NCBI GenBank assembly: GCA_035352955.1
Contig: DAOPYQ010000003.1
Span: 76,901-140,900 of the forward strand
DNA length: 64,000 bases
Origin: Candidatus Omnitrophota bacterium
Lineage (GTDB): Bacteria > Omnitrophota > Omnitrophia > Omnitrophales > Aquincolibacteriaceae
Reading direction: 5' to 3'
Shown: piece after piece, positions 1 to 64,000 of the stretch
How positions within the stretch are numbered: the first letter of the stretch is position 1
Layout of the letters: each line of letters begins with the position of its first letter
Notes under the pieces: model-generated
Database searches by the model: none
The model's input: the letters and a program-made list of their open reading frames with translations, nothing else
What the model was told of the DNA's origin: nothing
Position numbers and translations under genes: made by a program

Positions 1-706
1 GTTTCCGGTTCTTGATACACCAGAAGTCGAACAGATCACCCTGTTTGGCCACCCAGTTCCCCACCGGCCGCATCCGGCGCCGTGCCACGACCGGAAGTTT
101 TTTCTCCTCACCGTGGGCGAGCGTCATCTTGGCATAGTCCCCGCGCGGGATAAAATCCATCGCACGGTCCACGGCCTTCTGGGCCAGTTCCGCCCACGAG
201 AGGCTCAACGTCAACTCCTCCGCGAGTTTGCGGAGATTGTAGTAGGTTGAATATTTCTCGAAAAACGTGCTGATGCCTTCGCCTTTGGCCTTAAAGATCA
301 CTTCGAGGTCGTTCGTCTCGTCCTGATATTTTTCCTGCTCGACGCCAAGCATGGCGATCTGACCTTCGAAAAATCCCTCGACCCGGTGAAGCACGATCAT
401 GAGCGCGACATAGAAAAGGAAGATCCAGAAAAAAACGGGCAACTTCGTGATCGAGACGATGAAAAGGACGAGCGGGATCAGGTAGGCGAACATGAGGACG
501 TTCAAGCCGGCCCATTTAAAACGCCACCAGACCGAAAAGACCACGAGCGAAAAAGCGACCAGGAGGATGGCAATGCGAAGAAGGTAGATCTCGGGAGAAA
601 CGGTGCCCTTCAGCTGGGACAGCGAAAGAACGATCAGGTAGGTCAGAAGAAAAGCGACCCCGAGGCCGATCGCAAAGACAACTCGCCGCAGGGTCAGTAA
701 ACCCAT
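1..706 (-). CDS. Hypothetical membrane protein. The ATG is at 706..704 and the C-terminal part runs off the window edge.
   Basis: The minus-strand frame is open from 706 to position 1 with no stop. The N-terminus MGLLTLRRVVFAIGLGVAFLLTYLIVLSLS... gives about three predicted TM helices, followed by a soluble domain. It starts 18 nt after the stop of the ABC ATPase gene. It is absent from the supplied ORF track only because it has no in-window stop. Confidence 0.5.
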   Translation of the reverse strand, partial: MGLLTLRRVVFAIGLGVAFLLTYLIVLSLSQLKGTVSPEIYLLRIAILLVAFSLVVFSVWWRFKWAGLNVLMFAYLIPLVLFIVSITKLPVFFWIFLFYVALMIVLHRVEGFFEGQIAMLGVEQEKYQDETNDLEVIFKAKGEGISTFFEKYSTYYNLRKLAEELTLSLSWAELAQKAVDRAMDFIPRGDYAKMTLAHGEEKKLPVVARRRMRPVGNWVAKQGDLFDFWCIKNRK

Positions 707-723
707 TATTACACCATGATCAT

Positions 724-1830
724 CTAAGAAACCGCGATCCCCGTCTGAGGATCAAAGAAATGCGCTTTACTCATATCGAACACCACCTGCAGATCCTGGT
801 TCATGGCCGCCGTATCCTGGTTGGAGACGCGCACGACGAAATTATTGCCGCCGCAGGTCAGGTACAAAAAGATCTCGGACCCCATCGGCTCGACGACATC
901 GACCGTCGCCATGATCGTAAATTCCGGACGCGCGTCCTGGGCGAAAATCTTATCGTAAATGTCCTCGGGACGGATGCCCATCGTGAGGGTCTGGCCTTTG
1001 AACGCCGCGATCCTGGAATAAAAATGCGGCAGGATCCGGAGTTTGATCCCGCGGTCCTGGAAGAAATAATCCCCTTCTTCGGCGACGATCGTCCCTTTAA
1101 GAAAATTCATCGGAGGCGACCCGATAAAACCGGCGACGAACTTGTTGTTTGGGCGTTCGTAAAGATTCACGGGATCGGCGACCTGCTGGACGTTCCCCTT
1201 CAACATGACAACGATCCGGTCCCCGAGCGTGAGCGCCTCGACCTGGTCGTGCGTAACGTAGATCATCGTGCAACGCAGGCGGTTGTGCAGCTTCTGCAAT
1301 TCCATGCGCATCTGGACCCGGAGCTTCGCGTCGAGATTGCTCAGCGGCTCGTCAAAGAGAAAGACCTTCGGTTTGCGGACGATCGCCCGGCCGACCGCGA
1401 CACGCTGGCGCTCCCCGCCGGAAAGTTCCTTGGGCCGGCGTTTCAGCATCTCGACCGTGAGGCCGAGGATCTCGGCGGCCTCGTGGACACGCCGCTCGAT
1501 CTCTTTTTTGGGATAATGCCGGAGTTTGAGACCGAACGCGAGGTTCTCGTAAACGGTCATATGCGGGTAAAGGGCGTAATTCTGGAACACCATCGCGATG
1601 TCGCGGTTCTTGGCCGGAACGTCGTTGACGAGCATTCCGTCGATATAGATCTCGCCTTCGGAGATCTCTTCAAGCCCCGCGATCATCCGGAGCGTCGTGG
1701 ACTTCCCGCAGCCCGAGGGGCCGACCAGCACGACAAACTCGCGGTCCTGGATCTCGAGGCTGACGTTATTGACGGCGCGGACGTCATCCTTGTAGATTTT
1801 CGAGACGTTCTTCAGCGTAACATGCGCCAA
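724..1830 (-). CDS. ABC transporter ATP-binding protein, MalK/UgpC/MsmX sugar-import family
   Basis: Walker A GPSGCGKST, ABC signature LSGGERQRVAVGRAI, Walker B VFLFDEPLSNLD, and a C-terminal MalK-type regulatory domain. Confidence 0.9.
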   Translation of the reverse strand: MAHVTLKNVSKIYKDDVRAVNNVSLEIQDREFVVLVGPSGCGKSTTLRMIAGLEEISEGEIYIDGMLVNDVPAKNRDIAMVFQNYALYPHMTVYENLAFGLKLRHYPKKEIERRVHEAAEILGLTVEMLKRRPKELSGGERQRVAVGRAIVRKPKVFLFDEPLSNLDAKLRVQMRMELQKLHNRLRCTMIYVTHDQVEALTLGDRIVVMLKGNVQQVADPVNLYERPNNKFVAGFIGSPPMNFLKGTIVAEEGDYFFQDRGIKLRILPHFYSRIAAFKGQTLTMGIRPEDIYDKIFAQDARPEFTIMATVDVVEPMGSEIFLYLTCGGNNFVVRVSNQDTAAMNQDLQVVFDMSKAHFFDPQTGIAVS

Positions 1831-1851
1831 GGGGTTTCTCCGATTTGGGAT

Positions 1852-2688
1852 CTAGGCTAGATATTCGAGCAACAGTGCAAGTTTTTGTTTCAGGTCCGCG
1901 CGGTTAACGACCATATCGATCAGCCCGTGGTCCAGCAGGAACTCGGACGTCTGGAAATCCGCCGGGAGTTTCTGTCGGATGGTCTGCTCGATCACCCGCG
2001 GCCCGGCGAACCCGAGAAGCGCACGGGGCTCGGCCACGATCACGTCGCCGATCGACGCAAAACTCGCCATCACGCCGCCCATCGTCGGGTTGGTGAGGAC
2101 CGAAATAAAGGGAAGCCGTTCTTTCTGGTAACGCGTCAACGCCACACAGGTCTTGGCCATTTGCATGAGGCTCAGGGCGCCCTCGTACATCCGCGCGCCG
2201 CCGCCGGACCCGGAAACCACGATCAGCGGAAGTTTGTTCTCAAGGGCGTGTTCGATCAGGCGCGTGATCTTCTCCCCGACCACCGACCCCATCGACCCCA
2301 TGATGAACCGCGAATCCGTCACGCCCAGCGCGCAACTTTTACCGAGGATCTTCGCCTCGCCGGTCAGGCAGGCGTCCTTGAGGCCGGTCTTTTTCTGGTC
2401 CTGCTTGATCTTTTCGGGATAGGCCTTCACGGCGGAGAATTTCAGAGGATCTTCGGAGCAAAGGTTGGCGTCCATCTCCTTGAACGTGCCTTCATCGGCG
2501 AGCTGGTGGAGGCGGTCCCAGGCCCCCATGATGAAATGGTAGGAGCATTTGGTGCAAACAAGCAGGTTTTCTTTGAGGGTCTTGTTGAACATCACCGTTT
2601 GACAGCTCGGACACTTGGTCCAGAGACCGGCGGGGATACTTTTCTTCCTGAGTCCCTTCGTGACCATCAACGCGGGCGCCTGCGACAT
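1852..2688 (-). CDS. accD: Acetyl-CoA carboxylase carboxyltransferase beta subunit. The ORF extends to 2802, but the homology-supported start is MSQAPAL at 2688.
   Basis: N-terminal Zn ribbon CPSC...CTKC. The conserved AccD core SMGSVVGEKI...PTMGGVMASFA...GFAGPRVIEQT is present. Confidence 0.88.
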   Translation of the reverse strand: MSQAPALMVTKGLRKKSIPAGLWTKCPSCQTVMFNKTLKENLLVCTKCSYHFIMGAWDRLHQLADEGTFKEMDANLCSEDPLKFSAVKAYPEKIKQDQKKTGLKDACLTGEAKILGKSCALGVTDSRFIMGSMGSVVGEKITRLIEHALENKLPLIVVSGSGGGARMYEGALSLMQMAKTCVALTRYQKERLPFISVLTNPTMGGVMASFASIGDVIVAEPRALLGFAGPRVIEQTIRQKLPADFQTSEFLLDHGLIDMVVNRADLKQKLALLLEYLA

Positions 2689-2898
2689 AGGATCATTCCT
2701 CGACTTGTTGTATTCCGGAGAGACCGCCTTATAAAAATGCCACGGAAGAGTTCTTGGCACCGGATCCCATTCCGTGGCGGACCATGACGAAAACTGCTCC
2801 ATTATAAAAAATCCTCCTGGTGTGTCAATCGGTTTCTTCCCCCTAAGTGCCGAAATCTCCTGGCTTTACAACATTTTTCCTGCATGGTATGTTGGCGC

Positions 2899-4335
2899 AT
2901 GGATCCGCAAATCCGTCAAACCCAATCCCAAAAGATGGTCCTCTCCCCGCAAATGCGGGAGTATCTCCGCCTGCTGCATCTTCCTCTCGCGGACCTCCGC
3001 CAGGCCGTCGAAAGCGCCCTGGAGGAAAACCCGCTGCTGGAAGAAACTCCCGGCAAAGAGGAAGAAGAGGCCGTCGAACCCGCGCCCGTTTCTCCCGTGA
3101 TGGAAAGCGACGACGAGATCGATGAAACCGAAGCCGCCCTTCCGGAATGGGCCCGAAAAGAACCGCTTTCCTTCACGCAATCCCCGTCGGACCTGGCGCG
3201 ACGCGATCCTGGGGACGCGAAAAAGATCCGGAATTTCCAGGAAACTCTCATCACCCGACCCGAAAGCCTCTTCGATTATCTCGAGTGGCAGCTCCCCTTC
3301 CTGGCACTCGACAAGTCCGAACAGAAGATCGCCGAAGAGATCCTCGGGAACATCGACCCGGACGGTTACTTGACCGCCTCCTTGGCGGAGATCGCCGCCG
3401 CCACGCACGGCACGTCGGAGCAGGTCGAAGAAGTCCTCCGGAAGGTCCAGCAACTGGATCCGCCGGGCGTCGGGGCGCGCAACCTCCGGGAAGCGCTTTT
3501 GATCCAGCTCGAGAGGAAAGGAACCCCGGTCGCTTTGGCCACAGAGATCGTCCGGGACCATCTGGACCTGCTGGCGAAAAAGGACTGGAAAATGCTGGAG
3601 CGGATCTTCAACGCAAGCGGGCCGGACATCAAAAAAGCGGTGGAGGTCGTCTCCCGGCTCGAGCCAAAACCGGGGCGCAGTTTTTATACCGAGGAAGCGA
3701 TCGCCGTCACGCCGGACGCAACGGTCTCGATCAAGGACGGTACGAATGACGGCCTGGAAATCGACCTCCATAAGGAATTCATTCCCGAGATCCGGATCAA
3801 CCCGGAATACCGGCGAATGCTCCGCGAAAAAGACACCGATGCCCAGACCCGGGAGTTCCTGAAAATGCGGCTTGCGAGCGGCCAGGATTTTTTGAAGGCG
3901 TTGGAGCAACGGAAATCGACGCTCCGTGCGATCACAGAAGAACTCGTCCGGGCCCAGCCGCTCTTTTTCACGCGCGGGTTTTCCGAGCTTCGTCCCCTGC
4001 GCCTCAAGGATATCGCCGAACGGTTGGGGCTCCATGAATCCACCGTCAGCCGCGCGATCCACGGGAAATACCTCAAGACCCCGCAGGGCACGATCCCGTA
4101 CAAAAGTTTCTTTTCAAAAAAACTTGAAACCGCGGACGGAGAAGGCGAATCCCAGAAAAGCATCCTGGAGAGGATCCGTTCGCTGGTCGAAAAGGAAGAT
4201 CCGAAAAAACCGCTGAGCGATCAGGCGCTCCTCAAGGCGCTTGAAGAAAGCGGGATCCGGATCGCGCGCCGCACGGTCGCCAAGTACCGCGACCTCCTGA
4301 AGATCCTCCCCACCCATCTCCGCAGGCAACGGTAG
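2899..4335 (+). CDS. rpoN: RNA polymerase sigma-54 factor. The ORF begins at 2884 and the homology-based start is MDPQ at 2899.
   Basis: N-terminal region I (MVLSPQMREYLRLLHLPLADL) matches the E. coli RpoN N-terminus. The C-terminal RpoN box ARRTVAKYR and the HTH motif are present. Confidence 0.92.
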   Translation: MDPQIRQTQSQKMVLSPQMREYLRLLHLPLADLRQAVESALEENPLLEETPGKEEEEAVEPAPVSPVMESDDEIDETEAALPEWARKEPLSFTQSPSDLARRDPGDAKKIRNFQETLITRPESLFDYLEWQLPFLALDKSEQKIAEEILGNIDPDGYLTASLAEIAAATHGTSEQVEEVLRKVQQLDPPGVGARNLREALLIQLERKGTPVALATEIVRDHLDLLAKKDWKMLERIFNASGPDIKKAVEVVSRLEPKPGRSFYTEEAIAVTPDATVSIKDGTNDGLEIDLHKEFIPEIRINPEYRRMLREKDTDAQTREFLKMRLASGQDFLKALEQRKSTLRAITEELVRAQPLFFTRGFSELRPLRLKDIAERLGLHESTVSRAIHGKYLKTPQGTIPYKSFFSKKLETADGEGESQKSILERIRSLVEKEDPKKPLSDQALLKALEESGIRIARRTVAKYRDLLKILPTHLRRQR

Positions 4336-4362
4336 CCCGCCCCAAAAACAGGACCTCTTTTC

Positions 4363-5115
4363 CTATTTCGGAAGGGTCCGGTAGGCGTCGCGGATCACGT
4401 TCGAAGCGATCGCCAAGGCTGCGTTATCGCCGCCCCGGCGGCCGCCGCTCACAAGTCCCAACAAATACCCTTTCCGGTCCAGGATCGGCGACCCGCTGTC
4501 GCCGCTATAAAGATGAAAACCGAAACGCACCTGCACGAAGGCCGGCCGGACCCCCTGGGGAGCGGGTTGTTTTAAAACAGCGCTGACCTCCCCGCCGAAA
4601 AGCGACCGGTTGTGGTCGAGGGCGTGCCCCATGCAATAGACTTTTGCTCCTGGCAAAAGACCGTCGGAATTCGCAAGCGGCACATAAGCGAGCGGAAACG
4701 GCGGCACGATGGAGAGAAAGGCGATATCGGTTTCCGGGATCACCTGAAGGATCCGCCCTTCGGCGCGGGTCCCATCAAAAAGTTTCACGGAGACCCCGGC
4801 CGCATCCCGGACGATATGGGCGTTGGTGACAAGGATCCCTCGCGGGTCGATAATGACACCGCTGCCGCTCCGCGCGTACTTGACGATCCTGCCGGGATTC
4901 CGGCTGAGGAAAAGCGCCGCCGTACCACTATAAGCGCCTGCTTTTTGTACGCCGGGTCCGGCCGCATTAACGCTTTCGATCGTCACCAAAGCCGCCGACG
5001 GTTGGGAGGACGCGGACCGCCCGGGAGCGCAGACCCCGGCCGACGCCCCCTCCAAGAGAAAAAAGACAAGGCACAGCAGCGCACAGACCTTCTTTGGCTT
5101 AGACAAAAGGATCAT
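4363..5115 (-). CDS. Secreted trypsin-like (S1/HtrA-like) serine protease without PDZ domains
   Basis: Signal peptide present. Catalytic triad motifs TNAHIV (His), DIAFL (Asp) and GDSGSP (Ser). Confidence 0.75.
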   Translation of the reverse strand: MILLSKPKKVCALLCLVFFLLEGASAGVCAPGRSASSQPSAALVTIESVNAAGPGVQKAGAYSGTAALFLSRNPGRIVKYARSGSGVIIDPRGILVTNAHIVRDAAGVSVKLFDGTRAEGRILQVIPETDIAFLSIVPPFPLAYVPLANSDGLLPGAKVYCMGHALDHNRSLFGGEVSAVLKQPAPQGVRPAFVQVRFGFHLYSGDSGSPILDRKGYLLGLVSGGRRGGDNAALAIASNVIRDAYRTLPK

Positions 5116-5185
5116 GCCTAATATTTCGACCGGGTATGCGCGAGACTTGAAACTGAAGCAGCCATGGAGAGAAGAAAACGCGATA

Positions 5186-5258
5186 AGCTGGTGGTCAGAA
5201 TCGAACTGACGACCTGCTGTTTACGAAACAGCTGCTCTACCAACTGAGCTACACCAGC
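5186..5258 (-). tRNA. tRNA-Thr (anticodon CGT)
   Basis: Manual fold of the minus-strand sequence gives acceptor GCTGGTG/CACCAGC, D arm GCTC-AGTTGGTA-GAGC, anticodon arm GCTGT-TTCGTAA-ACAGC, and T arm GTCAG-TTCGATT-CTGAC. The 3' CCA is not encoded. Confidence 0.85.
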
Positions 5259-5316
5259 ATGTCACGTTTTTGAAAAAGCAGGTGGGGATTATACCAAAAA
5301 GCCGCAGCAAATCGAG

Positions 5317-6744
5317 TTAAGATTTGAGAAAAACGTCGACCGCCTGCGCAGCCTGGCGACCCTGGCTGATCGCCCAGACCACGAGCGACGCGCCCCGGAC
5401 CGTGTCGCCCGCCGCGAACACACCCGGCGCCGAACTCAGGAAGTTACCGTTCGTCAGCACGTTCCCACGCGCATCGAACTGCACGCCGAGGTCCGTGAAA
5501 AGCTTCGAATGTTCCACGTGCACGAACCCCATCGCAAGGAGCACCAGATCGGCCTGGAGGACGAATTCGGCCCCGGGGATCTCTTTCATCGAATACTGCC
5601 CGGTCGTCTTGTCGAGCGACCATTCCACACGCGCACAATGCGCTTCATGGACGTTCCCGTCCCTGGCGGTGAATCGTTTCGTGGTGATCGCCCAGTCGCG
5701 CTCGCAACCTTCCTCGTGCGACGTGGAGTTCCGCAGGATCTGCGGCCAGTTCGGCCATACCGGATTCCACGGTTCTTTCCATTCCCGCGGCTTCGGGAGG
5801 ATCTCGTACTGATAAACTTTCTTGGCCCCCTGGCGGTTCGACGTTCCCACGCAGTCGGAACCCGTGTCCCCGCCCCCGATCACAAGCACCGTTTTCCCCT
5901 TCGCGGAGATCGCCGGCGCGGCAGAGGCCTCGCCCGAGACCCGACGATTCGAAAGCGTCAGGAATTCCATCGCAAAATGGACCCCCGGAAGTTCCCGGCC
6001 CGGGATCTTGAGGTCGCGCGGTTCCCCGGCACCCATCGTGAGCAGGATCGCGTCAAAATCCTTTTTGAGCTGGGCGGCCGTGACCGTCTCGCCAGCATTC
6101 ACGTTCATTTCAAATTTCACGCCTTCGGCTTTCATCTGTTCGATCCGGCGGTCGAGGACCCATTTTTCCAGTTTGAAATCCGGGATCCCGTAGCGGAGGA
6201 TGCCCCCCGCCTTCGCCGATTTTTCAAATAGCGTCACCTGGTGGCCCCTCCGGCGGAGCTGCTGCGCAGAAGTGAGTCCGGCCGGACCGGAGCCGATCAC
6301 GGCAACGCGCTTGGCGGTCTCGGTTTGCGGCGGCTGCGGTTTCACCCACCCTTCGGCGAACGCCCGTTCGACGATCGCGAGCTCGATCTGCTCGATCGTG
6401 ACCGGCGCCGAATTGATCGAAAGCGTGCACGCCGCTTCGCACGGTGCGGGACAAACGCGCCCCGTCACCTCGGGAAGATTGTTCGTCAGCGAAAGCCGCT
6501 CGTACGCATCGCGCCACTGCCCGCGGTAGACCGCGTCGTTCCACTCCGGGATAAGATTGTAGACCGGGCAGCCGATCGCATGGCAGTACGGAATACCGCA
6601 ATCCATGCACCGGGCCCCCTGTTTTTTCAGGTCCTCGGGAGACAATCGCTGCGGGATCTCTTTATAATCCTTCAGCCGCTCCGCGACCGGTCGCTTCGCC
6701 CCGAGCGCCCGCTGATATTCCAAAAATCCCTCTGGCTTACCCAT
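5317..6744 (-). CDS. gltD: Glutamate synthase (NADPH) small subunit
   Basis: N-terminal Fe-S cysteine cluster CMDCGIPYC. FAD/NAD Rossmann motifs VAVIGSGPAGL and VLVIGGGDTGSD. One-nt overlap with the gltB stop. Confidence 0.9.
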   Translation of the reverse strand: MGKPEGFLEYQRALGAKRPVAERLKDYKEIPQRLSPEDLKKQGARCMDCGIPYCHAIGCPVYNLIPEWNDAVYRGQWRDAYERLSLTNNLPEVTGRVCPAPCEAACTLSINSAPVTIEQIELAIVERAFAEGWVKPQPPQTETAKRVAVIGSGPAGLTSAQQLRRRGHQVTLFEKSAKAGGILRYGIPDFKLEKWVLDRRIEQMKAEGVKFEMNVNAGETVTAAQLKKDFDAILLTMGAGEPRDLKIPGRELPGVHFAMEFLTLSNRRVSGEASAAPAISAKGKTVLVIGGGDTGSDCVGTSNRQGAKKVYQYEILPKPREWKEPWNPVWPNWPQILRNSTSHEEGCERDWAITTKRFTARDGNVHEAHCARVEWSLDKTTGQYSMKEIPGAEFVLQADLVLLAMGFVHVEHSKLFTDLGVQFDARGNVLTNGNFLSSAPGVFAAGDTVRGASLVVWAISQGRQAAQAVDVFLKS

Positions 6745-9700
6745 CAGATGAAAACCTCCTCGGTCATGTCCGCGGTCTCAGAACCCCGCGTCTGGCGCTC
6801 CCGGAGCTTCTCGAGCGCCTTTTTATAATCCATCGGCATCACCTTCACAAAGCGCGGCAACATCTCATCCCAACTCGCAAGGACCGCCTTCGCAAATTTA
6901 CTCCCGGTGAACTTCGCATGCCGCTCGATGGAGGTCCTGAGAAACGTCGTGTCCTCCGCCTCGACCACCGGCTCCAGATCCACCATTTCAAGATTGCAGC
7001 GCGTGTCAAAAAGCTGGTTCTCATCCAGCACGTACGCGATCCCGCCGCTCATCCCCGCGGCAAAATTCACGCCCGTCTCGCCCAGGATCACGACCCGCCC
7101 GCCCGTCATGTATTCACATCCGTGGTCGCCGACCCCCTCAACGACCGCGATCGCGCCGCTGTTCCGGACACAGAACCGCTCGCCCGCGCGGCCGTGGATA
7201 TAAACCTCTCCGCTCGTCGCGCCGAACAGGTTCACGTTCCCCGTGATCATGTTGTCCTGCGGCCTGAACGTCGACGACTGCGGCGGGTACACGATCATCC
7301 GGCCGCCCGAAAGCCCCTTCCCGAAATAATCGTTCGCGTCACCTTCCAACTCGAACGTGATCCCGTGCGCCAGGAACGCCCCGAAACTCTGTCCCGCCGA
7401 ACCCTCGAACTTGATGTGCAGCGTATCTTCCGGAAGCCCCGCAAGACCGTACCGTTTTGCAACCTCGTAACTAAGCGTCGCCCCGACCGTGCGGTTACAA
7501 TTACGGATCTTCTGTTGAAGCACGACCGGCTGCTTGACCTCAAGCGCGGCCTTCGCCTTCTTGACCAGGTCCGGATCAAGCGACAGTGAAAGATCATGTT
7601 GCTGCTTCGACACGCATCGGATCGATCCGCCCTCCGGCACTTCCGCCTTCGCAAGAACCTTCGAAAAATCCAGCCCCTTGGTCTTGTAATGCTCGATCGC
7701 GTGATTCACCTCCAGCCGCTCCACGTGACCGACCATGTCCTCAAATTTCCTGAACCCGAGTTCCGCCATCCATTCCCGGACCTCCTGGGCCACGAACCGC
7801 ATAAAATTCATCAACGACTCCGGTTTCCCGGCAAAACGCTTGCGGAGCTCCGGATTCTGCGTCGCCACGCCGACCGGGCAGGTGTTCAGATGACACTTGC
7901 GCATCATGATGCAACCGAGCGTCACGACCGTCGAAGTCCCGAAACCGAATTCTTCGGCGCCAAGCAACGCGGCGATCACCACGTCGCGGCCCGTCTTCAG
8001 CTGGCCGTCGGTCTGCACGCGGATCCTGTCACGAAGCTTGTTCATCACGAGCACCTGTTGGGCTTCGGCGAGACCGATCTCCCACGGAGAGCCGGCGTAT
8101 TTGATCGACGAGATCGGCGATGCACCCGTCCCGCCATCGTGCCCGCTGATCAGGACCATGTCCGCTTTTCCCTTCGCAACGCCGGCCGCGACCGTCCCGA
8201 CCCCGACCTCAGAGACGAGCTTCACGGAAACCCGCGCTTCGGGATTGGCGTTCTTCAGATCAAAAATAAGCTGGGCCAGGTCTTCGATGGAATAAATATC
8301 ATGGTGCGGCGGCGGCGAAATGAGCATCACCCCCGGCGTCGAATGGCGAACCTTCGCGATCATCGCGTCCACCTTGTGTCCCGGCAGCTGTCCGCCCTCG
8401 CCCGGCTTCGCCCCCTGCGCCATCTTGATCTGTAGCTCTTTAGAATTCGCCAGATAATGGATCGTCACGCCGAAACGCGCCGAAGCGACCTGCTTGATCA
8501 TGCTCTTTGCGGAATCGCCGTTCGGAAGCGGCAAGTAGCGAGACTCATCTTCCCCGCCCTCGCCGGAATTGCTCGCGGCGCCGAGACGGTTCATGGCGAT
8601 CGCGATCGTTTCGTGGGTTTCCTTACTGATCGACCCAAACGACATCGCCGACGACACGAACCGTTTCACGATGGACTCGACCGGCTCGACCTCGTCGATG
8701 GGCACGGACGCGCCGGGCTTGAATTTAAAAAGGCCGCGGAGCGTACAGAGATTCCGGCTGATATCATTGACCTCGGCCGAATATTTTTTGAACGTCGCGT
8801 AATCGTTCTCGCGCGTTGCCTTCTGGAGAAGCGTGACCGCCATCGGCGACCAGAGATGTTTCTCGGAAAACAGGCGGTAGTGGTACTTGCCGCCGGAGTT
8901 GAGCGAATCCGCCACCGTCTCCCGGACCTGGAAAGCGCTCCGGAACCGTTCGACCGTCTCGCGCTCCACCGCCTCGATCCCGATCCCGTTGATCCGGGAC
9001 GCCGTACCCGGGAAATAGGTCGCTATAAAGTCGTCGTTCAACCCGACCGCCTCGAAGATCTGCGCGCCCCGGTAACTCCGGATCGTCGAGATCCCCATCT
9101 TCGACATGACCTTCAGCAGGCCCTTCTTGACCGCGGTGATGTAATTTTCGATCGCCGTTTCGATCGTGATCTTCCCGGACAGGCACCCGCGCCGCTTCAG
9201 ATCCGCCAGCGTCTCGAAGACAAGGTAGGGATTGATCGCGTTCACGCCGTAGCCGACCAGACACGCAAAATGCTGGACTTCGCGGGCTTCACCGGTTTCA
9301 AGCACCAGCCCTCCGAGGTAACGTTTCCCCACCCGGATCAGATGCTGATGGACCGCCGTTGCCGCCAACAGGGCCGGGATCGGCGCCTGGTCCGCGGAAG
9401 CCCCGCGATCGCTCAGAATGACCAGCGAATGACCTTCATCGATCTTTTTCTCGACGTTCTCGCAGAGTCCCTTGACCGCCTTGGGAAGATCCCCCGCGGC
9501 CGCAGGATTAAAAAGCATGGGAACCGTGGCGACACGAAAACTGCTGAGGTTCGAGGTCTTCAAACGGTCGATATCGTCGTTCGTCAGAACCGGATGGGAA
9601 AGCTTCAGCTGGTGACAGTGCTCCGGCCTCTCCTCCAGAAGATTCCCCTGGCGCCCCACGAAGCTCATCAGCGACATGACCAGGTTCTCGCGGTACGGAT

Positions 9701-11264
9701 CGATCGGCGGATTGGTCACCTGCGCAAAGAGCTGGCGGAAATAATTGTAAAGAAGCTGAGGTCGCTCGGAAAGGACGGCCAGCGCCGCGTCATTGCCCAT
9801 CGAGCCGACCGGTTCCTGGGCATTCTCGGCCATCGGCTGGAGGATCATCTTCTCGTCTTCAAGCGTGTAGCCAAAAATACGCTGGCGCAACGCGAGCGTC
9901 TTCTCGTCCACATCGACCGGGCCCGGGACCTGCAGCAGCCCCTTGAGCTCGATCCGGTTCTCCTCAAGCCACCGGCGGTACGGCTTACGGCGGGAGATGG
10001 CCGACTTGATCTCATTATCCTTGATGACGCGTTTGGCCGCCGTGTCGATCAGGAACATTTTTCCGGGGGCAAGCCGCCCTTTTTCAAGGACGTCCGGCGG
10101 ATTAATATCGAGCACACCGACCTCGGAAGCCATCACGACAAGACCGCTTTTGGTGATCACGTACCGTGCCGGCCGCAGCCCGTTCCGGTCCAGGATCGCG
10201 CCGACTTTCACGCCGTCGGTGAATGCGATCGCCGCAGGCCCGTCCCAAGGTTCCATGATCGCCGCATGGTATTCAAAGAAGGCGCGTTTCGCTTCGCTAA
10301 TGTGGTATTTGCTCCCGAACGCCTCCGGTACCATCATCATCATCGCATGCTCGAGCGAGCGGCCGCCAAGCGTCAAAAGTTCATAGACCGTATCAAATGT
10401 GGCGGAGTCGCTCAGCTGGGTATTGATGATCGGGAGAAGCTTTTTGATCTCCGGGCCGAAGAACTCGGAAGAGATCCGGACTTCGCGGGCCATCATCTTG
10501 TTGATGTTGCCGCGGAGCGTGTTGATCTCACCGTTGTGGGCCATGAAGCGGAACGGGTGCGCGAGAGGCCAGGACGGAAATGTGTTCGTGGAGTAACGTT
10601 GGTGGACCACCGCGAGAGCGCTGACAAAATCCTTTTCGGAAAGGTCGGGATAAAAAACTTCAAACTGCGGTGCGGCGAACATCCCCTTATAAACGATCTT
10701 GGAACAGGAAAGCGAAACAACGTAAAAATCCTCGATCGGCCATCCCGTCGCGAGCGCTTCGTTCTCAAAGACCTTGCGGAGCACATAAAGTTTCCGCTCC
10801 AAAGCGATCCCCTCAAGCCCGTCAAAAGCCACGAAAACTTGCCAGATGGAGGGCATGGATTCCCGGGCCATTTCGCCGAGACATTCCGGATGGACCGGCA
10901 CTTCCCGCCACCCGAGGAGCTTCCCGCCTTCGGCCGCGATCTTGGTTTCGATCATCTTCCGGGCCCGCGCGGAATCCTTCTCATTTTGCGGCAGAAACAG
11001 CATGCCGGCGCCGTAATGACCTTCCGCCGGCAGCTTGAATTTCAAAACCCGCGCGAAGAACTGGTGCGGGATCTGGAGGATCATCCCCGCGCCGTCGCCG
11101 GTCTTCTGATCGCCGCCGACCGCGCCACGATGGACGAGGTTGCAAAGGATCTGCACGCCGTCCCGGACGATCCGGTGGGAACGGGTCCCGTCGATCTTGG
11201 CGACGAACCCGACCCCGCAAGCGTCATGCTCCTGGCTGGGGTGATATAAACCGAATTCTTTCAT
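6744..11264 (-). CDS. gltB: Glutamate synthase large subunit (1506 aa)
   Basis: N-terminal Ntn amidotransferase Cys (MKEFGLYHPSQEHDACGVGF). The central, FMN-binding and C-terminal GXGXG domains are all present. Confidence 0.95.
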   Translation of the reverse strand: MKEFGLYHPSQEHDACGVGFVAKIDGTRSHRIVRDGVQILCNLVHRGAVGGDQKTGDGAGMILQIPHQFFARVLKFKLPAEGHYGAGMLFLPQNEKDSARARKMIETKIAAEGGKLLGWREVPVHPECLGEMARESMPSIWQVFVAFDGLEGIALERKLYVLRKVFENEALATGWPIEDFYVVSLSCSKIVYKGMFAAPQFEVFYPDLSEKDFVSALAVVHQRYSTNTFPSWPLAHPFRFMAHNGEINTLRGNINKMMAREVRISSEFFGPEIKKLLPIINTQLSDSATFDTVYELLTLGGRSLEHAMMMMVPEAFGSKYHISEAKRAFFEYHAAIMEPWDGPAAIAFTDGVKVGAILDRNGLRPARYVITKSGLVVMASEVGVLDINPPDVLEKGRLAPGKMFLIDTAAKRVIKDNEIKSAISRRKPYRRWLEENRIELKGLLQVPGPVDVDEKTLALRQRIFGYTLEDEKMILQPMAENAQEPVGSMGNDAALAVLSERPQLLYNYFRQLFAQVTNPPIDPYRENLVMSLMSFVGRQGNLLEERPEHCHQLKLSHPVLTNDDIDRLKTSNLSSFRVATVPMLFNPAAAGDLPKAVKGLCENVEKKIDEGHSLVILSDRGASADQAPIPALLAATAVHQHLIRVGKRYLGGLVLETGEAREVQHFACLVGYGVNAINPYLVFETLADLKRRGCLSGKITIETAIENYITAVKKGLLKVMSKMGISTIRSYRGAQIFEAVGLNDDFIATYFPGTASRINGIGIEAVERETVERFRSAFQVRETVADSLNSGGKYHYRLFSEKHLWSPMAVTLLQKATRENDYATFKKYSAEVNDISRNLCTLRGLFKFKPGASVPIDEVEPVESIVKRFVSSAMSFGSISKETHETIAIAMNRLGAASNSGEGGEDESRYLPLPNGDSAKSMIKQVASARFGVTIHYLANSKELQIKMAQGAKPGEGGQLPGHKVDAMIAKVRHSTPGVMLISPPPHHDIYSIEDLAQLIFDLKNANPEARVSVKLVSEVGVGTVAAGVAKGKADMVLISGHDGGTGASPISSIKYAGSPWEIGLAEAQQVLVMNKLRDRIRVQTDGQLKTGRDVVIAALLGAEEFGFGTSTVVTLGCIMMRKCHLNTCPVGVATQNPELRKRFAGKPESLMNFMRFVAQEVREWMAELGFRKFEDMVGHVERLEVNHAIEHYKTKGLDFSKVLAKAEVPEGGSIRCVSKQQHDLSLSLDPDLVKKAKAALEVKQPVVLQQKIRNCNRTVGATLSYEVAKRYGLAGLPEDTLHIKFEGSAGQSFGAFLAHGITFELEGDANDYFGKGLSGGRMIVYPPQSSTFRPQDNMITGNVNLFGATSGEVYIHGRAGERFCVRNSGAIAVVEGVGDHGCEYMTGGRVVILGETGVNFAAGMSGGIAYVLDENQLFDTRCNLEMVDLEPVVEAEDTTFLRTSIERHAKFTGSKFAKAVLASWDEMLPRFVKVMPMDYKKALEKLRERQTRGSETADMTEEVFI

Positions 11265-11363
11265 AGAGATCCCTCACGCTCCGTTGGGCCGCGGCACACG
11301 CGGGCACACGTAAACCTTCGAAATTAAGGTCATTAAGCTAGGGCAAGGCAGGCGATTCGTATT

Positions 11364-11903
11364 CTACTGATTTTGGAGAGTTTTCAAATAAAAAAAACCG
11401 ATAATCGTCTTTCCATCCACGATCTGCTTGCGCCGTATCATCCGGCCCAATTCAGCCAGGCTGAACTCTCCCAATTCAAAATCCTCGTCTTCATCCTTGG
11501 GCGCATGCGCCGGCACCATCCGGTCCGCGAGAAACACATGCATTTTCTCTCCGGAAACGCCCGGCGTCGGGTAGAACTCCAAAAGTTTTTTGAGCCGGCC
11601 GGGCTTCCTCCCGACCTCTTCCATCAATTCCCGTTTGGCCGCCGCCGGAAACGTCTCGCGTGGCTCCCGCCCTCCCGCCGGAAATTCCCAAAGATGCCGG
11701 CCCAGCGGAAAACGGTACTGCTTCACGAGAAGATATTTCCCCGACTTCGTCCTCGGAATGATCACGACGCATCCCGGATGTTCCAGGATCTGGCGCGACA
11801 GGACTTTCCCGTGGGGCGTGTGGATATCACAATCCACCAACCGGATCGGCCCCTTGGAAAAAATGACCTTTTTTTTGAGCGTCCTGTATTTTTTCTGGCT
11901 CAT
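11364..11903 (-). CDS. NUDIX hydrolase (ADP-ribose pyrophosphatase-like)
   Basis: Nudix box GGREPRETFPAAAKRELMEEVG. Confidence 0.8.
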   Translation of the reverse strand: MSQKKYRTLKKKVIFSKGPIRLVDCDIHTPHGKVLSRQILEHPGCVVIIPRTKSGKYLLVKQYRFPLGRHLWEFPAGGREPRETFPAAAKRELMEEVGRKPGRLKKLLEFYPTPGVSGEKMHVFLADRMVPAHAPKDEDEDFELGEFSLAELGRMIRRKQIVDGKTIIGFFYLKTLQNQ

Positions 11904-12060
11904 AAAGAAAAACGGCTCGCTGTCCTTATCGGGGCGAGCCTCACTTCAACATTTCGAAGAAAATTTGGAGCGGGATACGGGAATCCCAATGCCCGTGCAT
12001 TGGGACTGCAAACGGATCAAAACTTGACGTTTTGATCCGCGGTCTTCTCTTCCCGTATCT

Positions 12061-12110
12061 CCCAAAAAGCGCGGTGCCGTACACGGCTTTCCTAAAAAGT
12101 GACGGCACCG
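12061..12110 (-). terminator. Putative intrinsic terminator downstream of tRNA-Gly
   Basis: Stem GGTGCCGT/ACGGCACC followed on the minus strand by GCGCTTTTTGGG. The loop is large (21 nt), so confidence is modest. Confidence 0.35.
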
Positions 12111-12129
12111 TGCTGATTCATAAAGAATC

Positions 12130-12200
12130 AGCGGGATACGGGAATCGAACCCGTCTGACCAGCTTGGGAAGCTGGGACATTACCACTATGCTAATCCCGC
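12130..12200 (-). tRNA. tRNA-Gly (anticodon CCC)
   Basis: Manual fold gives acceptor GCGGGAT/ATCCCGC, D arm GCAT-AGTGGTA-ATGT, anticodon arm CCAGC-TTCCCAA-GCTGG, T arm ACGGG-TTCGATT-CCCGT, and discriminator T. Confidence 0.85.
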
Positions 12201-12223
12201 ACAAGATGTCAAAAATGCAACGC

Positions 12224-13138
12224 TCAGATTTTACAGATTTTTTTCAAAACTTCCAGCCGTTTGTCAAAGTCCGCGCGCTTCACTTCCCTGAGCCTCTGGA
12301 GCCCGAATTTCTCCACGGTGAACGACGCAACGATGGTTCCATAGGCGATGGCGGTCTTCATGGTCTTCAGGCTAACCTTCCGCGCCGCGGCCAAATACCC
12401 CATCACGCCGCCGGCAAAACTGTCTCCCGCGCCGGTCGGGTCGTACACGCTTTCAAGCGGGTACGCGGGATAAATGAAAACACCCTCGTGACTGTAAAGC
12501 AGCGCGCCATGCTCCCCTTTTTTGACGATGACATATTCGGGGCCCATATTGTGGATATGCTGCGCCGCCTTGATCAAATTTACCTCCCCGGTCAGTTGGC
12601 GCGCCTCGCCGTCATTCATGAACACCGCATGCACGCGACTGAGAACCTTCAGCACGGCATCACGTTTGTTCTGGATCCAAAAGTTCATGGTATCGCAGGC
12701 AACGAATTTAAGCGTCGAACCGTGCACCTGATCCAACACGGAAAGCTGGAGGTCCGGATCCACATTCGCCAAAAACACGAATTCCGGCATCTTGTCATAA
12801 TTCACTTTCGGTTTGAAATCCAACAGGACGTTCAAATCGGTCTGAAGCGTGATCGCCGAATTCATATCGGCTTCATACTTCCCCTTCCAGTGAAAGGTCT
12901 TGCCCGGCAGCGTCAAGAGGTGGCTGAGATCGATCTCGCGTTCCGTGAGGACCTTGCGGTACTCTTCCGGAAAATCCTTACCCACGACCGCCACCACACC
13001 AACGCGCGTAAAAAAGCTGGCCGCGTACGAAAAGAACGATGCAGATCCTCCAAAGACCGTCTGCTGGACGCCAAAAGGCGTCGAAAGCTCATCAATGGCA
13101 ACGGTTCCGATCACGATCAGATAAGGCGGCTTTGACAT
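12224..13138 (-). CDS. PfkB/ribokinase-family carbohydrate kinase, possibly the stand-alone heptose-7-phosphate kinase (HldE domain I equivalent)
   Basis: C-terminal anion-hole motif DPTGAGDSFAGG typical of the PfkB family. The heptose-kinase assignment is inferred only from the neighbouring gmhA and heptose adenylyltransferase genes. Confidence 0.7.
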   Translation of the reverse strand: MSKPPYLIVIGTVAIDELSTPFGVQQTVFGGSASFFSYAASFFTRVGVVAVVGKDFPEEYRKVLTEREIDLSHLLTLPGKTFHWKGKYEADMNSAITLQTDLNVLLDFKPKVNYDKMPEFVFLANVDPDLQLSVLDQVHGSTLKFVACDTMNFWIQNKRDAVLKVLSRVHAVFMNDGEARQLTGEVNLIKAAQHIHNMGPEYVIVKKGEHGALLYSHEGVFIYPAYPLESVYDPTGAGDSFAGGVMGYLAAARKVSLKTMKTAIAYGTIVASFTVEKFGLQRLREVKRADFDKRLEVLKKICKI

Positions 13139-13142
13139 GGTT

Positions 13143-13787
13143 TTATCCTTTGAGTATGTCCTTCAATTGTTGTGCGGCTTTTCCCGTATCCTTCGCCGCA
13201 AATAAGGCCCTGACAACAGCAACGCGGGTCGCCCCCGCATTCATGACCGAGCGAACATTTTCAAGATCGATCCCCCCGATCGCGACCCAGGGGATCCGGA
13301 CACTCCCCGCAACCTGGCGGACAAACTTCAACCCGAGCGCGTTCGCGTCCGGCTTGGTGGGCGTCGTAAATACCGCGCCGACCCCGATATAATCGGCCTT
13401 TTCACGTTGCGCCTCAAGCGCCTGCCGGAGATTATGGGTCGATTTTCCGATCCAGAGCTTCCGCCCGGCCTCGCGGATCAGCTGCCGCGCCGCCGGAACG
13501 GGCAAATCACCCTGCCCGAGGTGGACCCCGTCCGCTCCCGCAGCAAGCGCCAGATCCACACGGTCATTCACAAAAAATAATTTCCTGAAACGCGCCGCGA
13601 TCTTGCGGATCCTGAGACCCGCCCGGAGCATCACAGCATCCGTCAGGACCTTCGAGCGCAGCTGAACGATATCCGTCCCGCCGCGGAAGGCTTGTTCGAC
13701 TTTCCTGAAAAGATCCCCGCGTTCTTCCGCGAGATCCGTGACAGCGTAAAGACTAAAACTCCTGAAAACGTTTTCTTGCCAACCCAT
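13143..13787 (-). CDS. thiE: Thiamine-phosphate synthase. The ORF extends to 14003; the likely start is MGWQ at 13787, directly after the upstream gene's stop.
   Basis: ThiE motifs YAVTD, VQLRSK and GADGVHLGQ. The length matches ThiE when started at 13787. Confidence 0.8.
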   Translation of the reverse strand: MGWQENVFRSFSLYAVTDLAEERGDLFRKVEQAFRGGTDIVQLRSKVLTDAVMLRAGLRIRKIAARFRKLFFVNDRVDLALAAGADGVHLGQGDLPVPAARQLIREAGRKLWIGKSTHNLRQALEAQREKADYIGVGAVFTTPTKPDANALGLKFVRQVAGSVRIPWVAIGGIDLENVRSVMNAGATRVAVVRALFAAKDTGKAAQQLKDILKG

Positions 13788-13789
13788 AC

Positions 13790-14263
13790 CTAGGCCAGTT
13801 TCAGAGCCTTGATCACACGCGTCGACGACCGCCCCGGGACCATCGGGATCCGCTTCACCTTCCCGCCCCAGGAGAGAACTTCCTTCGCCCCGACGATATC
13901 CTTCAAGGCCCAGTCCGCGCCTTTCACGAGCACGCGAGGCCGGATCGCAAGAATCAGCTTCAGAGGGGTCGGGTCCCCGAAAAGGATCGCATAATCCACG
14001 CACGCAAGCGCCGTCAGGACCTTGATACGGTCCCGCTCGGGATTGACGGGACGGCTGGGATCTTTGTAGGACTTAACGGACTTGTCGGTATTCACGCCGA
14101 CGATCAGGACATCCCCGGCCGCTTTCGCTTTCTGGAGATAGGTCACGTGTCCGAGATGGAGGATATCGAACGTGCCGTTGGTAAAAACGACACGCTTGCC
14201 CCGCGCCCGCATACGGCGGACCCATCCGGGAAGTGTTTTATCGTTGAGGATCTTGGAAGACAT
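13790..14263 (-). CDS. D-glycero-beta-D-manno-heptose-1-phosphate adenylyltransferase (HldE domain II / RfaE-II-like cytidylyltransferase). The ORF extends to 14332; the likely start is MSSKIL at 14263.
   Basis: Nucleotidyltransferase motif VVFTNGTFDILHLGHVTYL, and adjacent to gmhA. Confidence 0.8.
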   Translation of the reverse strand: MSSKILNDKTLPGWVRRMRARGKRVVFTNGTFDILHLGHVTYLQKAKAAGDVLIVGVNTDKSVKSYKDPSRPVNPERDRIKVLTALACVDYAILFGDPTPLKLILAIRPRVLVKGADWALKDIVGAKEVLSWGGKVKRIPMVPGRSSTRVIKALKLA

Positions 14264-14291
14264 CGTACCGGCCTCTTTCGGAAACGTCCGT

Positions 14292-14864
14292 TTATCCGAA
14301 CAGGATCTTTTCCACGACCTCGCACACCGCATGGAGCGCGGTGATATGCATCTCCTGCACGTGCGTCGTTTTGTTAGTCTTGGCGATAAAGCAGTGGCTC
14401 ACGGCGTCTTTCATCGTGCCGCCGTCCTTACCGGTAAAACCTACCGTCAAGATCCCCTGCTGCTTGGCCTGTCCGATCGCCTCGAGAATATTGGGCGAAC
14501 GCCCGCTCGTGGAGATCACGATCAGCACATCGCCTTTTTTCCCAAGCCCCTCGATCTGCCTGGAAAAAACCTTGTCATACCCGAAATCATTCCCGATCGC
14601 CGTCACCGCCGCCATGTCCGCGTTCAACGCGATCGCCGGAAGGCTGACCCGGTCCTTTTCAAACCGGCCGACGAATTCCGCCGCAATGTGCAGCGCGTCG
14701 GAGGCCGACCCGCCGTTCCCGCACAGAAGGACCTTGTTGCCGGCCTTCAAAGCGAGAATGATCGCGTGCGCGATCGAGTTCAACACCTCGATCTGAGCGG
14801 GCGTAAAAGATTTCTGGAAGGCGTCCTGATGTCCCTGAAAGATCGCTTCAAAATGATTTTTCAT
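14292..14864 (-). CDS. gmhA: Phosphoheptose isomerase (SIS domain)
   Basis: SIS motifs LLCGNGGSASDALHIAAE and VLIVISTSGRSPN. Confidence 0.88.
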   Translation of the reverse strand: MKNHFEAIFQGHQDAFQKSFTPAQIEVLNSIAHAIILALKAGNKVLLCGNGGSASDALHIAAEFVGRFEKDRVSLPAIALNADMAAVTAIGNDFGYDKVFSRQIEGLGKKGDVLIVISTSGRSPNILEAIGQAKQQGILTVGFTGKDGGTMKDAVSHCFIAKTNKTTHVQEMHITALHAVCEVVEKILFG

Positions 14865-14867
14865 GGG

Positions 14868-15896
14868 CTAACCAAAGAATTTCTTGGCAAGTTCGTAAAG
14901 CTCCGGCGGAACCGTCTTGAGTTCCCCGACCGCTTCCTGAAGCGGCACCGCGACGATCTCGCGGCCGCGCAAACTCACCATTTTTCCAAATTGACCCTGT
15001 TCAATAAGTTCCACGGCTTTCACGCCGAAACGGGTGCCGAGAATACGGTCGAACGCCGTCGGAGTGCCGCCGCGCTGAATGTGGCCGAGCACGGTCGAAC
15101 GGGTCTCGATCCCGGTCTTCTTTTCGATCAATTTCGCGAGCCGGTCACCGATGCCGCCAAGACGGACGTGGCCAAACGCATCCAGTTCTTTCTGCGTGGT
15201 CGCAATATCTTCACCTTTGATCGAAAAACCTTCCGAAACGGCCACCACGCCAAAACGTTTGCCGCGCGCCAGACGCTTCATCAAGGGTGCGCAGATCTCA
15301 TCCGCGGTCATGGAAACCTCGGGGATCAACACGACATCCGCGGCTCCCGCGATGCCCGATTCCAAGGCGATCCAGCCCGCGTGGCGGCCCATGATCTCGG
15401 CCACGATGACACGTTCGTGCGATTCAGCCGTCGTGCGGAGCCTGTCCAGACAGTCCGTCGCGATGCCGAGCGCCGTATCGTAGCCAAAGGTATAATCGGT
15501 CGCGTTCAGATCGTTATCGATGGTTTTCGGAACGCCGACAACGTGCACGCCGTCCTTGAAAAGCTTGTTCCCGGCGCCCAGCGTATCCTCACCGCCGACC
15601 GCCACCAGCGCGTCAAGCTTGTTCTTCGCCATGGTGGCACGGACCTTCTGGACATCGCCTTCCTTCTTGTAAGGATTCGTGCGAGACGTCCCGAGGATCG
15701 TGCCGCCACGCTGAAGGATCCCGGCGACCGAATCATTCGACAATTCGACGAAATCATTCTCAATGATGCCCTTCCACCCGCGTTTAAAACCGATCACCGT
15801 CCAACCGTGAAGCTTTGCCGCGCGGACCACCGCGCGAATCACGGGGTTAAGACCTGGGCAATCGCCGCCGCCCGTAAGTATACCGATACGTTTCAT
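14868..15896 (-). CDS. pfkA: 6-phosphofructokinase
   Basis: N-terminal GILTGGGDCPGLN, the GGDGT-like region, and MGRHAGWIA. Confidence 0.9.
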   Translation of the reverse strand: MKRIGILTGGGDCPGLNPVIRAVVRAAKLHGWTVIGFKRGWKGIIENDFVELSNDSVAGILQRGGTILGTSRTNPYKKEGDVQKVRATMAKNKLDALVAVGGEDTLGAGNKLFKDGVHVVGVPKTIDNDLNATDYTFGYDTALGIATDCLDRLRTTAESHERVIVAEIMGRHAGWIALESGIAGAADVVLIPEVSMTADEICAPLMKRLARGKRFGVVAVSEGFSIKGEDIATTQKELDAFGHVRLGGIGDRLAKLIEKKTGIETRSTVLGHIQRGGTPTAFDRILGTRFGVKAVELIEQGQFGKMVSLRGREIVAVPLQEAVGELKTVPPELYELAKKFFG

Positions 15897-15940
15897 TTTC
15901 CTGCTCCTATGTTTTAATGTTTTAGTGATTTAAAAATACT

Positions 15941-16486
15941 TCAAACCTGCGGCGCACCGACTTCTTCGATCCCCTTCACATCACAGATCACCGTGACCTG
16001 GTTGTCGGCGCCCAAAAGCCGTTTCACCCGCTCATACACTTCCTGCTGCATCTCGGAAAGAAGCGATGCCACCTGCCCGCCGGCCCACAGAACCAGCCGC
16101 AACTTCACTTCCACGCTCTTCCCGCTGATAATGACCTTGACCTTCGCGTTTTTAACGAGCGTAAAGTGCTTCAAAGCCTTGAGCGAAGCGTTCTCGATCG
16201 TCCCCATAGAGACCACCACGGCCCCCGCGTCGCTATGAAAGATCACCGCTTCATTCGGCCGGCCGGACTTCACCAGCATTTTGGAAAACGAAAGCCCCAA
16301 GACGATAAAAATGATCCCGACAACCCCCACCTGCACCGACCGCCACGGATTTTGATAAATCTCCTGGAGCCGCAGAATAGCGTCGTCAAACGCCAGCAAA
16401 TGAAGCGACATGATGATCAGCAAACTTCCCAACGTCAAAAAGGAGAAGATCGCGAAGAGCTGAGCGAAGGCATTGCCGACTTTCAT
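15941..16486 (-). CDS. Membrane-anchored Asp23/Gls24-like stress protein (YqhY-like position downstream of accBC)
   Basis: Two N-terminal TM helices followed by an Asp23-like soluble domain. Its position matches the accB-accC-yqhY arrangement in Firmicutes. Confidence 0.4.
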   Translation of the reverse strand: MKVGNAFAQLFAIFSFLTLGSLLIIMSLHLLAFDDAILRLQEIYQNPWRSVQVGVVGIIFIVLGLSFSKMLVKSGRPNEAVIFHSDAGAVVVSMGTIENASLKALKHFTLVKNAKVKVIISGKSVEVKLRLVLWAGGQVASLLSEMQQEVYERVKRLLGADNQVTVICDVKGIEEVGAPQV

Positions 16487-16489
16487 GGA

Positions 16490-17872
16490 TTACTTCTTGG
16501 TCTTTTCCCCGTCGGGGACTTCAACCTTGCCCACTTCGAGGATGGATTCGATGAACTTCGTGTTGATCCCGCCCTGCCGGAACTTCGGATTGCTCAGGAT
16601 CTTCTGCTGAAGCGGAATGGTGCTCTTGATCGGACCGATCTGCATTTCATAAAGCGCCCGCAGCATCACGCTGATGGCCTCCTGACGGTTCCGCCCGTGA
16701 ACGATGAGCTTGGCGAGCATCGAATCGTAGAACGGCGGCACCGCATATCCGACGTAACCGTGGCTGTCGACGCGCACATGGGGCCCGCCCGGCATCAACC
16801 AGTTGTCGATCTTTCCGGGGCACGGCATAAAATTATTCGCCGGATCTTCGGCATTGATACGGCACTCGATCGCGTGCCCGGTAAATTTGACGTCTTCCTG
16901 CGTTAAGCTGAGCTTTTCGCCCGCCGCCACGAGAAGCTGCTCTTTCACAAGATCCAGCCCCGTCACCATTTCCGTGACAGGATGTTCGACCTGCAGTCGC
17001 GTATTCATTTCCATAAAATAAAAGTTCTCGTCCTTGTCGAGCAGAAACTCGATCGTACCGGCATTCTCGTATTTGAAAGCCTTGGCCGCCCGGATCGCCG
17101 CTTCGCCGATCTTCCTGCGGATCTTCAGGCTCAGGCCCGGCGCGGGAGATTCTTCGACAAGCTTCTGGTGGCGGCGCTGGACCGAGCAGTCACGTTCGCC
17201 CAGGTGCACCACGTTGCCAAAGCTGTCGGCCATGATCTGGACCTCGATATGGCGGGGTTCTTCGATGCATTTTTCAACATAGACGTCCCGGTTACCGAAC
17301 GCGGCCTCGGCCTCGGTCTGGGCCGTCAGAAACGCGCTGATGAGTTTACCATCGTTGTGAGCGATCTTGATCCCCTTACCGCCGCCACCCGCCGACGCCT
17401 TCACGATGACCGGATAGCCGAGCTTCTTGGCAAGGCGAAGGGCGTCTTCCTGGTCCGTCACCACCCCTTTGCTTCCGGGAATAATGGGAACTCCGGCCTT
17501 CTTCATTTCAAGGCGCGCGACGGACTTGTCGCCCGCAAGCCGGATGCTTTCCGGCCGCGGCCCGATGAATTTGATCTGGCAGGATTCGCAAATTTCGGCA
17601 AAATGCGCGTTTTCGGCCAAAAACCCGTAACCGGGGTGGATGGCCTCGACGTCCGCGATCTCCGCCGCGGAGATCAGCGCCGGAATATTGAGATAGCTTT
17701 CAGAACTCGGGGCTTCGCCGATGCAAATAGCTTCGTCCGCCAACTTGACGTGAAGGGACCCTCGGTCAGCCTTCGAGAACACCGCCACCGTCTGAATGCC
17801 CATTTCCCGGCAGGCGCGGATCACACGCACCGCAATTTCACCGCGATTCGCAATCATGATTTTTGAGAACAT
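16490..17872 (-). CDS. accC: Acetyl-CoA carboxylase biotin carboxylase subunit
   Basis: [21 protein letters not shown] and the ATP-grasp core. Confidence 0.95.
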
Positions 17873-17912
17873 ACCGTCTTCCCGTCTAAAAGGTTAAGAG
17901 GTTGAGGAAAGA

Positions 17913-18383
17913 TTACTTCCGGATCTTCAGGATCGGCTGATCGTATTCCACGGTCTGGCCGTTTTGGACCAGGATTTCGACGACCGTTCCGCCCGTCTCA
18001 GCTTTGATCTCGTTCATAAGCTTCATGGCTTCAATGATGCAAAGAACATCGCCTTCTTTGACCGCCTGATTGACCGACACATACGGCGGCTGGTCCGGCG
18101 CAGGCGCGGCATAAAACGTCCCAACCATCGGTGAGCGAACGATCGTCACGCCTTCTTCGACGGCGGCCGGCGCGGCCGCGGCGACAGAAGCCACAGGCGC
18201 CGCCTGCATGATCGGCGCCAGGGGCGCCATCATAGCCCCCATCGAATGACCGCCATCCACCACGATCCTGCCGTTCGGCTGCTTGCGGAGCTTGATCCTC
18301 ATGTTGTCTTTTTCAATCTCGACCTCGTTGACGTTGTGTTCCGCCATGAGTTCCAGAAGTTCTTTGATCTCTTTAATGTTCAT
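17913..18383 (-). CDS. accB: Biotin carboxyl carrier protein. The ORF extends to 18434; the likely start MNIKEI at 18383 forms an ATGA overlap with the aroQ stop.
   Basis: Biotinylation motif EAMKLMNEI. An Ala/Pro-rich linker is present. Confidence 0.88.
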
Positions 18384-18856
18384 TTGCTTTTCCTTGTCGC
18401 ATGGACTTTCTTCTTGGGTTTGATTTTCGAACAATAGGCCACCAGCCCCATCAGCCCGAGGAAATAGCTGTCTTTCCCGAGCCCCGTCACCTGCGCCACA
18501 CAGGCTGGTGCGGTCATGGAGTGTTGCCTGAAATCTTCACGCTTGTAGATATGACTGAGATGGACCTCGACGGCCGGAAGGCCGGAGGCAGCGAGGGCGT
18601 CACGGATCGCAACGCTGGTGTGGGTATATGCGGCGGGATTGATCAGGATCCCGTCATAACGGCCTCGGGCGCCGCCGATCCTGTCGACCATCACGCCCTC
18701 GTGGTTGCTTTGTTCGATGTCGAGCGAAACGCCGAGGATCTTCGCTTCCCGCTCAAGCCCCTGATTGATCTCGCGGAGCGTCACTTTCCCGTAAACCGAA
18801 ACCTCCCGCTCTCCGAGGAGCTGCAGGTTCGGTCCATGGATCACAAGTATCTTCAT
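18380..18856 (-). CDS. aroQ: 3-dehydroquinate dehydratase type II
   Basis: [18 protein letters not shown]...[16 protein letters not shown] matches the type II DHQase signature. Confidence 0.9.
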
Positions 18857-18892
18857 ATAAAGAATAATTCCTTAGATGATTGCGGCTTCCGG

Positions 18893-19885
18893 TTAATTTG
18901 CCGACCCCGGCATCATTTCTTTCTCGGCGGAAGCCTGTTCCTTCAGCCCGCCGCAGAAGGCGTACACAACCCCCGCGCCGACGCTGAACGAATAGATCAG
19001 GATGTCCATCAGAAGCGTCAGGGCTAGCGCCCGCTCCGCCGGCAAATAGCGGCTAAAAAGGTAAAGGACACTCGCTTCGCGCACGCCAAGTCCGCCGATG
19101 GACGGAGCCATACTAACGATGCTGATGACGGGTATCAAGATAAAAAATTTCCAGAAGTTGATATCGACACCAAGACTGACCGCGATCAGGTAGTTCACGG
19201 CGATAAAAACCGCTTGCCCGACGAACGACAGCAGGATCGCGACCAGGACCGGCCCCCGGTGGTGCCGGTAACCGTAGATCGCATGATAAACCTCCGCAAG
19301 ACGATGTTTCAGCTTCTCGCTCGGGACCAAAATTTTGAGCCCCTTGAACAGACGGGCGAAACGTTTGCTGGCAAAGAACACGACGAAAAAACCGAGCACG
19401 ACACAGGCCCCGTAAACCGCATATTCGATATAAGGGTTCGAGGCCTCCTTACTAAAATACATCATCCCGAAGACAGCCATCGAGATCGTCGCGAGGAACC
19501 CCAGTAACCGGTCCAGAAGGATCGAGGTCGCGGATTCGATCTTCTTCCCGGAATGCTTATAAGCGTAATAGGCCCGGACCACGTCCCCGCCAAGCGCTGA
19601 CGGTAAGAACAGGTTATAAAAAAGCCCCACAAAGGTGAGGTAATAGCATTCCCCAAACTTCATCCGGATCTCCTGGACGCGGAAAACCCACTGGATACGC
19701 TCCGAGACAATGGCCAGACCGATGAAATATCCGACCACGGCAAAGCCGAACCACTCCCAACGGACCTCGCTCTTGAGGATCCCGAGGGATTCGTGAAGCT
19801 TGTCTCGCATAAGAAAAATCACGAGGCCGAGAACGGCGAAACTGATAAAAAAACGGAGGATCTTGCCCCGGAGACCGTTCTTCAT
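18893..19885 (-). CDS. UPF0104/LPG-synthase-TM (flippase-like) family integral membrane protein. The ORF extends to 19975; the likely start is M31.
   Basis: About 8 predicted TM helices. The GGDVVRAYY motif is typical of the TIGR00374 family. The shorter start avoids overlap with the DUF1844 gene. Confidence 0.6.
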   Translation of the reverse strand: MKNGLRGKILRFFISFAVLGLVIFLMRDKLHESLGILKSEVRWEWFGFAVVGYFIGLAIVSERIQWVFRVQEIRMKFGECYYLTFVGLFYNLFLPSALGGDVVRAYYAYKHSGKKIESATSILLDRLLGFLATISMAVFGMMYFSKEASNPYIEYAVYGACVVLGFFVVFFASKRFARLFKGLKILVPSEKLKHRLAEVYHAIYGYRHHRGPVLVAILLSFVGQAVFIAVNYLIAVSLGVDINFWKFFILIPVISIVSMAPSIGGLGVREASVLYLFSRYLPAERALALTLLMDILIYSFSVGAGVVYAFCGGLKEQASAEKEMMPGSAN

Positions 19886-19904
19886 GAGAGAAAGGAAGCG
19901 CCGG

Positions 19905-20273
19905 TCATACGCTCTGGGAAAACTTGATCTGGAGTTGGCTAACGAGGGTTTCAAGCATTTTCTTTTCGTCGTCACTCAGGTTGCCCTGGGTCTTTTCACG
20001 AAGCGCAACCAGGATATCGATCGCTTCCTTCGCTCCTTCGGGATTGAGCTCGGTCTGCTGGGTCATGGGATTGGGAATGTCCCCGAGGTTCATCAGGGCC
20101 TGGTAGCCGAGGGACTGGACCAGGGAAAGAAAGGCCTTGGAAATCGAGGCCGGGGCTTTGGATTTCTCCGCGGGAGGGACAGGTGCGGCCTTAGCCTTGA
20201 CGTTTTCGACCTGCTCTTTCCAGCTGTCGTCGACCTTCTTTTCCGTAAACCGGATATCTTTATTCTTTTCCAT
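19905..20273 (-). CDS. DUF1844 family protein. The ORF extends to 20303.
   Basis: FLSLVQSLGYQALMNLG...IDILVALREKTQGNL matches the DUF1844 pattern as remembered from Pfam. This is from memory and was not searched. Confidence 0.6.
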   Translation of the reverse strand: MEKNKDIRFTEKKVDDSWKEQVENVKAKAAPVPPAEKSKAPASISKAFLSLVQSLGYQALMNLGDIPNPMTQQTELNPEGAKEAIDILVALREKTQGNLSDDEKKMLETLVSQLQIKFSQSV

Positions 20274-20452
20274 GACCCCTACGCTTCCGTTTGACCGGTC
20301 CAACCCCCTGGGTTAGACGACTCATTTCGCGCCATTGTAACCGATTTCCTATAAACCTTTCAACCTTTCACAACTTTTCCGTCTAAAACCCACTTCGGAG
20401 ACCCGGTCTCCGAGGCGGTGGGTACGCCGTTCGAAAAAAAACGCCCACGGAT

Positions 20453-20536
20453 AAAAAAAAAGAGGTTCGTGACCGAGTGGGGATCTTTGTGGCCACGAAC
20501 CTCTGCAGGTGAGTCGAGACCCGTAAGTCTCGCAAT
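20453..20536 (-). ncRNA. Candidate small RNA (about 84 nt) bounded by its own promoter and an intrinsic terminator
   Basis: Minus-strand -35 TTGACA (20571..20566), 17-nt spacer, and -10 TATAGT (20548..20543). The predicted transcript contains hairpin GAGAC-UUACGGG-GUCUC. It ends in a 10-bp stem GAGGTTCGTG/CACGAACCTC (20462..20503) followed by a T9 run (20453..20461). Confidence 0.35.
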
Positions 20537-20542
20537 GAAGAT

Positions 20543-20571
20543 ACTATACTCCCAAAATTCCGGACTGTCAA
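20543..20571 (-). promoter_or_regulatory. Near-consensus sigma70 promoter (TTGACA-N17-TATAGT) on the minus strand
   Basis: The hexamers and spacing were read directly from the sequence. Confidence 0.45.
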
Positions 20572-20654
20572 CGGCGCGGCCCGCCTTCTCACCCCATATT
20601 TTCATTGCAAAAACCCCAAGTAAAACCCGGCCTTGCTAGAATGACGGGCAGGAA

Positions 20655-20702
20655 AATAAAAAAAAAAAGAAGGGGCACGGTTTTCCCATATCCCCTTCTT
20701 TG
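20655..20702 (-). terminator. Intrinsic terminator of the giant gene
   Basis: Stem AGAAGGGG/CCCCTTCT (20668..20702) followed on the minus strand by a T run of 13 or more (A13 on plus, 20656..20668). It lies 30 nt after the giant ORF stop. Confidence 0.7.
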
Positions 20703-20733
20703 GTAAAGCCTTACGCCGCGATCGCAACCGGCT

Positions 20734-23700
20734 TTAAGCGGCCGACGCGATCCTCTGGAACGCTTCGAACAGCACCTGCATGTTCTGCAGCATGCCATCG
20801 ATACTCTTCTTCGTGATCGCCAAACCCGAGGCGCCTTCTTTTTCAAAACCCGGCATTTTCAACAAAAGATCGGCCATCTGCTCCGGCGTCATTCCGCTCA
20901 GATTCCAGATCTTCTGGGCGCCGCGCATAGCCACACGACCCACCGCAGCCTGCGAAACGGCCCCCTGAACATTGTCCGCTTCGCGAACCACCACCCCGGT
21001 GACAAAGCTAAGATTCAGAAAGCTCAGAGCATTCGCCGTACCGGTCAAGACATACCCTTTCCCTTTAACCAGGGCCAGGAACTCCGCTGCCTTGGAATTA
21101 AAATCGTGCGCTTGAGGATCAAAAACCCTGATATCCACCTGGCTGATGAACGCCGGCCGGTGGATCTTATTGGCCCACGCCGCAAAATCCAGGAGAACCT
21201 GACGCACCGCGGCAGCATCGATCCCCGAGCCCAGCACCATCGTATCAAACCGCATATTGGGGTTCAGAAGCAGATTAAACTTCAAGAGAGCCAGAAACAC
21301 CTTCGGGTCCTTGAAGCCTTCGATCACTTTCACCAGACGGCCCGCATCCCCGCTGATCGGCAGAGGCATATTCGGCACCGCATTCTGCAACTGCTCCGTC
21401 AGACCCGTAATGGTCCGCTCATCGACAAGCAATGAGATCGCGATGATCACCGGCGCGAGAGCTTCCATATTGTCGCGTGCAATCCCCTCCGTCAGCGCCA
21501 CCGCCACCTTAAGCGCCGGCGTTTTGAGCTCAGATTCCGGGATCCCCATCGCCTTCAGCGCTTCCCGTGTCGTCTCCATCGCCGTCCGGACCTGCTGCTT
21601 TGTAAAATTCTGTTCGACCCACTTGGCTACGGCAAGCTGCCTTTCGGAAACAGAAACGTCCCGGCGTTCGGCGCGCCCGGCTTCGGCGGCCTTGACCTTT
21701 GCAGCCTCCTCGAGACGCTCAGCCTTAGCCTTCGCCGCGAGAGCGAGAGCGATCGCCCGCATCTCATCAAAAGTCGCGCCCCGGTCGATCGCCGTCTTGA
21801 TCGCCACACGCCCGGCGCCCTCAATTTCAGCCAGCGACACCACCGCCGAAAGCAAGAGAACCTCCCGCTCATCCGACGTGGTCGCCTTGTCCGTAATAAT
21901 GTCGCGAAGCGAACGGAAACCAACGATTTCCCGGCCCTCGGCATCGCGGGCGGGAGCATCAAAACTATTAAAGAAATCCGTGTACTTCTGATATCGAGTG
22001 TCCGTCTGTCCCAGAATGAGCCCGGCCGCATCGGGCTTGGCATCCGCGGGAATCTTCAACACGTTCCAGAAGGCGTGACTGACCTGGTGCTTGGATTTTG
22101 CAGCCGCATTCCACACCTTGAAGTCCGCGATGTTATTGTTGTCCTCAAGCGCCAGACCCGGCACCTCGCGGCTCAGAATCTCAAGAGCTTTGTCCGAGGT
22201 CATTTCCAATTTCCCGGCGCGCGGCGACAAAGCCGTACGAACGGACGGCGCTTCGATCCTAGTGACAGCCTCCTCGCTCAGAACCCACTCCTGGGGAAAC
22301 GTATTGATCCCGGAAGTCAATTTTGTGAGATCCAGATCCTTCGGGATCATGACATTCTGCGGCGCGATCCCCCGCACCAGGTGGCGGATGTAAAGATTTC
22401 CTTCAAACGCGAACACCGCAACCACAAAATTCGCATCCAGAACAAACTGCGGATCGTTCGAGCTGACCCGGATCTCCACTTTTTTCTTGTCACCGCTCAA
22501 GCGCACATTGATACGGCTCGGAACACCTTCCAGGTCCGTCCTCGCGGCATTCACGGAAGTTTCGAGAGCCGTCGCCTCCAGTACTTCGGACTGGATCGCC
22601 AACGCCTGCTCCTTCGTGTATGTTTTGAGGCTCCGGATAAGCTCCTGAAGCTCGGTTTTCGTAGCACCTTCGGGGAACCCATACGTTTCAACGATCGTCT
22701 CCAACGTCCGCACAAGCTCCGGCCTTGAATTTTTCATGAAATACGCATTCTCAAACGCACGCACTCTCAAACCCAAATTGGTATCTTGCGGCGTGAACGA
22801 CCGCTGTCTTATAATGGAAGTCAAACGGAAAGCCTCGTCCAATTCGTTCAACGTCATCTCCCGCTTCTCTGCGCGGAGGGTGGAAAGGGCCAGCGACGAA
22901 AACAACCGGAAAGCCTCGTCGGCGCGGGCCTGATCCTCCGGAGCAACGGTAAAGAGTTTCGTTTTGATCGATCTCAGGGTCATGGAGGTATCATCCCCAT
23001 CGTCGTACTTTTGTTTCGCCATCTGGATGATCCCGACGAGGTCCATCGTCGTGATCCCCCGAGCCACACTCTCAGCTTCCGTCAAAGCGCTCAGGATCTG
23101 CGGAGGATCGATCACCCTTGAAAGATCCGAAGCCGTCAAGATGGGCTCTTCCTGTCCGACAACCGTTGGCGTCCTCTGAGCCGCAGTAGAAACCCTGATC
23201 GCTGAAGCCAGCGGCGGCACATTCGCCGCCATGGGAACATCCCGCTTCTCACTGTTGGCGCGAAGTTCCTTCGAAACAGCGGCCTTCGCGGCTTCCGAGA
23301 ATTTCCCGGTAAAAAACGGATTCAATTCCGCGAAAGTATCGCGACTGACCGAGGGCCTCCGGGCCTTCCGGTACAATTGCCACGCGCCATAGATCGCCTT
23401 AACCAACGATTCGTTGCCGGTGGCACTCTGGGTAGCCGCCCAAAACGCGGCATCGATCTCTCTGTCCGTTAAAGTCCCCTGTTGAACAACCTGCAGCGCT
23501 GTCCAATTCACCGTGGGGTCACCCTCCTCCGTCAGACCACGCTTCTCCGCGCGGATTTCTTTGCGCGACGCGGCATCGAGCATGGGACGAAGCCCGTCCA
23601 AATAGTGTTTCACGGCCGCATTGTAGGCCTTGGCTTTGAAAACGCTTGTATTGGCATAAAGATCCTTAACCGTTTTAAGAGCATCCCGGTCCAGCGGCGT

Positions 23701-26700
23701 GTCCACCGGTGTCGCGCTATCAAGTCCGACGCCTCCGTTCCGTCCTTTCCCCAAATCCGCGGCCTCGCTCCGCACCGCAGCGCCGCCGGCGTTAAACCGG
23801 TAGAAAGAGATCAGATCATCGAACAGCGCCATCCATTTTTCGGCACGCACAGCCTGCGAATTCTTGGGATCCAAGGCTCCCGCAAGAAGATCTTCCAAAA
23901 CAACGTGCTTGCGCGCGCGAACGATCTTGACAAGATCCTCAACCGTTTTCGGGGCTTCGACCAGCGCCCCAGCCGTCACAACGGTCCCCGTGGGAGTCAC
24001 GACCATCCCGGCCGTCGCAGCAACCGGAACCGACGTCATGAGCAGACCCGCAGCCGCCAGTTCCTGGATTCCGAGCCGCTTTTCCGCCCGGGTGATGTCC
24101 ACGATCTCGTTAGAACCAAGTAAAACCACCATCACACGGCCTGTTACCTGCCGGACCTCGGTACTGTTCGCGTTCAAGCCGGGCATGTGCTCGTCCCAAA
24201 GTTGACGCAAGATCGGAAAGACAATCCGCGAATTGACCGCGTAGAAATCAAGCCCTTTGAATGCGCCGACACCTTTACGCGCAACGATGGCATTCGCAAG
24301 CGCTTCGATCAGCCGGTCCTGCTCATCAGCGGCAGTAGCCAGACGCAATCTCGTCGCTAAATCAATGACCTCGGGCGCTGTGCTTAAGAATTCTATAGCT
24401 TCCAGATTTATTCCCTTCACCTCCGAGCGGGCGGGAGGACGGACCCCGAGCCGCTTTTCCGCCCGGGTGATGTCCGCGATCTCGTTAGAACCAAGTTTGA
24501 TCCGGTGAGTCACGGGACTCATGGCCCGGTTAATGACGACCCTGTAGGAAACTCCCGTCTTCAATTGTCCTTTGAGGAGCTCCTGCCAACGGAAAGTCCG
24601 ATCATCGAAAACAATCGTCGGCCCATCCGTCGTAACATGCACCGTCATCCCGATCCCCTTTGACGCATTCTTTTCCAAACGTCCCGCCAGGAAAGGAACA
24701 ACCTGGTCGGCGGAAAGTACTTCAGTCGCCAACTGGCGCGCGGCAACGACAACGTCGCGATTAGCCTCAACATGGGCAGTCTCGATCTTCCGCGCCAGAT
24801 CCTCTTTCTGAAGATCGTCGTAGAATTCGGCTCCCAACACGCCCTGCGAAATCTCCGCCGCGGAATAGCCCTTCGAATCGGACTGTTTGATCAGCTCGAT
24901 CTGCGCCGCATTCAAGCCGAAACTCTCAAGGCCCTCGGCCAACCTCGCCATAAGCTCGAAATTAACACCTCGCAGCGTCAGCGCAAGCTGCAACGTCTCA
25001 CGCTGGATCGCCAACGCGAGCCGCTGTCTCGCGCTTTTGATCCGGCCTTTAACAAGATCCCGGTCGATCGACAGGAAATCCTCGGCAAGCTCCGCGGTGG
25101 ACGCACGGTCCAACTCACTGAGCCTCTTAAACTGCGGAACCGCGCCCGTCCAGAGACGCAGCTGCAATTCGATACGTTCGGGGCTGGTTGTGAGCCACCG
25201 TTTAAGAGACTCACTCTGCTTCGGAAAAAGCGTCACAAAAGATTCGGCCAGATCCCTGAAAAGTCCGGTAAAGAGCATCGCCAAAGGTAAAAACAAAGCG
25301 ATCCCCCCCACCGCCAACGCGTACACCGGGATCCCGAGAGATGCATTAGCGAACGCCACCGCCGCCGCCACAGACACTCCGGCACTCAGGGCGAGACTCC
25401 CCCCGCGGATAACCTGCATAGTCTTTTCAGAAAGCGGTGACACCGAAGGCTCTTCGAGGGAAGATTGGTAGACCGCTGACCAGACGAACTTGAGGACTGC
25501 GCGGATCACGGTCGTAGAACCGGCCGCGATCAGCAAAAACACTGCGATAGTCGGCAGAACCGCCAGCGTACCGACTGCTGCTGCCAATGCCTGCAGAAAG
25601 AAAAACGCCGGGATCAACGCCAGCATCCAGCTGGCCGTTTCCAGGCTTCCACGAATCCCGGCTTCCCTGTCCTCACGGGCCTGTTCGGCTTGCATCGCTA
25701 CGGACATCGCCGGATTGAGCGCCGCGTTTGCGAGATTCACCTGACGGCGTTCCGCGACACGCGCGGCTTCTCCCGAGACGTAATAAGAGATCTGGTCATA
25801 AATAACCGCAAGCGACGGGATCGCAAGTGTCGCCGCGACGATCAGGGGCATGATAAAAATCCCGGTCACCCCGGCCAACACTCCGCTGATGAACGGATAC
25901 ACAAGACCGGCGATCGACGTCGCTCCGGCGGCGATATTCGCGCCCAGGGACGTTCCGATCGTCATAAAATCCTTTTTCTCGCCGCGCTTTTCCGCGCGGA
26001 TAGAAAAAGCAAAAGCATTGAAAGCTCTTTCAGCGACCGCAACGGTGATCCTGCCATCATCATCCACCTGCGGGGCGAAAAGAAGCTCCCACAAACGCGT
26101 CAGATCCGGATTAGCAGACATCTTCGGGATTTTCCCTGTCGCCCGCACCATGACCCCCTGACGTTGATGATAAGCCTCCCAGGCCGCCTGGAGGACATTC
26201 CAAACATTTTTGTCGCGTTCCACCGCCTGAGTAAGAACAGCCCTATGAAAAGCCGACTCGATCTCCACCGGGGTCGGCTTAAAATCCATCCCCATCGGAT
26301 CCTTGGCATACGCCTCAACAACCCGGGCAAAGGTTTCTTCGAGAATAGCCGCGTCCTTGATCCTTTTAGGGTCAAAACACTGCGTCTTAAGCGTCGCCAG
26401 GTCCATGTTGGCGGGCGTTCCCAGGCGCTTTTGTTCCTCTAGCCATTTGGAGTACTGTCCCATGGCTGAATCAAGAGCATCCTGGATCTTAGAGATCTTT
26501 ATTTTCTCAGGGGACTCCTCGGCCGCGTTCCGGAACGATGAGCTTTCAATTTCGGCGGCCAATTGGACCCTTTCAAAAGCCCTCCGGATCTGGAAAGATT
26601 CCAGATCCGCCCGCAGGTCCGCGCCGCGTCTTTCCGAGCGCAGACTGGACACGAACAGATCATAGGCCTCATCCACATCCGCCTGCGTGATCCGGGGTTC

Positions 26701-29700
26701 CGCGGTTTTGGGTTGACGGCCCGTCTGTTCGGTAAAAAACGACTTCATGCCGGACAACGTTAAGGCGGCTATTTTCTTGTAAGCTTCCGCTTGTCCCCGG
26801 GCAAGTGTCACCTCTTTGTTGTAAGCCTCCCAAGCCTGTTCGAGAACATTCAACGCGGAACCCGTCGCAAGGGCTGACGCCCGGTTAAAAGCGAACCACG
26901 CCCGAAGACCATTCACCGGCGTTTGCGGATTTACTCCGGTCGTTTCTTCGGCGCGTTTTTCCTGGCGCGACGCAGGCAGGCTCAATGGCTTGAGGATCCA
27001 AAGAACGCCGGCCACAGTGATGGTCGCGTTGGAAGTCGCTGTGGTGGCCCGGAGAATTATCGGCGTTTTGCGGTGACGAACCTCCATAAGAACGGCGTTA
27101 ACGCCCTGGAATTCCTCGTCGGTTAAAAACCGTCCGAGGCTCCCGCCTTTTTTACCATCCTCATATTGAACCACCGGATATTTCGCAAGGACCGCTTCAA
27201 GACGGCTCTGTTCCGCAACATTGTTGGTTTGCTGGGCCTGCGTAAGGGCTTCGGCGATCTGACCGATCTGGACCCGGACCTGGTCGGCGTCGACCTGGAG
27301 GAACTTCGCAAGATCCGCGACCTGCTTCTCGGTAAATACTATCTTCTGCTCCCCGGCAAGCTGCGTCGCCCGTTTTTCTTGGCGTCCGGCAAGTGTCACC
27401 GGGACGGAAAAAAGCGGCCGTATCTCGATCGCATTGTCCTTCATACTCACCGAATATGTTTTTTCCATCGTCTCGGGAATCGAGTCGGGAAGATCCATCT
27501 GAAGCTTGAACTGCGCCAATTCCCCGAGATTTAAACTGTTTTTCGTCAACATCTGATCGTCCCCGGAATAGTTCCCCTCAAAAATGGGGTCTTTTCCGAC
27601 GAGATCGCTGTCCCCGAATCCGAAGATCCGGAGGGCCACGGAAGTCCTGCGGCCTTTATTTCCACGCGCGGTCAGCGTCCAAAGAGTATTCACCACGCGC
27701 GGAATGTTCTCCAATTGCGTTCCGCGGAGCTCCTTGCGGCCAGCGGCATTGAGAAACCCATTCGTCCCGCCAATGATCCCGGCAAAAAGTGTCGGAGAAT
27801 TGAGAAAAGCATTTGTCATGATCGTGTAGCTCGGCGTTTGGGGAGTCGCCTGAAAACCCCGGCTCACGACCGCCCAACCATTCGTATCGGTCAACCGATT
27901 GTTCGCGACAATATAAAAAACCATGTTGGTAATGTCCGAGGAAGTCCCCATCGTCCAACCCGCGAGAACCCCAGTGGGGGTTTTCTCAAGAAAATTCATG
28001 CGAGGAGAAGCCTCAGTGGTCTCGCCTTTACCAAACGAAACAAGTTGCGTCCCCACAGGCACTTCATTTGTTGTAAAAGCACCCGCCACACTCGCTATCG
28101 AGAGAGCAAAGATCAACCCAAGTGCGCGCCACATAGCCGGCAACATTTTCAAATTAACGGGCCCGCGTTCTGACGGCGTTCCGCGGAGCTCCTTGCGGCC
28201 AGCGGCATTGAGAAACCCATTCGTCCCGCCAATGATCCCGGCAAAAAGTGTCGGAGAATTGAGAAAAGCATTTGTCATGATCGTGTAGCTCGGCGTTTGG
28301 GGAGTCGCCTGAAAACCCCGGCTCACGACCGCCCAACCATTCGTATCGGTCAACCGATTGTTCGCGACAATATAAAAAACCATGTTGGTAATGTCCGAGG
28401 AAGTCCCCATCGTCCAACCCGCGAGAACCCCAGTGGGGGTTTTCTCAAGAAAATTCATGCGAGGAGAAGCCTCAGTGGTCTCGCCTTTACCAAACGAAAC
28501 AAGTTGCGTCCCCACAGGCACTTCATTCGTCGTGAAAGCTCTCGCCGAGAGCACTGCCCCAAACGCGAGAGACACGGCCAGCAAAATCGATTGTAATCCC
28601 CGGGAAATATAGATCGGCGATTTCACAACGGGCGCCGTTTCCTCAACGCCGAGGCCAAGCGCTGTAAAAAAGTTCATACCCAACCTGACCCCCAGCGCGC
28701 TAAGCGACCTCATCAGAGTGACATCCGTAAGCACCGGCATCACGGCCAAAAAGTCCCGGATCTCCTGCGTCAAACCCGGTTCGAGCGGACGTGTCGCGAT
28801 AATGTTATTCAACTCGGCAGCGATCTTTTCTTCCTTCTGGGCCCGCGTCATGCGCTTTTCCGCGCGGGTGTACGTGACCAGGATCGCCGGATTCCCAAAC
28901 CTGGAAGGACGGATTTGCACAACAAACGGCCCCTTACCGTTAACAGCCGCTAAAGCGTTCGTCAGGCTTTCCGGACCGGAATAATTGACCGGTTGCTCCG
29001 CCGTATCGCCGCCCATGATGAGAAAAACTCTTGCGGAAGGATTCAGTTCGACAAGACGGGCCACGGCTTCACGGACCCCGTCCAGATTGTCCACCTGCTT
29101 GGGTCCACGATAGTCCCGCCCGTCGATCACAGCGTCCACCTCGCCCCTCTTTTCCGCGCGGGGAGTACCCACGTCCCGATCGTCTTGAATCACGCCACCC
29201 GCAACCGGACCCATTTTTAGTAGATTCATATCCCCCGTAGGAATTTCCGGGGATTTCATCCGCGTGGCGGGTCCGTCCGGAAAGATACTTTTGGAAAGAC
29301 TCGCTCTCTCGTTCCTGTTGCGGATCCAGCGGGCGGCCGAAACCGCTCCGGCGACAACCCCCACGCCAAGGATCACGGCGAGAGACACGCCGGTCGTAAG
29401 AAAAGCCAGTCCTGCCGCCGCCAACGCGATCGCGACGCCGCCGAGAACAATGCTGTCTTTCCAGGCAGGCTGAAAATAAACCATCGAAATTTTGGAGAAA
29501 TCGAACTTCCCCGACGTGAGATCAGGGATCTTCCACTCGGCCAGCATTCTCTTGGCCAGTGTTTCCCTTTCATTAATACTAAAAAGCCTGTCTTGTAGCA
29601 AATGGTGTGCGAAGTTCGTCCTCTCGTCCTGCAGCAGCCACGGACTTTGGGCGGTCTGGGGAAGCTCCCGCTTTTGGTCCTCAGACTTCCCGCCGTTAAT

Positions 29701-31788
29701 GGCAAGAAGCCGCATAAGCTCGTTAACTTTCTCGGGAGTGTAGATCGCGTTAAGCTTTTCGATCGCAGCCTGGCGGACCGCCGGATCCTCACTTCCCAGA
29801 TCCCTTAGCGATGCCGCGGCAATTTCATTTCCCTTGTCCAAGGTCGGCGCAAGCATCTCAGGCAAAATCTGCCCCATTTGAACGGCAATCGTGTCGTCGA
29901 CTATGGCAGTCGCACCGTCGATCCCGACCTGGTCGGGACTGACCTTGCGAAGAACGCGGTACGTTTCACCGCCCTCTTTCGCTTGGACGAGCCGCAACTC
30001 ATTGCGACGAGCCATGGGCCCGTCATTCACGTCAGGAAGGATCCCGGCAGGTGTTGGGACTTCTGCCACTTTGGTTGCGGTCGCAAGTAATTTGCCCAGG
30101 ACCCCCAGTTCCCCAACACCCTGCGCATCCTGGCCGACAGGTCCTTTGAGCGGCTGAGCGAGAAGGGTTTTTTCGACAAAAGACAGCTCGAAATTCTGCT
30201 TTCCGTCCTGGAGCATGGTGGAGCGGTAAAGTCTCTCGTCGGATTTTTCACTAAGGCGCGGGGTGACGATCCCATAGCTCACGGAATTTTCGCGGAAAAG
30301 GTCGCTCATGCCGTCCGTGTGAAAACCGCCCGTGATAAGGACGGCCTTCGTGATCTTGCGCTGGCTCATGGCGTTCTGCATTTCTTTATAGAAGACGCCT
30401 TCACGCTGACGGGCGAAACCGTAGAACTCAAGGCCGGTCTTGAACAGCTCGGTCATCTTTCCGCTAAAAGCCTTGGGCATGACCTCCTGGTCTTTGCGGA
30501 CCGAGGTATCCCCCGCGGCAATGATCGCGGTCTTCAGGCGTTCGACAAGGTTCGTCACGGTCACACGATCCCCGGCATCGACCAGCTCGCGCCACTGCGT
30601 GCGGCTCAACTCCAGATGCAAAAGCTTACGCAAAAGCTCACCGTCCCTGTAAAGGGCAAGGAGGGCCTTCTGCTGAGGCTCCTTGGCTAAGGCATCGAGC
30701 ATCTGCGTAAAAAGGTATTCAATCTCCGCGAACAGGACCTTGGGGTCAAGTTCGGCCCGGAGCGTCACGTAACCGGCAAAAAGGCTGAACGCAGGATAAT
30801 CGCTGAATTTGAATCCTTTGGGGGCGACTTCAGCGGCAAGGCGCTCGAGCACGTCGCGCGGAGAAACTTCCTGCGCGGATTTTCCGACGGAGATGCTCCC
30901 TTCATTGAAACTTTCAAGCGCGGCAAGAAGTTCTTTCGAGACGCCCTTCGTTTTGAGCATTTTGAGAAGCGCGGCCTTTTCTTCGAGTCCCTTGGCTTTG
31001 TCCAGGGACTTTTCCATTTCCTGGATGGCCAGAAGGCGCGTGATCTGCGGCCAGCCGGCCTGGGCGAAAAGGCTGTTAAGATCGACATCGAGGATTCTCC
31101 TGGACTGTTTGGCGAGCTGCTGAACGAAAGGCATGAATTCGCGGCGGCCCAGCTCGAAACGTTTCCAGTCGGCGATCAGGGCGCGCGTCTCGGGCGTAAA
31201 GACCTTGGAGGCGGCCCGGTCGAGCTTCTGATCAAATCCCTGAAAGAAACGGTTGACGTCGGGTTCGGCGCCGAACACTTTCTTCAGCGCTTCGTAGTTG
31301 GCCTTGTAAAGAGGCGCCTGCTCGATGCCGAGTGCTTCGACGTTCTTCTCGTTCTCCATCAGGAACAGTTCGGAACCGGTCAGCTCGCCCTGCTTGGCGA
31401 GTTCGTCGCACAGTTTAAGATTGCGTTCTTCATCGGGAAAAAGGCGGAGATAATCCGCATCGAGTTTGGTCGAGGCCCCTTCCACAAAAATGGTCGTGAA
31501 TCCGTATTTCTTGTTCATGTGCTCCAGAAGTTGCTTGATCTTCATCTGGGCTTGATAATTGGCGTGCGCGTTCTGGATATGAAGGATGAATTGCGGTGCA
31601 GTAGATGCGGGCGCTTCGTAAAGAGCATCGACGGTGCCGAGATCCACGGGAACATCAATGCTTAAATAAGTGGGCAGTTCTCTCTTGGACGCAATTTCGA
31701 TATTAGCACCGGGGGCCCCCCATGCGATCTGTGTCGTGAGAAAGCAAACCACGGTCGCCGCCGCGATCACCTTCAGGCCCTTTTTCAT
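20734..31788 (-). CDS. Giant 3684-aa secreted/membrane protein of unknown function, with an N-terminal TraB/GumN/Tiki-like domain
   Basis: Uninterrupted 11,055-nt ORF with a signal peptide MKKGLKVIAAATVVCFLTTQIAWGAPG. The N-terminal roughly 530 aa carry TraB/GumN-family motifs: HIQNAH, FVEGAS, and GGFHTDG...YGIV. A central cluster of 6 or more TM helices maps to about 25250..26000. The sequence also has a recurring RAEKR motif and an internal perfect tandem duplication. Confidence 0.8.
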   Translation of the reverse strand: MKKGLKVIAAATVVCFLTTQIAWGAPGANIEIASKRELPTYLSIDVPVDLGTVDALYEAPASTAPQFILHIQNAHANYQAQMKIKQLLEHMNKKYGFTTIFVEGASTKLDADYLRLFPDEERNLKLCDELAKQGELTGSELFLMENEKNVEALGIEQAPLYKANYEALKKVFGAEPDVNRFFQGFDQKLDRAASKVFTPETRALIADWKRFELGRREFMPFVQQLAKQSRRILDVDLNSLFAQAGWPQITRLLAIQEMEKSLDKAKGLEEKAALLKMLKTKGVSKELLAALESFNEGSISVGKSAQEVSPRDVLERLAAEVAPKGFKFSDYPAFSLFAGYVTLRAELDPKVLFAEIEYLFTQMLDALAKEPQQKALLALYRDGELLRKLLHLELSRTQWRELVDAGDRVTVTNLVERLKTAIIAAGDTSVRKDQEVMPKAFSGKMTELFKTGLEFYGFARQREGVFYKEMQNAMSQRKITKAVLITGGFHTDGMSDLFRENSVSYGIVTPRLSEKSDERLYRSTMLQDGKQNFELSFVEKTLLAQPLKGPVGQDAQGVGELGVLGKLLATATKVAEVPTPAGILPDVNDGPMARRNELRLVQAKEGGETYRVLRKVSPDQVGIDGATAIVDDTIAVQMGQILPEMLAPTLDKGNEIAAASLRDLGSEDPAVRQAAIEKLNAIYTPEKVNELMRLLAINGGKSEDQKRELPQTAQSPWLLQDERTNFAHHLLQDRLFSINERETLAKRMLAEWKIPDLTSGKFDFSKISMVYFQPAWKDSIVLGGVAIALAAAGLAFLTTGVSLAVILGVGVVAGAVSAARWIRNRNERASLSKSIFPDGPATRMKSPEIPTGDMNLLKMGPVAGGVIQDDRDVGTPRAEKRGEVDAVIDGRDYRGPKQVDNLDGVREAVARLVELNPSARVFLIMGGDTAEQPVNYSGPESLTNALAAVNGKGPFVVQIRPSRFGNPAILVTYTRAEKRMTRAQKEEKIAAELNNIIATRPLEPGLTQEIRDFLAVMPVLTDVTLMRSLSALGVRLGMNFFTALGLGVEETAPVVKSPIYISRGLQSILLAVSLAFGAVLSARAFTTNEVPVGTQLVSFGKGETTEASPRMNFLEKTPTGVLAGWTMGTSSDITNMVFYIVANNRLTDTNGWAVVSRGFQATPQTPSYTIMTNAFLNSPTLFAGIIGGTNGFLNAAGRKELRGTPSERGPVNLKMLPAMWRALGLIFALSIASVAGAFTTNEVPVGTQLVSFGKGETTEASPRMNFLEKTPTGVLAGWTMGTSSDITNMVFYIVANNRLTDTNGWAVVSRGFQATPQTPSYTIMTNAFLNSPTLFAGIIGGTNGFLNAAGRKELRGTQLENIPRVVNTLWTLTARGNKGRRTSVALRIFGFGDSDLVGKDPIFEGNYSGDDQMLTKNSLNLGELAQFKLQMDLPDSIPETMEKTYSVSMKDNAIEIRPLFSVPVTLAGRQEKRATQLAGEQKIVFTEKQVADLAKFLQVDADQVRVQIGQIAEALTQAQQTNNVAEQSRLEAVLAKYPVVQYEDGKKGGSLGRFLTDEEFQGVNAVLMEVRHRKTPIILRATTATSNATITVAGVLWILKPLSLPASRQEKRAEETTGVNPQTPVNGLRAWFAFNRASALATGSALNVLEQAWEAYNKEVTLARGQAEAYKKIAALTLSGMKSFFTEQTGRQPKTAEPRITQADVDEAYDLFVSSLRSERRGADLRADLESFQIRRAFERVQLAAEIESSSFRNAAEESPEKIKISKIQDALDSAMGQYSKWLEEQKRLGTPANMDLATLKTQCFDPKRIKDAAILEETFARVVEAYAKDPMGMDFKPTPVEIESAFHRAVLTQAVERDKNVWNVLQAAWEAYHQRQGVMVRATGKIPKMSANPDLTRLWELLFAPQVDDDGRITVAVAERAFNAFAFSIRAEKRGEKKDFMTIGTSLGANIAAGATSIAGLVYPFISGVLAGVTGIFIMPLIVAATLAIPSLAVIYDQISYYVSGEAARVAERRQVNLANAALNPAMSVAMQAEQAREDREAGIRGSLETASWMLALIPAFFFLQALAAAVGTLAVLPTIAVFLLIAAGSTTVIRAVLKFVWSAVYQSSLEEPSVSPLSEKTMQVIRGGSLALSAGVSVAAAVAFANASLGIPVYALAVGGIALFLPLAMLFTGLFRDLAESFVTLFPKQSESLKRWLTTSPERIELQLRLWTGAVPQFKRLSELDRASTAELAEDFLSIDRDLVKGRIKSARQRLALAIQRETLQLALTLRGVNFELMARLAEGLESFGLNAAQIELIKQSDSKGYSAAEISQGVLGAEFYDDLQKEDLARKIETAHVEANRDVVVAARQLATEVLSADQVVPFLAGRLEKNASKGIGMTVHVTTDGPTIVFDDRTFRWQELLKGQLKTGVSYRVVINRAMSPVTHRIKLGSNEIADITRAEKRLGVRPPARSEVKGINLEAIEFLSTAPEVIDLATRLRLATAADEQDRLIEALANAIVARKGVGAFKGLDFYAVNSRIVFPILRQLWDEHMPGLNANSTEVRQVTGRVMVVLLGSNEIVDITRAEKRLGIQELAAAGLLMTSVPVAATAGMVVTPTGTVVTAGALVEAPKTVEDLVKIVRARKHVVLEDLLAGALDPKNSQAVRAEKWMALFDDLISFYRFNAGGAAVRSEAADLGKGRNGGVGLDSATPVDTPLDRDALKTVKDLYANTSVFKAKAYNAAVKHYLDGLRPMLDAASRKEIRAEKRGLTEEGDPTVNWTALQVVQQGTLTDREIDAAFWAATQSATGNESLVKAIYGAWQLYRKARRPSVSRDTFAELNPFFTGKFSEAAKAAVSKELRANSEKRDVPMAANVPPLASAIRVSTAAQRTPTVVGQEEPILTASDLSRVIDPPQILSALTEAESVARGITTMDLVGIIQMAKQKYDDGDDTSMTLRSIKTKLFTVAPEDQARADEAFRLFSSLALSTLRAEKREMTLNELDEAFRLTSIIRQRSFTPQDTNLGLRVRAFENAYFMKNSRPELVRTLETIVETYGFPEGATKTELQELIRSLKTYTKEQALAIQSEVLEATALETSVNAARTDLEGVPSRINVRLSGDKKKVEIRVSSNDPQFVLDANFVVAVFAFEGNLYIRHLVRGIAPQNVMIPKDLDLTKLTSGINTFPQEWVLSEEAVTRIEAPSVRTALSPRAGKLEMTSDKALEILSREVPGLALEDNNNIADFKVWNAAAKSKHQVSHAFWNVLKIPADAKPDAAGLILGQTDTRYQKYTDFFNSFDAPARDAEGREIVGFRSLRDIITDKATTSDEREVLLLSAVVSLAEIEGAGRVAIKTAIDRGATFDEMRAIALALAAKAKAERLEEAAKVKAAEAGRAERRDVSVSERQLAVAKWVEQNFTKQQVRTAMETTREALKAMGIPESELKTPALKVAVALTEGIARDNMEALAPVIIAISLLVDERTITGLTEQLQNAVPNMPLPISGDAGRLVKVIEGFKDPKVFLALLKFNLLLNPNMRFDTMVLGSGIDAAAVRQVLLDFAAWANKIHRPAFISQVDIRVFDPQAHDFNSKAAEFLALVKGKGYVLTGTANALSFLNLSFVTGVVVREADNVQGAVSQAAVGRVAMRGAQKIWNLSGMTPEQMADLLLKMPGFEKEGASGLAITKKSIDGMLQNMQVLFEAFQRIASAA
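27717..28527. repeat. Perfect in-frame tandem duplication inside the giant gene (period 459 bp = 153 codons)
   Basis: 27717..28068 is 100% identical to 28176..28527 (352 bp). Both copies encode AFTTNEVPVGTQLVSFGKGETTEASPRMNFLEK...NAAGRKELRGT. Each copy is preceded by a diverged hydrophobic segment. Confidence 0.85.
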
Positions 31789-31960
31789 GTTTTGTATCCT
31801 CCTCGGATCAGATTATGAACCCTTTTTAAAAGATTAAAAAACATAAAGAAAATGTAACATATCACGGCCAGTTTGCAAGCCTAAAAATCCCCTCAAGAGG
31901 ACTTTTTTAAGATTTATTGTAAGTCTAACCGAATCAACCATTTGCACAGTTTTTCTCCGC

Positions 31961-32689
31961 TTAAATGGTTACGAATTCAACGCCAAAACCAAGTTGCTCC
32001 TTGCGAACTTCCTCTCGACGGATCTTCCCGGCAACCTGGTACTCCTCCGGAAAATTGGCACTTGGGAAGATATGAATGTCGACCTTGAGTCCCGCAAGGG
32101 GCCCAAGAGCCGAGATCCGATGCGCCGCACCAAGGTCCAAATACTCCGCAAACAGCCCTCCTTCGCTGATATTGGTCGCGATGGCGCGCGTTTGGAGAAC
32201 CTCCCCCTTCGGGCTTGTGATCGTGAGCTTCAGCGGGATCGCCACATGCATACGATGACTGCGGCGCTTTTCGAGCTGGTGCCCCGGCGAATCCTGCGGG
32301 TTTTTTACCCCCGGCGCCATGATGCGCTTTTCCGCGTCCTTGTCAAAAAGGAACGGCCCGAAACTTTCCGCCACTTCCTTTTCGTCCGCGCACACGTCGA
32401 CCTTCCCGGTAAAGCAATTATCCTCGAGATAATGGGCCATCTCCGCGGAGGCCCCATAGATCACACTGTGCTTGGGGCGGATGCAGACCGTCAGCAGCCT
32501 TCGCAGACCGATCGCGTCAAGCGCTCCGGCCTCCTGGAAATTCAAAATGATCCTCTGCAGACGGTGGCGCCGAATGTTCTTCTGGATCTTCCAGGCAACC
32601 TCCTGCACGGATTCAAAGGTCGGCTCTCCTTTCAAGTCAAAGACAGCGACCCCTCCGATCTCTCTGGTGGAATAGTGGAATTTGCTCAT
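31961..32689 (-). CDS. STAS (anti-sigma-antagonist-like) + PilZ (c-di-GMP-binding) fusion protein
   Basis: N-terminal STAS-like region VAVFDLKGE...ILNFQEAGALDAIGLRRLL. The SpoIIAA phospho-serine position holds Ala, so it is not phosphorylatable. C-terminal PilZ motifs RRSHR (RxxxR) and NISEGG (D/NxSxxG). Confidence 0.7.
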   Translation of the reverse strand: MSKFHYSTREIGGVAVFDLKGEPTFESVQEVAWKIQKNIRRHRLQRIILNFQEAGALDAIGLRRLLTVCIRPKHSVIYGASAEMAHYLEDNCFTGKVDVCADEKEVAESFGPFLFDKDAEKRIMAPGVKNPQDSPGHQLEKRRSHRMHVAIPLKLTITSPKGEVLQTRAIATNISEGGLFAEYLDLGAAHRISALGPLAGLKVDIHIFPSANFPEEYQVAGKIRREEVRKEQLGFGVEFVTI

Positions 32690-32924
32690 GACAGATTTTT
32701 CCTCTTTTTACTGCGTTCGATCCTTCTGAGGTTCCTGTGAAGTCTCGGGTACATATAACCCGATAACAAATCACCCCGCAAGATCACACAAGGAACGTGA
32801 GGACCTCCTTTCCCATTCATCATTCTCAAGCCTTTCATCACGCTCAAATCATGCGTCATTTTCCGTATCTCCCTTTTTCAAGATTATCAGTCGTTTTACT
32901 ATGCTTTTTTTCACTTCTACATGA

Positions 32925-32953
32925 AACATAACTCAATACAATACTTTTGTCAA
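32925..32953 (-). promoter_or_regulatory. Possible sigma70 promoter (TTGACA-N17-TATGTT) inside the AT-rich island, upstream of the STAS-PilZ and giant genes
   Basis: Hexamers were read from the sequence. It would give an unusually long 5' leader of about 230 nt. Confidence 0.25.
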
Positions 32954-33170
32954 TATCTTAAATAAATAAATAAGTATTAGATTTAATTAAGTCTTATGTT
33001 TATCAATATATAACAAGTTTAATCAATAATATACTTAGCGCGAGCCATTTCGACACACATTTTAAATATCACCAATGGAAACCAACGGGAGAGAAAAACA
33101 GCGGATTTCAACAGCCCAGGGTCAGCAAAAAGCCTCAGTTCACCCTGGCTCGAAAGAAAGAAACAACACT

Positions 33171-34577
33171 TTAAGCGACCGGCCCCCTCGGAGACTTCCG
33201 AAAAAACTTAATGCGCTCGATCAGCGTTTTTTCGAAACCGATAGGTTTGGGGATGTAATACTGCGCGGATTTATCGAGATAGACTTGGCCTCTGGCTTCC
33301 TCCGGCTTGTCGTGCGGATAAATATATCCGACCCCATGACCGAGATCCTTGGCGCCGGAATACGCGCTACTGCGGAGATGCTGCGGCACCTGCTCGAACT
33401 TTTTGGTCTTGATGTCCTCGGTAGCGGTTTCAATTGCCATGTAACTCGCATTGCTTTTCGGCGCGAGCGCGAGATACGTCACGAGCTGCGAAAGAATGAT
33501 ACGGGCTTCCGGCATTCCGACAAACTCCACGGCCGTAAAACCGCTCGACGCGAGGATGAGCGCCTGAGGGTCCGCGTTCCCGATGTCCTCACTGGCGAAG
33601 ATCACGAGACGGCGCACGATAAACCTGGGATCCTCGCCCGCGTAAAGCATCTTCGCAAGCCAGTAAACCGCCGCGTCCACATCCGAACCGCGAAGGCTCT
33701 TGATGAAGGCGCTGATCGTATCGTAATGCTGATCCTCGTCCCAGTCGTAATGGACGATCTTTTTCTGGCAGGATTCTTCGGCGACCTCCGGCGTAAAATG
33801 AACGATCCCCTTCTCATCCGGCGGCGTCGTCAGGACGCCCACCTCGAGGGCGTTCAATGCGCGCCGGGCATCTCCGGAGGCTTGCCGGGCAATGTGCGCG
33901 AGCGCCTCGGGGGCCGCCTCGATCTTCAAGTTCCCGAACCCTCGGTCCTTGTCGGCAAGCGCCCTCTTCATCAGCGCGATCAGATGGGATTCTTCGTGAG
34001 GCTTCAATTCACAGACCAGGGAGCGGGACAGAAGCGGGCCGCGGATCGCGAACGTCGGGTTTTGCGTCGTCGCGCCGATCAGGATAATGACGCCGGACTC
34101 GACGTCGGGCATCAGGATGTCCTGCTGGGCCTTGTTGAAACGGTGCATCTCATCGATAAAAAGAACGGTCTTGCGGCGCGATTGACGAAGCAACTTCCGC
34201 GCCTCGTCCTGGATCTTCCGCATCTCGGCGACGTTGCTCAACACCGCATTAATCGAGACATAACGCGCGGCGGTCATGCGGGCGATCACCAGCGCAAGCG
34301 TCGTTTTGCCGATGCCGGGCGGGCCGTAAAGGATCAGCGAAGTCAGCCGGTCGGATTCGAGGGTGCGGCGGAGAAGTTTTCCGGGCCCGAGAAGATGGTC
34401 CTGCCCCAGGATCTCCCCGAGGGTCGCCGGCCGCATCCGGACGGCCAGCGGCGCGCCATGCGGGACCTGCAGGGAATCGTCGACTTCGGATTGATGGAAT
34501 AATTCGTCAGAAAAGCCGGAGGAAGGATAACGGATGGAGGACGAAGCTTCGGCTTTCAGTTTTTCGTCATCCTTCAT
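33171..34577 (-). CDS. rarA: Replication-associated recombination protein A (AAA+ ATPase, MgsA/RarA)
   Basis: MRPATLGEILGQDHLLG, Walker A GPPGIGKTTLA, Walker B VLFIDEMHRFNK, and the MgsA C-terminal domain. Confidence 0.9.
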   Translation of the reverse strand: MKDDEKLKAEASSSIRYPSSGFSDELFHQSEVDDSLQVPHGAPLAVRMRPATLGEILGQDHLLGPGKLLRRTLESDRLTSLILYGPPGIGKTTLALVIARMTAARYVSINAVLSNVAEMRKIQDEARKLLRQSRRKTVLFIDEMHRFNKAQQDILMPDVESGVIILIGATTQNPTFAIRGPLLSRSLVCELKPHEESHLIALMKRALADKDRGFGNLKIEAAPEALAHIARQASGDARRALNALEVGVLTTPPDEKGIVHFTPEVAEESCQKKIVHYDWDEDQHYDTISAFIKSLRGSDVDAAVYWLAKMLYAGEDPRFIVRRLVIFASEDIGNADPQALILASSGFTAVEFVGMPEARIILSQLVTYLALAPKSNASYMAIETATEDIKTKKFEQVPQHLRSSAYSGAKDLGHGVGYIYPHDKPEEARGQVYLDKSAQYYIPKPIGFEKTLIERIKFFRKSPRGPVA

Positions 34578-34588
34578 CCGTCATCCTA

Positions 34589-36655
34589 TTAGCTCTGAAA
34601 AGACGCCTGATATTTTTCGACCAGCGTGCGGGCGATCGTATCGTGGATTTTCTGAACTTCGTCGGAAACGAGGGTGCGAACGGGCGACTGATAGATCACG
34701 CGGAACGCGAGGTTCTTGCAGCCTGAGGGAACGCGCTTGCCGCGAAAAAGATCGAACAAAACGACGTCCCGGATCAGCCCCTGCCCGAGGCCGCGGATCT
34801 CGCCCGTCAGATCCCCGCTTTTGACGGAGTCCTTCACAACGATCGAAAGGTCGCGTTCGATCGCGGGATATTTCGGCCATTCCTCGAATTTCCGAACCCC
34901 CCGGGCGTGCTCCAGAAGTTTCTCGAGCGACACTTCCGCGTAATACACCGGCTCCTTAAGATCCCATAGCTTCAAGAGTGCCGCGGACACCTCTCCCATA
35001 AAAGCCACCGGCGTCTGCCAAACGCGGAGCTCCTCGGCGATCCCGGGCGCGAAATAACTTTTTTCGGATTTTGCGACGCAAAGCTCCGTCGCTCCGGCGA
35101 TCCGGAGAATCGCCTCAACACACCCCTTGAGATCATAGAACGTCGCAGGCCTCGCCTGATCGAGCCAGGTCTGCGCCGCTTTCTTGCCGTAAAGGGCGAT
35201 GGCACAAATACACTCTTCCACGGGGTGTTTGTGACTATCGGGCATCGCATAGATATTGGCGATCTCGAACACAGCGACCGAATCAGCGCCCCCGGCATTC
35301 ACGTTCGTCCGGATCACGTTGAGGAGGCTCGTCACCATGGTCGGCCGCATCCAGTGGAGCCCATGCTGAAGCGGATTCACGATCTGCACGGCATGTTTCA
35401 GGTCTTTTTCGGGATCCAACCCGTCTTCGGCGATAAGGCTGAACGTCACGGTCTCGGAAAGCCCCGCGCCGCTTAGCTGCTGACGGACCTTCTGCTCGAG
35501 CGCGAGCCTCGGATTTTCGTTCACGGCGATCGGTGCCCTGGCCGGAAGCGTTTCGGGAATGTTCTCAAAACCGTAGATCCGCGCGATCTCTTCAACAAGG
35601 TCAACCGGACGCGTCAGGTCCGGCCGGAACGAAGGGATGCCGACGGTCCATACTTCGGCGGAATGCTGTTTCACGTCGAGGCCGAGCCTTCCCAGGATGA
35701 GCGAGATCTGGCTCGACTTGATCTCCACACCGAGAACCGACTTCACATCGTCGCTGCGGAGCGAAACGGTCTTGACGGCAAGCTGGGGCTTCTCCCCCGC
35801 CTTGATCATCGCGCTGATGTGGCGCGGCTTGGCGTACTTTTTGATGAGCGCGAGCGCGCGGCGGCTGCCGAGGTCCACGGCTTCGGGGTCCACCCGGCGT
35901 TCAAACCGGTACGAAGAATCGGACGATAACTGGTGCCGGCGCGAAGTCGCCCGGACGCGTCCGGGATTGAAGAAAGCGGATTCGAGGAAAACATTCCGCG
36001 TGCGATCCGTGATCTCGGAATCCTTACCGCCCATGACCCCGGCCAGGGCGACCGCGTGATCGCTGTCGGCAATGACCAGATCGTCGGGTTTGAGTTCAAG
36101 GGAACTGCCGTCGATCATCAAAAGTTTCTCGCCGGCCTTGGCCTTGCGAACCTGGACTTCTTTGCCCTTCAGCAGATCAGCGTCGAACGCGTGGAGCGGC
36201 TGGCCGACCTCAAACAAAACATAGTTCGTGATATCGACAATGAGGTTGATGCTGCGGACACCGCACGCGAGGAGACGGTCCACAATAAAATCCGGCGTCT
36301 TGGTCTCCGTGATCCCTTCGATCAGGACCCCGGTATAATACGGACAGCCTTCGACATCCTTGATCTTGATGTCCCATCCAGGCGGCGGCACACTGCGACC
36401 CGCCTCGGGATCAACCGCAGGACCTTTGACGGAGATATTCTCGACCGCGGCGATCTCGCGCGCGACACCCCAATGGGAAAGCCAGTCGGGACGGTTCGAG
36501 GTGATCTCGATCTCGAAGAGCGTGTCCGAGGGACTCTTGAGCGTCTCGCATTTTTTGACCTCGAGACCGGCAAGCGTCAGACGCTCGGCGATCCGCGAAA
36601 GCGGCGGCGCCAACGTGATGAAATCCTTCAACCAGTTTGTCGATATTTTCATCAA
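34589..36655 (-). CDS. pheT: Phenylalanine--tRNA ligase beta subunit (688 aa, TTG start; it lacks the usual N-terminal tRNA-binding domain)
   Basis: B3/B4, B5, FDX-ACB and catalytic-like domains are recognisable. The protein starts MMKISTNWLKDF. Confidence 0.88.
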   Translation of the reverse strand: MMKISTNWLKDFITLAPPLSRIAERLTLAGLEVKKCETLKSPSDTLFEIEITSNRPDWLSHWGVAREIAAVENISVKGPAVDPEAGRSVPPPGWDIKIKDVEGCPYYTGVLIEGITETKTPDFIVDRLLACGVRSINLIVDITNYVLFEVGQPLHAFDADLLKGKEVQVRKAKAGEKLLMIDGSSLELKPDDLVIADSDHAVALAGVMGGKDSEITDRTRNVFLESAFFNPGRVRATSRRHQLSSDSSYRFERRVDPEAVDLGSRRALALIKKYAKPRHISAMIKAGEKPQLAVKTVSLRSDDVKSVLGVEIKSSQISLILGRLGLDVKQHSAEVWTVGIPSFRPDLTRPVDLVEEIARIYGFENIPETLPARAPIAVNENPRLALEQKVRQQLSGAGLSETVTFSLIAEDGLDPEKDLKHAVQIVNPLQHGLHWMRPTMVTSLLNVIRTNVNAGGADSVAVFEIANIYAMPDSHKHPVEECICAIALYGKKAAQTWLDQARPATFYDLKGCVEAILRIAGATELCVAKSEKSYFAPGIAEELRVWQTPVAFMGEVSAALLKLWDLKEPVYYAEVSLEKLLEHARGVRKFEEWPKYPAIERDLSIVVKDSVKSGDLTGEIRGLGQGLIRDVVLFDLFRGKRVPSGCKNLAFRVIYQSPVRTLVSDEVQKIHDTIARTLVEKYQASFQS

Positions 36656-36693
36656 AACCTTTCGACCCGGATCAAAACCCGGTCTTGCAGAAG

Positions 36694-36833
36694 TTATGCA
36701 AATTGTCCTCGCGCCAATGCGCGAGGACTATCGCGTGCGGCCCTACGGACAACCCGCTACGCGAATTGCCTTCGCGCCAATGCGCGAGGACTATCGCGTG
36801 CGGCCCTACGGACAACCCGCTACGCGAATTGCC
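36694..36833. repeat. 63-nt tandem repeat (two full units plus a diverged third copy) at the pheS 3' end and the pheS-pheT spacer
   Basis: Units 36701..36763 and 36764..36826 differ by 2 nt. Each unit carries the hairpin TCCTCGCGC-CAAT-GCGCGAGGA. On the minus strand each unit ends in CAA-TTC-GCG-TAG (Q-F-A-stop) in frame with pheS. The third copy ends CAA-TTT-GCA-TAA at 36705..36694. Confidence 0.85.
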
Positions 36834-37794
36834 TCAAAAACCGCAGATCGTTCTCGTAAAAATGGCGGATATCGTTGATGCCGTGGCGAAGCATGGCAAT
36901 ACGCTCGACGCCCATACCGAACGCGAACCCCTTGGTCACGCTCTTGTCATAGCCGACCTCATCAAAAACGTTCGGGTCCACGCTCCCCGCGCCGAGGATC
37001 TCAAGCCACCCCTTCCCCCACTGGATATCGATCTCAACGCTCGGTTCGGTAAACGGAAAAAAGTGCGGGCGGAAACGGATCTTGGTTGAAGATCCGAAAA
37101 GTTCGCGCAGAAAAAGATGGAGCACGCCCTTCAGATCGCTGAACGTGACGGCGCCGTCGACCATCAGGCCCTCGATCTGGTGGAACATGAACGAATGGCT
37201 CGCGTCGACGGTGTCCGGGCGGTACACGCGTCCCGGTGCGATGATCTTAAGGGGCGGTTTCCGGTCTTTCATCACGCGGATCTGTACGGTCGACGTTTGG
37301 GACCGGAGCAGTTGTCCCCGTGGCGTATAGAACGTATCAAAGGAATCGCGCGAGGGATGGTCCAGCGGGATATTGAGTGCCGTAAAATTATGAAATTCAG
37401 TCTCGATCTCGGGGCCTTCGACGGTTGCGAACCCCATCCGGTGAAAGATCGCCGAAATTTCGCGGATCGTCTGTTGAAGGATGTGGATGCTCCCCTTGGG
37501 AAGCGGAACTCCGGGAAGCGTCGGGTCGAAAATCTCCCCGGAAGCCCCCGCTTGCGGCGCCTTGGCGCGTTGCTCCTCGACCGCGGCCTCAAGCCATTGT
37601 TTCACGCGGTTAAGTTCGGCACCGACCGCCTTTTTTTCTTCGGCCGGAACCGCACCAAGCTGCTTGAAAAGTTCGGTGAGTTTTCCTTTTTTTCCGAGGT
37701 AGGCGACGCGGAAAGCCTCGATCCCGTCCGGGGAATTCGCACGGGCAAGAGCCTCCCGCGCTTCATTTTCCAATTGGACGATCCGGTCTTTCAT
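36820..37794 (-). CDS. pheS: Phenylalanine--tRNA ligase alpha subunit
   Basis: Class II aaRS motifs FRPHFFPFTEPS and GFAFGMGVERIAML. Confidence 0.93.
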   Translation of the reverse strand: MKDRIVQLENEAREALARANSPDGIEAFRVAYLGKKGKLTELFKQLGAVPAEEKKAVGAELNRVKQWLEAAVEEQRAKAPQAGASGEIFDPTLPGVPLPKGSIHILQQTIREISAIFHRMGFATVEGPEIETEFHNFTALNIPLDHPSRDSFDTFYTPRGQLLRSQTSTVQIRVMKDRKPPLKIIAPGRVYRPDTVDASHSFMFHQIEGLMVDGAVTFSDLKGVLHLFLRELFGSSTKIRFRPHFFPFTEPSVEIDIQWGKGWLEILGAGSVDPNVFDEVGYDKSVTKGFAFGMGVERIAMLRHGINDIRHFYENDLRFLRQFA

Positions 37795-37855
37795 GGGGAC
37801 ACCGTTTCACGGACCGGGTTCGTGACTCGCGAACCCGGTCCGCGGATGGGTACTG

Positions 37856-38206
37856 CTAGGCTTTTTTGACGAACTTAATGATCTCTTGAAACGTCTTTTC
37901 ATCCCGCGCCGCGATCTCGGCCAGGGACTTCCGGTTCAGCGTGATCTTCGCCTTTTTGAGCGCGTCGATCAGGCGCGAGTAGGTCATCCCGTTAGCACGG
38001 CACGCCGCATTAATACGGGCGTTCCAAAGCTGACGAAACTGGCGCTTGCGCTGTTTGCGGTCGCGGGTCGCGAACGCCATCGCGCGGGCCACGGTCTCTT
38101 TCGCGGTCCGGAGCAATTTCCGGCGGCCGCTGAAGAACCCCTTGGCGCGTTTGAAGATCTTTTTCTTTTTCTTGCGGGATGCTACGGTATTGGTTGTCCT
38201 TGGCAT
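37856..38206 (-). CDS. rplT: 50S ribosomal protein L20
   Basis: The whole sequence matches the L20 family, including RQLWNARINAA. Confidence 0.95.
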   Translation of the reverse strand: MPRTTNTVASRKKKKKIFKRAKGFFSGRRKLLRTAKETVARAMAFATRDRKQRKRQFRQLWNARINAACRANGMTYSRLIDALKKAKITLNRKSLAEIAARDEKTFQEIIKFVKKA

Positions 38207-38277
38207 ACATGACTCCTTCTAAACCATCAGTGATTGGGCAACGAGTTGTGCGTCACTCGCCGCTCGTGACTAAACTT

Positions 38278-38478
38278 TCAACGATCGTACGGCATGCAGC
38301 GCTTGATCGCGTTGCAATGCATCGCTTCCACCTGGAGCGGACGGCGGGACTGGCGCTTGCTCTTCGGCGAGCGGTCCGCCATCATGTGACGCCGCTTCGA
38401 GCGCGGGGCGATCACTTTCCCGCTGCTGGTGATACGGTAACGCTTCTTCATTGCTTTCTTGGTTTTTAATTTTGGCAT
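38278..38478 (-). CDS. rpmI: 50S ribosomal protein L35
   Basis: MPKLKTKKAMKKRYRITSSGK. Confidence 0.92.
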   Translation of the reverse strand: MPKLKTKKAMKKRYRITSSGKVIAPRSKRRHMMADRSPKSKRQSRRPLQVEAMHCNAIKRCMPYDR

Positions 38479-38488
38479 TTTATTTTCC

Positions 38489-39085
38489 TCATGCTGTCTT
38501 CTGCGGCGGCGGAGTTGCCGGCGCCGTGGGTTGGGATGAAGCCGATACAGCTTCTTTTTTCTTCACGGGCGCGATCTTGGTCAGGTAGACCTGAATGGCC
38601 TTCCCTTCCAACCCGACGTTGCGTTCGATCATCGCGATATCCGAGAGGTCTAGCACAAAACGGTTCACAAGTTGGCGGCCCTTGTCCACGTACACGATCT
38701 CGCGACCCCGGAAGAAGACCGTCAGCTTCACCTTGTCGCCGCGTTCGATGAAACCGCGCGCGTTGCGGAGCTTGGTCTGGTAATCGTGGTCCCCGATTTT
38801 GGTCGTCATTTTGACTTCCTTGATATCGATGACCTTCTGCTTCTTGCGGGACTCTTTTTCCTTCTTCTCAAGCATGTACAGGTATTTCCCGAGATCCATG
38901 ATGCGGCAGACCGGAGGGGTCGTCGTTCCCGCGACTTCCACGAGGTCGAGCCCGGCATCCTGCGCCTTCTGAAGCCCTTCCTGCGATGTCACGATCCCGA
39001 ACTGTTCCCCGGCAGCCCCGATCAAACGGATCTGCGGCGAGCGGATACGCTCGTTTGCCCGAACTTTCTGTGAACTGAGTGCCAA
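38489..39085 (-). CDS. infC: Translation initiation factor IF-3, with a TTG start codon
   Basis: IF3 N- and C-domains are present (IRLIGAAGEQFGIV...). The SD AAGGAGG lies 4 nt upstream of an in-frame TTG. A TAA stop three codons further upstream rules out any ATG start. Confidence 0.9.
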   Translation of the reverse strand: MALSSQKVRANERIRSPQIRLIGAAGEQFGIVTSQEGLQKAQDAGLDLVEVAGTTTPPVCRIMDLGKYLYMLEKKEKESRKKQKVIDIKEVKMTTKIGDHDYQTKLRNARGFIERGDKVKLTVFFRGREIVYVDKGRQLVNRFVLDLSDIAMIERNVGLEGKAIQVYLTKIAPVKKKEAVSASSQPTAPATPPPQKTA

Positions 39086-39111
39086 TGCGCCTCCTTATGG
39101 GTTATACAGAA

Positions 39112-40848
39112 TTAAATTCTTTGCGCGATTTCCTGGCGAATACGCTGGATCATCGCTTCCGGGGCCTGCACCCCGAGGTCCTGACGCCCGCGCCCGCGGA
39201 CCGCGACCTGCCCTGCTTCCATTTCTTTGTCACCAATGACAAAGACATAGGGAATCTTCAACATTTCGGCTTCGCGAATCTTGTAACCGATCTTCTCGGA
39301 CCGGAAGTCCGAATCCACGCGAAGGCCCGACTGCTTCAACTTCTCGACGATCGTCCCGGCAAAGGCTTCCTGCTTCTCCGAGATCGTCGTGACACGAACC
39401 TGAACCGGCGACAACCACACCGGAAAAGCACCCGCGTAATGTTCGACCAATATCCCGATAAAACGTTCCAGACTTCCGAAGATCGCCCGGTGGAGCATAA
39501 TCACGCGATGCTCCCGGCCGTCCTCGCCGACATAATTCAGATCGAACCGCTCCGGGAGGTTCATATCCAGCTGGATCGTCCCGCACTGGAGCGTCCGCCC
39601 GATCGCATCCTTGAGATGAAAATCGATCTTCGGCCCGTAAAACGCGCCGTCCGCCTCATTGACCTTGTAAGGCATCTTCATTTCATCAAGCGCGTCTTTG
39701 AGTCCCGCCGTCGCGACCGCCCACTGCTCCTCGGTCCCGATCGATTTCGGAGGTCTCGTAGAAAGCTCCACATGATAATCAAAACCGAACGTTTTGTACA
39801 CTTCATCCGTAAACCGGATGATCTCGATCACGCTCGCCTTGAGGTTCTCCGGCGTCGCGAACACATGCGCGTCATCCTGCGTAAAACCGCGGACGCGGAA
39901 AAGACCGGCCAGCACGCCGGACCGCTCGTAGCGGTGTACTTTTCCGAACTCCGCCACCTTAAGCGGTAGTTCACGGTAGGAATGCTTTTCCTCCTTGTAC
40001 ATCAGCATGCCCCCCGGACAATTCATCGGCTTCAGCGCGTAGATCTCCTTCTCACGCTCGAGAAAGAACATGTTTTCGCGGTAATTGTCCCAGTGGCCCG
40101 AAATCTTCCAAAGTTGCTCACGGAGGATCGTCGGAGTTTCGACCTCCACATAGCCAAACGCGGAAAGCTTCTCCCTCATGAACGCGATCAAGAGATTCTT
40201 AAGGAGCAACCCCTTCGGTTTCCAGAACGGAAGCCCCGGACCTTCTTCATGAAAGCTGAAAAGTCCGAGCTGCTTGCCGACTTTGCGGTGATCACGTTTG
40301 AGCGCTTCTTCCTGCTGTTTCAGGTACGCGTCGAGCTCTTTCTGGGAGAAGAACGCTGTTCCGTAGATCCGCTGAAGCATTGCATTGTTCTCGTTCCCGC
40401 GCCAGTAAGCGCCTGCGACGGAAAGAAGCTTGAAGGCTTTAACCTCGTCGCTATTGAGAACATGCCCGCCCTCGCAAAGATCCGTGAACGGCCCATTCTG
40501 CACCAGGTTGACCGTCGCGCCGGGGATCCCGTCGATGATCTCAAGCTTGTACCGCTGCCCTTTATCACCGAAAAACTTGCGGGCCTCTTCTTTGGACACC
40601 GACCATTGTTTGAACGCCTGGCGTTCCTTCACGATCGCTCGCATGCGTTCTTCGATCTTCGGAAGATCCTCTTCCTGGAACGTCACCGACGACTCGAAAT
40701 CATAGTAAAACCCTTCATCGATAACGGGACCAATGGCGAATTTCGTGCCGGGATAGAGTTCAAGAACAGCTTGGGCGAGGATGTGCGATGCAGAATGCCG
40801 CAACCTGTAGAGCGGTTCGTAGTTTTTATCGTCTGACATATCTGACAA
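39112..40848 (-). CDS. thrS: Threonine--tRNA ligase (578 aa; it lacks the N-terminal TGS domain)
   Basis: Editing-domain HxxxH (SASHILAQAV), the class II core, and the anticodon-binding domain are present. Confidence 0.9.
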   Translation of the reverse strand: MSDMSDDKNYEPLYRLRHSASHILAQAVLELYPGTKFAIGPVIDEGFYYDFESSVTFQEEDLPKIEERMRAIVKERQAFKQWSVSKEEARKFFGDKGQRYKLEIIDGIPGATVNLVQNGPFTDLCEGGHVLNSDEVKAFKLLSVAGAYWRGNENNAMLQRIYGTAFFSQKELDAYLKQQEEALKRDHRKVGKQLGLFSFHEEGPGLPFWKPKGLLLKNLLIAFMREKLSAFGYVEVETPTILREQLWKISGHWDNYRENMFFLEREKEIYALKPMNCPGGMLMYKEEKHSYRELPLKVAEFGKVHRYERSGVLAGLFRVRGFTQDDAHVFATPENLKASVIEIIRFTDEVYKTFGFDYHVELSTRPPKSIGTEEQWAVATAGLKDALDEMKMPYKVNEADGAFYGPKIDFHLKDAIGRTLQCGTIQLDMNLPERFDLNYVGEDGREHRVIMLHRAIFGSLERFIGILVEHYAGAFPVWLSPVQVRVTTISEKQEAFAGTIVEKLKQSGLRVDSDFRSEKIGYKIREAEMLKIPYVFVIGDKEMEAGQVAVRGRGRQDLGVQAPEAMIQRIRQEIAQRI

Positions 40849-41119
40849 ATCTTGAAAAAAATTTCCTCCGTAATAATGGTGAAAGAGGCCGTATTGTACA
40901 ATCGAGGCTCAAAACCCGCAACTCTTTTCCTAACTTGTTGTCCGCTCTTGAATTAGGTCGTCTTGAAACACGCCGGCATGATTTGTTTTTGTTTCCGCCT
41001 TCCTTTCTCTGTGAATTTTTTTCACAAAAAATTGTGCCATTTTTAAACGCGACACACCCGGCGCATAAATCGCCTTCTCGTAACCTATTTAATACAAATA
41101 GGTTATGGGATTTAAATTC

Positions 41120-41134
41120 TGGCACGAAAACTGC
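41120..41134 (+). promoter_or_regulatory. Sigma54 (-24/-12) promoter upstream of the first hsp20 gene
   Basis: TGGCACG-N4-CTGC with correct GG/GC spacing. It sits 54 nt upstream of the ATG, with an SD AAAGGGAGG in between. Confidence 0.55.
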
Positions 41135-41187
41135 CACATAAAGAGCAGGAAGTTCAAACATCAACTTATTAAAAGGGAGGAAATACC

Positions 41188-41643
41188 ATGAACCCACTGA
41201 CCAAATATCAAAGCCACTGGTTCGATCCGCTCGAAACGATGTCGGACCTTCAAGGGGATATCAACCGCCTTTTCTCAACCTCGCTCCGGAGAAGCCAGCC
41301 GGGATTCGCCGCAGATTATTTTCCGGCAGTCGATCTCCATGAGTCGGAGACTCAATACGCCCTTTCCATGGACGTGCCCGGGATGGAACGGAAAGACCTG
41401 GACATCTCCGTAACCGGCAACACGCTCACGGTCAAAGGCGAGCGGAAGAGCGAGGAAAAAAAGAAAGAAAAGGGATGGTTCTATTCCGAACGGAAATACG
41501 GATTTTTCCAGCGATCGATCGAACTCCCGACCGAAGTGGACGGGGACAAAATCACCGCCACCTACAAGGACGGGGTGCTTGAGTTGCTCGTTCCGAAATC
41601 GGAAAAAGCCCGGCCCAAACAGATCCGGGTCGATGTAAAATAA
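41188..41643 (+). CDS. Hsp20/alpha-crystallin family small heat-shock protein
   Basis: ACD core SMDVPGMERKDLDISVTGNTLTVKGER...GVLELLVPK. Confidence 0.9.
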   Translation: MNPLTKYQSHWFDPLETMSDLQGDINRLFSTSLRRSQPGFAADYFPAVDLHESETQYALSMDVPGMERKDLDISVTGNTLTVKGERKSEEKKKEKGWFYSERKYGFFQRSIELPTEVDGDKITATYKDGVLELLVPKSEKARPKQIRVDVK

Positions 41644-41650
41644 ACGCCCG

Positions 41651-41693
41651 GGGGACAGGTTCCTGTGACCGACCTGTCCCCTGCGGATTTTTT
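41651..41693 (+). terminator. Intrinsic terminator after the first hsp20
   Basis: 10-bp stem GGGGACAGGT/ACCTGTCCCC, followed by TGCGGATTTTTT. Confidence 0.7.
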
Positions 41694-41740
41694 GTGTTCG
41701 CCAGGAGTGACTCAAAGAAGTAAACAGAGGAGGTTCTTCC

Positions 41741-42454
41741 ATGACTGAATCCGATACGCCCCAAAAGAAGATCCAGGCATCCCATGTAATAATCGCGTTG
41801 CTTATTCTCGTCGTTTTGCTGCAAACGGCGGTCCTTCTGCACCAAAACCGCCGGCAGGCCTCGCTCGAACGGCAGCAACGCAAAGAGACTTACGAAGCCG
41901 TTCTTCCACGCCCTCCTTTCAGAGGGCACGCATTGGCAGCGAACCGCGCGACGCCGCAACCGGTCGCAGCCAATCCCGCCGCAAGTTTTTTCGAGGAAGA
42001 TCCGTTCGAGGAATTCGACGCGGTGTCGCGGAGGATAAGCAATATGATGCGGAGCGCCATGATGTTCAGCGCCCCGGCACTGCAAAGCATGCGGCAGGCG
42101 ATGAACCAGGACCTTGGCTCCGCGTTCTCGCCGTCGGTCGATCTTGAAGAAACGGAAAAATCTTATATCGTGCGGAGCGATCTTCCGGGTCTCGAAAAGG
42201 ACAAGATCAATCTGACGGTCCGGGATAACGCTCTCACGATCGAGGGTATGCGCGAAACGAGCCAGGAAACCCAGGACACGAGCAGCGGTTTTTACGCTCA
42301 CGAAAGGAGCTATGGCTCCTTCTCGCGGACCGTCCCCCTCCCCGGCCCGGTGGATGAGTCAAAGATCGCCGCCGAATACAAAAACGGCGTCTTAACGATC
42401 ACCTTGCCGAAGATCAAGGGGCAAACGAACGTGCAAAAAGTCCCGATCCAATAA
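41741..42454 (+). CDS. Membrane-anchored Hsp20 family protein (an N-terminal TM helix, a roughly 90-aa linker, then the ACD)
   Basis: TM segment VIIALLILVVLLQTAVLL. ACD region VRSDLPGLEKDKINLTVRDNALTIEG...GVLTITLPK. Confidence 0.8.
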   Translation: MTESDTPQKKIQASHVIIALLILVVLLQTAVLLHQNRRQASLERQQRKETYEAVLPRPPFRGHALAANRATPQPVAANPAASFFEEDPFEEFDAVSRRISNMMRSAMMFSAPALQSMRQAMNQDLGSAFSPSVDLEETEKSYIVRSDLPGLEKDKINLTVRDNALTIEGMRETSQETQDTSSGFYAHERSYGSFSRTVPLPGPVDESKIAAEYKNGVLTITLPKIKGQTNVQKVPIQ

Positions 42455-42458
42455 GAAA

Positions 42459-42505
42459 AGGCCAGGCATCCTTTTCCTAAGAGGATGCCTGGCCTCCCTT
42501 TTTCC
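42459..42505 (+). terminator. Terminator after the second hsp20
   Basis: 13-bp stem AGGCCAGGCATCC/GGATGCCTGGCCT followed by CCCTTTTTCC. The hairpin overlaps the last codons of the convergent vanZ-like gene. Confidence 0.65.
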
Positions 42506-42896
42506 GCGGACCTTCCTGATGCTTCCGTAGCAAGATCACGTCGTCATAGAAAAAAACACCCAAGACGGCATAAGCCGCGTCAAAAAAAACTGTCTCGATC
42601 TGGGCATGACGGCCGGGAACGAAGCTCTGCCGCCATTCGTCAAAGCAGGCGAAAAGAACGATCAGGACTACGGAAAGAAGCGAAAGCGTCCAGACATTCA
42701 GTTTAATATTCAGGTGGGCCAGCGCCCGCGCCAACAGGACCCCGAAAACCGTGTATTCCACCCAATGCGCTGCCTGATGGGCCCAGTAGCTTCGCGGGAG
42801 GTACTGCCCGGGGATCGACGAAAGGCCCGCAATGATCAACATCCACAAGATGGGCGGAAAACCGAAAACCCAAAAACGCCTTTTCCATGCTTCCAT
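42477..42896 (-). CDS. VanZ-like family membrane protein. The ORF extends to 43133; the likely start is MEAWK at 42896.
   Basis: About 4 TM helices and the VanZ motif FDEWRQSFVPGR. Confidence 0.65.
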   Translation of the reverse strand: MEAWKRRFWVFGFPPILWMLIIAGLSSIPGQYLPRSYWAHQAAHWVEYTVFGVLLARALAHLNIKLNVWTLSLLSVVLIVLFACFDEWRQSFVPGRHAQIETVFFDAAYAVLGVFFYDDVILLRKHQEGPRKKGGQASS

Positions 42897-43096
42897 ACGT
42901 TGTCTCCGGAAGGGTCTTATGAAAACGACCGGCAGTGAAATGAAACTTTGACCGCCCCAGCAGCATCCATCGTCCTGCCGGGGACCCCGCGGATGATCGG
43001 AAATATAAAAGGCCTGCGCTGTCCCAATACCGATCATCCCGCCAGCGGCGGGATGGGGCTGCGCAAATCTCCATTGATAAAAGGAAAATAAAGACT

Positions 43097-43170
43097 TGCG
43101 CTGTAGAGGATTCGAACCTCTGACCCCTACCATGTCAAGGTAGTGCTCTAACCAACTGAGCTAACAGCGC
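43097..43170 (-). tRNA. tRNA-Val (anticodon GAC)
   Basis: Manual fold gives acceptor GCGCTGT/ACAGCGC, D arm GCTC-AGTTGGTTA-GAGC, anticodon arm CTACC-TTGACAT-GGTAG, T arm AGAGG-TTCGAAT-CCTCT, and discriminator A. Confidence 0.85.
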
Positions 43171-43230
43171 TTGTAAAGAAAACTCCTGGAAGGACGCACA
43201 TCTTAAACTGCCGCCTCGGGGAATTCAACG

Positions 43231-43250
43231 AAAAAAGAGGTCCGACCTCT
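43231..43250 (-). terminator. Terminator at the end of the pilus operon
   Basis: On the minus strand the TAG stop is followed immediately by AGAGGTCGGACCTCT and then TTTTTT. Confidence 0.6.
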
Positions 43251-43713
43251 AAAGATCGAGTTTGCGGGTCGTCTGGTCTTTAAGATTCGTGACAATGACC
43301 GAATCGGGAGCGATCGAAGTGACTTCATAATCCCCGATCCGGCCCTTGGGCTCGATCATCTGTCCGTTGAGGATCGCAAACGGCTGCGTGGGATTGTAAA
43401 TAATCCCTTCGAGAACGATCCCCGCCACGACGGGAGCTGCCGGGGGCGTAACGACATGGGACACCGCAACCGAAGGTTTCGGAATCCGGACCGGACGATT
43501 CCCGGCAAGGCTCGCCTCCCCCTTCACGATAAAAACATAAGCCCCGGCCGCCACAAAAATACCCCCCATAAAAAGAAAAACGATAAGTCTCCAGTTGTTT
43601 TTTTTCCGGACAACTTCGATTTTCGGCATCGAAACGTCCCGCACCGGAACGACCGGCGCTTCGGATTCCTTCGTCGCCTGGATCTGTTTCAGGTAATCAT
43701 AAACAATGCTCAT
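43249..43713 (-). CDS. GspB/ExeB-like bitopic membrane protein. The ORF extends to 43800; the likely start MSIVYD at 43713 forms an ATGA overlap with exeA-like.
   Basis: Single TM helix LIVFLFMGGIFVAAGAYVFIV and a periplasmic C-domain. It sits downstream of the ExeA-like ATPase gene, as in exeAB/mshMN loci. Confidence 0.45.
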   Translation of the reverse strand: MSIVYDYLKQIQATKESEAPVVPVRDVSMPKIEVVRKKNNWRLIVFLFMGGIFVAAGAYVFIVKGEASLAGNRPVRIPKPSVAVSHVVTPPAAPVVAGIVLEGIIYNPTQPFAILNGQMIEPKGRIGDYEVTSIAPDSVIVTNLKDQTTRKLDL

Positions 43714-44516
43714 TGGATCTCTTCCATCGAAGCGAGCAGGATATCCTGGTCGAGCACCTTCTGTTTTCGGACGAATCCGAGCAACAGCGCGCGATCGCAA
43801 AGAAGATTGATCAGACGCGGAACACCTTTCGAAAAGTCGTTGATCACCTGGTACGCCTCCGGCGTCACCATGACTCCTTCCGCCCCCGATCGGGAAAGGC
43901 GGAAATCCACGTAGGCCTTTACATCGCCGGAGTCGAGCGGCTGAAGGTCATATTTGATCACGACGCGCTGATAGATCTGACGGAGGTCATAACGGCGAAG
44001 GTTGGCCTTGAGCTCCGGCTGCCCCACCAGAACGATCTGGAGCAACTTGCCGTGCTTCGTCTCGAGATTCGACAAAAGGCGTATCTGCTCGAGCTGGCGC
44101 GGCTTCAGGTTCTGTGCCTCATCGATCACGAGCACCGCGTTCCCCTGCTGCAGGCTCAGATCGATCAAGAATGCATCGAGTTTTTTTACAATATCAAGGC
44201 GGGTCTTTTTCTCGGCTTCAAGCCCGAAATCCTCAACGATCGCCTGCAAAAGCTGGATATCGCTGAAGTAAGGGCTCAGGATCAGCGAGGTCCGGACGGT
44301 CTTGGGAAGGCGTTCCATAAGCGCTTTGCAAAGCGTGGTTTTCCCCGTCCCGACTTCCCCGGTGATCAAAAGAAGTCCCTTACGTTCTTCGATCCCGTAC
44401 ATCAGGGACCCGAGGGCTTCCTGATGGGAACGGCTTTCAAAAAAGAGATCGGCGTCGGTCGTGATGTGAAAAGGCTGGGTCTTGAATCCGTAAAACTCGC
44501 AAAGGGCCGTGGTCAT
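43710..44516 (-). CDS. ExeA/GspA/MshM-like AAA ATPase
   Basis: Walker A GEVGTGKTTL, Walker B VLVIDEAQNL. ATGA overlap with pilQ. Confidence 0.8.
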   Translation of the reverse strand: MTTALCEFYGFKTQPFHITTDADLFFESRSHQEALGSLMYGIEERKGLLLITGEVGTGKTTLCKALMERLPKTVRTSLILSPYFSDIQLLQAIVEDFGLEAEKKTRLDIVKKLDAFLIDLSLQQGNAVLVIDEAQNLKPRQLEQIRLLSNLETKHGKLLQIVLVGQPELKANLRRYDLRQIYQRVVIKYDLQPLDSGDVKAYVDFRLSRSGAEGVMVTPEAYQVINDFSKGVPRLINLLCDRALLLGFVRKQKVLDQDILLASMEEIQ

Positions 44517-46069
44517 ATGCCTTGCATTTTTTGATCGATCTTGGTCCGGTCCAGAACATCCGCCGGAAGCACGGTCGAAGGTTTCACGATCTTCACCGTC
44601 AGAAAAATAACGAGATCCGTTTTCAACCCGTTATTGGTGTTCCGGTCGAAGATCTTCCCCAAAAGGGGTATCTTACTCAAATAAGGGACTCCCCCGACCT
44701 CGGTCGTCTTCGCATCGCTCAGAAGCCCGCCCATCACCGCCGTATCCCCATCATCAACGACCATTTGCGTCTCGGCCTCACGGGTATCGATGATCGGATA
44801 GGAGGCGATCGTCGCCGTGCCCAGCGTTCCGCCTTTAACGTCCACCGTGCCATTTTGATTGGAAACCGTCGGATGCACGATCAGATTGACCTTGTCCTCA
44901 TTGTCGCCGACGATCTGGGGAACCACCTTGAGCTGAATGCCGATATTCTGATAATACGAAAGCGAGCCACCGACCGTGTTGTTGACATTCGTGCTCGACG
45001 TAGTCTCCAGGATCGGGTACTGCTTACCAACCAGGATCGTCGCCTCGCGCCCATCCATCGTCAAAACGGTCGGCGTAGACAACGTGTTGGTATTTTCATC
45101 CTGTTGAAGCGCGTGCAAAACCATTTGAAATTTCGTCCCATTCACCTTGGCGAGATTGAATTCAAGACCTGAATTCGCGGCAGTCGTCCCGGTCTCCATG
45201 GGAACAAAAGCATCCGGAGTGACAGACGTCGGAAAACGACTCCCGAGCCCCGCGGTAAAATCCTTGTTGAAGATTGAGGCGCTCCCGGGCGTTTCCGTCG
45301 GCGTCCCGAAGTTGATCCCGAGATCAAAAAGCTTCTGCGCCGTCACTTCCAGAATGACTCCCCGGATCAGGACCTGTTTCGGCGCAACATCCATTTCGAC
45401 GATAAGCTTCGCGATCTGACGGACCACGGTCGGTGTATCGGAGACCGCCAGGATCTTTGTGCGGGTCATTTTTGTCGTGTTGGCCGGCGCCGTCGGCGGC
45501 GTATAAGTGCTGCTGCCGGAAGAACTGTCCGGGACACTCATCAAACCGCTCGTCGACGCGGAAAACCCCCAGCCTTGCTTGTTCACGACATCAAGCACCG
45601 AAACCTTGCCGTCCTTGGTCAAGAACGGCTGGATCATTTTTGCGACATCCGCGGCCTCGATATGCGTCAGTTTGAAAGCCTCGATCTTCATGCCGCCGGA
45701 GGCGAACAACGCATCATCCTCTTTTTTCTGGTCTTCCTGCAGTTTCGTGAGAGTCGAAACGGTCAGGATACCCCCGTCCTGGGTATAACCGAGATCGTAC
45801 ATCTTGAGAATGATCTTGAGCGCGGTCTTCCAGTCCACATTCTCGAGATCCACCGTCACGAGCCCGAACACTTCAGGCGTCGTCACGATATCGATCTTCT
45901 TCCCCTCCTGCTCGGCCTTCTTCTCGATGGCCTTGAGAACGGTCGCGATATCCGTATCCTTGAACTTAAGGCTTCCCAACTCGGCCGCAAAGGCCGCGGA
46001 CGTCGCGGCGCACAGAACCAACGCTGCGATCACGATGATGGTTCGGACCTTCATGATTCCTCCGTTCAC
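44513..46069 (-). CDS. pilQ: Type IV pilus secretin
   Basis: Signal peptide, N0/N1 domains, and the C-terminal secretin domain (VVDDGDTAVMGGLL...GVPYLSKIPLLGKIF). Confidence 0.88.
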   Translation of the reverse strand: MNGGIMKVRTIIVIAALVLCAATSAAFAAELGSLKFKDTDIATVLKAIEKKAEQEGKKIDIVTTPEVFGLVTVDLENVDWKTALKIILKMYDLGYTQDGGILTVSTLTKLQEDQKKEDDALFASGGMKIEAFKLTHIEAADVAKMIQPFLTKDGKVSVLDVVNKQGWGFSASTSGLMSVPDSSSGSSTYTPPTAPANTTKMTRTKILAVSDTPTVVRQIAKLIVEMDVAPKQVLIRGVILEVTAQKLFDLGINFGTPTETPGSASIFNKDFTAGLGSRFPTSVTPDAFVPMETGTTAANSGLEFNLAKVNGTKFQMVLHALQQDENTNTLSTPTVLTMDGREATILVGKQYPILETTSSTNVNNTVGGSLSYYQNIGIQLKVVPQIVGDNEDKVNLIVHPTVSNQNGTVDVKGGTLGTATIASYPIIDTREAETQMVVDDGDTAVMGGLLSDAKTTEVGGVPYLSKIPLLGKIFDRNTNNGLKTDLVIFLTVKIVKPSTVLPADVLDRTKIDQKMQGI

Positions 46070-46074
46070 TCTGC

Positions 46075-46554
46075 CTATTTCAGATGAAGTTCAAATTCCG
46101 ATGTTTTATCTTTAAGTTTCACACTATCGGGCTGTATCTTGACTACCTGAAACCCGTTCAGGGTGTCCCCTTCTTTCAGAAAAGTCTGATTAATGACCGC
46201 CGTGGGGATCTTGTCACCCCACAGGATGCCTTCCAGAACCAGCATGCTCCGGGGATCTCTCGGGCCGATCTGTCCCCCCACGAACGGATCACGCTCAACG
46301 GAAAGCGCGTCCGTCACTCCGTTAAATCTCCCAAAAAAACTATCGTCCAAAACCGGCTTTCTCTTGACCAGAGAAGGAACAGAAACGGTCCCACCCTGAA
46401 ATGAGACGGATGCGGCAACGTTCGGAGCCGGGAGCGGCAAAACCCGCTTCGCAGCGTTGATCTTTTTGACAAGAGAACCCGTCGCCGACACCAAGAGAAG
46501 TGCCGTGACGACCACGACCCCGAGTTCAATGATCTCTTTTTTTCTCATGGTCAC
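46075..46554 (-). CDS. pilP: PilP-like pilus assembly protein
   Basis: Size, N-terminal membrane/lipo-anchor, and its position between pilO and pilQ. Confidence 0.6.
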   Translation of the reverse strand: MTMRKKEIIELGVVVVTALLLVSATGSLVKKINAAKRVLPLPAPNVAASVSFQGGTVSVPSLVKRKPVLDDSFFGRFNGVTDALSVERDPFVGGQIGPRDPRSMLVLEGILWGDKIPTAVINQTFLKEGDTLNGFQVVKIQPDSVKLKDKTSEFELHLK

Positions 46555-47138
46555 TCCAAAAAAAACAGGCTGAGTTCAAGGACGGCCGAAAGAGGCGGCG
46601 AATCCGCGGACCGTCTAACGACATCCAGACGTTCCACCGCCATGTACGCCGGCAAGATTTTTCGCAAAGCCTCGATATACCGGATCAGGTTCAGGTACTC
46701 GCATTTCACGGTCATGGTAACCAGCTGAACCTTCGCGGGCTTCCCGTCCACGCGCAGGACCTCGCCGCGGCTGTCTCTGAAATTCCCGGCAGGCTTCGTC
46801 GTAATTTTGTCCACCTTGATCTGGAATTTGTAGGCGTATTCCGTAAGCATCAAAAGAGACTTCGCCTCCTCGGCCGGAAATCTCCGCAAAAGCTCCTGGC
46901 GGATTTTCATGAAATAGGCGGCCGCCTGGTCCGGATTCTTCTGTTCCCGGATCACTTGTCCGACCCATTTAAGCTGTTCCTCGACCAAATGATATTTTCT
47001 CCGAAGAGAGATCAGTCGCTCGTCCGTCTTCCAATCGACGAACACCTGGAAGGCCAGGGCCAGAGCCAGGACGGCGAGGCTGCCGGCAAAGATAGCGACT
47101 TGCGACGCTGATATTTTAGGCTTTCCGACTTCAATCAT
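46551..47138 (-). CDS. pilO: PilO-like pilus assembly protein. The ORF extends to 47246 and the start is uncertain (M18, M20 or M37).
   Basis: Single TM helix, then a coiled-coil and the PilO periplasmic fold pattern. ATGA overlap with pilP. Confidence 0.6.
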   Translation of the reverse strand: MIEVGKPKISASQVAIFAGSLAVLALALAFQVFVDWKTDERLISLRRKYHLVEEQLKWVGQVIREQKNPDQAAAYFMKIRQELLRRFPAEEAKSLLMLTEYAYKFQIKVDKITTKPAGNFRDSRGEVLRVDGKPAKVQLVTMTVKCEYLNLIRYIEALRKILPAYMAVERLDVVRRSADSPPLSAVLELSLFFLE

Positions 47139-48702
47139 TTTTAAACACGCCCCTGATACGGAATTCGGACCCCGAAACGGGTTCCGCATAAACATTCCCA
47201 AAAAAAGACGACCCTTTGAGCCTTTTGACGAGCGCTTCGGCCGCACCAGCCCGCTGCAATTCGGGAAGGTTTACCGTCACCTCAAGCGCCAATCGACGCC
47301 CCGCGGCATCGAGATCAAAACGCTTGAGCACGAGCTCCGGCGGCAGCAGGTACCCCAAAAGTTTAAGCATCTTTTCAGCCGGAACGACGCCGCGGTCGAT
47401 TTCGCGCGTCAAAAAATACCGGGGAAACGCCGCGGACGAAAGGTCGGAAAACGTCCCCAGGGTTTGCAAGTGACGCTTGGCAAACGCGAGACGGTCCAAA
47501 TAATAACCGGTCTCGATCTTCGCGAAAAAAAACGGCGTTGCGAGAATCGCCGCCATAGCGAGCGTCCCCAAAGCCAGAAATTTCCTCTGCATCGCCTCAA
47601 ACTTCGCGGTACGGAACTCATACGGGAGAAAATTCACGGTTTCATGTCCTCCGAGCACTCCTGCGATCCCGCTGACACACTGACTCAGACGAACTGGGTC
47701 CTGAACGCCCTCCCCTTGTTTGCATTGAATCGTCGGAGGAAGAAGAAAATGATGGACGCCGATCCCGAGCTCGCGCCCCAGAAAAACATCGAGGTTCTTA
47801 AACTTCGTCCCGTGGCCGGTCAGATAAAGCGCGACGGGCTTTTCATCCTTAAGGTTCGTCATGAAGTACGTGAAGGAATAACGGACCTCACGGACCAGCC
47901 CCTCGAGAAGCGGCCGCAATAAATTGAAAAATTTGGCCTCCCGGCCCTCCCCGCTCCCGACCGGAGACTCTTCGAGAGGAACGCCGATCGACAGCACCGC
48001 GGCTTCGATCTCGCTATCGGCCTCGGGGGTCTGGAATTTTGTTCCAAGAAACAAGGGATCATTCAGGATCAGTTGGACCTTAGAGTACGAAAAACCCAGT
48101 GTCCGGATAAAGATCAGCTTCCCTTTGACGTAGATGGAAAGGGTCGAATCACCGTATCCGAGATCCAGCACCGCCTGAGGGGCTGACCCCTGCCCGTAGT
48201 TTTCGAGGATCTTCGCGTTGTTCAGAGGCGCAGCGGTAACCTGCGCCACTTCGTACCCGAACCGTCCGAGCATGCGGACATAGTCACTCAAAAGTTTTCG
48301 GTTCACGACCGAATAAAGCGCCACCTCTTGTTTAGCGCCTTCCTCATCGGAAAATTCTTTAACAACGTCGTAATTAAAAAAAACATTCTCTTGGCTAAGC
48401 GCCCCGTCCTCCTTCGCCTGCCAAGCGATCGCGGAGGCAAGTTCTTTGGGGGGCATTGCGGGAAGTATCGTGGCCTTGACGGTGATCACCCGGGGATCGG
48501 AAATGGTGAGGTAAACCTTCCGAGCGTTCACTTTATTCTCTTTGACAAACTGACGGAGGGTTTCGCTGATCCGGGACTTGAGGTCTTCCGTCGGAGGAAT
48601 CGTCAGAACCTTCTCCTGACGGATCACGAGAGACGGACCATCCTTGTCTAACAGAAGCACCTTCAGCCGGTGCCGTCCGATCTCAAGTGACAAAAATTGC
48701 AT
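47131..48702 (-). CDS. Fused PilM-PilN protein (523 aa)
   Basis: N-terminal actin-like PilM ATPase domain of about 350 aa. This is followed by the PilN signature NFLPYEFR (INLLP motif), a TM helix LALGTLAMAAILATPFFFAKI, and the PilN periplasmic domain. Confidence 0.75.
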   Translation of the reverse strand: MQFLSLEIGRHRLKVLLLDKDGPSLVIRQEKVLTIPPTEDLKSRISETLRQFVKENKVNARKVYLTISDPRVITVKATILPAMPPKELASAIAWQAKEDGALSQENVFFNYDVVKEFSDEEGAKQEVALYSVVNRKLLSDYVRMLGRFGYEVAQVTAAPLNNAKILENYGQGSAPQAVLDLGYGDSTLSIYVKGKLIFIRTLGFSYSKVQLILNDPLFLGTKFQTPEADSEIEAAVLSIGVPLEESPVGSGEGREAKFFNLLRPLLEGLVREVRYSFTYFMTNLKDEKPVALYLTGHGTKFKNLDVFLGRELGIGVHHFLLPPTIQCKQGEGVQDPVRLSQCVSGIAGVLGGHETVNFLPYEFRTAKFEAMQRKFLALGTLAMAAILATPFFFAKIETGYYLDRLAFAKRHLQTLGTFSDLSSAAFPRYFLTREIDRGVVPAEKMLKLLGYLLPPELVLKRFDLDAAGRRLALEVTVNLPELQRAGAAEALVKRLKGSSFFGNVYAEPVSGSEFRIRGVFKND

Positions 48703-48719
48703 GAACCGCCTTCGTTCGC

Positions 48720-49274
48720 TTAAAGGTACTTGTTCACTTTAACGGAAGAACTTTGCGTGCTAGTCCCATCTAGTGTATCGGACGAACCCGTCCCGTTTTT
48801 AGCGATTAAATCGACCTTTATTCGCCGGACATTGGCCGGTGTCACGGGCTGGGTCAAGGGCGCGTCGCTGGCATCGGTGTAAGTGAAAAGCGATCCTCCG
48901 ACGCCCGCAATCGTCATGTCCGCAGGCATGTAATACGGCACAAGGGCATCGGCCCCGGTAGCGATCTTCCGGTACAGTTTCCCCGCCGTCAATCGGTATT
49001 CGATCGTCTGGTCATCCTGATTCGTCACGATAACTTGGTTCGCGCCGGCCGTGGTGACGGCTTTGCAGAAACGAAGCCCCTTCGCGGTCTTATCCCCTTC
49101 TGTCAGGATCTCAAGGGCGTCGGCCGCAAGCGTGTCGGCCCGAACCTGGTTGGGAAGATAAAAAGTGGTCTTCGTAACAAACCCCAGGATATGAAGACCG
49201 CCCACGACGAGCAAGGCGGCGATCAGCGTCACCATCACCAGCTCGATCAATGTAAATCCCGATTGTTTTTTCAT
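48720..49274 (-). CDS. Type IV minor pilin / pseudopilin
   Basis: Prepilin N-terminus MKKQSGFTLIELVMV (peptidase cleavage and methylation motif). Confidence 0.8.
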   Translation of the reverse strand: MKKQSGFTLIELVMVTLIAALLVVGGLHILGFVTKTTFYLPNQVRADTLAADALEILTEGDKTAKGLRFCKAVTTAGANQVIVTNQDDQTIEYRLTAGKLYRKIATGADALVPYYMPADMTIAGVGGSLFTYTDASDAPLTQPVTPANVRRIKVDLIAKNGTGSSDTLDGTSTQSSSVKVNKYL

Positions 49275-49642
49275 GGCGCGTACGTCACATCTTTGGCGAT
49301 GGAACCGTAAAGCGTTGCCAGGACCGCCGAAGTCCCCGAACGCTTAGCGGTCAGCACGATGTCTTTCCTTTCCGCACCGTTGCTTCCTGTCACCGTCGTC
49401 ACCGTCCAGTTAACGATCATGGAGTTGATCGTGGAACTTCCCGTCGCCACGGAGGCATACGCCGTGTTATTCAGCCGCTCCATTTCACTGCGCGCCGCGT
49501 TGCCGGCAATGGTCAAATCTCCGGACGATATCGTCCCCTGAACCTGCTGGCCGATCATATACCCGACCGGGATCGCGATAAGCGTCAGGATGATCATCGC
49601 CATGATCAATTCAATCAGGGTGACTCCTCGTCGGCAATTCAT
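49271..49642 (-). CDS. Type IV minor pilin / pseudopilin
   Basis: Prepilin N-terminus RRGVTLIELIMAMIIL. ATGA overlap with the downstream gene. Confidence 0.8.
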   Translation of the reverse strand: MNCRRGVTLIELIMAMIILTLIAIPVGYMIGQQVQGTISSGDLTIAGNAARSEMERLNNTAYASVATGSSTINSMIVNWTVTTVTGSNGAERKDIVLTAKRSGTSAVLATLYGSIAKDVTYAP

Positions 49643-49657
49643 TTTTCGCTTCCCACC

Positions 49658-50686
49658 TCAGCACCCCGTTCCGATCTTCACTTCATCGATTGAGATAGGT
49701 TCTTTACCGCTTGCGTTATTTGTATACTTCGTACCGAATTGAAGCGTCCCGGTCGTATTCCGGACCGTCACAACCGTCGTGTTGGAATTTTTCAGCACCC
49801 CGTCCACATAGATCCTCATACCCGAACTGCCCCAAGCGCCTTGCACAAGATACCACGTCCCCAAAACCGGGGTAACGTTACTGTTCAAAACCGTGGTCAC
49901 TCCTCCCGAATTTGTAAGTTCAAGCGCGAATTTTCCGCCATTGAAAGTGATCCCGTACGCCGTCACCGAATTGTTTGAAAGATGCCCCTTGAAAACAATG
50001 CCCCCGCTGGCACCGACCGAACCATCCACACGGACACGCACAAGGATCGAACCGCTCGTGGTCAAATCCAGCCCGGAGCTATCCGCGACCCAGGCATACG
50101 TATGGGTATTCGAAATATTGAACTTCAGGGCATAATCCAAAGCGCCGTCCGGGCCGGCCACCCACGCCGTCTGGGACGGCTGGTTTCCCATGATGGTCGC
50201 CTGATAAGTTCCGGAGGTCGGAGAACTGCTGCCGGAACCTTCCGGAAATTCCCAGTCATAGACCGCAGTTCCCGTTCCGGCCGGAGGCGGAGGGATCCCG
50301 GTACCGTCGCCTTCCATGTAGATCTGCACTTTGTTCGAGGCCAACTCATACTGGGCAAAAACGGTCCGCGAAATCGAACCAGCGGGCGAGACGGAAGTTC
50401 CGGTACATTTGAGTTGATAGATCCCGCAGCCGGATGCCACTTGCACCAGATTGATCTGGTTATTCGCGTCGATGTTCGAAACGGGAAGCGCCGCGCCGGT
50501 CGATCTCAGGTTGAAGATCCCTCGATGGATACCGGCCTGCGCAAGATAAAGCGCGTCCATGTTCCGGTTCTGGGATTCGTTGCGGGTGACACTGTTGGTG
50601 ATGTAAAACGTAGCACCGAAGACAATGATGGGGACAAGAATAACGATTAACAGAACAGCCGGCAGAGCAAAACCCCTGCTCTTCAA
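49658..50686 (-). CDS. PilX-N-like minor pilin fused to a C-terminal LamG/concanavalin-like domain (putative tip adhesin)
   Basis: N-terminus MKSRGFALPAVLLIVILV...ALYLAQAGIHRG is PilX_N-like. The C-terminus GTWYLVQGAWGSSGMRIYVDGVLKN is typical of LamG jelly-roll domains. Confidence 0.6.
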   Translation of the reverse strand: MKSRGFALPAVLLIVILVPIIVFGATFYITNSVTRNESQNRNMDALYLAQAGIHRGIFNLRSTGAALPVSNIDANNQINLVQVASGCGIYQLKCTGTSVSPAGSISRTVFAQYELASNKVQIYMEGDGTGIPPPPAGTGTAVYDWEFPEGSGSSSPTSGTYQATIMGNQPSQTAWVAGPDGALDYALKFNISNTHTYAWVADSSGLDLTTSGSILVRVRVDGSVGASGGIVFKGHLSNNSVTAYGITFNGGKFALELTNSGGVTTVLNSNVTPVLGTWYLVQGAWGSSGMRIYVDGVLKNSNTTVVTVRNTTGTLQFGTKYTNNASGKEPISIDEVKIGTGC

Positions 50687-50762
50687 TGGAACCCCCGCGA
50701 AAGGAGCGTGAGCGGCAGCCGCTTTGGCCGCCGCTCACGCATTACGAAAAAAAAGGCGACAA

Positions 50763-51131
50763 CTAGTCTGTAAAAGAGCCGGTCGTGCTGTTGTAAACGT
50801 AGGCGCCATTGGCAGGCCCTGTATAGCCCGTGGCAGTCTTGGTCCAGTCCTGCTGGATCCCGTCCTGATCCAGGACCGTCGTGAAGCACTTATTGGTCTT
50901 TGAACAAGCTCCGTTGGAAGCACTGTCCAGCGTTGCGGGATAAGCCTTGTTCTTCGCGAAATAGGTGTAAATGCCGGAACGAACGCCGCCCACGACCCCC
51001 TGCTCGGCTGCCGTCTTCGCATCCGTCTGGAGATCATAGTATTTGGGAATGGCCACAACCGCCAGAAGCCCCAACAAAACAATCACCATGATCAATTCAA
51101 TGAGCGTAAAGCCTCTTTTATTCATCAACAT
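50763..51131 (-). CDS. pilA: Type IV major pilin. The ORF extends to 51161; the likely start is M11 or M13.
   Basis: MNKRGFTLIELIMVIVLLGLLAVVAIPKY is the canonical type IVa pilin N-terminus. The protein is small (about 120 aa) with a C-terminal Cys pair. Confidence 0.85.
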   Translation of the reverse strand: MLMNKRGFTLIELIMVIVLLGLLAVVAIPKYYDLQTDAKTAAEQGVVGGVRSGIYTYFAKNKAYPATLDSASNGACSKTNKCFTTVLDQDGIQQDWTKTATGYTGPANGAYVYNSTTGSFTD

Positions 51132-51179
51132 TTTCGTTCTCCTTTCGCTGAACTGCTGCACTCAATTAACAACTTTAGA

Positions 51180-52394
51180 CTAACGGCGGAAAAGACTGAT
51201 CATATTCCACATCGGGAGGAACATCCCGAGCGCCAGCACCAGGACCATCAGACCGAGGATCACGATCAGCATCGGTTCGATCAAAACCATCAGATTGCTA
51301 ACAATGTAATCCACCTGCATATCATAATAGTCCGAGACCTTCAAAAGCAACTCATCTATTTTTCCGGTCTCTTCCCCCACCCGGACCATCCGCACCACCG
51401 ACGGAGGGAAAATACCGCTCTCCTTCATCGGCTGTGTCATCCCGGTACCTTCGGTCACGCTGACCCGGATCTTTTCGATCGCCCCGGCGACGACGCGGTT
51501 GTCGGCGCTTCCGTAAGCGATTTCGAGAGCCTTGAGCGCCGCGATCCCGCTTTGCAAAAGAATGGCCATCACCCTGGCAAAACGGGACATCTCGGCCTTG
51601 AGGATTAACGGACCCAACACAGGGACCTTGAGCCACACGCGGTCAAAAAGAAGTTTCCCCGAAGGGGTTTGCGCAAACCTTACGATCAAGATCCCCGCCG
51701 CGACCGCACCGATCGCGATAAAGACACCGTAGTGCTGCATCACATCGTGGATGCCGAGCAGGATCCGGGTCGGGAGCGGCAATTCGACATTGCTCTGTGC
51801 AAAAAGTTTCGCAAAGCGCGGGATGATAAAATTCGTCAGCGCAAGAAACGCGAGCACGATCGCGCTCAGCACGATCGTCGGATAACGCAACGCGGATTTC
51901 ACGCGCAACCGCAGCTTTTCTTCCGCCTCGCCGAGATACATCAGCCGCTCCAGGATCTCCTCAATCCGGCCCGACGTTTCCCCGGCACGGAACATGTTCA
52001 CATAAAGAGGCGTAAAGATCTTGGGATAGCGCGCCAGACTGTCTGAGATGCTCGCGCCCCCGCGAATGCTCGTGATCAACCCGTCGACCATACGTTTCAG
52101 CACGGGATTGCGGTCCTGCTCGCTGATCACCTCCAGCGACGCAATGGCCGTAAGACCCGCTTTGATAAGCGTGTAAAATTCGCGGGTAAACGCGTTGATA
52201 TCGGCGATCTTGAGACGGCGGAATTTTAAAAGAAATTCCGTGGAGAGGTCCGCGCCTTCCGGGCGTATCCATACGGGGGTCATCCCCTGCTGCCGGAGCT
52301 TGGCCGAAACATCGAGATCGGAGTCGGCCGTCATTTTCCCTTCCGTGACATTTCCGAAATTATCGCGGGCCTTATAGAGGAAGGAAGCTTCCAT
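51180..52394 (-). CDS. pilC: Type IV pilus platform protein (GspF/T2SSF family)
   Basis: Two T2SSF repeats and three TM regions. Confidence 0.9.
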   Translation of the reverse strand: MEASFLYKARDNFGNVTEGKMTADSDLDVSAKLRQQGMTPVWIRPEGADLSTEFLLKFRRLKIADINAFTREFYTLIKAGLTAIASLEVISEQDRNPVLKRMVDGLITSIRGGASISDSLARYPKIFTPLYVNMFRAGETSGRIEEILERLMYLGEAEEKLRLRVKSALRYPTIVLSAIVLAFLALTNFIIPRFAKLFAQSNVELPLPTRILLGIHDVMQHYGVFIAIGAVAAGILIVRFAQTPSGKLLFDRVWLKVPVLGPLILKAEMSRFARVMAILLQSGIAALKALEIAYGSADNRVVAGAIEKIRVSVTEGTGMTQPMKESGIFPPSVVRMVRVGEETGKIDELLLKVSDYYDMQVDYIVSNLMVLIEPMLIVILGLMVLVLALGMFLPMWNMISLFRR

Positions 52395-54064
52395 TATTCG
52401 ATCTCGGTGACCCGGAGGACCTCTTCCAGCGTAGTGATCCCACGCTGAAGTTTCTCGAATCCGTCCTGCCTCAAGGTCTTCATTCCCTGTTCAATGGCCT
52501 TTTTGCGGATATCGGTGGAGGGCCGCTTGGCATCAACCATGCTTTTGATCTCGTCGGTCATCAGCATCAACTCAAAAATACCGGTACGGCCGAGGAACCC
52601 GGTCTGATTGCAACGAGAGCATCCCTTGCCGCGGATCAACTGAGTGCCCTCGGGAAGCCCCGCGTTCTTAAGCGCCGCAGGAGAGGGCGAATACTGCTCA
52701 CGGCATTTCGTGCAGTTCTCGCGAACGAGCCGCTGCGCGAGAATAGCCACGACGGTGCTCGAAATAAGGAACGGTTCGATCCCCATATCGATCAGACGCG
52801 TCAGAGCCGACGGCGCATCGTTCGTATGCAACGTCGAAAAAACAAGGTGCCCCGTAAGAGACGACTGAATCGCCACTTCAACCGTTTCGCGGTCGCGGAT
52901 CTCACCCACCATCATCACATCGGGGTCCTGGCGGAGAAACCCGCGAAGACCGTTGGCGAACGTGATCCCGGCCTTGGCATTAACCTGAGTTTGACGGACA
53001 CGCGGGATAACGAACTCCACCGGGTCCTCGATCGTCACGATATTCTTGTCCTCGGTATTGATCCGGGAGATCGCGGAATAAAGAGTCGTCGTTTTACCGC
53101 TTCCCGTCGGGCCTGTCACGAGAATGATGCCAAACGGCCGGGCAATAAGTTTCGTAAAGACCTCCAGGTTCTCTTTCGAAAAACCGAGTTCGCCAAGATT
53201 CGGGAGCATCGCACGCTTGTCGAGAAGGCGAAGGACCACGTTCTCCCCGAAAACCGTCGGAAAAGTCGACACGCGAATATCCAGATCCTTACCTTCCAAC
53301 TCCATGTGGATCTTGCCATCCTGAGGCTTGCGGTTCTCCGTAATATCCATTCCGGAGAGGATTTTGACCCTCGAAACAACGGCGCTGTGGATCGGCAAAG
53401 GAAAGGTCGTGATCTGTTGAAGCAGTCCGTCCACGCGGAAACGCACCGAAACGATACCCTCCTCAGGTTCAATGTGAATATCGGACGCACGGGCCTGAAC
53501 GGCCTGGGAAAGAAGGCTGTCCACAAGCTTGCTAACGGGTGTCTGCTCCGAGATCTCCCCCATCAGAGTTTCCTGCATGCTCGGAGCTTTTCCCTTTTCG
53601 AGCGATTTTACGATCTCCGCGACCGAACCGAAAGAACGGTAATAGGCATTGAACGCCTTCTGAAAACCGGACGAGGAAACCAAGATCGGATCGACCGCGT
53701 CATACGGGGTACTCTTCCGGACAAAGTCGATGGCGACAATGTTCTGGGGATCAACCATCCCGACGGAGATCGTCTTGCCCGTCGTGAAAAGCGGAATCAT
53801 GGCATATTTCTTGGCGGCGCTCTCGGGGATCAGTTTGACAAGGGAACGGTCGAGGCGATAACTGCTGAGATCGATATAAGGAATACCGAGGATCGCAGCC
53901 TTGATATTGGCGACGTCTTCTTCGGTCACAAAACCATTCCTGACGAGCACCACTTCGAGAGGCTGCCCGACGCGCGAGGCTTCTTTTTGCGCCTTTTCAG
54001 CTTGGTCCGGCTGGAGAAGTTCCTGCTTCAGTAACAACTCGAGGATCTTCGCCTGCGGAACCAT
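52394..54064 (-). CDS. pilB: Type IV pilus assembly ATPase (GspE family)
   Basis: Walker A GPTGSGKTTT, Asp box, His box, and the tetracysteine motif CTKC...CSRC. Confidence 0.92.
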   Translation of the reverse strand: MVPQAKILELLLKQELLQPDQAEKAQKEASRVGQPLEVVLVRNGFVTEEDVANIKAAILGIPYIDLSSYRLDRSLVKLIPESAAKKYAMIPLFTTGKTISVGMVDPQNIVAIDFVRKSTPYDAVDPILVSSSGFQKAFNAYYRSFGSVAEIVKSLEKGKAPSMQETLMGEISEQTPVSKLVDSLLSQAVQARASDIHIEPEEGIVSVRFRVDGLLQQITTFPLPIHSAVVSRVKILSGMDITENRKPQDGKIHMELEGKDLDIRVSTFPTVFGENVVLRLLDKRAMLPNLGELGFSKENLEVFTKLIARPFGIILVTGPTGSGKTTTLYSAISRINTEDKNIVTIEDPVEFVIPRVRQTQVNAKAGITFANGLRGFLRQDPDVMMVGEIRDRETVEVAIQSSLTGHLVFSTLHTNDAPSALTRLIDMGIEPFLISSTVVAILAQRLVRENCTKCREQYSPSPAALKNAGLPEGTQLIRGKGCSRCNQTGFLGRTGIFELMLMTDEIKSMVDAKRPSTDIRKKAIEQGMKTLRQDGFEKLQRGITTLEEVLRVTEIE

Positions 54065-54098
54065 AGGTCCTCCGGAAGCAGCCGGCTGAAATGCGCGC

Positions 54099-54467
54099 CT
54101 AGCTTCCTATCAGTTTCTGAATGGTTTGTTTGAACGTTTCCTGATTGAACGGCTTCGTCAGGTAGGCATCGGCGCCGACTTCTTCGGCCATTTTCTTGTC
54201 GGCCACGCTTCCTTTTGCGGAAAAAATAACAATGGGAATGTGGTCATACGTCTTGTCGAACTTGAGCATCCGGCAAACCTTGTAACCGTCCAACTTGGGA
54301 AGCATCAGATCGAGAAGGATCATATCGGGACTTTCCTTGCGGGCCGTATTGAGCCCTTCCTGCCCGTCCCTCGCCGTCAGGACCTCGTAGCCGAGCGCGA
54401 TGAGGCGCGCCTCCACGATCGAAAGAATGTCCGGCTCATCGTCCACAACCAAAATTCTTTTTTTCAT
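54099..54467 (-). CDS. Single-domain CheY-like response regulator
   Basis: ILVVDDEPD...LLDLMLPKLDG receiver motifs with no output domain. Confidence 0.85.
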   Translation of the reverse strand: MKKRILVVDDEPDILSIVEARLIALGYEVLTARDGQEGLNTARKESPDMILLDLMLPKLDGYKVCRMLKFDKTYDHIPIVIFSAKGSVADKKMAEEVGADAYLTKPFNQETFKQTIQKLIGS

Positions 54468-54584
54468 TGTTCGCTCCGTCCTTTATCTTATCAAGAGAAC
54501 ATACGGAATACCACACTGCCGGAAACCCAAGTCCCCGGTCGACCCCAGATGAAATATCGACACAACCGACGCGAACTGAATCAA

Positions 54585-55199
54585 TTACGAACGCTTGGCG
54601 AGATACGCTTCGAGGAGCTTCCGGAGCTTGGAAAAAGCCTTCCCGCGGTGGGACACGACATGTTTCATCACCGGAGGCACTTCACCAAACGTTTTCTGGT
54701 ACGGCGGATAGAAAAAAAGAGGGTCGTAACCGAATCCCCCGGCACCTTGCAACTCGCGCGTGATCAGGCCATGAACTTGCCCGCGAACGACCCCGACCAG
54801 TCGGTCGGGTTCCGCAAGCGCGATAGCGGATTCGTAATACGCCGTACGTTTTTCATCGGGTACGTCCTTGAGGGAAGCGAGAAGCTTTTCATTATTGGAC
54901 TCATCCGTGCGATACTCGGAGAACCGGGCAGAAAAAACGCCAGGGGCCCCGCCGAGAGCTTCGCAGCAGATCCCGGAATCCTCTCCGATCGTGAGCATCC
55001 CGGTTTGTTCGGCATAGCCGAGCGCCTTGATCTTGGCGTTCTCTTCAAACGTCCTTCCGGTCTCTTCGACACTGGACACTTGCGGGAAGTCCTTGAGACT
55101 GAGACAGCGGACCGGGAGACCGACCACAAGGTCCTGGAGTTCCTTGAGCTTTTTCAGGTTCGACGTGGCCAACAAAAGCCGGACGGGTTCCTCAGACAT
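54585..55199 (-). CDS. rdgB: dITP/XTP pyrophosphatase (Ham1/RdgB family). The ORF extends to 55244.
   Basis: [12 protein letters not shown]...GFGYDPLF. Confidence 0.85.
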
Positions 55200-55902
55200 T
55201 TTTTTTCTGGATCGCCGAAAGTTCGCGGATCCCTTTTTTGCCAAGTTTCAGGAGCTGCATGAGTTTCGCCTCGGAAAAGGGTTTTCCCTCGGCCGTCCCC
55301 TGGACTTCCACCAGCTTGCCGGAGCCCGTCATGACAACATTCATATCGACCTCGGCCGTGGAATCTTCCGCATAACAAAGGTCGAGCACGGCATTCCCGT
55401 TCACCACTCCGACGCTCACGGCCGCAACGGAATCAAGGACCGGACTTTTTTTGAGAAGCCCCTGGTCCATCAGCTTTTTCACGGCATGCATCAGGGCGAT
55501 ATAACAGCCGGTGATCGACGCGGTACGCGTCCCGCCGTCGCCCTGAATCACGTCCGCATCAAGCCAGATCGTCCTCTCGCCGAGATTTTTAAGGTCCACG
55601 ATCGAACGAAGGCTCCGCCCGATCAACCGCTGGATCTCCTGCGTGCGACCCGAGAGTTTTCCTTTGGCGGCTTCGCGCGCGATACGTTCATTGCACGACG
55701 CGGGCAACATCCCGTACTCCGCAGTCACCCAGCCCTTTCCCTCAACCTTGCAGAAAAAAGGGACTTTTTCCTCAACCGAAGCCGTGCAGATCACCTTGGT
55801 GTCGCCCATCTCGATCAGACAGGAACCGTGCGCGTTCTTCAGATAATTTGTCCGGACGGTCACGTTGCGAAGCTGGTCGTTTTTGCGTTTATCGATCCTC
55901 AA
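55192..55902 (-). CDS. rph: Ribonuclease PH
   Basis: [16 protein letters not shown]...[18 protein letters not shown]. Confidence 0.92.
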
Positions 55903-55911
55903 GAGATCCTC

Positions 55912-56625
55912 CTATCGGATGTTAAGTACTTTATGGAGCTGGACGCCGACCCGCACGTCCGGAAGCCGGCGGCTCCCAAAACGTTGCAGGGTGTTCAAAA
56001 GTTTCATCAGTCGAGGATCGTCGTACCCTTCCCGCCCCCGGCTCGCGGGCTGTAAAAAAACAGGAGTCGCGGGCGCAACGGCCGCCACCATACAAAGGTG
56101 ATCATCATACTCGATCTCATCAATGTCTTTGGAGACCACGATCTTCAGATAGGTCTCCTTCCCCCGCGCAATCTTAAGGAATTTCGCGTGATCATCAAGA
56201 AAATCCTTTTCATGGCTGACGCTTGAAAGCTTGAGGTCCATCGCGATCAAGTCGCAATCTTTCACCACGTCTTCGAGCGCCTGCCAAAGGATCCCGTTCG
56301 TTTCGAGCAAAATCTTGTAATGTTTCTCGCGGAGACGGTGACAGAGCGGTTTCAGGAACGGCACGTAAAGGAGCGGCTCGCCGCCGGTGAGGCTCACGTA
56401 AGCGTGCGGCCCCGCCTCCGTCTCAAGCCGGTCAATCTCGGCCACCACTTCATCGACCGACATCTCCCGGCCTTCCCGGCCGAGTTCATCGCAGTATTCG
56501 CATTCTATGTGGCATTCTTCGAACCGGACGAACAGATGCCGCTCTCCCATTCTCGGGCCTTCGCCCTGAAGCGAGGAAAAGATCTCGGTGATACGCGCCC
56601 GGTCAGCGGTCGGAGGGTGTTTCAT
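55912..56625 (-). CDS. queE: 7-carboxy-7-deazaguanine synthase (radical SAM). The ORF extends to 56661.
   Basis: EIFSSLQGEG and the CxxxCxxC radical-SAM cluster (ECHIECEYCDE). Adjacent to queC. Confidence 0.8.
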   Translation of the reverse strand: MKHPPTADRARITEIFSSLQGEGPRMGERHLFVRFEECHIECEYCDELGREGREMSVDEVVAEIDRLETEAGPHAYVSLTGGEPLLYVPFLKPLCHRLREKHYKILLETNGILWQALEDVVKDCDLIAMDLKLSSVSHEKDFLDDHAKFLKIARGKETYLKIVVSKDIDEIEYDDHLCMVAAVAPATPVFLQPASRGREGYDDPRLMKLLNTLQRFGSRRLPDVRVGVQLHKVLNIR

Positions 56626-57295
56626 AAGATAAGAGCGGATCCGCAAACCCTGCTTCCGCAAAGCCTTTAGCGCGGAGCAAGCAGGAGTCGCACTCTCCGC
56701 AGGGCTTGTCGCTTCCTTCGTAGCAAGACCACGTCCGCTCGAAAGGAACGCCGAGTTTTTGACCGAGAAGGACGATCTCCTTTTTGGATAATCGGATGAG
56801 CGGCGCCTTGATCTCGATGCGTTTGCCTTCGATGCCAGCCCGAGTCCCGAGATTCACGGCATCCGCAAACGCTTGGAGATACTCCGGACGGCAATCCGGA
56901 TAACCGCTGTAATCCAGCGCGTTGACCCCGATGAAAACAGTACCGGCCTGAACGATCTCCGCGCAAGAAATGGCCATGGCAAGAAACACGCTGTTCCGCC
57001 CTGGGACGTACGTCGCCGGGATCCCGCCGCCGGAGATCGTCGCCGCGTCCCGGTGCTTCGGAAGCGGCGCTTTTTCGTCCAGGAGCGCGCTCCCCTTCCA
57101 CGGCATGCTGAGCGACGCGAAGTAGTGCTTGAGTCCGAGCGATCGCGTCATGTTCTGGGCGAGGGATATTTCCTTGTAATGACGCTGGCCGTACTCGATC
57201 GAAAGCGCGACGGGTTCGAAGCCCTCCCGGCGCGCGGCATACAAAGTGACGGTCGAATCGAGCCCTCCGGACAAAAGACAAACAGCCCGGTTCAT
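56603..57295 (-). CDS. queC: 7-cyano-7-deazaguanine synthase
   Basis: PP-loop SGGLDSTV and a C-terminal Zn cluster CGECDSC. Confidence 0.9.
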   Translation of the reverse strand: MNRAVCLLSGGLDSTVTLYAARREGFEPVALSIEYGQRHYKEISLAQNMTRSLGLKHYFASLSMPWKGSALLDEKAPLPKHRDAATISGGGIPATYVPGRNSVFLAMAISCAEIVQAGTVFIGVNALDYSGYPDCRPEYLQAFADAVNLGTRAGIEGKRIEIKAPLIRLSKKEIVLLGQKLGVPFERTWSCYEGSDKPCGECDSCLLRAKGFAEAGFADPLLSYETPSDR

Positions 57296-58161
57296 GGGAT
57301 TTTAACGACCTTGACGCTTTTGAGCTCTTCACCGAGGAACGCTTCGCCGATCCGCGCAAAATTGCGGACATAATCCGTCACACGGATCTTGAGCGGCGCA
57401 CGACGGTCCGCACGGCAGAGGATCCCCCGTCTTTCGAGGAGCGCTTTCAGCTTCAACACCGTCGGGATCGCGGAATCGATCAACCGCACCTTCGGGCCCA
57501 TCACACGGGCAATCACTTTCCCAAGCAACGGATAATGCGTGCAACCGAGGATGAGCGTGTCGATGTTCTTCCTTTTGATCGGAGCGAGATACTTTTTCGC
57601 AGTACCCAAAGCGATCGCATCCTCGAGCCAGCCTTCCTCGGCAAGGTTCACGAAAAGCGGACAGGCCTTCAAAAAATATTCTGCGTCGATGGCGCGGTCC
57701 GTTAACGCTTTGGCGTAACTTCCGCTTTCGATCGTGGCGTTCGTGGCAATCACCCCGATACGGCGGTTGCTCGTGGAAGCCAGCGCTTCTTCCGCGGCAG
57801 GCGTGATCACATCAAGGACCGGAACGGGAAGCGTCCGGCAAAGGGTCTTATACGCAACGCTGGAGGCAGAGTTACATGCGATGACAAGCGCCTTGACCTT
57901 CTGCTTGAGAAGGTAACGGGCGCACTCTTCAGAGCGTCGGCGGATTTCATCCGTGGACTTGGTGCCGTAAGGAAGATGGGCCAGATCGCCCAGATAAAGA
58001 ATCTCCTCGGCAGGAAGCATCCGGCGAAGCTGCCGGACAACGGTCAGGCCGCCGAGGCCCGAATCAAAAACACCAATGGGCCGCTTCGAGAAACGGGCGG
58101 ACATCGCCTTCGCTTCTGATTTTGTCGCGGGCCGAAAAACAACGGAAGGCATGCGAGACAC
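57292..58161 (-). CDS. murI: Glutamate racemase
   Basis: VFDSGLGGLTV and the second catalytic Cys region GCTHYP. Confidence 0.9.
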   Translation of the reverse strand: MSRMPSVVFRPATKSEAKAMSARFSKRPIGVFDSGLGGLTVVRQLRRMLPAEEILYLGDLAHLPYGTKSTDEIRRRSEECARYLLKQKVKALVIACNSASSVAYKTLCRTLPVPVLDVITPAAEEALASTSNRRIGVIATNATIESGSYAKALTDRAIDAEYFLKACPLFVNLAEEGWLEDAIALGTAKKYLAPIKRKNIDTLILGCTHYPLLGKVIARVMGPKVRLIDSAIPTVLKLKALLERRGILCRADRRAPLKIRVTDYVRNFARIGEAFLGEELKSVKVVKIP

Positions 58162-58185
58162 CTTAATTCGTCCGGGGCGGCAACA

Positions 58186-59253
58186 TCACAGGACGCTCAC
58201 TTTTTTCATCGCGTCTTTGATACGGCCCAGACCTTCTTCCATTTGCTTGATATCAAGGGCATAACTGAGACGCAGTCGCTCGGGCGCCCCGAACCATTCT
58301 CCCAAATAGGCGATAACTTTGTATTCCTGAACCAGGACGCTCAGGAACTTGCGCGCATTATTGCACTTGGGCAGCACATAAAAAGCGCCTTCCGGTTTCC
58401 AAAGGTCAAAGCCGAGATTCAAAAGCCCCTGGTAAATAAAATCCCGCCGCTCGCGCCAGACAAGTTGCTGCTTCTTGATATAGTCCTTGGGCGCTTTCAT
58501 GGCATGGAGGGCCATGTCCTGTCCGACAAGGTTGGTATTCATGGAAGTATGGGTTTTTTCTTCGCAGACATCCTCCACCACCTTCTTGTCCGCGCTCCAT
58601 AAATAGCCGACCCGCACTCCGCACATGCAATAGGTCTTGGAAAAGGAATTGACCGTAATCACATGATCGCCCTGGAGATGATAATTTTCGCGTTCATAGA
58701 TCAGGTCCTTATAAACTTCGTCCGAGACCACATAAACACCGAGCTTTTGCGTAACCCGTTCGATCTCCTTAAGCGTTTCGATCGACTCCACGCACCCCGT
58801 GGGATTGGAAGGTGAGTTAATGAGCACGGCTTTACATCCCACAACCTTCTTTTTAAAATCCTCGATATCGATCCGTCCCCCAACCAGGTCTGTATAGACA
58901 GGAACCATGCCGGCCATTTCGATAATGGGAGGATAAGAATAGTAGTAAGGCCGGGGCAAAAGAATCTTCCCGCCTTTGCCCCAACTCCGGAAAATAAGGT
59001 CCAGCGCCTCGGAAGCGCCGTTTGTGATGACGAAGTTTTCGGCCGTAGATCCGGAATATTCATGGCTCAGGGCTTCTCTCAATTTGAACTCGCCCTGGAT
59101 AAGCCCGTAACGAAGATCCCTTTTTAAATGAATGCCCTCAAAGGCTTCGCTGGGAGGAGGCAGATCGGGCTGACCGGACCCGAAACTGATGTATCCCTGG
59201 CCTTGCTTGCCGATAAAATCCGCCGGACTTTTAAGTTTAAGAAGTTCAGACAT
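58186..59253 (-). CDS. PLP-dependent class I/II aminotransferase
   Basis: PLP lysine region SFSKTYCMCGVRVGY. Confidence 0.8.
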   Translation of the reverse strand: MSELLKLKSPADFIGKQGQGYISFGSGQPDLPPPSEAFEGIHLKRDLRYGLIQGEFKLREALSHEYSGSTAENFVITNGASEALDLIFRSWGKGGKILLPRPYYYSYPPIIEMAGMVPVYTDLVGGRIDIEDFKKKVVGCKAVLINSPSNPTGCVESIETLKEIERVTQKLGVYVVSDEVYKDLIYERENYHLQGDHVITVNSFSKTYCMCGVRVGYLWSADKKVVEDVCEEKTHTSMNTNLVGQDMALHAMKAPKDYIKKQQLVWRERRDFIYQGLLNLGFDLWKPEGAFYVLPKCNNARKFLSVLVQEYKVIAYLGEWFGAPERLRLSYALDIKQMEEGLGRIKDAMKKVSVL

Positions 59254-59380
59254 GGCAGAACCCGAATTCCGGCAGCGACTCGAGCCGAACAGGCACTGTC
59301 CGATACGCTTCGTTCATCAACATGACATCCCACGCTCTTTCCGAGAAATGATTCTCATAAGTTCATCCGTTAAGACAACG

Positions 59381-59665
59381 TTACTTCTCATCTTCATCAT
59401 CGTCCGCTTCCTCGTCTTCCATTTCCGGCGCCTCGTCATCGATGATGCAAATCACTTCGTCCCGCTGCACTGTTTCGTCTTCGTCAAAATAAACTTCGGT
59501 GAGGATCCCCGAAGCCGGCGCCGAGATCACCACGACCGAATCCTCGGTCACAAGCTCGACCAGATCGTCACCCTCATTCACCGGATCCCCTTCTTCAATG
59601 AACCACTTCTTGATGGCAGCCTCGTCAACTTTCGAACCAAGACCTTTTGCAAGGACTTCAATCAT
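59381..59665 (-). CDS. Small lipoyl/biotinyl-domain-like protein lacking the modifiable lysine, with an acidic C-terminal tail
   Basis: Fold pattern IKKWFIEEGDPVNEGDDLVELVTEDSVVVISAPASGILTEV. The canonical E-T-D-K-A position reads T-E-D-S-V. The C-terminus is EDEEADDDEDEK. Confidence 0.5.
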   Translation of the reverse strand: MIEVLAKGLGSKVDEAAIKKWFIEEGDPVNEGDDLVELVTEDSVVVISAPASGILTEVYFDEDETVQRDEVICIIDDEAPEMEDEEADDDEDEK

Positions 59666-59702
59666 CTTCCGATCTCCCTTTTATTGGAATTTTTAGGACC
59701 GG

Positions 59703-60605
59703 TCAGATACCGGTCTGCGTTTCCGCCGTCCCAAGGGTCCGCTCCGCGCCGGGGCCCGCAAAGGTTTCCTTCGCATGATATGAACTCCTCACGTACGCCC
59801 CGGAAGAAACCTTGTCGAACCCCATGGCCCGAAGCTTCCGGGCCAGGTCTTCAAATTTCTCCGGTGAAACATATTCTTGCACTTCAATGTTTTTGGGTCC
59901 CGGCTGGAGATACTGCCCAAGCGTCAGAATGCTAACGCCCACGGAAAGCAGGTGCCGGCCGGTTTCAAGGATTTCAGGAACGGTTTCACCGAGCCCCAAC
60001 ATCAGGCCGCTTTTTGTGACCCGCTCCGGCGCCAAGCGTTTGGCGGTCTCAAGCGTCTTCAGAGAACACTGATAATCCGCCTGAGGCCGGACGAACGCCT
60101 GAAGGCGCTCGACCGTCTCAAGATTATGATTAAAAACGTCGGGCGCGGACTCCACCACGCGACCGATCAGCGCTTCGCGCGCATGGAAATCCGGTGTCAG
60201 CACCTCAACCCGCGAATCGGGAATTTCCCGTTTCACGGCGCCGACCGTTTCGGCATAATGACCCGAACCTTCGTCCGCAAGGTCATCCCGCGTGACAGAA
60301 GTGATCACCACATATTTCAGCCCCAACTCCTTGGCCGCAAAAGCAACGCGCTCCGGCTCATCCGCCCGCAACATCTCCGGACGGCCGGTCCGCACGGCAC
60401 AAAAACCGCAGTGGCGCGTGCAAATCTCTCCGAGGATCATAAACGTGGCCGTATCCCGGGCGTAACATTCGTGGCAGTTCGGACACCTCGCGGAGCGGCA
60501 CACGGTGTTCAGCTGATATTTTTTCAGGATCGCGTGCGTCTTCTCGGCAGAGTCTTCAGGCAGAGAACGCCTCAACCAATCGGGGAATCTTCTAAAGGAA
60601 CGCAC
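59703..60605 (-). CDS. lipA: Lipoyl synthase
   Basis: Two cysteine clusters: CRSARCPNCHEC and CTRHCGFC (radical SAM). Confidence 0.93.
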   Translation of the reverse strand: MRSFRRFPDWLRRSLPEDSAEKTHAILKKYQLNTVCRSARCPNCHECYARDTATFMILGEICTRHCGFCAVRTGRPEMLRADEPERVAFAAKELGLKYVVITSVTRDDLADEGSGHYAETVGAVKREIPDSRVEVLTPDFHAREALIGRVVESAPDVFNHNLETVERLQAFVRPQADYQCSLKTLETAKRLAPERVTKSGLMLGLGETVPEILETGRHLLSVGVSILTLGQYLQPGPKNIEVQEYVSPEKFEDLARKLRAMGFDKVSSGAYVRSSYHAKETFAGPGAERTLGTAETQTGI

Positions 60606-60732
60606 CAGAGGTCCTTTACATTAAACCGGGTTCACAACGCGAAATGAGTGTGGATTTTAATCGGAAAACTCCCGGGGTGTCAAGAGCAACAGACGGCCGG
60701 GAAAGACTCGCAACTCTTTTAAAAAAAACGGT

Positions 60733-61401
60733 TTAACGCAGGAACGGCACAAGCAACGGCCGGGGAATCCCGATATCGGCCACTTCGATCTTTCCGGCAT
60801 GCGCCGGACCTTCCTGGCGGGTCAATCCACGCTTCGGAAGCCCCAGCGTCACGGTCCGTTCTGCCGTCACCGCATCCCCGTGAATTTCCCCCGTATCCGC
60901 GTCAAGACCTGAGGGAATATCAATACTCACGACCGGCCGGCCGCTCCGGCGAATCGCCCGGATCGCGGAAGCGAACACCCCGCGGACCGGGCTGTTAAGG
61001 CCAATCCCGAAGATCGCATCCACAATCACCGCCGCCTTCCGGCTACAGGCTTCGAAAACACGTTCTGTCATTTTGGGACGAGCCAACGTCATCGGGATCT
61101 TCATTTTCCGGGCGATCCTGAAATTAAGAAGCGGGTCGGGTTTCAATTGCTCAGGATCCTCGAGAAGAACGACGCGCACGGGACTGCCGTGATTGACCAG
61201 ATCGCGGGCAACCACAAGACCGTCGCCTCCGTTATTCCCCTTCCCCGCAAAGACCAGGACCGGGCAGTTTCCGTATTCACGGATCACGGCACTCGCAACC
61301 GCGCGACCGGCGTTCTCCATTAAGAGAATGGAAGGAATGGAATATTTCTCGATCGAGGCCTGATCAAGACGCCTCATCTGCTCCGATGTGACGGCTTTCA
61401 C
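60733..61401 (-). CDS. NAD(P)H-hydrate epimerase (YjeF N-terminal domain only)
   Basis: VLVFAGKGNNGGDGLVVARDL signature. Confidence 0.85.
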   Translation of the reverse strand: MKAVTSEQMRRLDQASIEKYSIPSILLMENAGRAVASAVIREYGNCPVLVFAGKGNNGGDGLVVARDLVNHGSPVRVVLLEDPEQLKPDPLLNFRIARKMKIPMTLARPKMTERVFEACSRKAAVIVDAIFGIGLNSPVRGVFASAIRAIRRSGRPVVSIDIPSGLDADTGEIHGDAVTAERTVTLGLPKRGLTRQEGPAHAGKIEVADIGIPRPLLVPFLR

Positions 61402-61410
61402 GCCGGCCTC

Positions 61411-62928
61411 TTACGGATTCTTTTTTTCCGGAGAAACCGAAGGACGCCCGACAGGTCCGCGGACGGCGGGTTTTGCTCCAGTATCCATCACGGCTGATTC
61501 GTTGCCGAGAAAAACCGTCAATTTCTGAAACCCCAGCCGGAGCGTGTCAAGACTCCGGCCCCAGGTCCCGAGTTCGCGGGTCGCGGCCGTGATCTTCCGC
61601 TCCATGCGACTCCGATAACGGCGGTGTTCTTCCTCGATTTTTCCGCACCGGGTTTCGAAATCCAAAAGCTTCGCTTCGTAGGCCTTCCGCTCCTGCGTCA
61701 ACCGGGTATACTCCAGACGCAAGGCATCGCACTCCTGAGCCTTCGCGGCAAGCTCCCCCACCCGTTTTTCCAAAGCCACCAGAGCGTTATCCCTCGCGCG
61801 GAGCGCTTCCTCCTTGACCCGAAGTTCTTCCGCGACGACCGCGGAATTCCGCTCAAACGCGTCAATCTTTTTCAAAGCTTCTCTTTCGCGTTCTTGGATG
61901 CTGCTCAGTTCCCGGGACAAAAGTTCCATGGCCTTGGATTTTTCAACGATCTCGTTTTCAAACGTCTGCGCTTTGTCCATCCAGCGTTGTACTTCAGACT
62001 GTTTCGCGTTGGACTCCGATTCCTTCTGGGTTAAAAGCCGTTCCAGCTCCTCGGCCCGCGCGGCAGATTCCCGGATCTTTTCTAATTCAGCGGACAGCTG
62101 CGCCAGCTCTTCCGTTTTCCTCGCGAGCGCATCTTCGAGCTCATAGACCCGGTCGCCGAGCGCCGTTGCCTTAAACCGCCATTCGTCAGACTCCTCTTTC
62201 TTCTGGGCCTCGCGACGCCGCATCTCCTCCCGAAGGCCTTCATCGTCTTGCGCGGGCACTTCGTGAACAGACGGCTCCGGCGCCGAAGCGGGTGCCTCAA
62301 AAACCTGCGGCGGGGCCTCCTGGATCTTTTCGAGCTTTTCCGAAAGATCTTTCGCCCGCTTTTTCCAATCCGCATCTTCAGCGACCGGCGGCACGGGAGA
62401 AATCCCGGACGCTTCCTGAGAGGTCTTCGACGGAACCTTGGGTTCCTCCTGAGAGATCTCCGGAGAGAAAGACCGGGGGGTCTCACCCTCAACAGGCACC
62501 GATGGAACCGGAGCGGCTTTTCCGGAAGCGGGCTTGGTGCCGTCTTTCAGAAAATAGGAAAGGTCCGGCTTCTGCGGCCAGAGGATCTGATAACAGTTTT
62601 TTTTGATCACTTCGTGGTTAGAGATCTCGGTCACGGTGCCGAGTTTCTGAAAAAAACCTTTGATCCGCGTGGCGGCGGTAAAAGAAAGACCATCGAGAAG
62701 AATGAGGGGAAGATTCGAGATCGCCTGCTCGGCATCACTGCGGTCAAGGTCGAAGATCTCACTCAGCCGTTTGGCGAGATCTTTCTTCTTCTTTGAAGGA
62801 AAGGATTGCAGAATGACGCTCCAGTCCTCAGATTGTTGCGGAGACTTCGCTTCATCCATTGCCATGACTCGACCTCTCTTTTTGAATTTTCGCTTCGGCC
62901 GGAAAGAGTTTACGGGTATTATACCCAA
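61411..62928 (-). CDS. Coiled-coil protein of unknown function. The start is possibly M22 at 62865.
   Basis: Small N-terminal globular region (about 100 aa), a Pro/Ser-rich linker, then roughly 250 aa of E/R/K/L-rich heptad-like sequence. Confidence 0.5.
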   Translation of the reverse strand: MGIIPVNSFRPKRKFKKRGRVMAMDEAKSPQQSEDWSVILQSFPSKKKKDLAKRLSEIFDLDRSDAEQAISNLPLILLDGLSFTAATRIKGFFQKLGTVTEISNHEVIKKNCYQILWPQKPDLSYFLKDGTKPASGKAAPVPSVPVEGETPRSFSPEISQEEPKVPSKTSQEASGISPVPPVAEDADWKKRAKDLSEKLEKIQEAPPQVFEAPASAPEPSVHEVPAQDDEGLREEMRRREAQKKEESDEWRFKATALGDRVYELEDALARKTEELAQLSAELEKIRESAARAEELERLLTQKESESNAKQSEVQRWMDKAQTFENEIVEKSKAMELLSRELSSIQEREREALKKIDAFERNSAVVAEELRVKEEALRARDNALVALEKRVGELAAKAQECDALRLEYTRLTQERKAYEAKLLDFETRCGKIEEEHRRYRSRMERKITAATRELGTWGRSLDTLRLGFQKLTVFLGNESAVMDTGAKPAVRGPVGRPSVSPEKKNP

Positions 62929-62962
62929 AAATCAGAAAGGCAAAAGAACATCCTCAAATTTT

Positions 62963-63925
62963 ATGCTCCGTCTCGGTTCTATTAAACTTAAAATACCGGT
63001 CTTTCAGTCCCCCATGGCAGGGTGCACCGATCCGGCCTTCCGTTTGATCGCCCGCGAACACGGACTGGAGCTCGCCTTCACCGAAATGATCTCCGCCGAA
63101 GCACTCGTCCGGGGGCACAAAACAACCGCCGCGTTCCTCCGCCGGGTCCGGGGAGACAAACCTCTCGGCGCGCAACTCGTCGGCCACAATCCAGTCTCCA
63201 TGGGCAAGGCCGCAGCGATTATCGAAGACATGGGACTGGATATCCTCGACCTCAATTGCGGCTGCCCCGTTCGGAAAGTCGTCTCCCCCGGCGCGGGATC
63301 CGCGCTTCTGCAAACTCCGGACCTTGCGAAAAAGATCTTCGCGAGCGTCATGGCACATATCAAAAAAATCCCCGTTACGGTCAAAATGCGGACCGGTTTC
63401 GAGGACGCGTCCGGAAAAGAGGCGGTCCGCCTCGCCCGGATCGCGGAAGATTGCGGGCTTTCGGCCGTCACCGTCCACGGGCGCACCCGGCTTCAGGCCT
63501 ATACCGGAAAAGCGGACTGGAACGCGATCGGCCACATCAAACGATCCGTCAAGATCCCGGTCTTCGGGAACGGCGATATTTTTGCACCCGAAGACGCGGT
63601 CCGCATGCTCGAAACCGCTGGCTGTGACGGGGTTGCCATCGGGCGCGGAGCCCTTGGAAATCCATGGCTTTACGAAGGAATCCTCGCCCTTCTGAAAGGA
63701 AAAACGCCGGCCACGCCGTCATTTGAAGAGAAAAAGCGCGTTGCTCTTAGGCACATCCGTCAGGAAGTGAAATTCGAGGGAGAAAAAACGGGGGTATTAC
63801 AGTCCCGCAAGATCGCCTGCTGGTATTTCAAGGGGTGTCCGAACGTGGCGCAGTTCCGGGAAAAGATCAACCGGGCGAACACACTCCGGGACCTGACCAA
63901 AGAGATCCGGGATTTTGGAACTTAG
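62963..63925 (+). CDS. dus: tRNA-dihydrouridine synthase. The ORF begins at 62660; the homology start is MLRLGSIKL at 62963.
   Basis: PMAGCTDPAFR, a TIM-barrel FMN pocket, and catalytic Cys (LNCGCP). Confidence 0.88.
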   Translation: MLRLGSIKLKIPVFQSPMAGCTDPAFRLIAREHGLELAFTEMISAEALVRGHKTTAAFLRRVRGDKPLGAQLVGHNPVSMGKAAAIIEDMGLDILDLNCGCPVRKVVSPGAGSALLQTPDLAKKIFASVMAHIKKIPVTVKMRTGFEDASGKEAVRLARIAEDCGLSAVTVHGRTRLQAYTGKADWNAIGHIKRSVKIPVFGNGDIFAPEDAVRMLETAGCDGVAIGRGALGNPWLYEGILALLKGKTPATPSFEEKKRVALRHIRQEVKFEGEKTGVLQSRKIACWYFKGCPNVAQFREKINRANTLRDLTKEIRDFGT

Positions 63926-64000
63926 CCCGGCTTATTTCGACCAGTGCCTCCGAACCCAGTCCGACGAACGGTCCGAGGAAGAACGGTAAGCGATGGAATA

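Follow-up and report, generated by a model that had tools for sequence, protein, structure and literature searches.

The stretch of DNA analyzed here (64 kb, hereafter the window) carries a gene in which a STAS domain is joined to a PilZ domain. A small basic ORF lies upstream of this gene and a giant ORF downstream, all on the same strand, and promoter-like elements precede the small ORF and the giant ORF. The positions of these features are presented in Table 1.

Table 1. Features of the STAS-PilZ locus, in window coordinates.
Feature	Position	Strand	Size or residues	Basis and remarks
STAS-PilZ gene, subfamily 'A'	31961..32689	minus	242 aa	ATG start; Pfam, AF2, Foldseek
STAS domain			aa 1-112	
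Flexible linker			aa 113-147	
PilZ barrel			aa 148-240	
RRSHR, PilZ RxxxR c-di-GMP motif	32252..32266	minus	aa 142-146	In the inter-domain linker; sequence and family alignment
NISEGG, PilZ [D/N]hSxxG motif	32156..32173	minus	aa 173-178	Sequence and family alignment
DAIGL	32504..32518	minus	aa 58-62	A59 opposite SpoIIAA phospho-Ser58; profile and MAFFT alignments
Small ORF	32686..32859	minus	57 aa, pI 11.3	Same-place conservation, substitution pattern; no Pfam match
Sigma-70-type promoter-like site, TTGACA-17-TATGTT	32925..32953	minus		Upstream of the small ORF, then AGGAG ribosome-binding site; pattern scan
Spacer between giant ORF and STAS-PilZ gene	31789..31960		172 nt	
Promoter-like element, TTGCAA-16-(TGT)TACATT	31851..31878	minus		Extended -10 type; in the spacer
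Giant ORF	20734..31788	minus	3684 aa	Signal-like N-terminus, conserved 560-620-aa N-terminal module, variable cargo
DUF1844 gene	19905..20303	minus		Pfam DUF1844, 82.9 bits; directly follows STAS-PilZ in genomes without the giant ORF

Domains and motifs of the STAS-PilZ protein

The original prediction read the N-terminal half of the protein as STAS and the C-terminal half as PilZ with both c-di-GMP motifs, and proposed profile searches and structure prediction as checks. As measured with Pfam, both profiles passed their cut-offs, PilZ (PF07238) with 28.9 bits against 22.5 (aa 140-241, E 1.5e-6) and STAS (PF01740) marginally, with 23.7 bits against 22.6 (aa 7-89, E 4.2e-5). When 29 diverse family members were scanned, 27 matched PilZ and 21 matched STAS at E≤0.01. 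The protein scored far under the cut-offs of the NCBIfam models ant_ant_sig and spore_II_AA, and the best match of the family profile in the PDB, SpoIIAA, was not significant (E 0.3).

The AlphaFold2 (AF2) model of the fusion (pLDDT 81.8, pTM 0.77) presented a beta-beta-alpha-beta-alpha-beta-alpha-beta-alpha STAS fold for aa 1-112, with a four-stranded sheet and four helices, and recovered the six-stranded PilZ fold in the C-terminal barrel (strands within aa 151-239, pLDDT ~80-90). The linker (aa 114-147) was disordered and of low pLDDT, including the RxxxR motif, as expected for an unliganded linker. Using Foldseek, we observed matches of the STAS part to SpoIIAA (1til_B, TM 0.77 on target; SpoIIAA chains and 4hyl, TM 0.72-0.78) as well as to RsbS, RsbV, RsfB and the YchM STAS-ACP structure 3ny7, and matches of the PilZ part to the PilZ domains of BcsA, VCA0042 and MrkH. 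Overall, the gene is a true fusion of a STAS domain to a PilZ domain with both c-di-GMP motifs intact, and the two halves are as originally read.

We analyzed motif conservation in the same 29 members (55-79% identity). R142, R143 and R146 of the RxxxR motif and N173, I174, G177 and G178 of the [D/N]hSxxG motif, as refined in 10.1101/814665, were invariant, and S175 was conserved in at least 90% of the members. In the STAS part, the near-invariant IRRHRLQR stretch of helix alpha-1 contains the invariant residues K34, R40 and R41. The phosphorylatable Ser/Thr found at the start of helix alpha-2 in STAS/SpoIIAA proteins is absent, and Ala59 of DAIGL, opposite Ser58 of B. subtilis SpoIIAA in both the profile alignment (1auz) and the MAFFT alignment, takes its place, as had been predicted. 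The equivalent position varies across the family (A/E/T/D/P/H/Q, rarely S) and is never a conserved serine; many orthologues carry the phosphate mimics Glu or Asp. A second STAS-PilZ paralogue, 'B', which did not figure in the original prediction, forms a tandem pair with the first in at least 16 loci and retains both PilZ motifs at only 23-30% identity. L061 and L062, two distant lineages, are the only ones with serine at the phospho-site position, and there it is found in paralogue B.

This conservation bears on whether the PilZ domain could have lost c-di-GMP binding and persist as a structural remnant, which would leave a divergent STAS protein. Non-binding PilZ domains do exist (10.1101/814665) and Pfam detected no diguanylate cyclase in the ~50 longest ORFs of the window. 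However, both motifs are intact and invariant throughout the family and are kept even in the divergent paralogue B, and GGDEF domains have been reported in Omnitrophota giant proteins (10.1101/2023.11.21.568195), so we consider a remnant highly improbable.

Among known proteins, the closest layout is that of the xPilZ-PilZ proteins YcgR, PlzD/VCA0042 and MrkH, which share with the STAS-PilZ protein a canonical C-terminal PilZ domain and a length of ~240 aa; their inter-domain RxxxR (10.1101/814665) matches its RxxxR between two folded domains. By contrast, its N-terminal domain is an alpha/beta STAS domain and not a PilZ-derived beta-barrel (PilZN, PilZNR, PilZN2), and STAS is absent from the PilZ fusion partners surveyed in 10.1101/814665. 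Full-text literature searches returned no description of the STAS-PilZ architecture.

Conservation of the gene and its neighbors in Omnitrophota

The STAS-PilZ family is restricted to Omnitrophota (75 clusters among 1.84 billion representatives), and every named one of its 284 homologues comes from this phylum. In 57 of 57 species loci the gene keeps the same position in a fixed block, pheS-pheT-rarA-[STAS-PilZ]-DUF1844-flippase-like (LPG_synthase_TM)-aroQ-accB-accC. Its identity is 50-60% in lineages where that of pheT is 44-57% and that of rarA 45-73%. STAS-PilZ is a core, slowly evolving, phylum-specific gene, and little can be concluded on its function from its synteny with housekeeping genes.

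This last point weighs on a role as regulator of the adjacent membrane and lipid genes (DUF1844, the LPG_synthase_TM flippase-like gene, accB/accC), in the manner of the transporter-controlling STAS domains of SulP (STAS-ACP) and MlaB-MlaF. DUF1844 and LPG_synthase_TM come next in every locus without a giant, at a median STAS-PilZ to DUF1844 gap of 173 nt, and the STAS-ACP structure of YchM is among the fold matches. However, all nine genes of the block, pheST and rarA among them, show the same degree of synteny, so that this adjacency is not specific. In addition, the gaps are big enough for separate promoters, and giants insert between the receptor gene and DUF1844 with neither being disrupted. 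We regard control of the lipid genes as quite improbable.

On the upstream side, the TGA stop of the 57-aa ORF overlaps the STAS-PilZ ATG by 4 nt (ATGA), and the two genes are probably translationally coupled. This ORF, which was also absent from the original prediction, occupies this position in 36 of the 57 species loci and occurs nowhere else in these loci. In-frame substitutions comprised 1200 synonymous and 511 non-synonymous changes, versus 150:1560 and 87:1591 in the other frames, a pattern which indicates that the ORF is under purifying selection. Its 90 homologues (50-79 aa) are all unnamed or 'hypothetical protein', those from named organisms belong to Omnitrophota, and none has a Pfam match above cut-off. 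In an alignment of nine loci, the promoter-like site ahead of the small ORF keeps an invariant TTGACA and a nearly invariant -10, while the flanks are otherwise unalignable. From these sequence features, the small ORF and STAS-PilZ form a two-gene unit with its own conserved promoter-like site.

The basic character of the small protein (pI 11.3, RKRK tail) raises the possibility that the STAS-PilZ protein is a MrkH-like, c-di-GMP-dependent DNA-binding regulator, alone or with the 57-aa protein, acting for example at the promoter-like element of the spacer. The invariant basic residues of the IRRHRLQR stretch, the conserved promoter-like elements on both sides of the gene and the presence of MrkH among the Foldseek matches would agree with this, as would a weak ribbon-helix-helix-like Antitox_RHH match in one small-protein member (E 0.005, under the Pfam cut-off). 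Against it, the latter match spans only a strand and one helix, profile scans detected no DNA-binding domain in either protein, and STAS-PilZ is kept where the giant or the small ORF is missing. The STAS fold, moreover, is not known to bind DNA. A DNA-binding function appears unlikely.

Other candidate elements were considered and set aside. A sigma-54 activator without regulatory domain adjoins the tandem STAS-PilZ pair in L061 and L062 only; neither the window nor any of the other 57 loci has it, and we treat it as no more than a lead. Matches to the sigma-54 promoter pattern TGGCAC-N5-TTGCW in the window were as frequent as expected by chance (21 versus 20.6), with none near STAS-PilZ or the giant ORF. 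When scanned against Rfam over its full length, the window returned three tRNAs only and no c-di-GMP riboswitch.

The giant ORF and its homologs

The STAS-PilZ gene lies 172 nt upstream of the giant gene on the same strand, exactly as first described. Within this spacer, at ~31883..31908, a weak hairpin and then a T-run precede the promoter-like element; they were noticed by eye, the pattern scan having missed them. The promoter-like element itself has the consensus CTTGAA..TGTGTTACAT, conserved in 11 loci of the window's clade, and probably drives the giant gene independently.

The window giant has no Pfam domain. Its N-terminal module gave a confident AF2 model (pLDDT 83.7) that had no significant Foldseek match in the PDB, and likenesses to EreC and BcR135 rested on weak matches only (E 0.5-1.5), which we take as unproven. 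Relatives returned by a protein search with the giant's N-terminus were only ~1000 aa. The giant has several TM-like segments, and R[AQS]E[KR]R recurs 11 times along its variable cargo.

In relatives, recognizable modules do occur in some giants. In L069, a giant lying ~30 nt downstream of STAS-PilZ carries sigma-70 regions 2 and 4 (Sigma70_r2/r4), the sigma segment between two motifs being aa 787-1084, and L052, with a similar gap of ~30 nt, carries HATPase_c (with a weaker HATPase_c_2 match; inter-motif segment aa 1568-1878) and PP2C. The precomputed Pfam matches of a 7044-aa giant include HATPase_c and HPr. Overall, the homologs carry REC, sigma, HATPase, PP2C and methyltransferase modules, that is, cytoplasmic regulators and enzymes. 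In the giants of other lineages an R[SA]ExR motif recurs and brackets each recognizable module, and giants punctuated in this way look like polyproteins. By contrast, phmmer searches of the window giant with the L069 and L052 modules returned nothing for sigma, HATPase or PP2C even at E<10. The original prediction had proposed a search of the genome for RsbW/SpoIIAB-like kinases; among the ~50 longest plausible ORFs of the window, Pfam found neither RsbW/SpoIIAB nor PP2C, GGDEF, EAL or HD-GYP.

We then considered how tightly the two genes belong together. The pairing of STAS-PilZ with the giant, whose conservation in relatives had been proposed as a check, holds in part. A homologous giant directly follows STAS-PilZ in 20 further species loci, with a gap of only ~30 nt in several metagenome lineages, but while 21 of the 54 assessable species loci have a giant ORF at this place, 32 of the 54 have none. 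The STAS-PilZ gene itself is of greater age and wider distribution than its association with the giant, which is a frequent, not obligatory, neighbor. PilZ genes adjoining giant genes have also been noted in Omnitrophota by West-Roberts et al. (10.1101/2023.11.21.568195), where small pilZ homologs follow giants of 10,000 aa or more. The genes are comparable in phylum, in small size and in association with giant ORFs; the STAS-PilZ fusion, however, lies upstream of an ORF of 3.7-7 kaa and exists also without a giant neighbor.

It had further been proposed that a second messenger controls the giant through a LapD/LapA-like logic, STAS-PilZ being a dedicated controller of its expression, export or surface display. 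The common strand, the short spacer, the recurrence of the pair in other loci and the published association of PilZ with giant genes speak for such control. Nevertheless, the components that the analogy implies are missing. In the window, Pfam detected no LapD-like GGDEF-EAL receptor, no LapG-type protease, no type I secretion genes and no RTX adhesin, and the receptor here is a soluble STAS-PilZ protein and not an inner-membrane degenerate GGDEF-EAL protein. The giant itself has no adhesin or RTX domain and has its own conserved promoter-like element; its homologs carry cytoplasmic modules, and the receptor gene persists in the 32 loci without a giant. The likeness is limited to the abstract idea of c-di-GMP governing a very large protein. 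We did not retain the Lap-like proposal, and dedicated control of the giant in any of these forms has, in our opinion, little probability.

A proposed c-di-GMP-operated STAS switch

With moderate confidence, we propose that the STAS-PilZ protein is a cytoplasmic, Omnitrophota-specific c-di-GMP receptor with a STAS output that lacks the regulatory serine, the ligand replacing phosphorylation as the switch. The STAS domain has no serine to act as a phosphorylation switch, whereas the PilZ domain joined to it is intact, and the natural reading of this is a STAS output gated by c-di-GMP. The original prediction that the fusion would make a STAS interaction c-di-GMP-dependent is to that extent upheld. 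Partner switching is plausible because sigma-70, HATPase_c, PP2C and receiver modules occur in homologous giants of other lineages, although no kinase, sigma or phosphatase module is detectable in the window giant.

Mechanistically, c-di-GMP would be bound by the RxxxR arginines of the linker together with the NxSxxG face of the barrel. The two domains would thereby be drawn into a new mutual arrangement, as in two-domain PilZ proteins of the YcgR/PlzD/MrkH type, and this closure may expose or hide the partner-binding surface of the STAS domain. The nucleotide would thereby fill the role that serine phosphorylation plays in SpoIIAA/RsbV partner switching. Three partners may be envisaged, in decreasing order of support: the co-translated small basic protein; the tandem paralogue B, where present; and kinase- or sigma-like modules that could be released from the giant, polyprotein-like gene, an ancestral or recurrent downstream neighbor. 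None of them is universal, because at least 9 loci retain STAS-PilZ although the small ORF, paralogue B and a giant are all missing.

Compared with SpoIIAA and RsbV, the protein shares the STAS fold, and some of its relatives encode sigma, HATPase_c and PP2C modules directly downstream. In contrast to them, it has no phosphorylatable serine (Ala here, variable or acidic in the family) and is fused to PilZ, no separate gene of the RsbW/RsbU type lies in the window, and sequence similarity to solved STAS structures is negligible. RsiG of Streptomyces, a helical anti-sigma factor which binds the ligand directly and contains neither PilZ nor STAS, is comparable in that c-di-GMP is an input to partner binding between sigma WhiG and its anti-sigma factor, but it is unrelated to STAS-PilZ in sequence and fold. 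Such an input to sigma/anti-sigma partner binding in Streptomyces is described in PMC13232838.

A more extended version of this proposal, which we hold to be doubtful, would make STAS-PilZ the c-di-GMP-operated antagonist of a system whose sigma factor, RsbW-like ATPase, PP2C phosphatase and receiver are modules of a giant polyprotein cut at R[SA]ExR, with the 57-aa protein as a further new component. If this were true, a second messenger would decide which polyprotein-derived regulators are active. The R[SA]ExR motifs flanking each giant domain offer concrete candidate cleavage points, which earlier work had reported to be lacking.

Both PilZ receptors and STAS partner switching are textbook devices of bacterial signaling. 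As judged from the loss of the STAS serine together with the invariance of the PilZ motifs, a STAS antagonist may be switched by a nucleotide ligand in place of phosphorylation. In the Omnitrophota, uncultured, ultra-small and possibly predatory bacteria, few conserved regulatory genes have a physical link to the enigmatic giant genes of the phylum, and STAS-PilZ is one of them.

Domains and fold of the STAS-PilZ receptor

The original prediction read the receptor as a STAS-PilZ fusion with both canonical PilZ motifs and an alanine at the phosphorylatable serine, and our analyses agree on each point. Using Pfam, we observed a PilZ match at aa 140-241 (28.9 bits, cut-off 22.5) and a marginal STAS match at aa 7-89 (23.7 bits, cut-off 22.6); NCBIfam anti-sigma-antagonist models scored far under their cut-offs. 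Among 29 diverse relatives, PilZ was matched in 27 and STAS in 21. The receptor carries RRSHR at aa 142-146 and NISEGG at aa 173-178, with R142, R143, R146, N173, I174, G177 and G178 invariant in the family and S175 nearly so. Residue A59, in LDAIGL, lies opposite Ser58 of B. subtilis SpoIIAA in both a profile and a MAFFT alignment. Since this position is A, E, T, D, P, H or Q among orthologues, the receptor family is not characterised by a regulatory serine.

No solved structure is close to the family in sequence. The AlphaFold2 model (pLDDT 81.8, pTM 0.77) has three parts, as presented in the table. Foldseek recovered both folds, matching the model to SpoIIAA (TM 0.77 on the target), RsbS and RsbV, and to the PilZ domains of BcsA, VCA0042 and MrkH; structures 2rde and 5kec were among the matches. 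The c-di-GMP site is intact and invariant in sequence, and in the model its RxxxR half lies between the two folded domains. By analogy with what is established for two-domain PilZ receptors (10.1101/814665), c-di-GMP binding would re-orient the STAS and PilZ domains and would thereby gate the STAS partner surface.

Coordinates of the receptor, its neighbours and other features (window positions unless a locus or aa is named)
Feature	Position	Strand	Remarks
STAS-PilZ receptor ORF	31961..32689	minus	242 aa
STAS fold	receptor aa 1-112		AlphaFold2 model
Disordered linker	receptor aa 114-147		AlphaFold2 model; holds RxxxR
Beta-barrel	receptor aa 148-240		AlphaFold2 model
Small ORF	32686..32859	minus	57 aa; directly upstream, TGA stop overlaps receptor ATG
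TTTTAAAAAG element	~31805..31850	minus	conserved in 11 loci; between giant's promoter-like site and ribosome-binding site
Giant ORF	20734..31788	minus	signal-like N-terminus, several TM-like segments
Giant N-terminal module	29929..31788	minus	aa 1-620
Giant internal duplication	27718..28080 and 28177..28539	minus	aa 1084-1204 and aa 1237-1357
Giant motif codons	29146-29160, 28852-28866, 27370-27384, 26953-26967, 26626-26640, 25984-25998, 24451-24465, 24076-24090, 23539-23553, 22861-22875, 21661-21675	minus	R[AQS]E[KR]R
Secretion/pilus-like locus	43710..54064	minus	type II secretion/type IV pilus-like
Secretin	44513..46069	minus	in secretion/pilus-like locus
T2SSE ATPase	52394..54064	minus	MshEN domain; in secretion/pilus-like locus
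rpoN (sigma-54)	2884..4335	plus	all three Pfam domains
Sigma-54 activators	L061:2988-3977, L062:1410-2411		329 and 333 aa
CT398-like gene	L062:6690-7412		coiled-coil/zinc-ribbon

Receptor family, operon and small upstream ORF

An identical protein, encoded on a 448-kb contig of a Candidatus Omnitrophota MAG, bears the annotation 'PilZ domain-containing protein'. We found 284 homologues of ~240-250 aa, and all those with an organism name were Omnitrophota. When 1.84 billion cluster representatives were searched with a family profile, only 75 matched at E<=0.001; of ten remoter ones checked, the sole named match was again from Omnitrophota. We compared 57 receptor loci, one genome per species, every named one from Omnitrophota. 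The order pheS-pheT-rarA-[STAS-PilZ]-DUF1844-LPG_synthase_TM-aroQ-accB-accC was kept in all 57, at receptor identities down to 50%. The receptor's conservation is similar to that of pheT and rarA and exceeds that of DUF1844 and the flippase-like gene, which suggests a core function.

Of the 57 loci, 36 have the small ORF, in every case at exactly the same position, and no copy was found at any other site. Its in-frame substitutions were 1200 synonymous to 511 non-synonymous, against 150:1560 and 87:1591 in the other two frames. The 90 homologues (50-79 aa) are 'hypothetical protein' where named, the few assigned to an organism are all from Omnitrophota, and no family member matched Pfam at cut-off; the product is very basic (pI 11.3). 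Upstream of the small ORF, in a spacer that cannot otherwise be aligned, TTGACA-17-TATGTT and the ribosome-binding site AGGAG show little or no variation, and therefore the expressed unit consists of promoter, small ORF and receptor. A second subfamily, B (23-30% identity to the window's subfamily A), keeps both PilZ motifs and lies in tandem upstream of A in at least 16 loci, in the order B-(small ORF)-A. The receptor stands alone in at least nine loci.

The two more distant lineages L061 and L062 encode, between rarA and the STAS-PilZ tandem, a sigma-54 activator (AAA+ plus HTH) that has no regulatory N-terminal domain. This arrangement hints at a link between STAS-PilZ and sigma-54-dependent transcription; no such neighbour was found in the other 57 loci or the window. 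In L062, a CT398-like gene follows the A-like copy. The window's rpoN lies on the strand opposite to most window genes and is overlapped by a 398-aa minus-strand ORF that matches nothing in Pfam and is probably spurious.

The downstream giant and its recurring pentapeptide

As originally noted, the giant begins 172 nt downstream of the receptor on the same strand. Conservation of this pairing held in part: a very large ORF lay within about 100-300 nt downstream in 21 loci, 32 had DUF1844 only and no large ORF, one had an unrelated 809-aa ORF, and three were not assessable. Twenty of these very large ORFs carry the N-terminal module of the window giant. The giant-adjacent state predominates in the window's clade and recurs in L052, from a distant clade, and in metagenome contigs (L064-L073, L066, L068), where the gap is only ~30 nt. 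Since all these giants share the module, the pairing is ancient or recurrent; it has been lost many times, and the receptor's link to the giant is facultative. In the window's clade, the 172-nt spacer holds a promoter-like TTGCAA-16-TGTTACATT conserved in 11 loci, preceded by a weak hairpin and T-run (by eye), and the giant is probably transcribed independently.

The window giant had no Pfam match. Its N-terminal module, common to all homologous giants, has invariant H75, Q81 and E103-G104 and a near-invariant GGFH (487-490). It also occurs in a separate family of ~1000-1080-aa Omnitrophota proteins, one annotated as a partial methyltransferase. Its AlphaFold2 model is confident (pLDDT 83.7) and matched no solved structure significantly, only erythromycin esterase and BcR135 weakly. 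The giant's internal duplication (360/363 nt and all 121 residues identical) is either recent or an assembly artefact.

R[AQS]E[KR]R occurs 11 times in the window giant, and exact RAEKR seven times against 0.0035 expected. In fifteen homologous giants, R[SA]ExR occurs 3-13 times each (0.1-0.24 expected). The pentapeptide was noted in the giants of L001, L002, L005-L009, L012, L015-L017, L019, L023, L052, L056 and L069. The fourth residue is characteristic of each lineage, the first motif always follows the N-terminal module, and the codons vary synonymously, so the constraint acts on the protein. Pfam domains were found in several giants: Sigma70 regions 2 and 4 (L069), HATPase_c and PP2C (L052), receivers (L001, L008) and a methyltransferase (L002). 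Each is confined to one inter-motif segment the size of a free-standing protein, such as the receiver (141 aa, L001), sigma factor (298 aa, L069) and PP2C (383 aa, L052) segments; in L052 a motif lies seven residues ahead of PP2C. This arrangement would be expected of a polyprotein cut at defined sites, and the R[SA]ExR sites are candidates for them. A mosaic of regulatory and enzymatic domains has been described in Omnitrophota giants (10.64898/2026.06.07.730766), and their cleavage was suspected, at sites not known (10.1101/2023.11.21.568195); neither paper mentions R[SA]ExR.

A secretion locus upstream of Omnitrophota giants has been reported (10.1101/2023.11.21.568195), and the window's secretion/pilus-like locus fits. 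It also holds an AAA_22 ATPase, a PilM-like gene, a Laminin_G_3 protein, T2SSF and a pseudopilin with N-methylation motif. The c-di-GMP motif RLGxx was not obvious by eye at the T2SSE ATPase N-terminus.

Signalling partner and relation to known systems

Of the original interpretation, c-di-GMP feeding a STAS output, possibly through partner switching, stands; dedication to the giant and a Lap-like logic do not. The modules of giant homologues are cytoplasmic-type, not adhesin repeats, and only c-di-GMP is shared with LapD/LapA. Judged by gene position, the product of the small co-translated ORF is the best-supported candidate partner. Partner switching draws real, though indirect, support from the Sigma70, HATPase_c and PP2C domains found in homologous giants. 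None of these modules was detectable in the window or its giant, and Pfam scans of the window's ~50 longest plausible ORFs gave no RsbW/SpoIIAB-like kinase.

By every feature examined, the receptor belongs to the PilZ family. It has the STAS fold and profile of SpoIIAA/RsbV-type antagonists but lacks their phospho-serine, and its layout resembles that of YcgR/PlzD, but its N-terminal domain does not derive from PilZ, which excludes it from that group. No account of a STAS-PilZ fusion turned up in full-text literature searches, and STAS is absent from the PilZ partners in a domain survey (10.1101/814665). pilZ genes associated with Omnitrophota giants have been published in a different arrangement (10.1101/2023.11.21.568195). 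The punctuation motif of the giants may deserve separate follow-up. Overall, the receptor combines two known signalling modules in a new, well-conserved domain architecture, within a small conserved operon.

Follow-up and report, generated by a model that had tools for sequence, protein, structure and literature searches.

A doubled 63-bp two-hairpin unit at the pheS 3' end of an Omnitrophota bacterium matches a patchily distributed miaB insert and is probably a site-specific insertion element

Rickettsia palindromic elements (RPEs), whose in-frame insertions are summarised in PMC10969869, are palindromic inserts of roughly 100-150 bp that occur in multiple copies at dozens of unrelated sites. 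Together with intragenic MITE-like repeats (ERIC, BOX, QMITE), they are short, hairpin-forming, non-autonomous sequences tolerated within genes. REP and REPIN sequences, as set out in PMC3116915, PMC3337134 and PMC3479197, are extragenic, occur in tens to hundreds of copies and are associated with RAYT proteins of the IS200/IS605-like Y1 type; palindrome-associated mini-elements of IS200/IS605 belong to the same circle. Islands and phages that integrate at the ends of tRNA or tmRNA genes are kilobases long, carry an integrase and resemble the 3' end of their target, so that the gene stays intact. Finally, replication slippage produces tandem duplications and minisatellites flanked by direct repeats. 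Here, we describe a 63-nt tandem repeat between pheS and pheT in a 64,000-nt (64-kb) stretch of an Omnitrophota contig, hereafter the window, and compare it with these systems.

The repeat unit resembles RPEs and MITE-like repeats in being a short hairpin-forming insert that is tolerated in frame, in this case in a linker of the enzyme MiaB. Further likenesses to RPEs are a length that is a multiple of three, patchy distribution among relatives and an encoded peptide that looks conserved and yet evolves fast; an in-frame palindromic insert differing by presence among relatives was found in 24 of 117 MiaB homologues. It differs from RPEs in being only 63 bp long, in occurring in 0-2 copies per genome in the present data and in occupying two known sites with one target motif. 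Insertions in many unrelated genes were not seen: exact 20-mer and 880-kb scans returned miaB and pheS only, and peptide searches were of low power. The unit also has no terminal inverted repeats, which in MITEs match a parent insertion sequence, and it comes from a different phylum than RPEs. With REP/REPIN sequences, it shares two adjacent GC-rich hairpins right after a stop codon within an operon and an orientation-specific insertion beside a specific short sequence; unlike REPs, it is undispersed and has its main home in coding sequence. The displaced original gene end persists downstream as a direct repeat, as with integrators at tRNA or tmRNA ends, but the insert has no coding capacity and the regenerated end is only about 11/14 nt identical. 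The two near-identical head-to-tail units, short partial third and flanking direct repeats are those of a slippage duplication or minisatellite, although the unit is not local: it was brought in, and other genomes have homologues of it in a different gene. By these likenesses, the repeat would be a site-specific element of very small size and low copy number that keeps the codon phase, with in-frame palindromic insertion elements as its closest analogues.

The minus strand of the window carries the gene order thrS-infC-rpmI-rplT-pheS-pheT (Table 1). PheS is 100% identical to HNX68502.1 and HPS37438.1 (NCBI) and to P0001, a PheS from a Candidatus Omnitrophota MAG (Pfam PF02912, PF01409), and the PheT products of relatives carry the Pfam domains B3_4, B5 and FDX-ACB. 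In the mechanical ORF list, pheT begins one codon upstream, at TTG. On the minus strand, pheS ends ...AGG CAA TTC GCG TAG, with the stop codon at 36822-36820, and its last 14 nt (36833-36820) lie within insertion unit 1. The pheS-pheT spacer is 167 nt long and is mostly occupied by about 2.1-2.2 head-to-tail 63-nt units. Tandem Repeats Finder delimited the array at 36701-36834 (period 63, 2.1 copies, 97% matches, score 254), and this was the sole long-period array in the whole 64 kb.

Table 1. Features of the pheS-pheT junction in the window (positions within the 64,000-nt stretch)
Feature	Position	Strand	Basis and details
pheS (phenylalanine-tRNA ligase alpha subunit)	36820..37794	-	ORF list; 324 aa, C-terminus RQFA-TAG
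Hairpin A, unit 1, CGCGTAGCGG / CCGCACGCG, 13-nt loop	36795..36826	-	RNA fold; 90.5% of cells paired across 7 copies
Insertion unit 1 (pheS-proximal), 63 nt, miaB phase	36771..36833	+	Alignment with miaB inserts and L094; nhmmer E 6.6e-21; tblastn with MiaB
Hairpin B, unit 1, TCCTCGCGC ATTG GCGCGAAGG, imperfect (6 bp, one mismatch, 2 bp)	36769..36790	-	RNA fold
Hairpin A, unit 2	36732..36763	-	RNA fold
Insertion unit 2 (pheT-proximal), 63 nt, CTCGCGCC...CGAATTGCC	36708..36770	+	nhmmer E 4.6e-23
Hairpin B, unit 2, TCCTCGCGC ATTG GCGCGAGGA, perfect 9-bp stem in DNA	36706..36727	-	Stem search, RNA fold
Relic of ancestral pheS terminus, now GACAATTTGCATAA, once GGCAATTTGCATAA (..R Q F A stop)	36694..36707	-	Collinearity with relatives after unit deletion
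Ancestral pheS-pheT spacer ("tail")	36653..36693	-	Homology to L095/L096, L016 and L015 spacers; fold
pheT (beta subunit)	34589..36652	-	ATG start 36652-36650; N-terminus MKISTNWLKDF as in relatives

A preliminary description of this DNA, made from the letters alone, had reported that the end of pheS recurs at 63-nt intervals in the pheS frame and that each unit re-creates Q-F-A-stop, and this description is accurate. The terminal CAATTCGCGTAG occurs again exactly 63 nt downstream, at 36768-36757, and CAATTTGCATAA follows after another 63 nt, at 36705-36694. All three 12-mers share the pheS frame, 63 nt being 21 codons. CAATTTGCATAA matches 9/12 of CAATTCGCGTAG, a level of matching that is common in the window (n=39), and it is meaningful only because it is in register with the array. 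Read in the phase of the preliminary description, the array is (CAATTCGCGTAG + 51 nt) (CAATTCGCGTAG + 51 nt) CAATTTGCATAA, and its two full units differ by 2 nt, as stated there, both at the junction. In the phase defined by the miaB inserts described below, unit 2 differs from unit 1 by one base. The 63-nt array was therefore correctly recognised, but of the three repeats counted, only two are full units and the third is a partial one of 12 nt. The plus strand of unit 1, which corresponds to the miaB sense, reads TTCGCGCC...CGAATTGCC, and its reverse complement gives the pheS (R)QFA plus TAG.

The tandem repeat is real and not an assembly artefact. Because short tandem repeats in MAG contigs can be mis-assembled, we considered whether the array had been collapsed or expanded in the MAG. 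Contigs from SRR4236661 and SRR5007244 carry an identical pheS, and each stops with ...GAGGCAATTCGCGTAGCGGGTTGTCCGTAGG. Both contigs run exactly 31 nt into the sequence that the pheS context shares with the context of the junction between units 1 and 2, and a de Bruijn graph built with k=31 would branch there given at least two tandem copies. Thus, in two independent read sets the assembly breaks off at just the k-mer expected from two or more adjoining copies. Two positions also distinguish the two units, and a collapse or expansion is highly improbable.

Approximately 75 Omnitrophota pheS-pheT loci were examined, a comparison that the preliminary description had proposed. Most junctions overlap or nearly abut (TGATG, ATGA, or 0-6 nt), and several lineages have unrelated spacers of 50-270 nt with other small palindromic sequences. 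The element was present at two of the ~75 junctions, those of the window genome and L094. The PheS of relatives ends in RQF or RQF+X; RQFA is common and many proteins are without the final Ala. The RQFA-type PheS of P0013 and P0005 are followed by spacers of 55 and 102 nt. At L095/L096, L016 and L015, pheS ends CA(R)TTYGCNTAA and a short spacer follows, whose hairpin is homologous to the last 41 nt of the window spacer. When both 63-nt units were deleted in silico, the window became collinear with the pheS end and spacer of these loci, which identifies CAATTTGCATAA as the original pheS terminus and not a degenerate new copy. This relic (36694..36707) doubles as the target-side direct repeat. 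The ancestral spacer forms a small hairpin, CCGGGU-UUUG-AUCCGG, followed by GAAAGG, a likely ribosome-binding site 5' of the pheT ATG. Before insertion, pheT in the window lineage was already uncoupled, lying behind a 41-nt spacer and served by this GAAAGG site. The translational linkage of pheS and pheT assumed in the preliminary description accordingly holds for many relatives (TGATG, ATGA) but not for the window genome.

The L094 locus, whose PheS is 86% identical, carries a single 63-nt copy at the same pheS site, and its junction reads ...CAG TTT GCA TAG, 51 nt, CGGTTTGCATAA. An unrelated second mini-element lies directly after CGGTTTGCATAA. Over a 53-nt core, the window copies are 0.72-0.74 identical to the L094 pheS copy, and the window and L094 copies are each closer to the miaB copy of L089 (0.81-0.89) and have no derived characters in common. 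The lack of common derived characters and the closeness to the L089/L091 miaB copies suggest two independent arrivals at the same pheS site, a comparison of 53 nt.

The relation to miaB was seen by scanning an exact 20-mer from the unit core against 185,579 species-representative genomes. Beyond the window genome, the 20-mer matched two Omnitrophota MAGs, L089 and L091, with one further chance match in a Microbacteriaceae MAG. Both Omnitrophota matches lie in the tRNA-modification gene miaB, at the same position and on the strand opposite to the pheS reading in the window, and over the 53-nt core, the window copies are 0.83-0.89 identical to them. The plus strand of the window is stop-free here and reads QIVLAPMREDYRVRPYGQPATRIAFAPMREDYRVRPYGQPATRIAS, while MiaB of L089 has QVALAPGREDYRVRAQGQPATRFA at the matching place (...LAPMREDYRVRPYGQPATRIA... 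vs. LAPGREDYRVRAQGQPATRFA). In the 117 MiaB homologues, we then took the spacing of two conserved motifs on either side of this place. It was 52 aa in most (empty), 73 aa (+21) in 19 sequences (18 database matches and L089), 82 aa (+30) in two, 64 aa (+12) in two and 72 aa (+20) in one. The 82- and 64-residue forms seem to be the same insert in an elaborated or decayed state. Filled alleles make up about a quarter of the close Omnitrophota relatives and always use one codon position. The insert sits in the inter-domain linker between the N-terminal methylthiotransferase domain and the radical-SAM domain, and it is a gap in the alignment to the solved MiaB structure PDB 7MJZ.

At the DNA level, filled miaB genes (L089, L091, L098, L099) differ from empty ones (L092/L093) by an indel of exactly 63 nt, and the homology between the window and miaB ends at the exact boundaries of this indel. 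These shared boundaries mark the repeat unit as a module in its own right; it is no arbitrary piece of miaB or pheS. The two-hairpin module is open in four of six reading frames, and in miaB its copies are open from end to end. Taken with the spacer comparison, the unit is well supported as the module known from miaB, having entered the pheS end and then doubled.

Presence of the insert showed no detectable phylogenetic signal. On a neighbour-joining tree of MiaB protein identities, built with the insert segment removed and with the root inferred to be empty, no fewer than 21 state changes are needed to account for the 24 filled alleles, which equals the random expectation (21.0 ± 1.5 changes when states were shuffled in an 82-member subclade). 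Insert-peptide and host-gene distances were uncorrelated (Mantel r = 0.11, p = 0.25), and MiaB pairs only 6-10% apart in protein distance can differ in insert state. Among miaB copies, identity of the 53-nt core was 0.68-0.92, compared to 0.71-0.77 for the strongly constrained flanking coding sequence. The core was at least as conserved as the miaB flanks in five of six pairs, the exception being L098-L099 (0.68 vs. 0.72), and the insert peptide was variable despite this nucleotide conservation. The MiaB of the window MAG, HNX68539.1, is empty at the site (protein); its gene lies 37 genes from that of PheS HNX68502 on one 448-kb contig. This rules out the genome's own miaB, as it now stands, as the source of the unit. 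The reverse arrangement, miaB filled and pheS empty in one genome, was found on one 37,528-nt contig (P0132, L011). The patchiness in miaB could also stem from homologous allele exchange and precise deletion between direct repeats, instead of transposition.

Across genomes, the unit was found in miaB and at the 3' end of pheS, and no single genome showed it at more than one of these two loci. Within the 64-kb window, no dispersed copies were detected beyond the array using a 51-mer and the 22-nt hairpin with up to three mismatches, and an nhmmer profile found no further unit copies in 880 kb of related loci. An 18-mer search of viral contigs and blastn against plasmids gave no match. A word-indexed peptide search with the 46-aa translation of the window, which is of low power, returned one candidate and none was confirmed. 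A profile of the 21-aa module run against 1.84 billion representatives retrieved one unrelated repeat protein, P0241 (AFAALREDGSVVTWG repeats), and missed MiaB itself. Beyond the related loci, DNA scans used the exact 20-mer and 18-mer, and these did not find a third target site. A recent Omnitrophota genome survey makes no mention of such an element. Judged by eye, the defining sequence features of integron attC and GTTRRRY core sites, of dif/Xer sites, of the template/variable repeat pair of diversity-generating retroelements, and of translational bypass ("hop") elements do not fit the repeat.

Each unit folds into two hairpins, A and B. The 5' arm of hairpin A contains TAG, which in unit 1 is the pheS stop codon. 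A perfect 9-bp hairpin had been described in each unit; this stands for the pheT-proximal unit (36727-36706), whereas the pheS-proximal unit has GCGCGAAGG and pairs imperfectly. In the RNA fold, hairpin B of unit 2 has 10 pairs, with an extra closing G-C. Of the nine pairs in the DNA stem, the outermost (T-A) is due solely to a C-to-T change in the relic, and pair 22-43 is UA solely in the unit 2 copy among the seven copies compared. The unit 2 fold has a predicted energy of −38.6 kcal/mol (z = −5.3), the whole spacer has z = −4.9, and the element hairpins add approximately −70 kcal/mol of structure to the intercistronic RNA, with the pheS stop lying in a stem. Across the seven DNA copies, 89.7% of hairpin cells were paired vs. 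25-63% in slid controls, and hairpin B showed compensatory double changes at two pairs (L091, L098), a result matched by 7 of 500 shuffles. From these comparisons, it is the DNA or RNA structure of the element that is conserved, and not the protein. No terminator-like sites were found on the minus strand at 36300-37200, the hairpins being followed by CAAUU or AUAG and no U-tract, and no relevant promoter sites were found. At the gathering threshold, Rfam returned only three tRNAs, all elsewhere in the window, and a permissive Rfam scan of 36600-36900 gave a best score of 15.8 bits against thresholds of 35-627, which is not credible. No tRNA- or tmRNA-like genes were found at the array. The four stable hairpins without U-tracts are probably neutral or, by analogy with REP elements, would at most act on mRNA stability or the efficiency of pheS termination.

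The anatomy of the insertion is clearest in the miaB sense. The empty miaB site reads AAG CAG ATC GCC / CGG ATC and the filled site ...CAR GTY GCC [CTCGCG ... CCC GCT ACG CRR ATY GCC] CGN ATC. The window reads ...TTATGCAAATTGTC [CTCGCG...CTACGCGAATTGCC] [TTCGCG...CTACGCGAATTGCC] TCAAAAA, where the brackets are 36708-36770 and 36771-36833. Each copy follows a motif near GCARRTYGCC, which is AAGCAGRTYGCC in miaB and, as the terminus in reverse complement, TATGCAAATTGCC in pheS. At the other end, each copy closes with the similar GCRRATYGCC; the element's own 3' end, ...CTACGCGRATYGCC, resembles the preceding motif. Imperfect direct repeats of 7-13 nt flank every copy. There are no terminal inverted repeats, as the ends, CTCGCG... 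and ...CTACGCG(RATYGCC), share only the self-complementary CGCG. The flanking repeat could be a target duplication (7-13 nt) or an element-borne core matching the target, as in site-specific or single-strand insertion; the latter is supported by the L099 miaB copy, whose end is CGAATTGCC, as in the window copies.

On the pheS strand, the element end GGCAATTCGCGTAG and the displaced target GGCAATTTGCATAA are identical at 11/14 positions, a likeness that accounts for the rebuilding of Q-F-A-stop on insertion. An arbitrary insert would restore F, A and the stop with an estimated chance of about 4 in 10,000. The restoration is best explained by similarity between the target and the element end, together with the survival of harmless insertions only. 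The element entered the last codons of pheS, antisense to the gene and right after the GCARRTYGCC-like motif. With GGCAATTCGCGTAG in the place of GGCAATTTGCATAA, the same amino acids and stop were retained, and the original terminus was displaced downstream, where it is now a decaying relic. An inserted element regenerates the target motif and lies between direct repeats of 10-14 nt. The second copy may therefore be due to re-insertion beside its predecessor, or to exchange between those repeats, whether slipped-strand or unequal. The two differences between the units, both at the junction, fit re-insertion and slippage alike. The serial in-frame stops follow from the unit length of 63 nt, or 21 codons. 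The preliminary description had offered replication slippage between pheS and pheT as one reading; it remains a reasonable origin for the second copy, between direct repeats, but the unit itself was imported.

On balance, we consider the array to be probably a doubled, low-copy, site-specific, 63-bp non-coding insertion element with two hairpins, selfish in character and not a stop-codon safety device. That it moves actively, as opposed to spreading by recombination and rare ectopic copying, is the main point we infer. In the alternative, the module would not itself be mobile but would reside in miaB as a polymorphic segment. Template switching mediated by microhomology, or illegitimate recombination, would have carried it into the pheS terminus on one or two occasions across the ~10-nt GCARRTYGCC similarity at both junctions, and slippage would have duplicated it later. 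Such copying would suit the two known sites, both sharing a ~10-14-nt motif with the element end, as well as the missing terminal inverted repeats, the absence of a transposase or recombinase known to be linked to the element, the very low copy number and the existence of at least one genome with a filled miaB and an empty pheS (the P0132/L011 contig). However, the empty miaB of the window genome means that the donor was lost or foreign, the copies in the two pheS lineages have no shared derived changes, the zero phylogenetic signal in miaB demands very frequent exchange or loss, and exactly 63 nt were inserted in the non-coding pheS context too. We hold ectopic copying to be unlikely. A dispersed REP or REPIN-type family that lies after pheS by chance would account for GC-rich palindromes right after a stop codon within an operon and for the REP-like 5' GTAG that adjoins hairpin A in the window (and miaB) copies. 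The GTAG is not kept in the L094 copy (ATAG), and the empty searches of the 64 kb and of 880 kb of related loci, together with a 20-mer present in only two other (Omnitrophota) genomes, both times inside coding sequence, make a generic family scarcely credible. The proposal that a REP-like intergenic hairpin captured the gene's 3' end came near the mark in placing a hairpin element at the 3' end; what it took for a capture is better described as a pre-existing 63-bp module, found in miaB, whose own terminus is pheS-like.

Functional explanations centre on the pheST transcript. The hairpin units might be kept because they stabilise the upstream pheS segment in the manner of REPs, because they attenuate pheT, or because their structure around the stop codon adjusts PheS termination and with it the alpha:beta stoichiometry. 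The folds are very stable, the stop codon lies inside hairpin A, and the hairpins are conserved with two compensatory changes; an effect of REP elements in operons on mRNA turnover is described in PMC3479197. Most relatives, however, have tightly overlapping pheS and pheT genes and no element, and neither a terminator-like U-tract nor an Rfam family match was found. The same hairpins are also conserved where the element lies inside coding miaB, in the reverse orientation relative to the gene, indicating that conservation tracks the element and not pheST. A selected role is unlikely because the element is absent from nearly all relatives, and a role in pheST expression in particular appears improbable. 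Even less can be said for serial back-up stops, an idea of the preliminary description in which the repeats cap pheS read-through at +21 or +42 residues. The idea draws on the three stops that recur in frame every 63 nt, but the spacing simply follows the 63-nt period and is automatic for a unit that must stay in frame inside miaB. Relatives mostly have no element and one has a single copy, giving copy numbers of 0, 1 or 2; the third stop is the old pheS stop, and the C-terminal Ala is dispensable, as many PheS end in RQF. Back-up stops are very improbable.

Extending the reading as a selfish insertion element, the 63-nt unit may tentatively be viewed as a new non-coding "homing" mini-element, neutral to codon phase, that repeatedly invades one motif in miaB and pheS throughout an Omnitrophota clade, is moved by an enzyme encoded elsewhere, perhaps via a single-stranded intermediate, and builds arrays by regenerating its target; we regard this fuller version as possible but doubtful. 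Should there be an enzyme dedicated to mobilising the element, the rule by which it chooses its target (insertion after GCARRTYGCC, with the site regenerated) could be of mechanistic interest. More generally, a puzzling repeat at a gene end can be the footprint of a tiny insertion element that mimics its target, in which an essential gene survives insertion unchanged and its old terminus remains as a fossil. A 63-bp module that is also a 21-residue enzyme insert with a distribution ignoring phylogeny offers a compact, tractable case of apparently selfish DNA that, in an uncultivated phylum, reshapes protein linkers as well as the DNA between cistrons. Annotators should treat MiaB length variants and pheS-pheT spacers of this kind with caution, as they are probably insertion polymorphisms. 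Both miaB and pheS are tRNA-Phe-related genes.

The position in the MiaB inter-domain linker that takes up the 63-bp module as an in-frame 21-aa insert in some relatives was also found to accept inserts of other lengths. In the +30 form, the 21-aa module seems to have gained nine residues (PQGLRENAV) in the region of hairpin B, the second hairpin of the unit, and the +12 forms look like remnants after internal deletion. Most empty MiaB alleles carry Ala at the insertion junction, as the residue before RIKQDG; in several this Ala is replaced by F, L, V or S, and the MiaB of this genome (P0165) reads RKHVLRIKQDG there. A change from GCC to a codon for one of these replacements needs multi-nucleotide changes, and the non-Ala junction residues might represent excision footprints.

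Two genomes with a filled miaB (L099 and L091) contained a large serine recombinase gene (Resolvase/Recombinase/Zn_ribbon_recom) that overlaps the miaB start. The MiaB N-terminus is altered in both, which, together with the recombinase, suggests an integrated element at the miaB 5' end. Comparison across the filled loci L099, L091, L089 and L098 showed no link between the recombinase and the 63-bp insert, since L089 and L098 do not carry the recombinase.

The pheS-pheT spacers of two relatives hold a second mini-element that is unrelated to the 63-bp unit. Look-alikes with GTCAT...ATGAC ends were observed in other relatives, and L037 and L044 carry similar types in this spacer. In Omnitrophota, small palindromic elements appear to have landed repeatedly at the junction of pheS and pheT. 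The spacer of another relative (L014) is 265 nt long and contains a small ORF-like stretch, starting ATGGTGCGAAAGATTCTTGTCGG, in which hydrophobic codons are abundant. This stretch may represent a gene for a small membrane protein that was inserted into the pheS-pheT spacer.

Features of the MiaB linker, the miaB 5' end and the pheS-pheT spacer
Feature	Locus or protein	Location or strand
MiaB linker insert, +30 aa	P0130, P0203	
MiaB linker insert, +20 aa	P0181	
MiaB linker insert, +12 aa	P0159, P0177	
Serine recombinase gene	L099 886-2664; L091 214-1092	directly upstream of miaB
Second mini-element, GTCATCCCCGAA...CGGGGATCCAGTTCTGGATTCCCGCTTTCGCGGGAATGAC	L005 10976-11097; L094 3012-3080	pheS-pheT spacer
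Spacer with ORF-like stretch	L014 1012-1276	pheS-pheT spacer
Direct repeat, GGTTTTGAT	window 36651-36659 and 36671-36679	minus
Antisense ORF	window 36360-36878	plus
Complementary pair, GAACCCCGCCCTTCC...GGAAGGGCGGG	L042, L056, L064, L069	conserved spacer, before GTG start
Complementary pair, TCCCGCACCTTCT...AGAAGGTGCGGG	L071, L080	conserved spacer, before ATG

The window's ancestral spacer, which predates the 63-bp insertion, contains two copies of a 9-nt direct repeat 20 nt apart. The pheT start codon falls inside the second copy, and the repeat is not conserved in relatives. An antisense ORF of 172 codons crosses both 63-nt units in the MiaB-like frame, so that it would encode the 21-aa module twice, and reaches into the 5' end of pheT and the 3' end of pheS. 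This ORF probably arose incidentally from GC-rich sequence on the antisense strand.

Conserved pheS-pheT spacers were also observed in more distant relatives, where the stretch directly 3' of the pheS stop is complementary to a stretch just 5' of the pheT start that includes the likely ribosome-binding site. These complementary spacer ends could form a structured leader controlling pheT translation.
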